64,000 bases of DNA from Nemertoderma westbladi (Eukaryota; Animalia; Xenacoelomorpha): the NCBI GenBank assembly GCA_032718475.1, contig JAUCBJ010006805.1, forward strand, positions 100,161 to 164,160, read 5' to 3'. Positions within the stretch are counted from its first letter, which is position 1, and every line of letters starts with the position of its first letter. A program made the position numbers and the translations under genes. A model generated the notes under the pieces. That model made no database searches, was not told where the DNA came from, and worked only from the letters and a program-made list of their open reading frames with translations. Shown here in pieces: positions 1-64,000 of the stretch.

Positions 1-2100
1 CCACTCTGTTTCCTAAAGGAATGCCTGTTCACCACCACCACCATGGTTGATCTTCCACAGTAAACCCTTCCACTCTGTTTCCAAAAGTAATGCCTGTTCA
101 ACACCATGGGTGATCTTCCACAGTAAACCCTTCCACTCTGTTTCCTAAAGGAATGCCTGTTCACCACCAAGGGTGATCTTCCACAGTAAACCCTTCCACT
201 CAGTTTCCTAAAGGAATGCCTGTTCACCACTGTGGGTGATCTTCCACAGTAAACCCATCCACTCTGTTTCCTAAAGGAATGCCTGTTCACCACCATGGGT
301 GATCTTCCACAGTAAACCCTTCCACTCAGTTTCCTAAAGGAATGCCTGTTCACCACCATGGGTGATCTTCCACAGTAAACCCTTCCAATCTGTTTCCTTA
401 AGGAATGCCTGTTCACCACCAAAGGTGATCTTCCACAGTAAATCCTTCCACTCTGTTTCCTAAAGGAATGCCTTTTCCTCACCATGGATGATCTTCCACA
501 ATAAACCCTTCCACTCTGTTTCCTAAAGGAATGCTTGTTCACCACCATGGGTGATCTTCCACAATAAACCCTTCCACTTTGTTTCCTAAAGGAATGCCTG
601 TTCACCACCATGGGTGATCTTCCACAGTAAATCCGCCCAATCTGTTTCCTCAAGGAATGTCTGTTCACCACCATGGGTGATCTTCCACAGTAAACCCTTC
701 CACTCCGTTTCCTAAAGGATGCCTGTTCACCACCATGGGTGATCTTCCACAGTAAACACTTCCACTCCGTTTCCTAAAGGATGCCTGTTCACCACCATGG
801 GTGATCTACCACACTAAACCCTTCCACTCTGTTTCCTAAAGGAATGCCTGTTCAACACCATGGGTGGTCTTCCACAGTAAACCCTTCCACTCTGTTTTCT
901 AAAGGAATGCCTGTTCACCACCATGGGTGATCTTCCACAGTAAACCCTTCCACTCTGTTTCCCAAAGTAATGCCTGTTCAACACCCTGGGTGATCTTCCA
1001 CAGTAAACCCTTCCACTCTGTTTCATAAGGGAATGCCTGTTCACCACCAAGGGTGATCTTTCACAGTAAATCCTTCCACTCTGTTTCCTAAAGGAATGCC
1101 TGTTCACCACCAAGAGTGATCTTCCACAGTAAACCCTTCCACTCAGTTTCCTAAAGGAATGCCTGTTCACCACCGTGGGTGATCTTCCACAGTAAACCCT
1201 TCCACTCGGTTTCCTAAAGGAATGCCTGTTCACCACCATGGGTGATCTTCCACAGTAAACCCTTCCACTCTGTTTCCTAAAGGAATGCCTGTTCAACACC
1301 ATGGATGATCTTCCACAGTAAACCCTTCCACTCTGTTTCCTAAAGGAATGCCTGTTCACCACCATGGGTGATCTTCCACAGTAAACCCTTCCACTCTGTT
1401 TTCTAAAGGAATGCCTGTTCACCACCATGGGTGATCTTTCACAGTAAACCCTTCCACTCTGTTTCCCAAAGTAATGCCTGTTCAACACCATGGGTGATCT
1501 TCCACAGTAAACCCTTCCACTCTGTTTCATAAAGGAATGCCTGTTCACCACCAAGGGTGATCTTTCACAGTAAATCCTTCCACTCTGTTTCCTAAAGGAA
1601 TGCCTGTTCACCACCAAGAGTGATCTTCCACAGTAAACCCTTCCACTCAGTTTCCTAAAGGAATGCCTGTTCACCACCGTGGGTGATCTTCCACAGTAAA
1701 CCCTTCCACTCGGTTTCCTAAAGGAATGCCTGTTCACCACAATGGGTGATCTTCCACAGTAAACCCTTCCACTCTGTTTCCTAAAGGAATGCCTGTTCAA
1801 CACCATGGATGATCTTCCACAGTAAACCCTTCCACTCTGTTTCCTAAAGGAATGCCTGTTCACCACCATGGGTGATCTTCCACAGTAAACCCTTCCACTC
1901 TGTTTCCTAAAAGAATGCCTGATCCCCACCAAGGGTGATCTTTCACAGTAAACCCTTCCACTCCGTTTCCTAAAGGACTGCCTGTTCACCACCATGGGTG
2001 ATCTTCCACAGTAAACCCTTCCACTCTGTTTCCTAAAGGAATGCCTGTTCACCACCATGGGTAATCTTTCACAGTAAACCCTTCCACTCTGATTCCCTAG
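1..2100. repeat. 63-bp tandem satellite (~33 copies, runs off the window start) with an 8-unit (504-bp) higher-order repeat
   Basis: Unit ccactctgtttcctaaaggaatgcctgttcaccaccatgggtgatcttccacagtaaaccctt. The variant cccaaagtaa occurs at 961 and 1465, 504 bp apart. The 437-aa ORF is just the 21-aa translation of the unit. Confidence 0.95.
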
Positions 2101-2265
2101 TTGCATTGGTTCCCATTTATCGATCACTGAAGGATGAAAGCCAGGTTTGGGCTAGGCTGCTGCATTTAAAGCACTGTGCCCAAACAGTGCTGCCCCATCT
2201 ATGGATCGAACCAAGGCTTCCCAATAGGAAGCCCTGGAATGTCACCACTGGATCTAGCTGCTGCT
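2100..2265 (-). mobile_element. tRNA-derived SINE head whose 3' part runs into the 63-bp satellite
   Basis: Minus strand: A-box-like gctagatccagtgg, B box ggttcgatcc, then ctttcatccttcagtgatcgataaatgggaacca, which resembles the central domain of the other two SINEs here. Confidence 0.6.
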
Positions 2266-2574
2266 AAATTGTGTAATATAATAATTTCCTGGAAGGAAAA
2301 TAAATATAATTAATTTACCACTCCGCATTAGGCTGAGGGGTGAATAAGATGAACTTTAACAATAATATGTTATTATTTAACGGTATTTTTATGTACTAAC
2401 GATGATAGATTTTACAAAAAGTTAGGAATCTGCAGTAATGTTTGTAGTCGATCCAAGCTGTAGCTCCAAGCACTGAGTTCTTGTACGTAAAATTATTATT
2501 AACAAAAATAATAAACTTATAACTTATAAACTTATAAACTTATAATAAACATATAATTAGAAAGAATTTAAAAT

Positions 2575-2866
2575 GTTTTTTGGAACAAGCAAGCAATCAA
2601 ACAGTCGGCCGAAGCCGGAGGCGACCCGAAGGCTCCTCTTACGATATCTGCTAACCGAGGGTAGTGGTGGGCGCTACTCCTATCTGCTACCAGAGAGTAG
2701 TAGTAGGGGTGGGCGCTACTCATGTCCCAAGATTTGCTTCCAGTAATTAAACTGGTCCTCATTTTATCGACACCAGTGGATGAAACGCGGAGTTATCCTT
2801 GGCAGGGCTCGAACCTACAACCAATAGATTGTAGGCCGGGCGCTCAACCAACTGATCTACCCCGCC
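2575..2866 (-). mobile_element. tRNA-derived SINE
   Basis: Minus strand ggcggggtagatcagttgg...ggttcgagccc (A/B boxes), central tttcatccactggtgtcgataaaatgaggacca, 3' gaggagccttcgggtc...ggcttcgg shared with the copy at 53816. Confidence 0.8.
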
Positions 2867-3011
2867 TACATTCTTTTAAGAACTAAGTGTTCACATTAAC
2901 ATTTACTTTATAGTAAGCAGATAAATTTTAACGGAATTTCACATTGTATTAAATTTACAAAGAACGATAATTCTTTCAATCTGTGAACTTTTACATATTT
3001 GGAATCCTATT

Positions 3012-3180
3012 AAAATAGTTTCAAATTTAGATACCAATTAATTAAGGTGACAGAAAAAATCTACGTTTACTGAGTATTATTTCGGCTAACAGGCCTTTAT
3101 CAAACTCAATTCAAAATATTTCAAATAACAGATTTTTTCTGTCACCTTAATTGGTATTTGAATCTGAAACTAGTTTAATA
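3012..3180. repeat. Small foldback/MITE-like inverted repeat
   Basis: gtttcaaatttagataccaatt..aaggtgacagaaaaaatct (3018-3062) is the inverse of agattttttctgtcaccttaattggtatttgaatctgaaac (3130-3170). Confidence 0.6.
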
Positions 3181-5013
3181 TGATTTTAACACGGTGACAA
3201 TGGCATGATCTGAGTTTAAATTATACTTGAAATCCTTGCAAGGCAAACTTTCTAATTATATAATAAAATCATGACTAATATGAATAATGGTGGCGATACG
3301 AAGGATGTATTTCGCAAAAGATACTTTTTTAAAACGCTTATAAAAAAATTTACAGGTAAAATCGAAAATTCAAACCTCACCAAACGGTGAGTTGAACTAG
3401 TTGTGTTTCAAAATTTAAGCAACATGACAAAGATTTGTTGTTTCTTACTTGCTTTTCTTCTCGAAAACAATAACTATTTAAGTGGTGGCAAGAAAAGTAG
3501 GCCTTCTTTTTTTAAAATGTTACCTTTTTCCACCACTTACGTCGTTTTATTTGTTGTAAGTCTTCTCATTTTTATCTGGGCCTAATAGCGCAATCACGAT
3601 GCTTTTAAATTACAACATCAGATCCATTAGAGAAATCGTTACGCGTTCCCTAGTTAGTCTACAAAGAAGAGCAGACCAGTCAACCACTAAAGTAGTTTAA
3701 ATGATTCGTGCTGTTTGTCGTCCCGTTTCTACAATTATTGCTACTTTTAATAGAATGAGTCGTGCCTAAAGTTAATTGTATTTTTAGCCTATTGCAACTG
3801 CTTTTATATTCATTTTTATTTATTTTATTTAAATTCAATTTAATCATATTTTTATACTTATTTTGGTGCTTTAAATTAGATACTCTATTTGTTTTATTTT
3901 TTTGATATGGCATTTTTAGCTGCAATAAAAAATAATCATTTTAGCATTTTAGCTTCTGCCGAGTGAAATACGGGCATTTCTAGATCCTGGGTATCCATAA
4001 GGTTGACAAAATATAAAAAGGCTTTTATCATGCGGTTTTTTTCTAGAACAAATATTTGACCTTCTGACAGTAGTATGTATCTTTTTTTTTTTTTTATCAA
4101 AAACTGTTCTAGAAAAAAAATGTGTTCTAGAACAGAAATATTTATCAAAATTGAAAACTAACACTTGTTCTAACAATTATTATAAAATTTGAAAAAACTA
4201 GCTAGAATTAGAAAATACCCATTTAATCTATTATCTGTTTAAATGCAATATTAGTATTAATGTCATGGAAACATTACTTTTTGTGTTGACAGAAAAAGTG
4301 TTCTTTTTATGTCAAACTTCTTAACGACTAAAACTAAAATAAAAACTAAAAAAGTGACTTGCAACAAATAAAAATAATTTCCAATATTATTGAATTTATC
4401 TTTGGCTAAATGATAATAGAACTGAGTTTATAGTTTTAATAAAAATTAACTGTTAGTTTTAAATGCCAAGAATCTTTTTGTATTCAATTCTTAGCTGGAA
4501 AATGGACCAATTAGAATAAGATCTGAACTTTCTTTCCACCAAATGGCTTCTCCCCTTGCCCTGCCATACAGAAGGAAATAAAATTCAAATGCACTAACTA
4601 CTGTAGGCCTAGTATTGAAAGCATGTGTGCGATCTGGGTTCTTACTGTAAAGTAGGTTTAAATTATATTAAAAGTTGTCCCTACTTTATATTATATAGAC
4701 CATAATTAATAAATTTCGCAGCGGGAAGGTAAATTGTTGTCGTGAACACTTGGACAGCCTGTTGAGACAATCTATTAAATTGGAATAGGAGCCCTATGGT
4801 GAGCACTCCGCTGCGCTGTCTAATTACACATAATGCCAGCCCGCCACAGGACCAGGGTAGTCAATATGAAGCTAAATTGAATGAGTCAGTTCGTAAAAAT
4901 TTGTCAATCCATAATGTCTTTGGTAGAAATTATAAAATGACCTGAATGACCTGAATGAACTAATATATGTATAAAAACGAAATTGATATGATATGAAACA
5001 AGGACGCCTTTAA

Positions 5014-7163
5014 CCCCATTAAACCCCCCCTGGGGGGGGGGGGGGGGGTGGGGGGGGGGGGGTTTAATATGATCCCTCGTGGTTTTTTGGTTATAATTCT
5101 GAAACAAACGCAGTTGGGAATCTGAAATTTTTTGACTTTTCCTAAACATCTATTGTCTTCCTCGTAGTGAAAACGGTTTTCAAAAATATTGGGTAGTTTT
5201 CGAGTTATAGCACCATTTTTTAACCCTACTTTTGGCACTTCCTTTGAGACGTTTTTTGGAATTTTCATTTCATTAAATATGATTTGTAACATCTCTATTT
5301 TTGATTTACACCGGTTTTTTGGTGTTAGCAATTGGATGGAATTCATATAAATTGATTTAGAAATTTCAAACTTGTTTTTTTTCGGCGGGTGCCAAATTTT
5401 GGTGCCAGCACCAAATTTTGAAATATGTCAATTTTGTAAATTGATTGTTTGAAACTTTTTTTTACGCAATTGGGGTTTTTTGGGGTTCTGGTTTCGTTGG
5501 AATATATACGAGTTGCATCAAGCGTATCAAAATGGATTTTTTCGGTGCTGAGTGCAAATTTTGGTGCTAGCACGAAATTTTGAAAATCCATTCAATAGAT
5601 ATACTGTAATTGCTTGTGACAATTTATTTATTGCGTTTTAGAGGTTTATGGCTGTTCTGAATTCAATGGAATATATAATTATCGAACTAGACACCTCAAA
5701 CTTGTATTTTTCGGAAGTGAGTGCAAAATGTTGTGCTAGCACCAAATTTTGAAAACCATCAAATATAATCAATTGATTATGTCACCTTGTTTCTTGCGTT
5801 ATACGGGTTTGTGAGGGTTTTAAATTCAATGGAATAACTAAAAATTGCATGAGTTTTCAAACTCGTATTTTTCGCCAGTGGATGAAAATTGTGCCAGCAC
5901 CAAATTTTTGAAAATAAGCGAATTGTTCAATATGTAATTTTACTAGTCTGAATCCGACCGAAAAAATAATTTCGAAAAAATGTACTTAATTGTAAATGTA
6001 AAATTGCAGCACCAAAAACTACAAGTAGTGAACAATTTTCATAAAATTTGAAAGTTACAATTTTCGGCTAATTGTTATTCAATACAGGTTTTCTGGGGCG
6101 CAAAATCCATTGGAAAATATTTAAAAATGATCTGATTATTATAAATGACTGTTTTAGTCCTCTACGTACGCAAAAAAAGACAAAAACAAGTAACCAGCAC
6201 TTTTCATTTTTAACACAACATTTTTAATTCACTAATACGATCCTATAAATTCACATTTTTAGGTTTTCTGGGGCGCTGATTCTAATTGAATACATTTCTA
6301 ATTTGCCAGATCATTGCTACACGTATTTTTCGGCGTAATATGGCAAATTTTGGTGCTAGCACCAAATTTCATACCCATCACAAAAAAGTACAAGTTTGAG
6401 TTGTCCAGTGCTGTTTTTATTGATTCCATCGGATTCAGGACCCTCATAAACCCGCACAACGCAAGAACAAGTTGATACTACAGTATCTCTATTGATCAAT
6501 TTGCTTATTTTCAAAAATTTTGTGCTGGCACAACAATTTTCACCCACCGGCGAAAAATACAAGTTTGAAAACTTGTAATGAAATTTTTACTTATTTAATT
6601 GAATTCAGAGCCCTCACAAACCCGTATAACGCAAGAAACAAGGTGACATATTCAATTGATATATTTGATGGTTTTCAAAATTTGGTGTAGGACCAAGTTT
6701 TGCACACAGCACCGAAAAATACAAGTTTGATACGCCTGGTATAACTCGTATATATTCCATCGAAACCAGAACCCCAATAAAGCTCTATTGCGCAAAAAAT
6801 AGGTTCAAACAATCAATTTACAAAATTAACATATTTCAAAATTTGGTGCTGGCCCACCCGCCAAAAAAAACAAGTTTGAAATTTCTAAATTAATTTATAT
6901 GAATTCATCTAATTGCAAACACGAAAATACCGGTGTAAATCAAAAATTGAGATGTTACAAATCATTTTTCATGAAATGTAATTTTCAAAACGTCGAAAAA
7001 AAGAGCCAAAAGTAGGTTTTCACTAATAGGAAGACAATAGATTTTTAGAAAAGTCATAAAATTTAAAATTCCCAACTGTGTTTGTTTAGAGTTATAACAA
7101 AAAACCACTGGGGGGGGGGGGGGGGGGGTCATATTGACCCCCCCCCCCCCGGGTTTAATAGGG
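5014..7163. mobile_element. Non-autonomous piggyBac-type foldback element
   Basis: TTAA at 5010-5013 and 7164-7167; CCC...GGG termini; imperfect TIRs of several hundred bp with poly-G/C tracts; internal tandem and inverted subrepeats (gcaccaaattttgaaa); no transposase ORF. Confidence 0.85.
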
Positions 7164-8168
7164 TTAAATTTTAATTTCACAGACACTTTTGATTTTACCA
7201 TCTATTTTGTTTTTGCTTATTATTTGACTTTCTGTGCTCTAAGATAGGGACTGTACTTTTATTGCTGGGGCCATTCTGCAATCCCTATCTGAAAATCATT
7301 TACGCCAAATGGTGGTCCACGTGGTGTGACAGGATAATTGACCCCTGTACTGTACAATTGCCCCACTAGGACAATGATTTTACGTGTATCTACAATCACC
7401 ATGGACCGAATAAAGAAATGAAACAGGTAAACGTACACTACCTACCGGTGGTGGTATTACATTATAAAGCGAATTATTGCATTAGCCGACTGTGTGGTAC
7501 TGTAGATAACAGTACTATCGACAGAAAATCTTGACAATCATCCTCTAACCTTTATCTATTTTTTTTAATGCAATTCGATTTATATTATAAAATATTTGAA
7601 AATTTACCAAAATACATTGCACTTATTTTATCCAGAAAATTTTTAAAAGCTGTACAATCAGTACTGCATACAGTAGGTCAGTAGTTATAAAGTACTCATC
7701 ATTTGTTACAATTTCGGAATAAAACTACTAAAACTACAAACTCGTTTCATTACTTGCAATAACTCACTGAGTTATTGCACACTACCAATAAGAGTCATTG
7801 GAAATGTAATCGATATGTTATATAATATAATAACTGCAGGATACTTTATTCTATCTACAAAATTATGTTTAGTAATTGTGTTAATCCTCTCAACCAATGT
7901 ACTGTATACCAAGCATACTTATAGTATGTGATAAATTCTTCAGGAAAAAAATCGATATCAACCACACCATTACATTATCACATTACTACACATTGCAAGA
8001 GCTACTGTATATAATATATATAGGCCTACTGTATTAGAGGATAATCAAATCATGTCATAATTTAGTCATCATAGCTATCAAAAGGAATTACAAGTTCCAA
8101 ATTGAAGGTTAATAATTATTTAGTGACTGTCTGTACCTATAATATTGTTAGGGCCTGTGCTGTCTAGA

Positions 8169-8398
8169 ATGCATTTAATCACCTTTCTTCTGGGAGTGGT
8201 CTGGGGTACCACTCTAGTGATGGTTTGGACGAGCACTCCAGTATATTGTATCTCTGGGTGCACACCGGAGATTTGGTTGTACCAGGACGATGACCAGTTA
8301 GGCCGATCCCAAGTGTACTCAACGACAACCAACACCTCGCAGTTGACATCTGATGAAATGAATGACATTGTCTCTTCCGTAAGAGTCGACTGTGGAAT
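8169..8398 (+). CDS. Signal peptide + beta/gamma-crystallin Greek-key exon (or start of a single-exon crystallin pseudogene running to ~8580)
   Basis: MHLITFLLGVVWG.. hydrophobic leader; IWLYQDDDQLG...MNDIVSSVRVDCG crystallin motif; GTGAGT donor at 8399 (phase 2). The read-through sequence also resembles broken crystallin (VLY/SEPEQIG...NDLVSGL). Confidence 0.6.
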
Positions 8399-9070
8399 GT
8401 GAGTATTATTATTATATCGGAACCTGAACAGATCGGAACTGAGATAGGCCTAGCACCCAGCCAGAGCCTATGCGGCATATACAGCACATATGGTTACTGG
8501 GAATGATCTGGTATCCGGTTTGGAACTAAAGTACTTTATAACTAACAACACCCAATCCTTCTCTGCTAGCATCTCCCCATAGAAGTCTATAGGGATCATT
8601 CCACCCTGGCTGGTTGGCACTACTGCTGGTCAGACAGCAATACAATCCCTATCTCATTCTGAATATCGTTTCTCAAACCTTTCACTAGTGATAGTTATCG
8701 GAGAATTTCGGGAGCTGCGGCTGTACGAAATATGTGACTTGGTGGGCGTGGGGGGTGGTAATTCATCTTTAGGACAGTGAGAGAGAGTCAGACTAATAAG
8801 ACAGGTTGCTTATTCATTCTTAGCGAGAGATTCAAAATTGTTTATTTTGCCTAATGATTGGCTTATTATTCATTAATTATTTCCTTGAGGCAATGACATG
8901 GTAAATATATATAGGCCTAATATATTTCAGTATCACTACTACATCGGCATCAGGTAAGTTTGAATATTTCCGACAAATTGGCTGGGTCGCCTTTAATCTC
9001 TTACTTACTGTATAAAACATAAATTCTTTGTATATCTCTGTTCTCCCATTCACTTCTTTGTTATCTTTTG

Positions 9071-9865
9071 CCATTAGTTGGACAGTGAAGTCACATTTAT
9101 CCATGTAGACGGTAAAAGCCCAGTCAGATCTTATTGACTGGTGATTACAAATAAAAGTCTAAATATCTAATGTTTATTATTAATAATTGAATTATAATTA
9201 TTTGTTATAATATTTGACATCGTACTGGTAAACTCAATTTGTCGCTATTATGTGGTTAATATCAAGTGGTGCACAATTTTCACAATATTTGAAAGTTACA
9301 TTTTTCGGCTAATTGTTTTTCAATACAGGTTTTCTGGGGCGCAAAATACATTGAAAAATATTTAAAAATGATATGATTACTATAAATGGCTGCTTAGTCC
9401 TCTCGGCGTTTAGCCCTCACAAACCCGTACAACGCAATAAACAAGGTGACACAACCACATTTTGCACCCACTTCCGAAAAATACAAGTTTGAGATTTCTA
9501 GTTCGATAATTATATATTCCATTGAATTCAGCAACAGCCATAAACCTCTAAAACGCAAGAAATAAATTGTCACAAGCAATTTTATGTATTGAATGGATTT
9601 TGGTGCAACTCGTATATATTTCATCGAAACCAGAACCCCAATTGCGTAAAAAACAAGTTTCAAACAATTTTCCATTAGTTGGACAGTGAAGTCACATTTA
9701 CCCATGTAGAGGGTAAAAGCCCGGTCAGATCTTATTGACTGGTGATTATTACAAATAAAAGTCTAAATATCTAATGTTTGTTGTTAATAATTGAATTATA
9801 ATTATTTGTTACAATATTTGACATCGTACTGTTAAACTCAATTTGTCGCTATTATTTGGTTAATA
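9071..9865. repeat. ~190-bp direct duplication (9071-9260, 9672-9865) enclosing a mosaic of pieces of the 5014-7163 MITE family
   Basis: ccattagttggacagtgaagtcacattta...tggttaatat occurs twice; the sequence between matches 6030-6160 and the inverse of 5460-5730. Confidence 0.7.
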
Positions 9866-10318
9866 TAATATCGCCTATATTCAAATCAAATTCAAATACA
9901 TTTTACACATGTTAAAACCATGTAGGTCTATATAGCTAAGCATTATTGATAACCTGGACAATCGTGTCAGATTTACGTGTGCTGTCTTACCTCTAACTTA
10001 ATAAATAATTAATATATGGCGATATTTCAGACCCTCATTGCAAGCTCTAATAATAATATATAATATAATAGCGATAATAATATAAACAGATATAGACTTG
10101 CCACAATGCGTTTCCCCAAAAGGGAAACACAATCACCAGACTTGAGCCCTTACATAAATAATTAGTCATAATAATAAATATATAATAAACAAATAAATAA
10201 TTTGCTTGTTGTATTGTGTTGCCACACCCTCCCGGTACTGTATACTAGTGAAATATAATAGATGATCAATTACCGTAATAGACTGAGCGAAACATTGAGC
10301 AATTCAACGCAATCGTGG

Positions 10319-11534
10319 TGTAAAAGCTTTTGTGGGATAACTGATTCGTTTGCCTTGTTGGCCAGTTCCCCCCCAGTCGCTAAGAATACTCTCAAAGTGA
10401 TCTACAGCTAAAAATAGTGCAAGTTACCAGCTTATTGGCTGATTTGCTGTACGCAGGCATCTGGGCTCTGTTTAATCGGCCAACAAGCCTAGGGAGGTTG
10501 CGTCATAGCCTTGTTTTTGTATCTCCCAATAGAATTTTGAGTTAGCCTTGATTTGACCTATCACAGAGTACTGAACTGAAAATTTCCTATCTCACTGCTC
10601 TTTCTCTGTGTTGAACGGGAGCTTCGTGGAATAAGAGTGGTTGGTATACTCGTATAGAGCAGTAGTCACGAGTTTTTCAAAGCCACGAAAGAACGGCTTT
10701 TTAGTGTTTTGTGCTTTCTGCTTTTTAGCTCAACACTAGTAGGTTTAATTACAAGGACATATATCCTTTAACTGACGAAACAAACACTCTGCAATTTCGT
10801 AATCACTGCATACTGCAGTACTGCATACACTGCATACTGTGTAACACTGTGCATACTTTTATATTGTTATACTGCTATTTACTGTCAGTTCTTCATAATA
10901 TGGTTGATGAATTATTATATTTGGAATAACGAGAAATAACCCCGAAACCCAATATTCTTGATATACCGAAGGTAAGAGAGAAAGGTTACAGATAAACGAT
11001 TGTGACTTATGTTAAAGTGGTTTGAAGTGAATCTAATGTTATTTGATAGACCCTACATGAGTCAGTCTGTGTTCCTTTTATATGTGACTAAAATCAGTGA
11101 AGATCGGCAGATTAGTGTGCAGTATTGTGCAGCATTGTGTATGAGTGAGTCTGTTAAAGAAGCATTCCTAAAGAATGCGCCATATATGTGAATTATAATT
11201 AAGCCATATCGTTGTGAGTAGTTTAAGTCATAACTCTGTTTATGTAGATAAAGCGCCACGTCCTAAAGGAACTGTTAATATTCCCGAAGGTAAATAATAT
11301 TGTCAGAGATTATATAATACTGTCAGTCGAATAATACATTAGGCTTACATAGCAACAAAATTAAACCGTCGAACCCAATCTCCCGGGAATATCCAGCGGG
11401 TGAATGGTCGCGCACGGATTGGTTTCGACTAGTGTAGTGAATCAAATACTTGTCATAGGCTAAAAAGCGATTTAATATCTAGAAGACATCTTAATTTGGC
11501 GGGTTAAACTGCCAAAGGTCTGAAAGCGCGAACA
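10319..11534 (+). repeat. 5' LTR of element A
   Basis: tgtaaaagcttt...gcgcgaaca; direct repeat of 21459-22674. Confidence 0.95.
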
Positions 11535-11548
11535 TTAAAGGATATATG
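11535..11548 (+). promoter_or_regulatory. Non-tRNA primer-binding site of A, complementary to LTR 10758-10771
   Basis: ttaaaggatatatg is the exact reverse complement of catatatcctttaa; there is no TGG start. Confidence 0.7.
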
Positions 11549-13772
11549 GCTTCTTTGTTGCAGTAAGCAATAAAGTTGAAAGTACCGGTCAACCGGTAAA
11601 CCTGAACCGGTACATCTGTAGGTCAGTAGTCGGTAGGCCCAACCGCTAGAACCGGTACTTCTGTATTCCGTGGGCCTAGCTGTCCTAACCGGTACTTCCG
11701 TATAAGTACACTAGTATTATTCGATTTGATTGTTGTATACCGGTAGGTCTTAGTACTTAATCAGGGAACGGCCGCCCTGATTTTTTATTGAGATTTTACT
11801 TATTTCTGTCAAGTTTTATTTATTTGTAGGCCAGTATTGAACAGAAGGCGTGTAAGCCTGATCAGATTGTACAGACGATTTGTAGGCTGAGCTGTTGTCT
11901 GATTGCTGTTAAGTCCGAACGAATTGCAGTGTGTGTAGATCACCTGTCCGATTAAGTACGATTAGGCAGTAGGGGCAGCGAACGCTGTAAGGTAAACCCC
12001 CAACTAAAGAATAAGTCGCACTACTGGGTTAGAGCGCATACTCCCTAATCATTTCGGAGTCTGCATGTCCTGTAGTTTATTTAGGCTTGAGAGTAGTCTG
12101 CCATCGTTTAGTCTGTACTTTGTTTGTGTAAGTCTGTACGGGTAGCGTATAATTTTATTTAGATAATTTGTAGGCTGGATAGCTGTCTGGCTGTTATTAG
12201 GTCTGAGCGGATTGCCGCGTGTGTAGATCATCTGTCCGATTAAGTACGGTTAGGCAGTAGGGGCAGCGAACGCTGTAAGGTAAACCCCCAACTAAAGAAT
12301 AAGTCGCACTACTGGGTTAGAGCGCATACTCCCTAATCATTTCGGAGTCTGCATATACCGTAGTTTGTTTAGGCTTGATAGTAGTCTGTCAGTGTTCGGT
12401 CTGTATTTTGTTTGAGTAGTTTGTACGCGTAGCGTAATATTTATTATTCAGAGTTTATGCGATTATCAGCAACATTCATTCCCCAAGTTTGTTCCTACAG
12501 TAATTGTGTTTGTTATACATACCGTTATAGTTAAATTAACCCCGGTACTACACGGGCTGCTCGGCGTAGGTAAAGACTGGTGATTTTGTGCATCGGTCAC
12601 TCCAGCAGATGCCGTGGTTCCTTTAGCTGTTCAAGTATATTTAACTACTGATTATCTGTTGTACAAGTACTCGTACCTAATTTAGGGTTTAGTGTACAGT
12701 ACTTTCCGAAGTAATTATTGTAGGCATTATATTTGTGTTGTAAAGTGGTTGATAGGCACATTCGATTAGCTCTATTAACTTCTAGGTAGGAACACTCCGT
12801 GATACATAACGTAGAACCTATAGCGATACGGCTATAGGTCGTCAGGCGGTGGTATTTTCCTATCTAGACAACGCAGTGTATTTACTACTACTTATTATTT
12901 CAAATACCGTAGTACCCTGTCCGTTGTAATAACCGGTTATCTAACCCTTTGTTAGGCTGGTTTGTAGACTTCTTGTAAAATTACCCTAAAAAATTCGTAT
13001 TTTGTGTTTTTTGTAAATTTTTGTGTTTATTTAGAGATTGTAATCTCAACCCGAATCGTACGTAATTTGTAGTATTAAGTAACTTAGGTAAATTAGAATT
13101 ATTTGTTTTAGTGTCCTATAAGTAACACTTCACTGAAAGCGCACCGCTTTGTGTAGTGATTACTCCCCAGAAATAATAACATTTATTTCAAACATTGACA
13201 AAACCCATTAAACGGGTATATATATAGGCTATTATAAATCAAATCTAACGATTTATAAATAGTAGGCCTACCATACAACCATTAGGTCTCCATATCAGTT
13301 GGTCTACTGCTCAAATAGCGGTAATAAAGTAAGTAAAGTAACCAAGTAACCCTAAAAATTCAGAAATTCAGTTATTTAAAATAATTGATATACCGGTATT
13401 TATAATAGGCTTATTATATTTATTTCTATAAATTTTAGGTTGAAATCATACCGGTATTCTGTAATTAATTCTAGTCTGTAATTATACTTATATATATACA
13501 CTATAAGTGTAAACTGCATACCGGTATCCACGATAGGCCTATTATATATTTATATATATTTGTGCTAAAATTATATACCGGTTTCTGTGAAAAACCTAGT
13601 CTGTCATAATACTTATATATACCATAAGCATACCGGTATTCTAATATTATATATATCACGCTACACTGGGTAGCAGTATCGGTAATTAATTACTAGGCTA
13701 GCAGTTAATACTGAATTACTAGACTTGCTTAGACTGTAATATAGCAGTAGGCATTCAACTGTACAACCAAAC

Positions 13773-16700
13773 ATGTCTGACTCACAACAAACATTGTCAG
13801 ATAGTCTCTTAGAGGGTGTTAGAATGAGTATTCGACTTAGACAGCGTCTTAAAAGGATCTGTGACCAAGATCAAAGTATGGAACATCCCAGACCAAAGTC
13901 TAAGTCCCCTCCTACTGTGCGAAAGATCATCCCTCAAGTAGTAGTATCAGACCCTAGGCTAGTCCAACATCGTAGGTCTATCATAGGCACTCGAGCTCAG
14001 GTCAAGCGGGACCAAGAAGCAGCGGAACAGCAACAACCCGCGAGTCAAGAACTTATTCCTCAGCGGCCCAGCAGCTCCAGTAGTGAGGATACTGTAGAGC
14101 TGACGCCCAAACGCGGAGCGAAGATGGCGGATAAGGTTTATGATGAGTGGCCAACCTATGAAGAATCAACCGACGCCACTTCTTCTCAAGAAGAAAGCGA
14201 AGTGACAGCAGAGAAACCGCATAAGAGGGATGCTATTGACATCTATCTGTCAGACTATCAACGCTTTGTAGGAGATGAAGAGTTGAGGAGAAGGCTGGAG
14301 GGGCTTAGCCCTAATAGTGAAGGAACCAAGCTTGTGCTGGACGCAATCGATGCGGAAATGTTAGCTGCGAATCAGGCTAAATTTGATGAACAACTCCGCA
14401 TCACTAGAGTCCAAGAAGAGCAAGTAAAGAAAAAACTTATAGAAGACAGAAAGAAAATAGCAGCGGCCTTTGCAGCTGCAGTGGCAGAGGCAGAAAGAAA
14501 GGCGGCAGCGGCCAAGGCAAAAGCGGCAGAGGCAGCGGCAGCGGCCGAAGCTGAAAGAAAGGTGGCCGAGGCTGAAAGAAAGGCCGCAGAGGCAGTGGCC
14601 GAAGCGGAACGGAGGGCATCTGAAGAAAAAGTCAAACTAGAGTTGGATAATCTTCAAGAGAAGCACGATTACTTAAATAAACAGATAACGGCTAGTGATA
14701 TGCAGCTGATAAGTCGGACTACTTCCAAGAGACAGGGATTTACATCCTCTGATGAAGGAGATACAACAGATACTGAAGGCAAAAGAAATAGATCTCGTCT
14801 AGGCAGACGTAGAAGAACATCCCACCGTCAGAAATTGCCTGATTTGCCTCCAGCTGTTAGAAGACAACTAAATAACACCAACTTAGGTAGTACAGAACCC
14901 ACAGACCAAATAATTGAAATAGAAAGACTCCCTACTATAGTAGATGAGCCTGAAATAATTAGGCCTGTTCTTGAAATCACCCCTACGGTGATAGACACAC
15001 CTGTGCTCCCTGAAGCTACCTATAAATTCCCTCTGCATAGCACTAAGCTACCTGTGCCCCGTAGAACTGCCCAGGAGACAGTTCAGGTCCTGGACCCCGA
15101 GCGAAATATTCCAAATTTGTCGCCCGTTGTCCCTCGTCTGCCCGCTACGACGTTGGCGGATCCCGTTTCGGCGGTTGATTGGGTAGACGAGAGACGGCGG
15201 GGGATGGATATCCTGCTCGGGCAGATGCAGGAGACTGTCCAGCAGTTCAAGGGCACAGTAATGGAAAGTAGACTAGAGTTGCAAGAAGTGCAGCAAAGTA
15301 TCGCGTTAGAACGCGATAAATTAGTAAATACTCAAAGAGGTATACCACCACCCTCTGTAACAATGTGTCAACCTGTTAGGTCTGAAGTATCTCATGCGCA
15401 AGGTGTGGAGCCTACACGCATATATACTGCTAGCGAAGTAGAAACTCCTATAGTGAACCCTATTAAGGGTAATTATAGACCTGTTGATAATGATATTCCA
15501 CATAGAACTGATCATAATCCGAGAAATTTATATACCGATAACTCGATATTAAATAACACGATGGCCCAAGAAAGTTTTACGCGTCAAATGGCTAGAACCG
15601 AAGCCCGGCAAGCGGTAAAGGTGGGAGAGATCGTCAAGTTCAATGGAGATGAGATGAAATGGTTACCTTTTAATGAATATTATAAAGATAACATACAGAA
15701 CTCTGTACTATCTAACGGAGAGAAACTTAGATTCCTCATCGAATGTTTGGAAGGACCTCCCAAGTTAATGGCGTTAAAATTTATTGGACATCCAGATGGA
15801 TTAAGACAAGTTTGGGATACACTAAACATCAGGTATGGTAATAGGACTAACATAGCTAGGTATTTATATGCGAAATTAATGGCGCCCCGAAAGTTTCTTA
15901 GCAGCGGGATTATAGAGTTTTCCGATGAGATTCAGGAGATCTGTAGACAACTAGATTGGTTAGGTAAGTCTCATGAATACCAGAATTCTATGGTTGTAGG
16001 AGCCTTAGCATCTACTTTGCCCAAGGGTGGAGTAGGTACACGCTGGGACAAGAAAGTGTTATATATGATGGAACAACAACAACGAGACCCTACCATGGCT
16101 GATCTCATGTCATTCTTAGATGGAGAAGTGAAATTACAGCTCCTAAGACAGTCCAGAGAGAAGACACTGGAAAACAAGGTAAGTGAGAAACCCGTTTCTA
16201 GGAGAAGGGTAACACCAGTATGTTATACCTACGACGGTGAAAGCCAAACTTCTCAAGGAGAGGACAGCGGGAAAGACACTGACAGATCTTATTATGTCAA
16301 TAAATTGCCTAAAGATCAGGTAAGTAAATCCGAGTCTCGACCCAATGACAGAAGGGAACCGGTACAAAAAACCCTTCCTACGTCTCCTAAAAGAATTCAG
16401 GTGAGAAAGCCCGAGGAAAGAACAAGTGTGCACCACATAGCACAGGTTAAAGTAAGTAACATCAAGCCGAAATGTGTGCTGTGCGACGGGCCCCACCGTT
16501 TAAATGCGTGTGATAAATTCCTGAGGAAATCACTCGAGGATAGACGTGAAGTCATGTGGAATAAGCGGTTGTGTTATAATTGCCTCAGACGAGGACACCA
16601 ACGGCGAACCTGTAACTCCGACGCAAGGTGTGCAAAGTGCGGCGCAAAACATCATATCTTGTTGCACACGGAATTCGAACGAAACAGCCCGAGTCAGGTA

Positions 16701-18212
16701 AGTGAGTCCGAACTACATGTCCAATTCAGTGATGTGAACGACACTGATCAATCTGAGATGGAAGGATTCTATACGGACGAGTTCTCCGACCAAAACGAAT
16801 CCTGTTACCTAATAAACACCACCGCAGTGTATCGAGCACTCGTACATGAGAAAGACACAGACAGCGACCTTACCTTAACTACTTCCGATCAACAACCATC
16901 TTGGAAAGCGCCAACTTCCAATATAGGAATCCGAGAATTTCCTGTAGTTCAGTTACGGGTCCACGGACCTCAGAAGAGCTATATAGTGAACGCCCTCCTG
17001 GACTCCGGCAGCACAGGAACATTCATCGATAAAGAACTAGCCGAAGTCATCTTTGCTGGACAACCCAAGTTCCGAACCAAGCTAAACATGTCAGGGATCA
17101 TGCAGGTTTGGAATTATACTGTAGCTGCCGACTATTATATAGGTGAGTTGTCCACCCCCCAGGACGAACTAGGAGAACATAGCATCAGGTCAGTGAAAAT
17201 GGTGGCTATAAAGAACTTCGCTACTACTCAAGCAGACCTTTATAATTGGGACGAGGATGAGAGCATCCAACATCTTAACATACCTCGATTCCAGACTGAT
17301 TATCCTGGAGTGCAAATACTCATCGGCCAAAACGCGCATGAGGCGCTGGAGACATTAGAGAAACGGCCTGCTCAACCGCAGCCACTACAGACCTATGCGG
17401 TAAGAACTAGAGTAGGTTGGTACCTTACTGGACCTTCCCGTAGAATGCTCAGGGAAAGACTGCTTCAAGATCGCGTCTGCCAGGTGAGTGAATGGGAAGA
17501 TGATACTAGTGAGGGAGACGACCCAACTGAGGGAACACCACACTCCTCAGATAATGACAATCTTAGCTCCAATGTAGATCAATGGAGATATTGCCCCAAG
17601 AAGTTTAATCCAACGGACATCGCTTCCAGAGGAGCAACTCCTCAAGAACTGACAGATACTATAGACAGGTTAGGTGAACCCGACTTCCTGAGTAAGGAGA
17701 ATGAATGGCCTCCCCATCTTACTCCGACTGAGATTAGACCAGCCAAGGGAGCGGAGAAAGTCGAACCTGAAACCCGGACGGGTGGATCGGAGTTATTTGA
17801 ACCCGGGATAGATCTGTCGGTATTACATGTTGCCAGGGACGACGCCGTGGATCTGGGCCTCCCCTCCGCGAGTGGATCCTTCATGAAGATCAGAGAGAGC
17901 GATTGGAGCTCTGGAACATCAGACGTCTCGCAGGGACTCTCACCCCTCCTGCAGAGAGCGACGGACCACTATAGCTCCTGGAATCGGCTTTGTGACGCCG
18001 TCATATACTTTGAGCGATGTTTCTATCGTCACTATTCCAGGACGAAGAGGAAACCTGGAATTGTATTCAGGATGCAGCGACTCAATCACCCAGTCGGTCG
18101 TTTGTGTTTATCGGAAGGGAATGGAGGACTCTCCGGAAACTGTGGAAGGCAAGATTCTCTTCCCACGACCACCTCCCTAATCCTTCAAACATCTAGGGAC
18201 TCCATAACGTAA
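13773..18212 (+). CDS. gag: BEL/Pao Gag-protease polyprotein (1479 aa) with RT, most of RNase H and integrase deleted
   Basis: KFNGDEMKWLPF..KLRFLIECLEG BEL capsid-like region; three knuckles (CVLCDGPHRLNAC, CYNCLRRGHQRRTC, CAKCGAKHHILLH); protease ALLDSGS..LIGQ; then directly the RNase H tail QWRYCPKKFNPTDIASRG and YSSWNRL. No YxDD and no integrase. Confidence 0.9.
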   Translation: MSDSQQTLSDSLLEGVRMSIRLRQRLKRICDQDQSMEHPRPKSKSPPTVRKIIPQVVVSDPRLVQHRRSIIGTRAQVKRDQEAAEQQQPASQELIPQRPSSSSSEDTVELTPKRGAKMADKVYDEWPTYEESTDATSSQEESEVTAEKPHKRDAIDIYLSDYQRFVGDEELRRRLEGLSPNSEGTKLVLDAIDAEMLAANQAKFDEQLRITRVQEEQVKKKLIEDRKKIAAAFAAAVAEAERKAAAAKAKAAEAAAAAEAERKVAEAERKAAEAVAEAERRASEEKVKLELDNLQEKHDYLNKQITASDMQLISRTTSKRQGFTSSDEGDTTDTEGKRNRSRLGRRRRTSHRQKLPDLPPAVRRQLNNTNLGSTEPTDQIIEIERLPTIVDEPEIIRPVLEITPTVIDTPVLPEATYKFPLHSTKLPVPRRTAQETVQVLDPERNIPNLSPVVPRLPATTLADPVSAVDWVDERRRGMDILLGQMQETVQQFKGTVMESRLELQEVQQSIALERDKLVNTQRGIPPPSVTMCQPVRSEVSHAQGVEPTRIYTASEVETPIVNPIKGNYRPVDNDIPHRTDHNPRNLYTDNSILNNTMAQESFTRQMARTEARQAVKVGEIVKFNGDEMKWLPFNEYYKDNIQNSVLSNGEKLRFLIECLEGPPKLMALKFIGHPDGLRQVWDTLNIRYGNRTNIARYLYAKLMAPRKFLSSGIIEFSDEIQEICRQLDWLGKSHEYQNSMVVGALASTLPKGGVGTRWDKKVLYMMEQQQRDPTMADLMSFLDGEVKLQLLRQSREKTLENKVSEKPVSRRRVTPVCYTYDGESQTSQGEDSGKDTDRSYYVNKLPKDQVSKSESRPNDRREPVQKTLPTSPKRIQVRKPEERTSVHHIAQVKVSNIKPKCVLCDGPHRLNACDKFLRKSLEDRREVMWNKRLCYNCLRRGHQRRTCNSDARCAKCGAKHHILLHTEFERNSPSQVSESELHVQFSDVNDTDQSEMEGFYTDEFSDQNESCYLINTTAVYRALVHEKDTDSDLTLTTSDQQPSWKAPTSNIGIREFPVVQLRVHGPQKSYIVNALLDSGSTGTFIDKELAEVIFAGQPKFRTKLNMSGIMQVWNYTVAADYYIGELSTPQDELGEHSIRSVKMVAIKNFATTQADLYNWDEDESIQHLNIPRFQTDYPGVQILIGQNAHEALETLEKRPAQPQPLQTYAVRTRVGWYLTGPSRRMLRERLLQDRVCQVSEWEDDTSEGDDPTEGTPHSSDNDNLSSNVDQWRYCPKKFNPTDIASRGATPQELTDTIDRLGEPDFLSKENEWPPHLTPTEIRPAKGAEKVEPETRTGGSELFEPGIDLSVLHVARDDAVDLGLPSASGSFMKIRESDWSSGTSDVSQGLSPLLQRATDHYSSWNRLCDAVIYFERCFYRHYSRTKRKPGIVFRMQRLNHPVGRLCLSEGNGGLSGNCGRQDSLPTTTSLILQTSRDSIT

Positions 18213-19845
18213 CAACATATGGAGTGGGTGTGTGACTCTATTATTTTATATTATTTTATTATTTTTATATTTATGTATGTATTACTATGTAATTTTATTA
18301 TAATCGTTTTCTTTAATTTTATTCAGTAGAATGTTATTTTAGCGATCATTTAGTAGATTAGTGCAATATATTAGTGTTTATTACGTACGTAATTACTTAT
18401 AATATATATTTAGTGCGACGGCGAGAAATAATTATTTTTCTCTTTCCTTACTGTCCGTATCATATTATAAATACGTGACTACAGTAAGATGAAATATCCG
18501 TACTTATTAAAGTACAATAAAGCCACTACTATATTTAAGTATTATTGGTAGGCAGAGTATTAGGAATGCAAAGTTCAGATCCTCGTGTCTCGGCTAAACC
18601 AAGCTCTGGGTAGACCTTGGAAACGACTTGCCTCTTCACACTGACATTGCTTCGTGCGATATTGCTCTCATACCGTATATTAAATAATACATATAGTAGC
18701 GTGATGTCCCTTTAACAGTAGCGTATCACGCAAAATAAATCTGTTAAACCCTTTGACCATCTGTAATTCTAGTCGATTAAGATATCGCGGCACCCACCGA
18801 TATACTTGAAAGACAAATTCTAGAATCAGTGGTTAACGTCCCCAGACAAGTTCTGGAATAAATCGGTGCCCATCTCAAATATGAATTAGTTAATATTTAC
18901 AAATCAAATAAGTCAAAATCTGTAAAATTCAGATCCTTCAACGATTCTAGTCAATTAAGATATCGTAGCATTTACCGATATTCTTAAAAAAGACAATTGT
19001 CATAAAATTAAGGATCTTGTGTCCCTAGACATGTTCTAGAATCAAAATATGTCCATTTAATTATCAAATAATAAAATTTCAGGGAATAAATTTAAATTCA
19101 TGCCTTTTAATGAATTTAATAAATTGCCATTTTACGCAATTTATAAAGTTCCCAAAATTCCATTAATTAATAGATCAAGGGAGCGGAGATTTATCTTATC
19201 ATGCGTATGAGAGTGTGAAAGTCTCCCAAACATAGTCAATAGCCGATAAAATTCATAAAGTCATGTATAAAACAGAACATTGACTATTAAAGAATACTAT
19301 TAAATAACATCCCAGATCTGTATGCATTGGAATTACTCTAATTCTACCGCTAGCTTTGCATAATGTCACCATAGCAACAACCACGCTAGAATTAGAATTG
19401 AGTTAAAAGAACAATAGAAAGCTTGTCCCATTGAATAGCATAGGGAATAAATAGCGCACTACTAGTATCCAAGGATACATAATAATACAGTGACATTCTG
19501 GAAGGCATTGACTAACGGACAAATGGCTCGAATGTGTGTAATTTGTGACAAGTTGTGTGTGTGGTATTTGTGAGTTTGTAGGTGAATGTTACTGCTAAGG
19601 CGTGTTTACAGTAGCCAGTCGCAATCGTAAAGTAACCTAACTCTCCAAGGAATACCTGAAGTACATCTAAGCCTTTGGGACGGACAGTCGAGTGACTTGT
19701 GCCGGTTGTCGTTGTCGTTGTGCGGCTACGTCGTTGGCGAAAGTACGGCGGCGACGACACATTGGCGCTGAGGATCTCGTCCTGTCCGGGGGTTGATTGG
19801 GGTAGGCAGCGACGCCCGCTCGCCTAAATATAAACTCATTATAAT

Positions 19846-20565
19846 ATGGATAAACTCATATATAGCAGATATGACGGAGTTGATAGAAGATGGTCTTGGT
19901 ATCGGAGAGCGATATACTCTACTTTACAAGCGTTTGTTGATAGCTTAATACGCGGCGACGTTAGTCCAACTGCTGCGGAGGACGATGGTCGTTATATCGA
20001 ACCGCCAATGTCCCAAGAGCAGCTCCCGCGTGAGTTGGACTATAGAAAATTCGCTGCTCGATATACGCAGCGTAATGGTACGTATATGGGCTTCTTAACT
20101 ACTGGTCATCCTATCGATTTACACGATACGGACAATGTCGACACCAAAAGGGAAATGGTACGATTGAAATATCCTACCCAGCGGAGGCGGAACGATAAAC
20201 CGAGAATGGAACACGAGAATTCTATTCGAAACAGACTCGAAAGAGAAAACGTTGAGGAGCCGGATAAACGCAGCGACTTCAACGATTATCTGGAATTCCT
20301 GATAGAAACATATCTCAATATTGCCAGTCAACAAAATCTAGAAACTCGATATCCTCAAGGTATACATCATGACCGCATGGTAGAACTCAAACGGCTCGAT
20401 TCCCCTATGATGTATCTTACCGCCGATCGACCGCTACCTGTTGTACCGAATAGCTTCGAACGGATGGAGGAATATTGTAAGCTGGAGAAAGATCACTCGC
20501 GTTTCCCCTACAAGACGTACGTTTTTGGGTATTATTACGGTAAATGCCCTAGACCCAGCCAATAA
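19846..20565 (+). CDS. Unknown extra ORF of element A (239 aa; broken continuation to ~21387)
   Basis: ATG-initiated sense ORF between gag-pro and the 3' LTR; homolog in element B; frameshifted continuation (DPANKRKDINIHGNVVL..., MIRVP...). Confidence 0.6.
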   Translation: MDKLIYSRYDGVDRRWSWYRRAIYSTLQAFVDSLIRGDVSPTAAEDDGRYIEPPMSQEQLPRELDYRKFAARYTQRNGTYMGFLTTGHPIDLHDTDNVDTKREMVRLKYPTQRRRNDKPRMEHENSIRNRLERENVEEPDKRSDFNDYLEFLIETYLNIASQQNLETRYPQGIHHDRMVELKRLDSPMMYLTADRPLPVVPNSFERMEEYCKLEKDHSRFPYKTYVFGYYYGKCPRPSQ

Positions 20566-21458
20566 ACGGAAAGACATAAACATCCACGGAAACGTTGTGT
20601 TAAACACAGTGGTGTTCGTTATATTTACTGGAGTTTCGAGCGAAACTTGTTTGACGTATCACCTATGCTCACTCGGCTCTAACGATCCTAGAGTAAACCT
20701 ATGATCAGAGTCCCGTAATACTCGGTCAAACCTCCTCATTCCTTAGTTGGACCTCAGACCTGCGATCCTGGTGGTGTCGCGGATCCTCGCGGACGGTATT
20801 CACTGTTCAAGATCTAGTGCTACCCTAACAATTAATCGGTAACACTCCGACAGTGATTTCTAGCTAGCCGCCCATCTTACCTAGCCGGATTATGACGCAG
20901 ACACCTAATATCACTATCCAACCGTATGGTCGTCCCGTTTAACGCAATACAACCCTTCATCAAGGTGAAGGAGAGCGTTGTACGACACGAGTTAAACGCT
21001 ATTCTATAAAGATCAACAAAGAAACCTGCGTTTGTTCAGATAAACGTAAGTTATAACATTAAGTCCAATCGATAAACGAATTGGCCTTATCTCAGTTCGA
21101 TTGGGAAACCTCGAATCTCAAAGAAGATATCAAGCTTAGAAAACCCTATTCTCTGCGAGAGTTTTGGATGAACGTATCCCATGACAAGCGGAGGAAAATC
21201 AGCTCGAGGAGAAGCATATCGAAATGGACGAGACACCGACCGTAAACCCAAACCTTTTAATGCAATCATATTGCACCCTTCACCCAGGAGTTATGGCCCT
21301 CCTAGTAAAGTGGCTTCCCCCAAAGAGAAAAGGACTCTTGCTAGCCTTAAGAAACTGCGTAAACGCCGTCCGCGCAAGAAAGACTAACTGTATTTTTATA
21401 TTTTAGAAACTGTGATTTTGTATATTTTATAGACTTAAATCCCATTTTCTGGGAGCGG

Positions 21459-22674
21459 TGTAAAAGCTTTTGTGGGATAACTGATTCGTTTGCCTTGTTG
21501 GCCAGTTCCCCCCCAGTCGCTAAGAATACTCTCAAAGTGATCTACAGCTAAAAATAGTGCAAGTTACCAGCTTATTGGCTGATTTGCTGTACGCAGGCAT
21601 CTGGGCTCTGTTTAATCGGCCAACAAGCCTAGGGAGGTTGCGTCATAGCCTTGTTTTTGTATCTCCCAATAGAATTTTGAGTTAGCCTTGATTTGACCTA
21701 TCACAGAGTACTGAACTGAAAATTTCCTATCTCACTGCTCTTTCTCTGTGTTGAACGGGAGCTTCGTGGAATAAGAGTGGTTGGTATACTCGTATAGAGC
21801 AGTAGTCACGAGTTTTTCAAAGCCACGAAAGAACGGCTTTTTAGTGTTTTGTGCTTTCTGCTTTTTAGCTCAACACTAGTAGGTTTAATTACAAGGACAT
21901 ATATCCTTTAACTGACGAAACAAACACTCTGCAATTTCGTAATCACTGCATACTGCAGTACTGCATACACTGCATACTGTGTAACACTGTGCATACTTTT
22001 ATATTGTTATACTGCTATTTACTGTCAGTTCTTCATAATATGGTTGATGAATTATTATATTTGGAATAACGAGAAATAACCCCGAAACCCAATATTCTTG
22101 ATATACCGAAGGTAAGAGAGAAAGGTTACAGATAAACGATTGTGACTTATGTTAAAGTGGTTTGAAGTGAATCTAATGTTATTTGATAGACCCTACATGA
22201 GTCAGTCTGTGTTCCTTTTATATGTGACTAAAATCAGTGAAGATCGGCAGATTAGTGTGCAGTATTGTGCAGCATTGTGTATGAGTGAGTCTGTTAAAGA
22301 AGCATTCCTAAAGAATGCGCCATATATGTGAATTATAATTAAGCCATATCGTTGTGAGTAGTTTAAGTCATAACTCTGTTTATGTAGATAAAGCGCCACG
22401 TCCTAAAGGAACTGTTAATATTCCCGAAGGTAAATAATATTGTCAGAGATTATATAATACTGTCAGTCGAATAATACATTAGGCTTACATAGCAACAAAA
22501 TTAAACCGTCGAACCCAATCTCCCGGGAATATCCAGCGGGTGAATGGTCGCGCACGGATTGGTTTCGACTAGTGTAGTGAATCAAATACTTGTCATAGGC
22601 TAAAAAGCGATTTAATATCTAGAAGACATCTTAATTTGGCGGGTTAAACTGCCAAAGGTCTGAAAGCGCGAACA
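21459..22674 (+). repeat. 3' LTR of element A
   Basis: Direct repeat of 10319-11534, followed by TSD CGTGG. Confidence 0.95.
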
Positions 22675-22700
22675 CGTGGGAAAAGGGGGAAATAGAGTGA

Positions 22701-22843
22701 TACACTAGAACGGCCTTCCGTTGTAGGTACACTAGAACGCCCTTCCATTGAAGGTACACTAGAACGGCCTTCCGTTGAAGGTACACTAGAACGGCCTTCC
22801 ATTGAAGGTACACTAGAACGGCCTTCCGTTGAAGGTACACTAG
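22701..22843. repeat. 27-bp minisatellite, ~5 copies
   Basis: tacactagaacggccttcc(g/a)ttgaagg repeated head to tail, with no spacers. Confidence 0.9.
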
Positions 22844-24408
22844 CGCAATTACCATTTAGTGTTTCAGACTGGGCATTTTACTCGCATTGTTACATGGTTT
22901 ATTAAATAATCCGAAAGAGTCAAAATATATAAAAATGGAGATTATGAACGTCTTTTTTGTCAAATGCACTAACAATTTGTGCCTCATCACTAAGCCTCGT
23001 GCTGCGCGAAGACTCAACGAATGTGTTATCTACAATTAATACTAGGCTGTAGGCCTACAGTGTATTTTCCGACCATGTTTTAACTACTGCATGGCCTGTG
23101 GAGCATTTGCAGAAACATCATATACACCGTTTCATATGCATTACAAAAATATATATTACATAATGAGGCATTGCTATATAATTATTAATCAGTGTTTGCG
23201 CTTTTAAGACCTTTGACAGTTTAACCTGCCAAATTAGGATGTCTTTTAGATGATAGATAGTCTTTAGCCTATGACGAGTATTTGATACACTACATTAGCC
23301 GAAGCCAGTCTATGCGCAATCATTCACCCGCTGGATATACCCGGGAGACTGAATTCGGAAGCTTAATGATTGATGGTGTAAGCCTACTGTATTATTCGAC
23401 TGATCGTAATATATAATCTCTGACAAATATTATTCACTTTCGGGAAATATTAACCGTTCCTTTAGGACGTGGCGCTCTAAATATGTAAACAGAGTTATGA
23501 CTTAAACCAGACGCAATGAGATGGCTATAGATTCACGTATATGGCGCATTCTTTAGGAGATGCTTTGTTATCGGTCACAATCATACACAATGCTGCACAA
23601 TGCCGCACACCAATCTGCCGACCTTCACTAATTTTAGTCACATACAAAGAGAATAACAGACAATACATGTAGGGCCTATAAAATAGCATTAGATTCACTT
23701 CACACCACTTAACATAAGTCGCAATCGTTTATATGTAACCGGTCTCTCTAACCTTTAGTATATCAAGAAGATTGGGGTGTCTGACTATTGATCAGTATTC
23801 CAAATATAATCTTCCATCAACAAATATAATGAATAACCGACAGCAAAAGCAGTAATGTTAAGTAAGATATGCATGATATGTTTAGATAACAGATATACGT
23901 TCTATAATTAAGCCTACTAATGTTAAGCTAAAGACTGAAACACGGAGGTGCCAAAAGCCGGTGTTCTTAGGCTCTGGGCATAAACATAACACTGAATTCC
24001 TGAGTTTCTGTATCCAACCTCCAACACAGAGACAAAAAACGCTCTGATTGGTCGACCGTACAAAGAGAGAACAAAGAACAAAGAAATGTTCGACGTGGCA
24101 ATATCAGCTGTTAGCCGTCGTCATGGTAGTGACACTGTTTTCAAGAGTATCCAGCTTATTGCGTCACGAAATTGCGGATTATGTCCGCTAAAGTACACCT
24201 ACAGAAGAAATTACTTTTATGTCCTCTAAAACACCAGTACAGTAAGGACACGGCCTTTTTATGCCCAGTAAACCAACTACAGAGTACTTTACGGGGAAAA
24301 TAACCAGCTAATTACGCAAAAGCTTTTACACCACTCCCAGAAAATGGGATTTAAGTCTATAAAATATAACAAATCACAGTTTCTAAAATATAAAGATACT
24401 CTAAACAG

Positions 24409-25952
24409 TTAGTCTTTCTTACGCAGATGGCGTTTACGCAGTTTTTTGAGGCTAGCAAGAGTCCTTTTCTCTTTGGGGCGAGCCACTTTACTAGGAGGGC
24501 TATAAATCCTGGGTGAAGGGTGCAATATGATTGCATCAGAAGGTGTAGGATTATGGTCGGGGTATCCGCCGTTTCGATATGCTTCTCCTCGAGCTGATTT
24601 TCCTCCGCTCGTAGCTGGATACATTCATCCAAAAACTCTCGCAGAGAATGGGGTTGTCTAAGTTCGATATCTTCTTAGAGATTCTGGATTTCACAATCGA
24701 ACTGAGATAAAGACAATTCGTTTATCGCTTGGACTTGCTGTTACAACTTACGTTTATCTGAACAAACGCAGGTTTCCTTTCTGATCTTTGTAGAATAGCG
24801 TTTAACTCGTTTGGTATAACGTTCTCCGCCACTTTGGTGACAGGTTATATCGTGTTAAGCCGGGACGATGGTAAGGGTTAAACGGCGATATTAAATGTCC
24901 GCGTCCCAATCCGGCTAGGTAGGATGGGCTAATATCTAGGAAGCCCACAACTGGGGTGCCACCGACTAATTGTTCAGGTAACACTAGATCTTTGAGCAGT
25001 GAGTACAGCTCGGGAGGATCCATCATACTAATAGGATCAAGAGTCTGAGGTCTCACTAGGGAATGAGGAGGTCTGATCGAGTATTCCGGAACTCTGATCA
25101 TTGGTTTATTTAAGGATCGTCTGAGTCGAACGAGCGTAGGTGATACGTCAAACAAATTTCGCTCGAAACTCCCGTAAGTATAGCGAGTAAAACCGTGTTT
25201 AATACAACGTCTCCACGGATGTTTAGGTCTTTCCGTTTGTTGGTTGGGTCTAGGGCATCCATCGCAACAACACCAAAGACGCACGTCTTGTAGGGGAAAC
25301 TCGAGTGATCTTTCTCCAGTTCACAATACTCCTCCATCCGTTCGAAGCTATCCGGTGCAACAGGCAGCGGTCGATCAGCGGTAAGATACATCATAGTGGA
25401 ATAGAGCCGTTTGAGTTCTACCATGCGGTCATGATGTATACCTTGAGGATATCGAGTTTCTAGATTCTGTTGACTGGTAATATCGAGATAGGTTTCTCTC
25501 AAGAATTCCAGGTATTTGGTGGAGTCGCTGCGTTTATCCGGCTCTTCGACATCTGCACTTTCGAGTCGGTTTCGAATAGAATTTTCGTGTTCGAGTCTCA
25601 GTTTATCGTTCTGCTTCCGCTGGGTATGATATTTAAATAAACCATTTCCCTTTGGTGTCTATATCGTTCGTATCGTGTAGGTCGATAGGATGACCAGTAG
25701 TTAATAAGTCCATATACGTACCATTACGATGCGTATAGCGAGCGGTGAATTTTCTACAGTCTAACCCACGCGCAAGTTGCTCCCGGGACATTGGCGGTTA
25801 GATATAACGACCATCGTCCTCCGTAGTAGTTGGACCAGCGTCGCCGCGTATCAAGCTATCAACAAACGCTTGTAAAGGTAGAGTATATCGTTCCCTGATA
25901 CCAAGATCATCTTCTATCAACTCAATCATATCTGCTATATAAGTTTATCCAT
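24409..25952 (-). pseudogene. Frameshifted homolog of the extra 3' ORF of element A
   Basis: Same start (atggataaactt) at 25952; fragments YPQGIHHDRMVELKRL, MIRVPEYSIRPPHSL and GGKSARGEAYRNG lie in different frames. Confidence 0.75.
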
Positions 25953-27573
25953 ATTATAATGAGTTTATATTTAGGCGAGCGGGCGTCGCTGCCTACCCCT
26001 CTCTGCCCCCGGACAGTGCGAGATCCTCAGCGCTGGTGTACTTTCGCCGATGTGCCTATCGCCAACGTCGTAGCTGCACAACGACTACAACAACCAGCAT
26101 GAGCCACTCCACCGTCCGTCCCAAAGGCTTAGATATACTTCAGGTTCTTACTGGAGAGTTAGGGTTACTTTCACAATTGCGACTCGCTACTGTAAACACA
26201 CCTTAGTAGTAACATTCACCTACAAACGCACAAATTCCACGTAACAGTCACAAATGGTATACATTCTATCACACATTCGGGTCATTTGTCCGTTAGTCAA
26301 GTGCCTTCCAGAATGTCACGTTGTTATTATGTATCCTTGGATACTAGCGGTGTGCTATTTATTCCGTATGCTATTCAATACGCAAGCCCTTTATTGTTCT
26401 TTTAACTCACTTCTAATTCTAGCGTGGTTGTTGCCATGGTGACATTATGGAAAGCTAGCGGTAGAATTAGGGTAATTCTCATGCATACAGATCTGGGATG
26501 CTATTTAATAGTAATTCTTTAATTGTCAATATCCTCTCTATATATGATTTTATGAATTTTATCGGCTATTGACTATACATTGGAGATTCTCACACACAAA
26601 TACACTTAATATAGTGAATCTCCACTCCCATTATCTATTAATTAATGGAATTTTGGGAATGTTATAAATTGTATAAAATTGCAATTTATTAAATTCATTA
26701 AAGTATGAATTTAAATTTATTCCCTGAAATTTTATTATTTGATAGTTAAATTGACACAATTTGATTCCAGAGCATATCTGGGGACATATGATCCTTGATT
26801 CTATGAATTTGTCTTTTTAAGAGTATCGGTAAATGCTACGATATCTTAATCGACTAGAATGTTAAAGGATCTAAAATTTGACAGATTTTGTAAATATTAA
26901 TAATTAATATTTAGGATGGGCACCAGTTTATTTCAGAACTTGTCTGGGGACGTTAACCATTGATTCTAGAATTGTGTCTTTCAAGTATATCGGTGGGTGC
27001 CGCGATATCTTAATCGACTAGAATTGCAGATGGTCAAAGGGTTTAACAGATTTATTTTGCGTTATACGCTACTGTTAAAGGGACATCACGCTACTATATG
27101 TATTATTTAATATACGGTATGAGAGCAATATCGCACGAAGCAATGTCAGTGAGAAGAGGCAAGTCGTTTCCAAGGTCTACCCGGAGCTTGGTTTAGCCGA
27201 GACACGAGGATCTGACTTTGCATTCCTAATACTCTGCCTACCAATAATACTTGAATATAGTAGTGGCTTTATTGTACTTTAATAAGTACGGACATTTCAT
27301 CTTACTGTAGTTACGTATTCGTAATGTAATACGGGCAGCAAGGAAAGAGAAAAAGAATTATTTCTCGCCGTCGCACTAAATATATAATATATAAGTAATT
27401 AAGTAATAAACACTAATATATTGCACTGATCTACTAAATAATCACTAAATAACATTCTACTAAATAAAATTAAAGAAAACGATTATAATAAAATTACATA
27501 ATAATACATACATAATATAAAATAATAAAAATAAATATAAAATAATATAGTCACACACCCACTCCGTATGTTG

Positions 27574-28620
27574 TTACGTTATGGAGTCCCTAGATATTTG
27601 TTGGATTAGGGAGGTGGTCGTGGGAAGAGTATCTTGCCTTCCATAGTTTCCGGACAGTTTTCGGTCTCTTTCCGGTAAACATAAACGACCAGCTGGGCGA
27701 TTGAGTGGTTGTGTTACTTTCTCCGCTCCCTTGGCCTGTCTAATCTTCACCGGGGTAAGCTGAGGAGGCCATTCATCTTCTTTACTTAGGAAGTCGGGTC
27801 CACCTAACCGGTTTGGAGTATCTGTAAGTTCTTGAGGAGTTGCTCCTCTGGAAGCGATGTCGGCTAGATTGATCGTCTCGGGGCAATGTCTCCATTGATC
27901 TTCGTTGGAGTTGATGTCATCATTATCTGAGGAGTATGGTATTCCCTCAGTTGGGTCGTCAACTTCACTGCTCTCCACTTCCCGTTCACTTAATTGATAT
28001 ACCTGTTCTTTTGGTAATCTTTCCATAAGAGTTCTACGAGAAGGGCCAGTAAAGTACCAACCTACTCTAGTTCTTCCCGCATAAACTTGTAGAGGTTGCG
28101 GTTGAGCAGGCCGTTTCTCCAATGTCTCGAGCGCTTCATGCGCATTTTGACCGATGAGTATTTGGACTCCAGGGTAATCGGTGTTGAATCTAGGTATTTC
28201 AAACTGCTGGGTGAAATCGTCCTCATCCCAGTTATAAGGTTCCACTTGGGTGGTAGCGAAGTTCTTTATTGCCACCATTTTCACTGACCTTATGCTATGT
28301 TCTCCTAGTTCGTCCTGGGGGGTGGACAACGCACCTACATAATAATCCGCTGTTACTGTAGATTTCCAAACCTGCATAATTCCTGACATGTTTAGCTTAG
28401 TTCGGAACTTGGGTTGTCCAGCAAATATGTCTTCGGCTAGCTCTTTGTCGATGAATGTTCCTGTACTACCGGAGTCAAGGAGGGCGTTCACTACATAACT
28501 CCTTTTTGGTCCGTGGACCCTTATCTGTACCACAGGAAATTCTCTAATCCCTACATTGGAAGTTGGCGCTTTCCAAGATGGTTGTCGATCAGAAGTAGTT
28601 AGAGTGAGGTCCGCTTACGT
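27574..28620 (-). CDS. Protease + RNase H remnant ORF of element B
   Basis: ALLDSGSTGTFI..LIGQ..QWRHCPETINLADIASRG; same RT/integrase deletion as A and same C-terminus (SRDSIT). Confidence 0.8.
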
Positions 28621-29907
28621 CCTTCTGGGCTCCTCCCCGAGGCGCACCCACGAGGCGGACGCTTTTCCACCACCCTTGGGGCCAGTCCGACTGATGTTTT
28701 TATCAGACCGGGCCGGAGGGTAGCCCGATGCTTCCCGGGTTCACTTTTCAATCCCCCGATCACACCGGCACAGCTCGTCAGTGTAGCCAGATGGTCGGCT
28801 ACTGTCAACTTACTGTGGCCTGACTGTACATTGAGCCAACTCAGAGAGTCAACCGGCGGGTGGACCAGTCGATAGCGATCGAGCATCAAGGTCGCCCTTG
28901 AGCCAAACCGACGGTCTTGTCCCAAGTGGGCTTGCGCTACCCAACATGGAATATTGACACGTTTTCACCCGCCTCGCCGGCAGTATTGAGGGGAAGTCGG
29001 TTCCGCAAACAATACTGACTAGCTCGAAAGCTAGGAACAAGTAACCACTTACCAGTCACTGTACACGTGTACTCAATAGATGTTCACAATATCAAGTACA
29101 CTACGGTAAACACAAAATCTGACACATACCATGCACACACAGAGGACATAATCAGGAAAGACAAAATCGGGGACAAAATCAGAGGGGACAAAATTGTATC
29201 GACTGTTAAAAGAGTCGAGAGTACCTTATTTTGCCGTCAGGGCAAAACAACTTTGTGTGCACAAAGTATGCTGGGGCGCAGTAAAGATATGGTCCTACTA
29301 ATACCAGCGGCGTCTGGACCAACCGGCAAGGGTTCCCATACTCACTCGCAGTGGCCATACATACACTCACGTATACCACGTACCCACAGCAACAGAAAGC
29401 TCAAGCAAACTGCCACTGATCGTCCACACACACCACAGAATCCAGAGTATCATTCACTCGGACCACACTACAACACCAACCCCTCCTTGCAGCCGATATT
29501 CCGGGTGCCACCTCCATTCCAATAGTAGTACCAACAGAATCATCAGAACCTGCCCATTCCGATGCAACACCTCCATTCCAATAGTGCTACCCTGGGAAAA
29601 GACACGTTTTGGCAACCGATCGGAGACAGTAAAGAGTCTGGTCAACTCATACATACCAAACATAGACCTACCACATAGACCACATAAACCACAGATCACA
29701 CTAAGCCACCACCCCTACTGTGTACAGGACTGGCAGTACGGCAACAGGCCGACTAGACGGTACCACGGCACCATGTTGATTCATGGTTCGTAAGACACGA
29801 GGGCCTTCAGTAACTCCCTTGCACTATAGATACGATTTAACGTGCCCCCAGACCCTCACGAGTCCGCCGCCGCCTGTTGAAAGCACCCCTATAGAGACCT
29901 CACCTCC

Positions 29908-32900
29908 TTAGGCACTTTCTGTATCTTTTTCATAAGTGAGTGCTCGATACACTGCGGTATTTATCATGTAACAGGATTCGTTTTCGTCGGAGAACTCGTC
30001 CGTATAGAATCCTTCCATCTCAGATTGATCAGTGTCGTTCACATCACTGAATTGGACATGTAGTTCGGAATCACTCACCTGACTCGGACTATTTCGCTCG
30101 AATTCAGTGTGCAACAAGATATGATGTTTCGCACCGCACTTTGCACACCTTGCGTCGGAGTAACAGGTTCGCCGTTGGTGTCCTCGTCTGAGGCAATTAT
30201 AACACAACCGCTTATCCCACATGACTTCACGTCTATCCTTTAGTGATTTCCTCAGGAATTCATCACACGCATTTAAACGGTGGGGCCCGTCGCACAGCAC
30301 ACATTTGGGCTTGATGTTACTTACTTTAACATGTGCTGTGTGGTGCACGCTCGTTCTTTCCTCGGGCTTTCTCACCTGAATTCTCTTAGGAGACGTAGGA
30401 GGAGTTTTTCTTACCTGTTCTCTCCTGTCATTGGTTCGAGACTTGAATTTACTTACGTCCTTAGTCGCTTTGTTGTCATAGTAAGATCTTTCAGTGTCTT
30501 TCCCGCTGTCTTCCTCTTGAGAAGCCTGGCTTTCGCCGTCGTCTGTATAACACACTGGTATTACCCTTCTCCTAGAGACGGGTTTCTCACTTACCTTGTT
30601 TTCTGGTGTCTTCTCTCTGGACTGCTTTATGAGCTGTAATTTCACTTCGCCATCCAAGAATGACATGAGATCAGCCATGGTAGGGTCTCGTTGTTGTTGT
30701 TCCATCATATATAACACTGTCTTGTCCCAGCGTGTACCTACTCCACCCTTTGGCAGAGTTGATGCTAAGGCTCCTACAACCATAGAATTCTGGTATTCAT
30801 GAGACTTACCTAACCAATCTAGCTGTCTACAGATCTCCTGAATTTCGTCGGAAAACTCTATAATCCCGCTGCTAAGAAACTTTCGGGGCGCCATTAATTT
30901 TGCATACAAATACCTAGCTATGTTAGTCCTATTACCATACCTGATGTTTATTGTATCCCAAACTTGTCTTAATCCATCTGGATGTCCAATAAACTTTAAC
31001 GCCATTAACTTGGGAGATCCTTCCAAGCACTCGATGAGGAATCTAAGCTTTTCTCCGTTAGATAACACGGAGTTCTGTATGTTATCTTTGTAATATTCAT
31101 TAAAAGGTAACCATTTCATCTCATCTCCATTGAACTTGACGATCTCTCCCATCTTTACCGCTTGACGGGCTTCGGTTCTAGCCATTTGACGCGTAAAACT
31201 TTCTTGGGCCATCGTATTATTTAATATCGAGTTATCGGTATATAAATTTCTCGGATTATGATCAGGTCTATATGGAATATCATTATCAACAGGTTTATAA
31301 TTACCCTGAATAGGGTTTACTATAGGAGTTTCTACTTCACTAGCAGTATAGATGCGTGTAGGCTCCACACCTTGCGCATGAGATACTTCAGACCTAACGG
31401 GTTGACACATTGTTACAGGGGGTGGTGGTATACCCTTTTGTAAATTGACTAATTTATCGCGTTCTAACGCGATACTTTGCTGCACCTTTTGCAACTCTAA
31501 CCTACTTTCCCTGACTGTTCCCTTGAGCTGCTGAACAGTCTCTTCCATTTCCCGGACCTGCTGAGAGGAGCACAAACAGTTTTCCCTCAGCTGCTCGAGC
31601 AGGAGACCCATCTCCCGTCGTCCCTCAGCTACCCACTCGACCGCCGAAGCGGGAGTCACCAACGTAGTAGCGGGCAAGCGAGAGACAACGGGCGATAAAT
31701 TCTTAATATCTCGCTCGGCGTCCAGGATGGGTTCGGACTCGGGAACAGTCCTACTGGGCACAGGTAGTTTCGTGCTGTGCAAAGGGAATTTAGAGGTAGG
31801 TTCTGGGAGTACAGGTGTCTCTATCACCGCAGGGGTGGCTTTGAGAACAGGCCTAATTATTTCAGGCTCATCTACTATAGTAGGGAGTCTTTCTACTGTA
31901 ATAATTTGGTCTGTGGGTTCTGTACTACCTAAGTTGGTGTTATTTAGTTGCCTTCTAACAGCTGGGGGCAAATCAGGCAATTTCTGACGGTGGGACATTC
32001 TTTTACGTCTGCTTAGGCGAGATCGATTTCCTCCGCCTTCAGTGTCGGTGGTATCGCCTTCCTCAGATGATGTATAACCTTGTCTTTTGGGAGTAGATCG
32101 ATTCATCATCTGCATATTACTAGCTGTTAACTGTTTATTAAAGTTGTCTTGTCTCTCTTGAAGATTTTCCAACTCTAGTTGGGTTGTCTCTTCAGATGCC
32201 CTCCGTTCTGCTTCTGCCACTGCTATTTTTCTTTCCGCTTCTGCCGCTGCCACTGCCGCTGCTGCTGTCTTTCTATCTTCTATACGTTTTTTCTTTACTT
32301 GTTCTTCTTGAACCTTAGCGATGCGGATACTTTCATCAAATTTAGCTTGGTTCGCAGCTATCCTATCCACATCAATTGCGTCCAACACACGCTGGGCTCC
32401 TTCACTATTAGGGCTAAGTCCATCTAACCTTCTCCTCAACTCTTCATCTCCTAAAAAACGCTGATAGTCTGACAGATAGATGTCAATGGCATCCCTCTTA
32501 TGCGGTTTCTCGTCCGTCGCTTCACTTTCCACTTGGGAAAAAGTAGCGTCTGTTGATTCTCCATGGGTTGAGCGCTCCTCCAGCTGAGCTTTCCACTGAG
32601 CTGTTCCTTGAACCTGGAGACTCACCCGCTGAAACCAAGTCTTTACGGCAACTTGCAACGACGTGTCTTGTCTTCTTTTAGAAGCCTCTTCAAAGGCCGA
32701 TAAGATTAGCCTGATTCGCAGAATTCTTTCTCTAACTTGATAAAGCAGTTGTCCCTGCTCTTGAGGTCCTTGTGGTTGTTGAAACAGTTGTTCTTTTAGT
32801 CGCTCCATAGAGCTGAAGAATCCCTGTGCGTATCCGGCTGCGGACCTCTTCCACACAGCTGGATCGATGGTTTCCTTGGTTACTCCCATCCGGTGTATGT

Positions 32901-33444
32901 CTTCCCAGGCAGCTTCTGATAAATCAAACGGGAGTCCGGGTCCGGGGAAGTTCCATTGCGACTCGACAATAGACTTCAGTTCTTCCCTTGTGTATCCCGC
33001 ATAACTATCTTTAGTTGATCGCTGACTTCTCGCCCAATCGATCTGGTGTTCTTCCACCGCGATCAATATCCTAGTGAGTACGGCTGCAGGCAGGATGAGA
33101 AGGGGATCCGAATAAACCGCATCCGTCATCTTTGCTCCGCGCTCGGGTGTCAGCTCTACAGTATCCTCACTACTGGAGCTGTCGGGCCGCTGAGAAATAA
33201 GTTCTTGGCTCGCGGGTTGTTGCTGTTCCGCTGCTTCTTGGTCCCGCTTGACCTGAGCTCGAGTGCCTATGATAGACCTACGATGTTGGACCAGCCTAGG
33301 TTCTGTTATTACTACTGGAGGGATGACCTTCCTCACAGTGGGAGGTGAACTGAACTTAGGTGTAGACGGTTCTACACCCTTATCTGAGTCGCAGATAGTT
33401 ACATCTAATAAACTGTCTGACAGGTTCTGCTTAGTATCAGACAT
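29908..33444 (-). CDS. gag: BEL/Pao Gag of element B (1178 aa)
   Basis: Highly similar to A Gag, including the three Cys/His knuckles; ends in TAA, ~1.3 kb before the protease ORF. Confidence 0.9.
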   Translation of the reverse strand: MSDTKQNLSDSLLDVTICDSDKGVEPSTPKFSSPPTVRKVIPPVVITEPRLVQHRRSIIGTRAQVKRDQEAAEQQQPASQELISQRPDSSSSEDTVELTPERGAKMTDAVYSDPLLILPAAVLTRILIAVEEHQIDWARSQRSTKDSYAGYTREELKSIVESQWNFPGPGLPFDLSEAAWEDIHRMGVTKETIDPAVWKRSAAGYAQGFFSSMERLKEQLFQQPQGPQEQGQLLYQVRERILRIRLILSAFEEASKRRQDTSLQVAVKTWFQRVSLQVQGTAQWKAQLEERSTHGESTDATFSQVESEATDEKPHKRDAIDIYLSDYQRFLGDEELRRRLDGLSPNSEGAQRVLDAIDVDRIAANQAKFDESIRIAKVQEEQVKKKRIEDRKTAAAAVAAAEAERKIAVAEAERRASEETTQLELENLQERQDNFNKQLTASNMQMMNRSTPKRQGYTSSEEGDTTDTEGGGNRSRLSRRKRMSHRQKLPDLPPAVRRQLNNTNLGSTEPTDQIITVERLPTIVDEPEIIRPVLKATPAVIETPVLPEPTSKFPLHSTKLPVPSRTVPESEPILDAERDIKNLSPVVSRLPATTLVTPASAVEWVAEGRREMGLLLEQLRENCLCSSQQVREMEETVQQLKGTVRESRLELQKVQQSIALERDKLVNLQKGIPPPPVTMCQPVRSEVSHAQGVEPTRIYTASEVETPIVNPIQGNYKPVDNDIPYRPDHNPRNLYTDNSILNNTMAQESFTRQMARTEARQAVKMGEIVKFNGDEMKWLPFNEYYKDNIQNSVLSNGEKLRFLIECLEGSPKLMALKFIGHPDGLRQVWDTINIRYGNRTNIARYLYAKLMAPRKFLSSGIIEFSDEIQEICRQLDWLGKSHEYQNSMVVGALASTLPKGGVGTRWDKTVLYMMEQQQRDPTMADLMSFLDGEVKLQLIKQSREKTPENKVSEKPVSRRRVIPVCYTDDGESQASQEEDSGKDTERSYYDNKATKDVSKFKSRTNDRREQVRKTPPTSPKRIQVRKPEERTSVHHTAHVKVSNIKPKCVLCDGPHRLNACDEFLRKSLKDRREVMWDKRLCYNCLRRGHQRRTCYSDARCAKCGAKHHILLHTEFERNSPSQVSDSELHVQFSDVNDTDQSEMEGFYTDEFSDENESCYMINTAVYRALTYEKDTESA

Positions 33445-35799
33445 GTTTGTTTACACAGTTGAATGCCTACTGCTATATTACAGTCTAAGCAAGTCTAGTA
33501 ATTCAGCATTAACTGCTAGCCTAGTAATTAATTACCGATACTGCTACTCAGTGTAGCGTGATATATATATAATATTAGAATACCGGTATGCTTATAGTAT
33601 ATATAAGTATTATTAGTAACTAGAATTAATTACAGAATACCGGTATGATTTCAGCCTAAATTTATATATATAATAGGCCTATCTTGAATACCGGTATACA
33701 GCTTACACTTATAATGTGTATATATAAGTATAATTACAGACTAGAATTAATTACAGAATACCGGTATAATTTCAGCCTATATTTATGAAAATAAAGATAA
33801 TAAGCCTATTGTAAATACCGGTATATCAATTATTTTAGAATAATTGAATTTCTGAATTTTAAGGGTTACTTGGTTACTTTAACTTACTTTATTACCGTTA
33901 TTTAAGCAGTAGTCCAACTGATATTGAGACCTAATTGTTGTATGGCAGGCCTACTATTTATAAATCGTTTGAGTTGATTTATAATATATATATACCCGTT
34001 TAATGGGTTTTGTCAATGTTTGAAATAAATGTTATTATTTCTGGGGGAGTCACTACACATAAGCTGTGCGCTCTCAGTGGAGTGCTACTTGTTAGACACT
34101 AAAACAAATAATTCTAATTTACCTAAGTTACTTAATACTACAAATTACGTACAATTCGGGTTGAGATTACAATCTCTAAATAAACACAAAAAATTTAATT
34201 ACAAATACGCAAATACGAATTTTTAGGGTAATTTTACAAGAAGTCTACTAACCAGCCTAACAAAGGGTTAGAATATCTGGTTATTACAACAGACAGGTTA
34301 CTACGGTATTTGAAAATAATAAGTAGTAGTAAATATACTGCGTTGTCCAGATAGGAAAATACCACCGTCTGACGACCTATAACCGTATCGCTATAGGTAC
34401 TACGTTATGTATCATGGAGTGTTCCTACCTAGAGATTAATTACCGCGGTCTACCAGAACCAACGTGCCTATTAACCACTTTACAACACAAATATACTGCC
34501 TACACATTAATCACCTTCGGAAAGTACAGTACACTAAACCCTAAATTAGGTACAAGTACTTGTACAACAAATAATTAGTAGTTAAAAATACTTGAACAGC
34601 TAAAAGAACCACGGTATCTGCCGGAGTGACCAAAGCACAAAATCTCCAGTCTTTACCTACGCCGAGCAGCCCTGATGTAGTACCGGGGTTAGTTTAACTA
34701 TAACGGTATGTATAACAAACACAATTACTGTAGGAATAAACTTGGGGAATGAATGTTGCGAATAATCGCATAAACTCTGAATAATAAATATTACGCTACG
34801 CGTACAAACTACTCAAACAAAATGCAGACCAAATACTGACAGACTACTATCAAGCCTAAACAAACTGTGACGGGATCTACGGATCCCGGTTTATCCGTTG
34901 GGTTTTCTATCCACGCGTCCCCGCCGTTGTGTGAAAGGTAAAATAGTTCTGATGTTGGGTAATATGTATAAAGGTATAATAGTCTGATAGTTGATATAGT
35001 ATAGTATGACACAACAGGTAATATATAATGGCGGTAGCGGACGGTGACAGAAGTCCCCGTTCCACCCTACTGATCTGACTGAGTAAACTGAATGAATGAT
35101 TACAGGTTACTGGTTATATTGCACGGTGGCCTTATTGCTACTCAATCGATGCCTTTCCCCCCTCTGATTGGTTGATATCCCTGTTGGCACCCTTTGGAGT
35201 GTTTCCCTTCACTCCCTGTGTTCTCTCTCGGTTAGGGGTTTGGCCCCTGACCCCTATTGTGTGTGTCTCCTTTGGGGCCTATTGTCCCCGTTTACTGGGC
35301 TGACACGAGGTTGATTGGTAATCAACCTCGTGCTCCCAATATTGCTTTATGGCTCATTCTATGGGTTTGTGTTAGCGGAATTGGATAAGCTAACACTCCC
35401 CCCCATGCTATCTTCCCGGTGAGAAGATAGCATCCAACTCAAGTGCGCTACAATTCTGCTGGATCCCGATCTATTATCGGGTGTGGGGTGGGTCTATTTT
35501 TTCGGAGTCGGCTTTCCAGGCCGCTCCCTATGGGTATGATGTCACTACCCTCTGGCGTCTCGTGTCGGGCCGATCGTGCGCTTCTCTCACACAATTTTTG
35601 TTTCCCCAACACTCTCACCATTCTACTCCAACTCTCGCATACCCCCGGACCTCCTCGTCCCACAATCTTTCTCTCACTTCTCCTCCCCCACACTTGAATT
35701 GCGCCCACGCTCTCTTCGCACTCCGCACTATTACCTCTCCACTCTCTTGTCACTCCCTAAGGCTTTAATCTCTAATGCTACCCCTGTGCTATCATACTA

Positions 35800-37580
35800 T
35801 CTACCTACTGCTTACCAACTCTAACTATCTAACTAACTCTGCTAACTACTAACTCTTACTACTTCTAGCTCTAACTGAGAGCCTCTAACTTTCTACTGAC
35901 TCTAACTCTCTACTAAGTCACTAAGTCTAACTAACTCCTACTAACTTTCTACTTCTACTAACTCTACTTGACTCCTCTGAGTCTACCAACTCTGCTAACT
36001 AGCTCTACTAACTCTACTCCACTAGCTCTGCTAACTCTACTCCACTAGCTCTGCTAACTCTACTCCACTCTTCTAACTACGTGGCGCTTGCGGTGCCCAC
36101 AACCACTCTACTATCTGGCACCCTATGTGCCCTCTCTACTACTCAACTACCTCTCTAACTCTACTACCTGGCACCCTATGTGCCCTCTACTACACTACGA
36201 CCTCTCTAACTCTACTACCTGGCACCCTATGTGCCCTCTCTACTACACTACTACCTCTCTAACTCTACTACCTCTAACACTCTAACTTTACTACCTGGCA
36301 CCCTACGTGCCCTCTCTACTCTTCTACTACCTGGCACCCAATGTGCCCGTCTCTACTCCTCTACTCCCCCTTTACGTCTCATCGCCTACACGTGACGTTC
36401 TGAGTGCCGGCAGAGTGGGTATGTTAATTATGTGAACTACTACTGACTCTACTATCTCTCTTCTAACTCTACTAACTCTTTTTTTTGTGCCCGGCACCTC
36501 TTGTGCCCGGCACCTTCTAACTCTACTAACTCTTTTTGTGCCCGGCACCTCTTGTGCCCGGCACCTTCTAACTCTACTAACTCTCTTAACTCTCTACTCT
36601 TCTACTTACGTGGCGCTTGCGGTGCCCACAACCACTCTACTATCTGGCACCCTATGTGCCCTTCTACTACTCAACTACCTCTACTACTAACTCCTTTTGT
36701 GCCCGGCACCTCTCGTGCCCGGCACCCACCCTAATTAACATACCCTGCTCTAACATCAAACACGTCATCACGCCCGTGCCCCATTAAGTTCAACGCATTC
36801 CCTACTAACTCTAACTACGTGGCGCTTACGGTGCCCACAACCTCTACTGCTCTACTACTTCCTAACTAGCGGTACTTACGTACCCTCTAACTCTAACTAG
36901 GTACTACGTACCTACTAACTCTAACTCTAACTAGGTACCACGTACCTACTAACTCTAACTCTAACTAGCGGTACTACACACCCTCTAACTCTAACTCTAA
37001 CTAGCGGTACTACGTACCCTCCAACTCTAACTCTAACTAGGTACCACGTACCTACTAACTCTAACTCTAACTAGGTACCACGTACCTACTGACTCTCTAA
37101 CTAACTCTAGGTACTACGTACCTACTAACTCTAACTCTAACTAGCGGTACTACGTACCCTCTAACTCTAACTCTAACTGGCGGTACTACGTACCCTCTAA
37201 CTCTAACTAGCGGTACTACGTACCCTCTAACTCTAACTCTAACTGGCGGTACTACGTACCCTCTAACTCTAACTCTAACTAGCGGTACTACGTACCCTCT
37301 AACTCTAACTCTAACTAGCGGTACTACGTACCCTCCAACTCTAACTCTCTAACTAACTAACTAACTCTAGGTACTACGTACCTACTAACTACTCTAGCTC
37401 TCTCTACTAGCTAGCGGTACTACGTACCTTCTTACTCTTACTAAATACTAACTCTCTCTCTCTTACTAACCGGTACTACGTACCCTTTAACTCTTACTCT
37501 CTCTAACTAATGGTACTGCGTACCCTCTAACTACTCTAACTGACTAACTAACTAACTCTTACTACCTAACTTACTTCTAC
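35800..37580. repeat. Low-complexity/minisatellite block inside C: (ctctaa)n interleaved with ggtactacgtacc and gtgcccggcac motifs
   Basis: Directly visible repeats; + strand very G-poor. Confidence 0.85.
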
Positions 37581-37614
37581 CTACTTTATTATTTAATTAT
37601 TTTATTGTTTTTAA

Positions 37615-40600
37615 TTAAATAATTATTTTATATTTTGTGCGTGGGAAGGGCGTATCGCCCTCATTCCCACCCCCCTCAGTCCAAAACTTTGGACGACTAA
37701 AAACTCTCACGTGCCCCTTCTTCCGGTAGGCACTCTCCTGCTGCTCTCCTATACGTCCTTTAACTCTTCGCCACACTCTCTTCGGTGCTACCTTTGCTGG
37801 CCTCCCCCTTCGTATGTGCGCTGGCATTAAAGCCCTCGACGACCCCCGCTCGTCCCTCGGTATACACGGCGTCTGCCCATGTAATGCCCCCTCGCACTGT
37901 GTCAGTCCTGCGTGTGTATGCAACACGCCTCCTTCTACTTTCCCGACTCCTTTATGTTTACTCATGGGCTTCTCTGCCCCTGGTTTAGTCCTTTCACATC
38001 CTCTCCCTTTCCAACACTCTCCGGACCTGTGTCCTTTTACCACACATCGATGACATAGTCCGTTTGCGTCTGTGTAGGCTACACGATCTCGTTTGGGCAA
38101 CGCTTGCCAGTACTTACAACTCCTGGTCTTATGGGTTCCGTCCCGATGTAATTGACATTGGAATCCTGGATTATAGCGTTTCCTGTATAGTCCTTCACGT
38201 ATCGCGCTTAGGTTTATATGTACCGATTTTATGTTTCGATTGTCTAGACTCGGCCTACTGGGTATATTGGGATTGTGTTTATTTTTGGTGTTATTTTCTT
38301 TCTGTCCCTGCCACGGTGTGGCCCTGCTATCAACTAACTGTGGACTAGCAGTCCCCTGTATGGCCGCGTGTGGTAGCGACTGTCCGCACGACCTGCTCTC
38401 GTCCAGGGAGTTCGATGTTCTTGCTCCTATCGGGGTATATTGTCGATATTGTGATGGGGGAATGTCACCCTGTCCCCCCCCAGCCCGTATGTTTGGTACT
38501 GGGGTTGATGTTAATACATTGGGGCCCATACGTCTATCTCCAATAACTCCCCCCTCCCCTGGATATATGTTATGTCCCTGTGTATTATAGTCATGCTGCT
38601 GTACCGATATAGGCCTACCTACCTCTCGCCTACCTACCGGTATATACTCCGCGACTTCCGGGTTTAATCCCGTCGTTCGCGCTACCCCATCGCCTACTCT
38701 ATCTCTCCCAGCATGGCCTATAATAGTATGTGCAGTAAGGCCTACAGTATGTCCTGCAGTCTGCATGTGCCCTTCCGAACCGAAGTTTATTCTTCGCGAA
38801 TCTCGAATCTCCCCGCGACTACCGTACTCTCGATCGGCAGCTATATCCCGTCGGGAAGCTTCTCTCCGATCCCCTCTCCTGTTCTCGACTTTGTATTGGT
38901 ACGTCTTGTACCCCTCTCTTGGCGTGCGGTGCGTTTCTCCGGGGCGACGGCAATCTCCCGAAGTTCGACCCCACTGGCTCCCTGACTCCATCTCTACTAT
39001 CGACGGTTCGTTATCCGTCCTCGCACTCCTATCATTCGTGGCGACACCTTTTCTACTATCTCCTCTTCTTCTCTTTTCAGTGCAGTATTCCGGCTCATGA
39101 GATCTCTCGTCAACCTCCCGGTTAAACTCCACTCTTCTTCCTCCCTCTTCTAATCGGGCTCGACGCTTCGTCTGCCCTCTCGCGACGTCAACCTGCCTCT
39201 CTCTGCTCGATCGCACGCCGCCGGGGATACTCGCAATCCCCCTATTACTCTCCGTCGCCGGGTGTTGCGGTTTACCTGATTCGGCCCGCGCATTATCCGC
39301 TGACGGCTGTGGGACACTCTCTGCCCCCCCTCTCTCTCTACTAACTTCTCGCGGTGGGGTGTCCGTAGCCCCCCCCCACCCGCCACTTCTAACTTCACTA
39401 CCTCTTACTACACTTCTACACCCCTCTTGTGGGGCATTCTCTGCCCCCCCTCTCTCGCCACTAATCTTATGTGGTGGGGCGCCCGTAGCCCCCCCCCCAC
39501 TCGCCACATCTAACTTCACTATCTCTTACTTCGTCTCTACACCCCTCTCTAGTCGACGCACTGTCTCTACTACGGCTGGGTCTATTCACCCCCGCCTCTC
39601 TCTCTACTACTGCGTGGCCTACCAGGCCCACCTCGGGTTGGCTCAATCGCGCCACTTCCTGCCTACTAACTACGTGGCCTACCAGGCCGCCGTCTGCCGG
39701 GCTATACACGTCTGACGCGTTCACATTAATAGCACCATTCCCAATATTATTTGTTAAATCAATTAAATTATTAGAATTTGAAACGGGATTATTATTTAAA
39801 TTATTTAAATTACTTAGATCACTACTATTCTCTAAACTTAAATTATTATTCGAATTATTTTGCGGGTTTGAATTGAAATTATTATTTAGAGTATTTGTAT
39901 TTAAATTTAAATTACTACTACCCGGTAAAATATTATTTCCTGTAATAAAGGGATTAGGATTATCTACTACGGTACTATTAATATTAACATTTCCTAACGT
40001 ACTACTACTACCCCCCCGCCCGTACGGCTACACCAGTTCTGGTTCTCTCGCCCGGTGTCTGTAAGTGGGGTCTCACTCTCTGACAGTTCCAACCGCGCCA
40101 GTTCTAGTCGGCGCTGATTCAGTTTGGCTTGATGTTGCATAATCCCCCTTAGTAGGGCATGCAAATCATCCCGCCTGCGCTTACACTCTATCCCTCTCTG
40201 TCGCATATTCTGCTCGGCCAACTCTGCCTCTCTCGCAATCATCTCAAGCCGCCTCGCCGGCTCGCTCTCTACTCCCATCTCTCGCTCTCTACACTCCTTG
40301 GCTCTCTCTCTAAACTCCTCGGCTTTCTCTCTATACTCCTTTTCCGACTCTCCTAACTCCTCTGAGAATGCGGTTTCCTCTCTCAATTGTCTCTCTAACC
40401 CATTCTGCTCTGTCTCAACTATTTCTAATTTATACGCCATGCGTTCACTCTCTCGCACCCGTCTTTCTTTTACGGAGGATGTAGCAGACTTATCGGTTGC
40501 GACGGACTCCCGTCGCCCCTCCGTCCCACTAACTTTCCCCCGCCTCCCGGAACTTCCTCCGACCGACGAGACCGAATCCTCGGAGTTAACCTCGGATTCG

Positions 40601-41292
40601 CCCTCCTCAGGTCTCTTCCAACCCACTAATTTTACTCCCCGGGCATCGACTAAGTATGGCCCTACGTACACTACGCTAGGTTCCATACCCCCACATTCCC
40701 ACAGTTTAAACAGTTCGAAGGCAACTCCCCACGCCCTCAACTCTGCTAGTTCTCTCTGTCCAGAACACACTAGGTGATCAAAGTATCTGTTCGACTCACC
40801 TAGTCGCTTTCTCAGTCTCACCTCGTCTATCTTCGCCCCCTCCTTGGCCTCCTTTAGTAGTTCCCGGGTCGCGTTGTAGGCCCGTCGAAGTCGATCAGAA
40901 ACCCCGACATCCTCGTCGCCGATCTCTCCTCTGTCTCTTCGGGTCCGACGTCGTACCGACGGCCCCACCGTTGCCGTTCCGGTGGACCGTTCGTCGTCCT
41001 CGGCCTGTGGCTGGCCGGTGACATCGGTATGTCGACCCTCGCTCCGCGTCGACTCGTCTTTCTCTTCTCCTCCCGACTCGTCTCCTCTACTCGACTCGCT
41101 CTCTCCTGGTAGACGACCCCCCACATCTTGGTTCGCCGTGTTGCTCGTTATCGACGTAGCGTCAACCTGCGTCGACGTGGTCGGCGTAGCATCGACCGGC
41201 GTCGTGGGTTCGTATCGTCTCGCCGTGGCCTCGCGGATCGTTAGATCGTCGTCCGGGGTCCGCGGCGGTGTCGTTCCTTTCTCTCGACTCAT
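37615..41292 (-). pseudogene. gag: Gag-like region of C, split into 432-aa, 85-aa and 634-aa frames
   Basis: Coiled coil in the 432-aa part; BEL-style knuckles CQLHRDGTHKTRSC...LCHRCVVKGHRSGEC in the 634-aa part; an Asn-rich linker (39720-39990) bridges the frames. Confidence 0.6.
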
Positions 41293-41412
41293 CTCGCCTT
41301 TGGTAGCTGGCAGCCACAGTCTGTCAGTTGGTTAGATCTAGTTCTATCACTGTCAGACTGTTAGGGCAGCTGCTAGGATTCTATCTCTGTCAGGGCAGCT
41401 GGGCGGATCTAG

Positions 41413-41421
41413 TTCTGTCAC
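41413..41421 (-). promoter_or_regulatory. Non-tRNA PBS of C, complementary to LTR 41600-41608
   Basis: Minus gtgacagaa directly after the 5' LTR pairs with ttctgtcac in the LTR; imperfect pairing continues for ~40 nt. Confidence 0.6.
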
Positions 41422-42714
41422 TGTGACGGGATCTACGGATCCCGGTTTATCCGTTGGGTTTTCTATCCACGCGTCCCCGCCGTTGTGTGAAAGGTAAAAT
41501 AGTTCTGATGTTGGGTAATATGTATAAAGGTATAATAGTCTGATAGTTGATATAGTATAGTATGACACAACAGGTAATATATAATGGCGGTAGCGGACGG
41601 TGACAGAAGTCCCCGTTCCACCCTACTGATCTGACTGAGTAAACTGAATGAATGATTACAGGTTACTGGTTATATTGCACGGTGGCCTTATTGCTACTCA
41701 ATCGATGCCTTTCCTCCCTCTGATTGGTTGATATCCCTGTTGGCACCCTTTGGAGTGTTTCCCTTCACTCCCTGTGTTCTCTCTCGGTTAGGGGTTTGGC
41801 CCCTGACCCCTATTGTGTGTGTCTCCTTTGGGGCCTATTGTCCCCGTTTACTGGGCTGACACGAGGTTGATTGGTAATCAACCTCGTGCTCCCAATATTG
41901 CTTTATGGCTCATTCTATGGGTTTGTGTTAGCGGAATTGGATAAGCTAACACAAACTACGGTATATGCAGACTCCGAAATGATTAGTTAGTATGCGTTCT
42001 AACCTAGTAGTACGACTTATTCTTTCACAGGGGGTTTACCTCACAGCACTTGAAGCCCCTACGTTCCCAACTAGCACTTTATCGGACAGATGCTCTACAC
42101 ACACTGAAATTTCCTCAAACCCAACAACAGCCAGACAACTATCCAGCCTACAAATTATCTAAATAAAATTATACGCTACCCGTACAGACTACACAAACAA
42201 AGTACAGACCAAACGATGGCAGACTACTATCAAGCCCAAATACACTACAGTATATGCAGACTCCGAAATGATTAGTTAGTATGCGTTCTAACCCAGTAGT
42301 ACGACTTTTTCACAGGGGGTTTACCTCACAGCACTTGAAGCCCCTACTTTCCTAACTAGCACTTTATCGGACAGATGCTCTACACACACTGCAATCCGTT
42401 CAGACTTAACAACAGTTAGACAACAGTCAAGCCTACAAATTATCTGTACAATCTGAGCAGGCTTACACGCCTTCTGCTCAATACTGGCCTACAAATAAAT
42501 AAAACTGACAGAAATAAGTAAGCTCCAAAAGAAACAAGGGGTGTACAGTCCCTAATCTCTTAAACAGCCTACCGGTATACAATACCACAATCGAATAATA
42601 CTGCTGTACCTGTACTGCTGTAGGTACCGGTCCGGATGATCAGGCAGTCAGGCCTACTGGTTACCGGTCGACCGGTACTTTAGACTAGATTGCTTACACC
42701 GCAATCTAGAAGCA

Positions 42715-42725
42715 ATATCTGTTAT
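42715..42725 (-). promoter_or_regulatory. Non-tRNA PBS of B, complementary to LTR 43419-43429
   Basis: Minus ataacagatat directly after the 5' LTR pairs with atatctgttat at the LTR position homologous to that of A. Confidence 0.7.
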
Positions 42726-43948
42726 TGTTTGCGCTTTTAAGACCTTTGACAGTTTAACCTGCCAAATTAGGATGTCTTTTAGATGATAGATAGTCTTTAG
42801 CCTATGACGAGTATTTGATACACTACATTAGCCGAAGCCAGTCTATGCGCAATCATTCACCCGCTGGATATACCCGGGAGACTGAATTCGGAAGCTTAAT
42901 GATTGATGGTGTAAGCCTACTGTATTATTCGACTGATCGTAATATATAATCTCTGCCAAATATTATTCACTTTCGGGAAATATTAACAGTTCCTTTAGGA
43001 CGTGGCGCTCTAAATATGTAAACAGAGTTATGTCTTAAACCAGACGCAATGAGATGGCTATAGATTCACGTATATGGCGCATTCTTTAGGATATGCTTTG
43101 TTATCGGTCACAATCATACACAATGCTGCACAATGCTGCACACCAATCTGCCGACCTTCACTAATTTTAGTCACATACAAAGAGAATAACAGACAATACA
43201 TGTAGGGCCTATAAAATAGCATTAGATTCACTTCACACCACTTAACATAAGTCGCAATCGTTTATATGTAACCGGTCTCTCTAACCTTTAGTATATCAAG
43301 AAGATTGGGGTGTCTGACTATTGATCAGTATTCCAAATATAATCTTCCATCAACAAATATAATGAATAACCGACAGCAAAAGCAGTAATGTTAAGTAAGA
43401 TATGCATGATATGTTTAGATAACAGATATACGTTCTATAATTAAGCCTACTAATGTTAAGCTAAAGACTGAAACACGGAGGTGCCAAAAGCCGGTGTTCT
43501 TAGGCTCTGGGCAAAAACATAACACTGAATTCCTGAGTTTCTGTATCCAACCTCCAACACAGAGACAAAAAACGCTCTGATTGGTCGACCGTACAAAGAG
43601 AGAACAAAGAACAAAGAAATGTTCGACGTGGCAATATCAGCTGTTAGCCGTCGTCATGGTAGCGACACTGTTTTCAAGAGTATCCAGCTTATTGCGTCAC
43701 GAAATTGCGGATTATGTCCGCTAAAGTACACCTACAGAAGAAATTACTTTTATGTCCTCTAAAACACCAGTACAGTAAGGACACGGCCTTTTTATGCCCA
43801 GTAAACCAACTACAGAGTACTTTACGGGGAAAATAACCAGCTAATTACGCAAAAGCTTTTACAATCAGTTATAAAATATAATAATGTAGGCCTAGATACT
43901 GTGCCTACATACCTGTTACATACATACCTACATGCCTGTTATTTGCAG

Positions 43949-44112
43949 CTGGATTTTGTATTCTGACGACTTCGATGGTTCAACCGACATCGCCAAGCCC
44001 GGGAACTACTCAACTATTCAACTGTCTAATACGGCCAACTCACTCAGTTCCTTGAGACTCATTCTTGAGAATGGAATGACACTGTTTAACGAAACATTCT
44101 ATAGAGGTAGAG
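43949..44112 (+). CDS. Beta/gamma-crystallin-like exon
   Basis: Acceptor tttgcag| (phase 2), then WILYSDDFDG..KPGNY..ANSLSSLRL..MTLFNETFYRGR; candidate donors at 44107 and 44113. Confidence 0.7.
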
Positions 44113-44999
44113 GTACAGGATTATATTACATCTAAATTATTTTTCATTTCATTTTATTTCGTTTAATCAATTACATTGATATAATAAAATTGCACACGTA
44201 ACAACAGTAAAATTATATGACAATTGACTAAGTGGTTCAGATCAACTAAGTGTTTAGTAACAATAAATAATGAGATTAATCCATCATTTATAGTTCAATA
44301 TGTTACAAGTCAAATAAATTAAAATGTTAGTATTGCACAATAGCAATGGTTAATATAAATAGTATTGGATTTCTGAAGAAATAAAATCAATAAACTATTT
44401 GAATACAATTGAACCCGGTACAGTATGGTCCTAATGTGGTGGCCACCAAAGTGTGTTGAAGACTGTCGTCACATTCATTGGATGTGCAACTTTGTTAGGG
44501 GATACCTTAGTAGTCCTGAATTCTCTTGGTCTCTTGATAATTTTGGTCGAATGTCGAACCATGAGTGTTTAGGCAATAAAGTGTTGAGTCAGTGTCAAAT
44601 GTATCCTTCACTGAAAGATTTCCAATCTGGAATCTTGATGTAATCATATTCGTGTTGTAGTTGTAAATCAATAGTGAGCCTAAGTTAGGTAGGGGTGATA
44701 GTGGCAATTATCCTTGTTATAAACAGAGGAAAGGCCAATGTAGGGCAGGTGGTAACAATTATCCTAAAGGATATTTTTTTGGAATTTGCCCTCTGTATCA
44801 GCCTAAATATCGTTGCAGTGCATTGTCTGCATGCCACTAATGAAATCGGAGGACATCTAGAAACCTTACTTACTAACGTTACTAACGTAAGTCTAACATG
44901 CATTAATTCCCAATGTTTAGTTTTAGATTATAGAGAAATTTAATTCAGTGTTTGGTACATGTAGTTGTTATTCTAGTCTGCAATTTCTTATTTATCCAT

Positions 45000-46810
45000 A
45001 CATCACCGGCTCCAAACTCCTCAAAGATCTAGCCAATCAAATAAAAGAAATAGTTACCGAACTCGCTGGGATAACGTTTACTCTCACCTCGATTGAAGAA
45101 ACCTCCACAAAACTCAAACAAGAAGTTCACCAGCTGTCTGCAGAAAACGAAGACCTCAAGCAGTAAATCCAGAGACACAACGTTCTCCTACATGGGTATG
45201 ATGGGATCCTGGTTGGCAAAGGATTCTGACCCGTTTCTGTGATATCTTAGTGATATACGCATTGTTGCATTAATGGACTGCCGCCAGATGTTGATGACCG
45301 TGGGCTGGTAAAATAAAGAGTTAGATGGTATTTCAAATGATGTTATTGATCATAGATGTTACTACCGGTTCACAAATAAATGCAGTATTACACAGTAACG
45401 GGAAACAGTTAAAAACTGTGCGACATCCTACATGGTATAATACTGCCAACTAAACTAACTAGCACAAGGTAATGGATATATATGCATGTGGAAACATTGG
45501 GGGAAAACATTACACACCATCCTACCTACTGGCCAACCAATGGATACACGATCCCCCCTAACTGCCATGTGTGGCCTCCCTCCCTATTGGTCCATTTCCT
45601 CCCCATGCAGTTGTTCTCTGTCCCCTTGGGACTGTGTTAGGTCCTATTGCCCTGAAATGGTTGAGTAAACCATCTCATGGCTATATTAGCTGACTGATTC
45701 TTCAGAATGCAATATTGGTTACATTCATAAATCAGTCTATCCCCTCATTCTGCTGGTAGGTGGCGTGTGTTTCATGGAATGTATCCGCTTACAATGGGAT
45801 CACTTTGTCCAATGATAAGCAGTCTTCCGCATCCTAGCATGGGTTGGAATATCTCCTGGGTCCATGGATGTGTTCCATCGCCCATGCCAGAGAAAGCACC
45901 CCAGCCCCATCACCTGTTCAGGCGGAGATAAACAACGACTGATTTTAATCCGGTTCCTTGGTCACTCTCACTGCATCATCGCTCTCCAGAACAACAAAGT
46001 TCTGGAAAATCAGGATCAGTATTTTACCAAACATCTCACCCCAGTTAGAGCCACCTTACTAAACAAAGCTAAGTCTCTCAAAAAAAAGAAGAAAATCTAT
46101 GCCACGTACACCCATAATGGCACCGTTTTTTGCTGAAGAAAACTGGATAATCTGTTTTGGTTCTGATTCACGATATCTTCCAGCTTAACGACTTGATGGG
46201 GAACAATGTTAGTGGGAGGAAATTGGCTGCTCAGCGTAACCGGCTCCAGGTGAGACGGTTCCGATGACCATATCCAATACGTTTGGAGCGCTCAACAAGC
46301 ACTCCCCAGTTGGGATGATCCGGATGAATGAGCAATCTATCCGAATATCTAATAATTAATTCTAGAATATTCCATATATACGCTGTTACCGCAGGACCAT
46401 TGTCTGGTAATTGGTAATCGTTTTTAATCAGAATCTGGGTCCGGTATAAATCACACTTAGGAACAATCAAATTGCATTACTGCCAAACTAGGTTTAGCTG
46501 ACTACAATTTTGCTTGCCCTATACCCTTACATTTCTTAATTCTGCCTTCCTTAACTACCCCGCCCACTCGCCAATGTCTCTCTCACACTCACCCAATTCC
46601 TGTTACTTCTGTTACTCACTCATGAATTGCTCAGATTATTTTTTAAAATGTAGCATTTGCTATAATTCCTTCCACCTTCCGTGTGGGTCTCATCTATCTG
46701 CTTCCGAGTTGAGTGGACAGGAGATGTCTCCCTTCTGTCTCTTTTCTCAAAAGGATATATATCTTTCTAATTGCCTTCCTTTTCAATATTTAGGAAAGGA
46801 AGAGCTGCAA
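45000..46810 (+). mobile_element. Degenerate CR1/L2-type LINE 5' fragment (ORF1 coiled coil and C-terminus, PHD-like start of ORF2)
   Basis: KLKQEVHQLSAENEDLKQ; ILIRF..FTKHLTPVRATLLNKAKSLKK..TYTHNG; CYFC..KCSICYNSFHLPC..LPFQYL. Confidence 0.55.
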
Positions 46811-46869
46811 ATGAATAAAAAAATAAAAAAAAAATAAAAAAAAAATAAATAAAAAAATAAAAAGTTGTA

Positions 46870-48400
46870 GTCCTGCTTGAGTTGAATTAAGCGATCTGAA
46901 ACACCATCCGCAAGTTTCTTGTTGGTTCGATATAATGTATATCACTGGGAACAAATTTATCTTCAGTATCAGTGAGTTTGGCATATTTTGCGAAAACCTC
47001 CTGTCCTCCCTCCGCACTTATACCATAACGAATCAGAACAGCAGCAGGGTGTTGTTATATTGGAAGTAGAAGCTTCACCATCACCATCATCATCTAATAC
47101 AGTGAAACTTGTAGATGTAGAAGGTGACAAATTATTATATGATCTTTCGGCTCTAGTTGATATGTGAGCATTGGCTGTAGCTCTTTTTGTACTGCATTTC
47201 CATGCAGATATGTCAATAGAAGTCATGCCACCGCCTTTTCCTGATTGACGATTTGTGTACCACATCAGATCTTCTTTCAGATCCCATTTAGGGTGTGAGG
47301 CTGCCTAGAATGATATTAGAGAATCACAACTTTCCAGAAAGTTACTTCTTTTTTGATGCCTAATATGATTTGGAAATTCTTTAGAGTAGTATTGCGATGA
47401 GATTCGTATCTTAATATTTGTATTAGTGTTACACTGTATTCCATATTCTTTATACAATGTCTGAACGTCCTGAGAGAGACGATTTATTGAGTCACCTAGA
47501 TTTGAATCTTCATGTATAAATGCTAAACGTTTAATAATTATTCTTTTAGAGAGATCTTCACTTCTTGGTAATTGTCTGATGGCATTTCCCAATAATTTGA
47601 CAATTTGGCAGCTTGAAGAACGTGTATTACTCATATTAAATATAGATGACACATAGGTATGACAGATTGACAGAAAAAAGTTTAGACTGTGAATGTGAAA
47701 GTTTTTTCTAGTGACAGTACCGGTACTCCTACTCACACTCACTACTGAGTAGTACAAGGCCTACATCTCTTTGTACAGTGTTCTAGTTCTGTAATACAAC
47801 ACTGTCAGACTCGTGCTCACAATAAAAAAAAGTTTATTAGACTGTGCAAGTGAAAGTTTTTTCTAGTGACAGTACCAGTATTCCTACTTACACTCACTAC
47901 TGATTAGTACAAGGCCTACATCTCTTTGTACAGTGTTCTAGTTCTACAGAACTAGAACACTATTTATACAACACTGTCAGACTCGTGCTCACAATTGAGC
48001 CTCATGGTATGACTATTTAAAGATACCGGTATTACATCATACCATATTCAGCTGTTCAGGGCTAAAATGATTTAATGCAATTTTTCATCATATAAACTCA
48101 ACTTTATCTGCTTTTTAAGGGTTCCTACCCCCACTATATCACTGATTGCGGTTCGAATGAGCCTAATATGACCGATTATGACCGTGTGACCTCAGGAAGT
48201 CGAGTGAGCATATTTTTCCATCCTCGTACCTTCCATGACAGACGCGGAATATAATAGATTTGAAAATTACTGGTGGGGGAGCCGTAAACATTTATATTTT
48301 CAAACAAAAATTGGTCAGCATTCTTTTTAGACCAGTATCCACCAAATGACTCACGGAAATCGTAAAAATTTCCAAAATTTTATTTTTATGAAACACCCTA
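46870..48400 (-). mobile_element. Decayed DNA-transposon fragment (transposase N-terminal-like region plus left end)
   Basis: Broken frames QLPRSEDL..VQTLYKEYGI..IKIRI..EDLMWY..GGMTSID; ~155-bp tandem duplication at 47673-47995; possible terminus tagggtgtttc at ~48400. Confidence 0.35.
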
Positions 48401-49250
48401 GTGTTCTTGCAGTTCACAAAAATCACACATGTTCAACAATTCACTTATGCATATGCATTGGCTGTTCGAGATAAATCTAGGTGGATTAAATGAAACAGTA
48501 CTTAAATCTATCACTTTTCTGTACTCCGAGAAAGTTTTTATTCTAAACACCCTGTCTGTGATGTCGAGATTCGTAATTTATTTCATAGATGTGTGGTGTG
48601 CATCATCTCATTTTCGTTCGACTCCATTAGCATTCCAAGCCGCCTTCCTAGATCTAAGTTGTTCCCTATGGTCCATATGGTTCTGCTTATATATCCACTC
48701 TCGACAAGTTATACTATCCTACCACATTGTCTTAATTGTGATTTCATCTAATATACAAAGGTCTGTGGTTATGCGCATGTTTTTAGAGTCACTCTGCCTG
48801 TTGATCCTGGTTGTAATTATATGTACTGGCATGTTTTTACCCTCTAGAAAGTCAATTACATCCTGCTCAGAGTGTGGACGATGGATTCCATCAAGAAACA
48901 CTGATTCCTTCTCAGCACACTTGATTGGATCATGCTTTGTTCTTGAGTTTGAGATGGATAGTTCTATATTGATGACATTAGTTGGTTGATTGATATTTTT
49001 TTGCCCCCTTTTGAGTTTTGCCATATACGTTGTATGTTGTTGGATGATTGTGGTATCTTCTTCGGAAAATGATTCCAACCATATTGGGGCAAAATCTCCC
49101 TAGTGTTAGCGGTTTGGATTGGTGCCAATACGTAATTGTATGCATGCATCTATGTCAGAGTTGTCAACTAGGCCTATATCCGCTAGTCGAGCCCTCAGTG
49201 TATTTTCGGTCATAGTTGTACATTCTGGTTCTACATTACCACTAGGGCCA
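48400..49250 (-). mobile_element. Degenerate LINE fragment (ORF1 C-terminus and start of the APE endonuclease)
   Basis: VFLDGIHRPHSEQDVIDFL..NMRITTD..W*DSITCREW, followed by a broken VSFN..ISELL..FL..E pattern. Confidence 0.45.
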
Positions 49251-49651
49251 ATGCAGGACAATAATGTGTTGCATCATTGATTGATTTTATTGTCATCATT
49301 TCAATTTAGCGCACATAACAAAATCAATTTAACAATCAACAGGATAATAATGACCATTCATGAACTCAATTAACACGTTATTATTTCAAAAGAACTTTAA
49401 CCTAAAGTACGTTAGCACAATAAATTTACTTTCATTACATTGTACACAATTATGATAATATCAATATCAACATACGTACGGCCGTGTGAAGCATGGTCTT
49501 AGTAATTCGAGTGTCCATTAAAATAAACATTTTAAATAAATAATAAGTAGTAAATAAATAAATGATAGTGCCATAGAATTTAACTAGTAAAATGCAAAAA
49601 TAAAGTAAATCTGAAATTAGGTAATTGTATCCTGTCGGGTGTCGCTGTTAC

Positions 49652-51026
49652 TACTACTACTACTAGGTTGAGCGAAACGAAATCCTTCCGTGGAAATGAG
49701 ATCCTTCCAGGCTTCCTGATTCTCCATAGTTGTCGCAATGTTGTATCCCTTTCAAGTTGATCTATATGTTAGGACCGGTCATCCACGACTACGCTTTCCA
49801 TGAGTTGGTTGCCAGAGAAGTAGATCTGGTATGCCAGCAGTGCCCACTGAATCTTAATCTGCGTTCACGGAGGGTGGTTGATACAGGTGGTATTGTACCA
49901 TAAAGCTCGGCGTTTGTCATGTGTTGTCTCCAGCTGATGTTTAGGGCTGCCCTTAGTAGTCTTGTGTAGCAACCATCAATTCGTTGTTCAAGTGATTTAG
50001 TCAGTGTCCAGGTCTCACCCCTGTATAAAAATACACTTTCCACTGTGGCTCGAAAGAACTTTGTCTTCAGGTGCCTGGAGAGATCTGATTTCCAGATAGT
50101 ATCCATTTTTGATAGAGCTACCCAAGCCTTTGCTTTCCTAACTTCTATGTCCTTTTTGCTACTCTCTATCCATGATCCAAAGTTCTGGAAGTCATCGACC
50201 TTCCTTAGTTCATTATTATCAATGGTTGTCAAGTTTCCATCAATATTAAAGGTCATAAATTCGGTCTTTGTAGCATTTATATGCAATTCAACCTCCTTAA
50301 CAGCCCTCTCCACTTTATTTAGCAGAAGCTGTGCATCTGCTAGCGTATTAGAGAGCAGGGTGATGTCATCCGCAAAGTCTGTGTCTGTGACTGTAGTTGC
50401 CGGATATCTACTACTTCTGCGTTCTTGAAGTGTGAATCCCAGATCTTCACCCTTTGTGGCCATTTCATCTAATCCACTCGCTTTATTATTGGACATGCTT
50501 TAATGCTTCTTTGGAGTTCGGCAGGTATGAAGTCCCCTGTTTCTATAGGTAGTGTCTTGTCATATATTTTCCTTGTTTTATTATTCATTTTGTCATTTGT
50601 CATTATTTTCCTTGTCCCGACCACGATGTTTGGTGGCTGCCCAAGCAAGTTGCTGAAGTGATTTTTCCACTTCCCAACACGTTCTTCAGGACTATCGGCT
50701 TTGAGGCGCCCCTTTGCAAAACTTTTCCGACCAGATACCTCATTTACAGTTTGCCAGGTAACTCTTGATTGTTGCTGTATGTGAGCAGTTGTAATTGCTT
50801 CAGTTTTATCCTGTTTGTACTTTTCCTGGCTGATGTTGTAGGACAATTTAAGATCGTCCTTAGCTTTCTCAACCTTGTTAATGTTTTCGGTTGTTGGTTG
50901 TTCGGTTTTAACTTTGCAGGCTATCTTAAGATCTTCTCTCTTACAAGTAACCTCAGAGTTTTGCCATGGCACATACTGTTTTCGTTTGGGTTTCTGGGGG
51001 ATATGCCTCTTAGCTGATTCCTTGCT
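49652..51026 (-). mobile_element. RTE-clade LINE, family 1, 5'-truncated and internally deleted
   Basis: DTDFADDITLL, FFRATVESVFLY..ETWTL, RRLRFSGHC; (AGT)n tail; flanked by gtcgctgttac at 49641 and 51027. Confidence 0.85.
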
Positions 51027-51037
51027 GTCGCTGTTAC

Positions 51038-51989
51038 CTTGCTGTCATTATTGTGGTTGACTATGTTCTACGCATGTCCTTAGATCATTATAATGATGAT
51101 GGGGTGATGATAACTCCACCTACTGGCTCCAGAAGTCGAGGAAATCCTGCCAAGTACCTAACTGATCTAGACTTTGCTGATGACTTAGGAGTACTCTCAG
51201 AATCATTAGAGGGTGCCCAACGGCTCCTCAGCTCATTAGAACATGCTGCTTCTAGTGTTGGTCTTTTTATTAACTCCAGAAAGACCAAAATTCTGACAGT
51301 TAACTTTGAAAGTCCTCAGCAAGTCTCTGATCGGATGAGCATAAGCTCAAAGGATGGTATGCTTGAGCATGTGGACGACTTCTGTTACCTGGGATCATGG
51401 ATCCGGAAGTCAGGTGAGGACCTTCGAATACGTAAGGGAAAGGCATGGGCAGCCTTGAATAGGCTTTCCAGGATTTGGAAGTCACCGAGAATTAATCGGA
51501 AACTTAAGGTCCGATTATTTAGAGCAGCAGTAGTTCCAGTACTCCTCTACGGGAGTCCATGCTGGGCTCTAACTGCTGAGGACACCAAATCTCTGGATGG
51601 CACATTCACAAGAATGCTACGCCGGGTTCATTGTGTCAAGTACAATGCACACATCTCCAACCAGACACTATATAACATTGGAGGTGTCTCATTGGTTCCC
51701 CCAAGCTTGACACTAGAACAAAATCGCCTCCGCTTTGCAGGACATTGCTTTCGCCGTGAGGACCAACCAGTGCATAATCTTGTACTTTGGCAGCCTCATG
51801 GCGTGAATAAGCATGGTGGACAGCCCATGACTTTCTTGAGACGCATCCTAAAGGACACTGGCCTTGAAGATGCGGATGATCTAGCAAATGTCATGGGCGA
51901 TAGGGAGTTGTGGCGGTGCAATTTTGTTGACAAGCCGGCACAGCATTCTTAAAATGCAGCTACAATGCAGCATGCCGATCCTAGTAGTA
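51038..51989 (+). mobile_element. RTE-clade LINE, family 2, 5'-truncated (RT C-half ORF 51053-51952)
   Basis: IVVDYVLR, DLDFADD, FCYLGS, VLLYGS, RLRFAGHC; tail ctagtagta; flanked by gtcgctgttac at 51027 and 51990. Confidence 0.88.
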
Positions 51990-52360
51990 GTCGCTGTTAC
52001 AAAATATTGTTATAAAGCAAATATAGCACATGTGAAGGTACGAAATTCAGTGCCATTTAATACATTAAATTTAGTCTTTTTAAAATTATACTCATTCCAG
52101 AATAACAGCATAATTCCCACAACACCTTCAATTTATTCCTGATCTTTATCTGGTTGTAGAATAGAATACTGAAGTGATTTCAACCAATCATAACAAGGCA
52201 AATGTGTAAAGGCTCTCACAAAGAAATCATCAATAATAACGACAAATAAGTGAATTGTTGTGGGGCGAGTGACGCGGTGAATTAAATATATAATGTAAAT
52301 AGGACAATATGATAATGCTCTCTATAGCGAAAAATATCAACCGGCCCTATTGGGGCTCGA

Positions 52361-52404
52361 ACCCGGTACCTAGGTTTCAAACTTCTGGTTATCATCAGCC
52401 GGGT
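52361..52404 (-). ncRNA. Minimal type I hammerhead ribozyme
   Basis: acccgg-CTGATGA-taac cagaa gttt-GAAA-c ctag g-TA-ccgggt: 6-bp stem I, short stem II, palindromic CUAG stem III loop, GUA cleavage triplet. Confidence 0.7.
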
Positions 52405-53042
52405 GAGTGTACTGAGCTACCAGGCCGGATGAATATTTCCTTATGGAGTGGAAGATCATATTAAGGCTGGGCCAGGCATATGGGGCTACAGGGGTTTCTA
52501 CAACATGGTATAAAAGTTATTCTTTGAGGCATGGTTGCCATTTCTGGCAGAGCACGGGAATAACGTAAGTTGTACTTTCCTTTGAGTGATTGTATGGCCT
52601 TAATAGATCTTCCACTCCATAACGAAATATTCATCCGGCCTGGTAGCTCAGTACACTCACCCGGCTGTTGATAATCAGAAGTTTGAAACCTTTGAAACCT
52701 AGGTACCAGGTTCGAGCCCCAATAGGGCCGGTTGATATTTTTCGCTATGGAGAGCATTTTCATATTGTCCTATTTACTATATATATATATATTTAATTCA
52801 CCGCGTCACTCGCCCCACAACAATTCACTTATTATCATTAACTAACAGCCTGGGCCAGGCATACGGGGCTACAGTGGTTTCAACAACATTGTATAAAAGT
52901 TATTCTTTGAGGCATGGTTGCCATTTCTGGCAGAGCACGGGAATAACGTAAGTTGTACTTTACTTTGAGTGATTGTATGGCCTTAATATGATCTCCCACT
53001 CCACAGCGAAATATTCATCCGGTCTGGTAGCTCAGTACACTC

Positions 53043-53086
53043 ACCCGGCTGATGATAACCAGAAGTTTGAAACCTAGGTACCGAGT
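53043..53086 (+). ncRNA. Minimal type I hammerhead ribozyme (second intact core)
   Basis: acccggCTGATGAtaaccagaagtttGAAAcctaggTAccgagt; the middle copy at ~52659 has a mutated core (ctgttga). Confidence 0.65.
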
Positions 53087-53349
53087 TCGAGCCCAAATAG
53101 GGCCGGTTGATATTTTTCGTTATGGAGAGCATTATCATATTGTCCTATTTACATTATATATTTAATAACGACAAATATATAGCAGCTACCAGGAGACCCT
53201 TGTCAGGAGTGACTTACAGGACATCTTCATTACAAAGACGTTATACTATGTTATACATATGACATAAATAACATATGTTATGACGTATGTTACTGTATTT
53301 ATTTTGGCAATGGTTGACTTATACATATACAGCTATTATGGCATTAAGC

Positions 53350-53600
53350 ATTATCCACCCACCTAGATTCTTTAGTAATCCTATTTCAAATAAAAAGCTC
53401 CTCCTGAGATTGTCATAAGCTTTCTCATAGTCAACAAATATAATGTACAGTTTTATCCTATATTTTCTAGCATAATTATCGATTACTGATTGATTTGATT
53501 ATATTGATTATATATCAATTGAAGGTCTCTCTTACGAAACGTGCAATGCTCCAACTGATAGAGTTGACAAAGCTGCTTCCGCCAGATGCCGCGTGAGTAA
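53350..53600 (-). mobile_element. Decayed LINE RT fragment
   Basis: Minus ARLLTRHL..EHCTFRK..SID..KLYIIFVDYEKAYD. Confidence 0.55.
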
Positions 53601-53608
53601 TCTTGCAG

Positions 53609-53672
53609 ACGATTTCACCGTTTTTACAAAGTCCATCATCATAACTGGAAAATTCTCATGGAAACTATTTGG
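53609..53672 (+). CDS. Crystallin-like exon (or 3' half of a split exon)
   Basis: tcttgcag|..DFTVFTKSIIITGKFSWKLFG|gtaagc; its phase-2 end joins 56883 in frame to give WKLFGGINYTG. Confidence 0.55.
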
Positions 53673-53815
53673 GTAAGCCTTACAGTACAGTTATTAATTT
53701 CTATAAATTTACTAGAATAAATTAATCAGTAACTTTCATTTAATCACTGATAATGGTTTCTGCCACAGTCATTGGCTTCCAAGTGTAGCTTAGTAGTGAA
53801 CCATATAAATTTTGA

Positions 53816-54040
53816 GGCGGGGTAGCTCAATTGTTTGAGCACCGGGCCTGGTTTTGGTTCAGCCACACCGTGTCCACTCAGCCTTTGATCCACTGGGGTC
53901 GATAAAATGAGTACCATTTAAATTACTGGGAGCTAAACAAGTGATATCAGTAGCACCCCTAACTCCGCGTAGCATTTATCTAAAGAGGAGCCTTCGGGTC
54001 TGGCCTTCCCATCTGGCTTCGGTTAACTGTTTGTTTATTT
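53816..54040 (+). mobile_element. tRNA-derived SINE
   Basis: ggcggggtagctcaattg head, ccactcagcctttgatccactggggtcgataaaatgagtacca central domain, 3' part shared with 2575-2866. Confidence 0.8.
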
Positions 54041-54826
54041 TATATACTGTATATACAGTATACTGTATATATCATATCTTTATTAGTAGCAACTTTGAAC
54101 ACAGGAACCCTGCCGTAAATAGTCGCACCCTGGTGTGCACCCTTCAAAGCTTTCTTTCTTTTAGTACACACATAACATCGAAGAAAATTAAAGCATATGT
54201 AACGATCGGCTCTCTTCCAAAACTTCCTCTAATTTCAACTAAAACTGTCCTGAATTCTTCAAAATTAAAATCTTTGTATGACTATAAATGAAATCGGCCA
54301 GTATCTCAACCTATTTATTTCTCAACCTTTTGGCAAACCTAAAAGATCTGGATAAAACAACAACCACGTTTATAAACCGTATTCTTGGAGTACAGCAATC
54401 GGCATCATCAACCCTAGCATTACAATTACTATTTGAAAATACACTTGTTGAAGACTTATAATACTACTTGTTGACAGACTGGGACATTCAACCGAGAGGT
54501 AAAACAACATAAAACAACAGTACCGAGACCCGAAACAAAACTTCGACCGTGAGCAATTCTTCCAACAGCAACGTGGAAAGCGGCATGGACAGAAGAACCG
54601 CCGTATAGTTAACTGGCTCACTACACAAGCTTTCAAAGGCTTTCTATTATAAGTTGTGTGGAAACAGGAACCCCCTTCCACTCACTCGCACAGAAATGTA
54701 TGTGCACATTATGTGGCCTATCATGTACCCTCCACTAGCACACAGTATCGTGCCTAATGTATCCGTCTCCTGACACCCTCGCAACCAGCTGAATTGACCC
54801 CCCCCCCCCCCCCCCCCCCTCCTTAA

Positions 54827-55713
54827 CCGTTACAGGACTGGGCTATTTCCCGTGCACCAGGACTAGGGGGGGGGGGGGGGGGGGTGGGGGTTGATTCCAC
54901 CCCCCATTCCATTTTGGCCAATTACAGGCCATTTTTTTTTTAAATTGGTAGTAATGTGAAAAAATAAATACCTAGCTCGTGTGTGATAAAAAAATTTATT
55001 TTTGAGTAATGGGTGGCACCGAAACGGCACTTTTCGTGCACCCACTGAAAAAAAGAAGATTTCAGTAAAACAAGTCAAAAAGTCACTTTCCGCCCGGTTT
55101 TATGGGTTTTCGACCCCACTGAATCCTACCATATATGGACCATATTGTCTCATAATGTTGATTTATGCCATTTTTTAGAAGCACCCAAATTTGAAATTAT
55201 CATGTTGTACCCACTTTTGGGGAACCTGAAATATATCATCCCAATTGTCTGTGATAACTATCTGTTGGTCTAAATCGATTCAGGACCTCAAAAATCTTGA
55301 GCACGGAAATTTTATCTTCGGAAATGGTTACTATTCGGAAAGTGAAAATTTGAAATTTTCGGGCCGCACCCACTTTTGTGGGACTCCCAAAAAATGTATT
55401 CAGGGAAGTTTTGACGTAAAATGGACACCATTGTTCGATTCGGTATAGCAAAAAAACTTTATAAACGAGAAAGTGGCTGACAACATCAATCCTTTCAAAA
55501 GTTGCAAATTTTAGCTTGAAAAGCTAAACACCCCCTATAACTCGACAACTAATAGAGCTATGGAGTTCTCGTTTTTTTCGTGAGATTCAGAGATAAATTT
55601 TAGGAAAACTCAGGAAATTTCAGCTCACTACGATCAGTGCATCTGCGCAGATCACTAGATAAACTTAAGGGAGGGTAGATTCAACCCCCCCCCCCCCCCC
55701 AAGCCTGTAACGG
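54827..55713. mobile_element. Non-autonomous piggyBac-type element
   Basis: TTAA|ccgttacagg ... cctgtaacgg|TTAA; subterminal poly-G/poly-C with gttgattccaccc / gggtagattcaac inverted motif. Confidence 0.85.
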
Positions 55714-56316
55714 TTAACTATTATTAATAACGTATTACTTATTCTTTTACTTATTTACTAATTAATTTTACTATAAAAATACTCTTAATTATTTTGGTTT
55801 TATCGATACCTCTTTTACCCAGCATCGGGGTGTATCATGAAATATTAAATAGTCGCACATTTAAGCAATGAGGTAGGGCCTGCTGTAAAATTATGGTGTC
55901 GCATTGCCAAAAAAACAGATTTACCTTCCATTATTCCTGCCCTATAAACCTACCCCTGCAGTCATTTGGTATCCCGGGGGATCTGCCTTGTACTAAAGAA
56001 ACTTCTTCGTTTGAACATATGTGGTGGGCATTGCATTGACAATAACTCTCCTTCACCTATTATTTTTAAAGCACTGGACTTAAGTTGGGTAAGTGTGCTC
56101 ATATAAAATTAAACTATTGCAAAAAACGTTTGTAATAAATTGAAACATCATTTAAATACACTAATTTTAAATTTGAACTTTTAGAACCAATGTCATGGGT
56201 GGGTAGCCTTTGTACTTCTACTTTACAAAGTACTGTAGACCTCTCTATAACTAGCAATCGAAACCTCCTTACAGATTACTAAAGGACAGTCATCAGAGGT
56301 TATGTAATTAATATAC

Positions 56317-56785
56317 TACTACTACTACTACTAGGTCGAGCAAACTCGGACAGTGAAAATGAGATTTCTTTTCGTTTCTCCCAAGTTCAGTATCCCTTTC
56401 AAGTTGATCTATATATGTTATGGCCAGTCGTCCACGACTACGCTTTCCATGAGTTGGTTGCCACAAAAGTAGATCTGGTATGACCTCGTCTTTACTTCGC
56501 CAGCAGTGTCCAATGAATCTTAATCTGCGTTCATGGAGGGTGGTTGATACAGGTGGTATTGTACCATAAAGCTTGGCAATTGTCATGTGCTGTCTCCAGC
56601 TGATGCTTAGGGCTGCCCTTAGTAGCCTTGTGTAGTAACCATCAATTCGTTGTTCAAGTGATTTAGTCAGTGTCCAGGTCTCACCCCCGTATAAAAATAC
56701 ACTTTCCACTGTGGCTCGAAAGAACTTAGTCTTCAGGTGCCTGGAGAGATCTGATTTCCAGATGGTATCCATTTTTACGGTATCC
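56317..56785 (-). mobile_element. RTE LINE family 1, short 3' fragment
   Basis: Near copy of 49700-50110; (AGT)n tail; TSD aattaatatac at 56306 and 56786. Confidence 0.85.
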
Positions 56786-56882
56786 AATTAATATACAGTA
56801 TTTCCGATTCCATATCCGACCGAGCAGATAGCTTACAGGACATGTTCCATGACATTAGACCCCTTTTATAATTATATTCCAG

Positions 56883-57001
56883 AGGCATTAACTACACTGG
56901 TTCCCCCAGTACGTTCTCACCAGGTTTCTATGGAGATGAATTGGTCATCAACAGAATCAGCTCTATCAAACTCGTCTGTGAACAAGCTAAAAAGGTGGAA
57001 G
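56883..57001 (+). CDS. Crystallin Greek-key exon
   Basis: attccag|a GINYTGSPSTFSPGFYGDELVINRISSIKLVCEQAKKVE g|gttagt. Confidence 0.7.
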
Positions 57002-57228
57002 GTTAGTGACTCGTGAATACAGGATGAAGAATGAGCGCAGGAAGTAATTATTTTATACTGAATCTATTCTGATGAATAATGTGAAGGTAATAGATCATAC
57101 GTTGAACAATAAGTTAATTTATTACGTTATCATATGGATAAAAGTGTAGTTTCCATATTAAATCGATTTCCATCGCTTACAAAATGTTTGAAATAATTAA
57201 ATTAACAAAAACTCATATTATATTTAAG

Positions 57229-57417
57229 ATGAAGTGTGCCGAACCATTTCCGGCCCAAGACCATTCCGGAATTGCATTATCCCGTTTACTCATGAAGACG
57301 TTGAGTATAATGAATGTAAAGCGATCTCTGCTGATCAAAGATGGTGCCCAACATCAGTTGATGGAAATGGAATGCTCGTATCTGGGAACTGGGGCTACTG
57401 TACAGCAGAATGTCCAG
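57229..57417 (+). CDS. Fibronectin type II-like domain exon
   Basis: atttaag|..CRTISGP..NCIIPFTHEDVEYNEC..RWCPTSVD..GNWGYCTAECP|gtaaga; phase 1-1, in frame with the previous exon. Confidence 0.8.
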
Positions 57418-59090
57418 GTAAGAACAATTGACATAAATGATGATAAGACAGATAATTTATCTACAGCATAGATTCGATAAAATGTACAGTAGTACTACAA
57501 GATCTGTAATTGAATGCCGTATGTTATTTAGTTATCCCGATTTTAGTACTTTTCTAAAATTCTTACAATTATTGAAACTTCTAGAGAAATAAAATTTGTT
57601 ATTGGATTCAAACAATTTATCTGAGTTGCCCTCAACTCAGAAAATTGACTTCGAATAGGCTTATGCTTAATTTGTGAAAGTAAAATGTTTTAAAATTTCC
57701 TAAAACCCCTCCAGGTTCGCTCAAAACAATTTGTTCAAGCCAAACTCCAGAGGTTTATTTAGTTTGGGTAAATATTGCGTCTGAAATTGTCGCCTTGATT
57801 GTGATGTTATTTTGTGTCATTCTGCTTGCCTGCAGTAATTCCTTTACATAAATTAATGTATTTGTGTAGGCTTGGTATTATGTATCCTAATCTGCCAACA
57901 CTGCCCTTCTTGCTATCTGCATTCTCTAACTAAGAATAGCATAAGAACATAACAGATAGATCATTCAGTTTTTTATTTGGTAATGCTCCAGTCATTGATT
58001 ATGTCCTGGAAAATAAAACTGTAGACCGAACTTTTGGTAATCTCAGTCTATACAGGCGGACCACTGCAGGCCGACCTGACCCAATATCCGACGAAGACAC
58101 CAACGAATCGAATAATGGGACAGACAACAGCTCCAGGAAGTATCGCTAAACCTCTGGTGCTAATCCAAATCAACTCACCCATTACCAGCAGCATGATCCT
58201 CTTCGATTTCTTCCAGTATACCTCTTCGATGGGCAATATACCTAACACAACTAACCATTTGTAGGCTATGTTGTCGCAGCGGGTTTATCACTTGCAGCAC
58301 ATGAGCTGCATGCATAGCCAAGGGTGGGTCATGTGCATCAGAGTAGGCAGGGGTGATGGGGGGGGGGGGGGGTGGGGAGGGGATAATTCACAGGGTGGGT
58401 GTCGCAGTGGAGTCGGATATGGATCTGACTCCACTGCGACACCCACCCTGTCGATTGGCATACGAGGGTGCGGTATTTGCCCGAGAACTGACTCGGCAAT
58501 AAAGCACCCCCCAACCCCCACTATGGATTACATTAGTAATGCAGATGTCCGGCCACTAGAGGCCAGTGGAATTACCGGACACAATTGGATTCAGTCAGTT
58601 ATATCCTCACCGCCTACCTGTCTCACCCCTTACTGGAAAGAGAGTGGTCAACAATTATGTGAGTCCCTTTTCTGATGACCTTTCTATCCCTAACCATGGA
58701 TCACCAGGGAGGCCAGATTGTGGGGGGGGGGGGGGGAGGGGATTCTGGAGTTGGAAGCTACTCTCATGTTCCACCCCGACCAACCAAGCCATTGGTGAAC
58801 CGGAGGCAACTCACTTAAGTTAGCAGCTTTAGAAACAGTTCATGTATCCTCGAAACAGGAAAAAGGGCCCCCTGGAATATCCAACCACAAGCCGAAATTA
58901 CCTCAATAAGGCGCAGAAAGAGTCCTGGCTCGAACAGACTACAGCGGCCAAGAATGCAGTTAAGGCTGCACCTAGGTCACTGAACAGAACAGGCAGTTAG
59001 TTCTCTGATAATCTACATGAGCTTATTATTTAATTAACTTCGTACATTATGATGAAAGAAGATTATAAGTACAGCATAATATTAAATGAC

Positions 59091-59664
59091 TACTACTACT
59101 AGGATCGGCATGATGCATTGCAGCTGCATTTTTAAGAATGCTGTGCCGGCTTATCGACAAAATCGCACCGCCACAACTCCCTATCACCCATGGCATTTGC
59201 TAGATCATCCGCATCTTCAAGGCCAGTGTCCTTTACGATGCGTCTCAAGAAAGTCATGGGCTGTCCACCATGCTTATTCACTCCATGAGGCTGCCAAAGT
59301 ACAAGATTATGCACTGGCTGGTCCTCACGGCGAAAGCAATGTCCTGCAAAGCGGAGGCGATTTTGTTCTAGTGTCAAGCTTGGGGGAACCAATGAGACAC
59401 CTCCAATGTTATATAGTGTCTGGTTGGAGATGTGTGCATTGTACTTGACACAATGAACCCGGCGTAGCATTCTTGTGAATGTGCCGTCTAGAGATTTGGT
59501 GTCCTCAGCAGTTAGAGCCCAGCATGGACTCCCATAGAGGAGTACTGGAACTACTGCTGCTCTAAGTAACCGGACCTTAAGTTTCCGATTAATTCTCGGT
59601 GACTTCCAAATCCTGGAAAGCCTATTCAAGGCTGCCCATGCCTTTCCCTTACGTATACGATTAT
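59091..59664 (-). mobile_element. RTE LINE family 2, 3' fragment
   Basis: Near-identical inverted copy of 51430-51989; TSD atattaaatgac at 59079 and 59665. Confidence 0.88.
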
Positions 59665-59979
59665 ATATTAAATGACAGTAGCACAATAACGATATATATT
59701 AACTAAATAATATACAGTAACTAAATTTACAAATATTCAACAAACGAGGAAAAATTCAATTTGTAGCAATGTAGTCTAATATATCACGTAGTTCATTCCT
59801 ACTATAATTAGGGACATCGCACTTATCCAAATTACAATCTATTATATCTTTGCATACATTAACCTTCCATAAATCGGCATTACTACAGAATCAGTATTAT
59901 TTAATAGGTTAAATAAGGAATATTATTAAAAAATTACTTCATTATTACACCCAAAGTTACTATATCAACTAAGTAATAC

Positions 59980-60499
59980 GATACTAAACAATGTAATACA
60001 GCACAAAACTTTACAATACAATACTAAGCAATATAATACAGTACAAAACTTTACAATACAGCACTAAACACTATAATATGATACAGTACTTTACAATAGA
60101 ACACGTAACAATACACGAAGTGGGGACTTCGCGCAGCACGAAGTTGGCAGAGCCTTAGCGAATTGACACTGTTAGGGGGTAGGTCAATTTATGCAAATAG
60201 TCACGTTGGCCCTCTAGCGGCAGACTGGAGAACTGCAGATGGATTCGCCTCCTTTGAAAGTCACAGCTAATGGTCTAATACATATCTGCCAAGTTTCAGC
60301 TTAAACGGATTAAAAGCAAAGAAATGGGAGGGCATTTAATGTTTAGACATGTGGCCCTCTAGCGGGAGACCATTGCACTGATGGCGTCTGAAAGTCTCTC
60401 AAAAATCTCAACTTTTGCTCATATTGATACCTACAAATTTTCAACTTTGCAGCTTTAAATCCGACAAAGTTATTAGCATGTCAAAATCGTAACGACGAC

Positions 60500-60547
<48 letters not shown>

Positions 60548-60810
60548 AACGACGACGACGACGACGACAACTATTTGCATAAATTGACCCACCCCCTAAC
60601 AGTGTCAATTCGCTAAGGCTCCGCCAACTTCGTGGCTCGCCCCACAATACAATGCTTCACAGTACAATACCAGATAATACAATACTTTACTATACAATAC
60701 ACTACAATACGATACATTGCAATACGATACAGTAAAATACAGGCAATACAATACAATAAATACGTTACTATTCTGTACAGTACAAATCGGTATGAGACAA
60801 TACACTACGA
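59980..60810. repeat. Degenerate (CAATA)n-like microsatellite, interrupted by a MITE
   Basis: acaatac/caata units at 59980-60112 and 60645-60810. Confidence 0.6.
60113..60645. mobile_element. Helentron-associated (DINE-1/HINE-like) MITE
   Basis: ~65-bp subterminal inverted repeats (60137-60201 and 60570-60634); internal (ACG)n at 60492-60570 next to one arm; short terminal hairpin-like sequences. Confidence 0.6.
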
Positions 60811-60855
60811 TAGGCTAAAAACAAGGTTGTAAGGTCTGTATTGTCTGTGAGGCCT

Positions 60856-63741
60856 CTAAAGCACCCCATCTACTGAGGGGGGGAAGGTTGGGGATCTGCG
60901 CAGCCACATGGAGGAGTTCCCACGCCACAGGATAACGGATAGCCTCTGGAAAAGGTGTCGGATTGAGTCACCAGTGGGTGTACCACGTCTTAGGCCCTGG
61001 AGTCTGGCAATTTCCCGAATGGTAGAGGAAGAGTGGGGATCCCAACCGCCTAGTGCCTCAACGACCAAGGGTGTAAAACCGACGCCGGAGCTCCTGCACT
61101 CATCTGCGTGGGCTGCTAGCTTTCGATTTCTGGCTATGGATTGGGCATAGCCAGGGTCTGTGGCAGCACCGTTGAGGGTTAAGGCCTGCAGGGGGGAGAT
61201 GACCGTGACATCCAAGGCCATTGGCTGACTGCGATGCCAGTTGGGGAGAAAAATATCGGCTGGACGACTGCGAGACCCAGGAATGAGGCCGGGGACTTCA
61301 CTTCGAGGCGCAAGAGCAGCAGATTGTGCAGCTAAGAAAATTGCGCCCCGAAGAGAGTCATGACGAGCAATCCTGTCCCCATCTCCACCGCAGCCGACCT
61401 GATGATCCCCATACGGGTCTGCTGGGGAAGAGCATACGGGACAAGGGTAGGTGGAGGAGCTCATACGGATGCCAAGCCAATAGCAAATTGAGTGGCGATA
61501 CTCGGCGTCAAGGAAATGTAGCCCTAGGCTTTCTGAAGGGATTGTATGTAGCCAATCTCCTGCATGTGGCAGGGAGGAGGAGTTGGCAAGCGCCTTAGAC
61601 CTGTGGTCAGGGGCATTAGAGATTAGGTCATCAAACAAGGCCAGATCGATGGAGTGAGAGAGTTGGCGTTGAGTAACAGGGGAAGGTAGAGCTTCGAGGG
61701 TAGACCAGTCAGGTTCTTTAGCAGCCTGCGCCAGGGAGGACAGGGTGGGGGTAATGTGAGGGTTGAAAGGGGCATGATGCAGGATTTGGGAGACCAATGC
61801 CTCGCATTGGCAGACGGATGCAATGTATGCCGCAGGGGCATGATCAGCTGCTCTGCGAAGACCAACACCTCCCATGGAGGTTGGGAGAACAGCCTTATTG
61901 GCTGACCAGCTGGAAAGAGAGCCCCCTACGAGGTCGGACAGAGCAGCATGAATGACGGAATCAAACTGTGCGGTCGCATCTTGGATGAGGTAAGGTGGGC
62001 AGCAGCGAAGGGCAAACACAACTTTGGGGAGTGACAAGCACGACCGAAGCAGAGTCATCTCCATCTGAGAATCTTTCAAGTCTGGAAGCAGTTCAATGAT
62101 GGACCTGACCTTTTCAACTCTGCCCCTCAAGGAGGCCTCGCAGAAGGATTCTGGACCAATTGGGGAACCCAGTAGGATGAAACCCTTGGAAAGTACAGGG
62201 ATTGAGGTGGGAAGGGGGTTTGGCACAGATGCAGATGACTCAGGGATGAACAACTGGGACTTTGAATGGTTTAGGTGGAGCCCTCTGGGGTAGCCTGCTT
62301 CTTCAAGTATCTTGAGGGCCTTGAGGAGGTCTGCTGGGGAACCGCAGAGTGAAACATCATCCAGGTACCATACGTGGATAAGGAGGCCTGGGATTTCATC
62401 ACGAATCCGCTCTGCCACAGGGTGACCGGCCAGAGAGAAAGCCAGTGGGCCCAATGGGTCTCCCTGTTGGACACCACTGCAGCTGAGAATCTTGCGGTCG
62501 CCCAACCACAGAACACCCTGGGCGCCGTAGCAGGCTTCGATCCAAGCAGAGATTGATGGCATATGTTCCCTAACTTCCACAAACATGTTGGAACGGTCAA
62601 TGTTGTTGAAGGCATTACTGAAGTCTACCAAAAGGACCCACTTGCTGTCAGCAGGGATAGTGGGATCCTCTAAAGTGGAGGAGATGGCACGTACAACTGC
62701 TTCACAGCCATTCGGGGTGGCAACACCGACCTGCAGGGGGCATAGAAGAGTGGAAGCTGCTGAGCTAACAGATGAAGAAAGACACTTGGAGACCATCCTC
62801 CTTAAGGTTTCACCGACGGCAATTGGGCGTAGGCCACCCCCCTTCTTCACGCAAGGGTACAGAGATGCTCCACAGAGGTAGGGGAGGATGGTGGGAGGGA
62901 CTTGGCCAGAAGCCATATGGTTGGAGGCATTGGTCAATGCCGTGAGGGCACGGTTGGCCTTGGATGGGGATGGGGCAGAGATAACCTCCTTCAGGTGGGT
63001 AGGTCGTAGCTGGGATGGTCCTGGGGAAGAGCCAGGGGGGAACGACTTGATGGCCTTGGAGATAGCTGCAGCTGGAATGAGGGCTGGGGGCGGTACAGGG
63101 CCACATGGTAGGGATGGCACTTGGGGCTGTGGATGCTTGGAGAGCATCTCTATAAAGGTGTCTTCCGTGAGCTCAGCCAGGCCCTGGGAAGTTAATGCTT
63201 GGGCCGCCTTACTATATTGACCATCTGCCATGGCACGACGGGCCCGCCTTGCGTTGGACTCACGAATTGACTCAGGGGTTGGCTTGCTGAGCCGTTTCGG
63301 TTTCCTGGATGCGGAGTAGTTGGAGCATGACTCTTCCCAGAGACTAAGGATGTCACCGTTAAGCCATTTTCGTAGCCGGGACTTGACTAACTTCTCTATG
63401 TCTTTCCAATGGCAGCGCCCTGCCCTTTTGGGGTTAGCCAGAATGCATGGGGATAGAAGGAAGGCGGGTACCCAGTTGATAGGGTTAAGGGGATCCGAGC
63501 AGATGGATTCAAACACTCCACTGACCACATCAGCCCACAGATCACGACAAGCCTTGGGTATATGACGGAGGGTTGGGATCTTCATCCGGAGGATAGAGTC
63601 AATAGAAGGGAGAGAAGCGGACGAGGCACCCAGAGAGGAGTAAGTGGGGTGCATGGGAAGCACTGGTAGGTTGTTGTGAACTTGACACACCTGGACATGT
63701 TGGGTGATGAGTGTTGATGGGAGGTGAAGGAGCTGTGGCAT
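60856..63741 (-). CDS. CRE-clade non-LTR retrotransposon RT + restriction-like endonuclease
   Basis: LRPIAVGETLRR, VDFSNAFN, GVQQGDPLGP, YLDD, CPVC..DH..C..RHD, RPADI..ALDVTV..K; the element continues to the window end. Confidence 0.9.
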   Translation of the reverse strand: MPQLLHLPSTLITQHVQVCQVHNNLPVLPMHPTYSSLGASSASLPSIDSILRMKIPTLRHIPKACRDLWADVVSGVFESICSDPLNPINWVPAFLLSPCILANPKRAGRCHWKDIEKLVKSRLRKWLNGDILSLWEESCSNYSASRKPKRLSKPTPESIRESNARRARRAMADGQYSKAAQALTSQGLAELTEDTFIEMLSKHPQPQVPSLPCGPVPPPALIPAAAISKAIKSFPPGSSPGPSQLRPTHLKEVISAPSPSKANRALTALTNASNHMASGQVPPTILPYLCGASLYPCVKKGGGLRPIAVGETLRRMVSKCLSSSVSSAASTLLCPLQVGVATPNGCEAVVRAISSTLEDPTIPADSKWVLLVDFSNAFNNIDRSNMFVEVREHMPSISAWIEACYGAQGVLWLGDRKILSCSGVQQGDPLGPLAFSLAGHPVAERIRDEIPGLLIHVWYLDDVSLCGSPADLLKALKILEEAGYPRGLHLNHSKSQLFIPESSASVPNPLPTSIPVLSKGFILLGSPIGPESFCEASLRGRVEKVRSIIELLPDLKDSQMEMTLLRSCLSLPKVVFALRCCPPYLIQDATAQFDSVIHAALSDLVGGSLSSWSANKAVLPTSMGGVGLRRAADHAPAAYIASVCQCEALVSQILHHAPFNPHITPTLSSLAQAAKEPDWSTLEALPSPVTQRQLSHSIDLALFDDLISNAPDHRSKALANSSSLPHAGDWLHTIPSESLGLHFLDAEYRHSICYWLGIRMSSSTYPCPVCSSPADPYGDHQVGCGGDGDRIARHDSLRGAIFLAAQSAALAPRSEVPGLIPGSRSRPADIFLPNWHRSQPMALDVTVISPLQALTLNGAATDPGYAQSIARNRKLAAHADECRSSGVGFTPLVVEALGGWDPHSSSTIREIARLQGLRRGTPTGDSIRHLFQRLSVILWRGNSSMWLRRSPTFPPSVDGVL

Positions 63742-63742
63742 T

Positions 63743-63840
63743 CAGCAGACGGGCCTTCAACACTTCCTTCTTGCCGGTTGTGGGGAGGCCACGAGATTTG
63801 AGCTGGAGCTTAAGATCACTGACCTTAAGGGTATCTATCT
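63743..63840 (-). CDS. SAP DNA-binding motif upstream of the CRE ORF, in a different frame
   Basis: Translated by hand: IDTLKVSDLKLQLKSRGLPTTGKKEVLKARLL. Confidence 0.75.
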
Positions 63841-64000
63841 CGAGGATGGGTGAGTGGGTTTGGGGTACGCTACTGGTTACTAAATTGGAGTGCAGAGGGA
63901 TGGGGGATGATGAATGTCTGGTGTGAGTGAATGTGGGTGGTGTGGTCAGGTGATTGGTGGAAGCTGGCTGAGCAGTGATAGGGGTGGTTGTCCTTGGAAT

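Follow-up and report, generated by a model that had tools for sequence, protein, structure and literature searches.

Three LTR retrotransposons, here termed A, B and C, lie in the analysed window (64,000 nt of a Nemertoderma westbladi contig, to which the positions below refer), and in each of them the DNA behind the 5′ LTR is the complement of a segment inside that same LTR. The feature is non-random, and chance is ruled out for A. Judged from the sequence, A, B and C probably prime minus-strand DNA with their own LTR RNA by a Tf1-like fold-back in cis, and not with a tRNA; that the primer would be element-derived at all, cis fold-back and supply in trans taken together, is considered highly likely. 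What would be new here, on our best reading, is a mechanism of the Tf1 kind, already known, in BEL/Pao elements, with a splice-assembled form in relatives.

Self-comparison of the window and inspection of the flanks delimited A as an LTR retrotransposon at 10319-22674 (plus strand), with 1216-bp LTRs (5′, 10319..11534; 3′, 21459..22674) that are identical to each other, a 5-bp target-site duplication (10314..10318, second copy at 22675-22679) and a purine tract (21451..21458) ahead of the 3′ LTR. This LTR start corrects the preliminary description: the predicted primer segment is located at LTR positions 440-453 and not at the LTR start. B (43863-23193, minus strand) has LTRs of 1138 bp with 7 differences between the 5′ copy (42726..43863) and the 3′ copy (23193..24330). 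C (41951-34866, minus strand) is nested within B, and its 530-bp LTRs (5′, 41422..41951; 3′, 34866..35395) differ at 1 site. All three elements have TG..CA ends, 5-bp target duplications and a purine tract, features of Belpaoviridae (BEL/Pao, Semotivirus), and show the layout used to define that family, LTRs of 0.2-1.2 kb flanking gag/pol together with a target duplication.

The ORF of A (13740..18212, plus strand) encodes a BEL/Pao Gag (DUF1759, E 1e-12), zinc knuckles, a protease and a short C-terminal remnant of RNase H of about 50 aa. The same parts are encoded by B, whose gag-protease region (27574..33450, minus strand; DUF1759, E 1e-11) is split by insertion; relative to A, insertions are found at 28615-29907 and 32570-33112. 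All 6 protein homologs were BEL/Pao polyproteins, five with Pao peptidase A17 and DUF5641 and the sixth with A17 only. Of the Belpaoviridae proteins, A and B thus carry DUF1759 Gag, zinc knuckles and protease, and C zinc knuckles only; since the zinc-knuckle match (E 4e-8) is the only one between C and the BEL/Pao homologs, the BEL/Pao assignment of C is weaker than those of A and B. RT and integrase are absent from A, B and C. As both are missing and RNase H is left as a remnant only, these are non-autonomous derivatives rather than complete BEL/Pao members, a point that the preliminary description had overlooked. The family of A is highly repeated in contigs. On sequence grounds A, B and C are classed as young, non-autonomous BEL/Pao derivatives, C less certainly than the others. 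An extra ORF common to A (19834-20565, plus strand) and B (25110-25658, minus strand) is located between gag-protease and the 3′ LTR, and its A copy gave no Pfam match.

The 14 nt that abut the LTR of A (11535..11548, plus strand) are the exact complement of 10758..10771 (plus strand) within that LTR, and the first of them pairs with 10771, the 3′ end of the LTR segment, which is the register needed for priming. None of 5000 dinucleotide shuffles of the LTR reached 14 bp (maximum 12), and among 9902 positions of A's interior the PBS has the longest LTR complement. The helix of B joins 42725-42715 with 43429-43419 (PBS, 42715..42725; predicted 11-nt primer segment, 43419..43429; both minus strand) in the same register, and its 11 bp were matched in 9 of 5000 shuffles; because 8 of about 18,400 interior positions, the PBS included, reach a complement of 11-12 bp, the B helix is not extreme taken alone. 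C, also in this register, has a helix of 9 bp between its PBS (41413..41421, minus strand) and the predicted primer segment (41600..41608, minus strand), again with 9/5000 shuffles. The pairing energy of each PBS with its own LTR was -16 to -22 kcal/mol, versus -4 to -11 kcal/mol for pairings across A, B and C.

Alignment of A with B indicated that their primer/PBS sites are homologous, and PBS positions 1, 5 and 6 differ together with their LTR partners, the 11 bp containing neither a one-sided change nor a broken pair (naive chance of the three double-sided changes, 2e-4). Conservation was 32 of 45 columns just upstream of the primer segment and 19 of 99, mostly gaps, just downstream. The block kept in B just upstream of the segment spans 10722..10757 (plus strand) in A and begins with an Inr-like motif (10725-10730), while 10772..10870 (plus strand), directly behind the segment, is indel-variable; joints running from 10770-10776 to 10806-10867 were seen in family contigs. 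A TGG occurs nowhere in the first 20 nt behind the LTRs of B and C, and A has one only at +13, which B lacks. An 18-nt PBS starting with TGG, the complement of a tRNA 3′ end, was found in none of A-C, the 64-kb window contains no tRNA genes, and 10300-11800 gave no Rfam match at E ≤ 1. The lack of a TGG-type tRNA site, the perfect 14-nt complement in A, the three compensatory substitutions between A and B and the priming register had all been put forward in the preliminary description, and each of them held.

In the mechanism that we propose, transcription of A would start upstream of 10758, and the first 45 nt or so of the RNA would have the 11-14 nt annealing to the PBS at their 3′ end. Cleavage would follow between 10771 and the conserved C at 10772; the enzyme would probably be, as in Tf1, the RNase H belonging to an RT that an autonomous helper provides in trans. 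From the new 3′ end, RT would synthesise DNA across U5-R as far as the cut site. Strand transfer would be made possible by R homology downstream of 10771, and plus-strand strong-stop synthesis would copy the primer, rewriting the PBS from the LTR. Retroviral plus-strand synthesis copies the tRNA primer; the Tf1 primer, going by the title of one paper, is reportedly not removed. If the PBS is rewritten from the LTR in each cycle, the covariation between A and B would be automatic, without selection on each change. An internal tRNA-like primer, which would be a different arrangement, has reportedly been described for the nematode element Cer7.

A second short helix beyond the first, also part of the preliminary description, fared differently from the PBS helix. 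Its letters are present in A and B, and no support for it was obtained: a predicted local hairpin behind the PBS overlaps it and prevails, at 11553..11575 (plus strand) in A and, kept with different letters, at 42685..42709 (minus strand) in B. Ensemble pair probabilities of the second helix were at most 0.23 in A and 0.09 in B, versus at least 0.9 for the hairpin, and it ranked no better than swapped partners (0.42-0.47). The majority family variant 11557 G>A makes the A hairpin perfect, and would break the second helix of A unless its partner base had changed as well; no partner change was among the variants listed. Hairpin competition, the swapped-partner ranks and 11557 G>A led us to reject the second helix for A-C. 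Over 22 families, native second-helix extensions had a mean of -6.0 kcal/mol versus -4.7 kcal/mol for swapped ones (combined p 0.11). Of the self-priming BEL/Pao lineage that had been suggested, priming by element RNA is kept as the best-supported reading, one that the comparison with relatives (below) strengthens considerably, and the second helix is not.

The distance from the Inr-like motif to the primer end is 45 nt in A, 44 nt in B and 46 nt in C, a hint of a primer longer than the paired segment; our best guess for the transcription start of A is near 10727, with 43462 and 41645 as the predicted starts of B and C. Only C has a TATA-like motif (41675) 30 nt further upstream of the Inr-like motif (41647), and a fixed start-site motif 44-46 nt upstream of the primer was missing from 19 relatives. 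The Inr-like motif (10728 in A, 43461 in B, 41644 in C) is also readable as a splice acceptor, and no kept splice donor was found upstream of it in A, B or C; as an alternative, it might be a trans-splice site. In whole-leader folds of A, pair probabilities of the helix were mostly 0.97-1.0 for RNAs that begin at the segment or close to it; moving the start to 39 nt upstream of the primer end lowered the value to 0.53, and at 59 nt it was 0. The helices of B and C reached at most 0.6.

Within the family of A, a T>G variant at 11535 that had been predicted in advance was not found among the variants listed. The PBS variant 11539 A>C made up 30-34% of depth in two runs, its LTR partner being absent among the variants listed, and 2-nt deletions were also seen in the PBS; the PBS and LTR arms could not be phased from contigs for an assessment of within-family covariation. 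Short GT..AG intron-like segments are present in the LTRs downstream of the primer segment (A, 10972-11460; B, 43285-42800), with GT..AG donors kept between the A and B LTRs at A positions 10972, 11139, 11290 and 11400; these segments may possibly be spliced out of gag mRNA only. No canonical intron was found that improves the helix in A, B or C. X5, which is only guessed to be RNA and is silent on expression or splicing, contained no joints at the GT-AG segments of the A LTR.

Alignment of the six homologs retrieved 78 BEL/Pao loci (cited below by L numbers) from metagenomes; viral contigs gave no relatives. An RT-RNase H tree of 72 of the 78 loci (the 6 short matches being counted with the non-TGG group) separated two clades, TGG and non-TGG. 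A TGG-type site was located 1-6 nt behind the CA in 9 of 15 testable loci of the TGG clade, and in no locus with a defined LTR end in the non-TGG clade. Few loci of the non-TGG clade were accounted for by contiguous complementarity. Among elements with defined LTR ends, the PBS was a 10-15-nt complement of a GTAAG..YAG junction of the LTR in 6 of 8 non-TGG elements versus 0 of 6 TGG elements, and each of the six was equalled by 0-1 of 200 per-element shuffles. LTR introns whose predicted junction is the exact PBS complement include L004 908-984, L019 6570-6645, L020 2401-2549, L029 3768-3931, L037 8908-9030 and L010 7009-7270.

A strict blind scan for splice-junction complements (GT-AG, 10-15 nt), with filters that were fixed after earlier looks including a loose scan, covered 63 loci, the other 15 of the 78 having less than 400 nt upstream. 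Such complements were found in 16 of 48 non-TGG loci (13 families, some related) versus 0 of 15 loci of the TGG clade (Fisher p 0.007), and in 0 reversed, complemented and same-sense controls. The PBS lay 0-4 nt behind the LTR end, and this end agreed with the independently defined one in 8 of 8 matches that had one. The loose scan had given 16/62 and 6/16 loci with controls of 5-7 per clade, and because of this high background the stricter scan was substituted. Contiguous complements were found in 7 of 48 non-TGG loci, 2 of 15 TGG loci and 4 of 63 reversed controls, and 5 of the 7 non-TGG matches end in A-Y followed by C. Neither the spliced nor the contiguous form was seen in 27 of 48 non-TGG loci of this first set, many of them with incomplete LTRs. 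Comparing 18 nt with the complete LTR by free duplex energy gave poor separation (z -1.2 for B and z -2.6 for one TGG element), and anchored exact pairing was therefore used.

The base behind the helix was C in A, B and C and in 13 of 15 relatives (16/18; p 1e-6 against an expectation of one third, with rows that are partly dependent and one, L061, from the looser scan), a hint that this C may mark the predicted cut site. Among 22 families there were 20 different PBS 9-mers, each matched by its own LTR. Where the PBS finds its complement solely in the joined sequence of a splice junction, the partner is hard to picture as anything but RNA. A-C would represent the intron-free form, and in many relatives the paired segment would come into being only after removal of an LTR intron, a feature that had also escaped the preliminary description. 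We lean slightly towards a large, widespread BEL/Pao branch that would have given up tRNA priming for an LTR-made primer, which in most families would be assembled by the spliceosome and cut at A-Y|C, and in which A-C would be intron-free and draw their enzymes in trans.

A held-out set of 37 BEL/Pao loci (L079-L115) was taken from inside bacterial and archaeal genome assemblies, where they are most likely contamination by eukaryotic hosts; 14 of the 37 were excluded as unplaced or too short. The strict splice scan was negative for all 8 non-TGG and all 15 TGG loci, and contiguous complements turned up in 0 of 8 and 4 of 15, respectively, in a sample where most non-TGG loci lack LTRs and 1 of the 8 non-TGG loci had a true LTR pair. 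In L086, a near-copy of L004, the junction is visible by eye and the LTR end is mutated, and a looser look added one weak match, L081. The 14 best matches of the A protease all belonged to the non-TGG clade (51 bits versus 28.5 bits for the best TGG-clade locus), the Gag and knuckle matches of A were mixed between clades, and in a quick Gag-protease tree A, which lacks RT, formed a long unplaced branch. Placement of A in the non-TGG clade is loosely indicated by these comparisons.

Part of the evidence could also be accommodated by an element-derived primer acting in trans, in which a separate short or spliced LTR RNA, from a co-packaged genome, a 3′ or solo LTR or a helper, would anneal to the full-length template. 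The partner segment of A is 760 nt away from the PBS and long folds lose the helix with starts further upstream; the LTRs of relatives keep the intron that their predicted primer lacks, as would be expected if the primer were spliced and the template were not; and the high copy number of the family also fits. Against this, each PBS fits its own LTR and cross-pairing is poor, which suits fold-back in cis best while still being compatible with trans pairing within a family, and a cis model could inherit the intron from the 3′ LTR copy. We regard supply in trans as unlikely, while giving it more weight than either of the readings that follow.

The segment might instead be a TATA-like promoter element outside the RNA 5′ end, its complementarity being a DNA-level relic or chance. 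A TATA-like word is indeed present inside the primer segment of A and B, 12 nt from the segment end, and were it to serve as a TATA box, the RNA 5′ end would not include the segment. The word departs from the TATA consensus and is missing from C and from the primers of relatives, indels vary the DNA that follows it, A is too extreme for chance, and the splice-junction complements of relatives need RNA; this explanation is very improbable. It is improbable, to a lesser degree, that the helix is structural, serving to mask the PBS or as a switch for translation or packaging, with a host RNA such as a tRNA half as the true primer. Priming by tRNA halves is known in copia lineages, according to the portion of PMC6317226 consulted. 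A structural role sits poorly with PBS sequences that vary from almost every family to the next and are invariably found behind the LTR, with a helix end 0-4 nt past the LTR boundary, where TGG sites lie in the sister clade, and with the conserved C behind the helix, which fits a cut site. Self-priming by fold-back in cis remains the preferred reading.

Close parallels to the cis fold-back predicted here are found outside BEL/Pao. Excerpts of the literature describe, for Tf1 of S. pombe, annealing of the first 11 bases and an RNase H cut that give the primer (PMC7175516), a proposal that Tj1 of S. japonicus self-primes like Tf1 (PMC4600332), and plant Tcn1 and copia TAR lineages as predicted self-primers (PMC6317226). 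As far as these excerpts go, the Tf1/Tf2, Tj1, Tf1/sushi and Tcn1 groups are like A-C in having no tRNA site and a PBS complementary to about 11 nt derived from the LTR, and a cut at the duplex end would give the primer in the Tf1 group as predicted for A-C. The Tf1 group belongs to Ty3/gypsy, whereas the proteins of A-C are BEL/Pao-type and not chromovirus-type; A-C also encode no RT, and many of their relatives would need splicing to form the primer, unlike the Tf1 group. In the Ty1/copia elements TAR, Houba and Osr-1 of plants, a 5′ LTR segment is complementary over at least 10 nt to a site 0-5 nt behind the LTR (PMC6317226, in part); A and B have such a segment and C, with 9 nt, is one short. 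These are copia elements of plants, and the excerpt describes no splice junction for them, unlike the relatives of A-C.

For Belpaoviridae, whose replication is poorly understood, the reference description has a host tRNA prime synthesis at a PBS of 18 nt, and A-C lack this PBS, the RT and the integrase of that family (PMC8742986). A word search of three BEL/Pao surveys (PMC3118150, PMC554778, PMC6238403) returned no mention of PBS or tRNA, and the parts consulted of PMC3601003, PMC5443660, PMC8220671, PMC12451622 and PMC6934838 contained nothing on BEL/Pao priming. No report of self-priming in BEL/Pao was found in the literature covered, which for the most part did not extend to subscription papers and Repbase reports. 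If the proposed mechanism is true, LTR elements have evolved self-priming in a third superfamily, and animals have it beyond the Tf1/sushi group; it would also explain why many elements, forming a large branch, have no recognisable PBS and would be missed by PBS-dependent annotation. Through the splice-junction form, reverse transcription of the relatives would be coupled to splicing by the host, with splicing as a gate. The window offers a young, high-copy family with an exact predicted RNA 3′ end (10771).

Elsewhere in the window, positions 1-2220 are occupied by a tandem array of about 30 copies of a 63-bp unit, and non-LTR-type RT fragments together with a 961-aa RT frame are located at 49649-56787 and 60856-63741.
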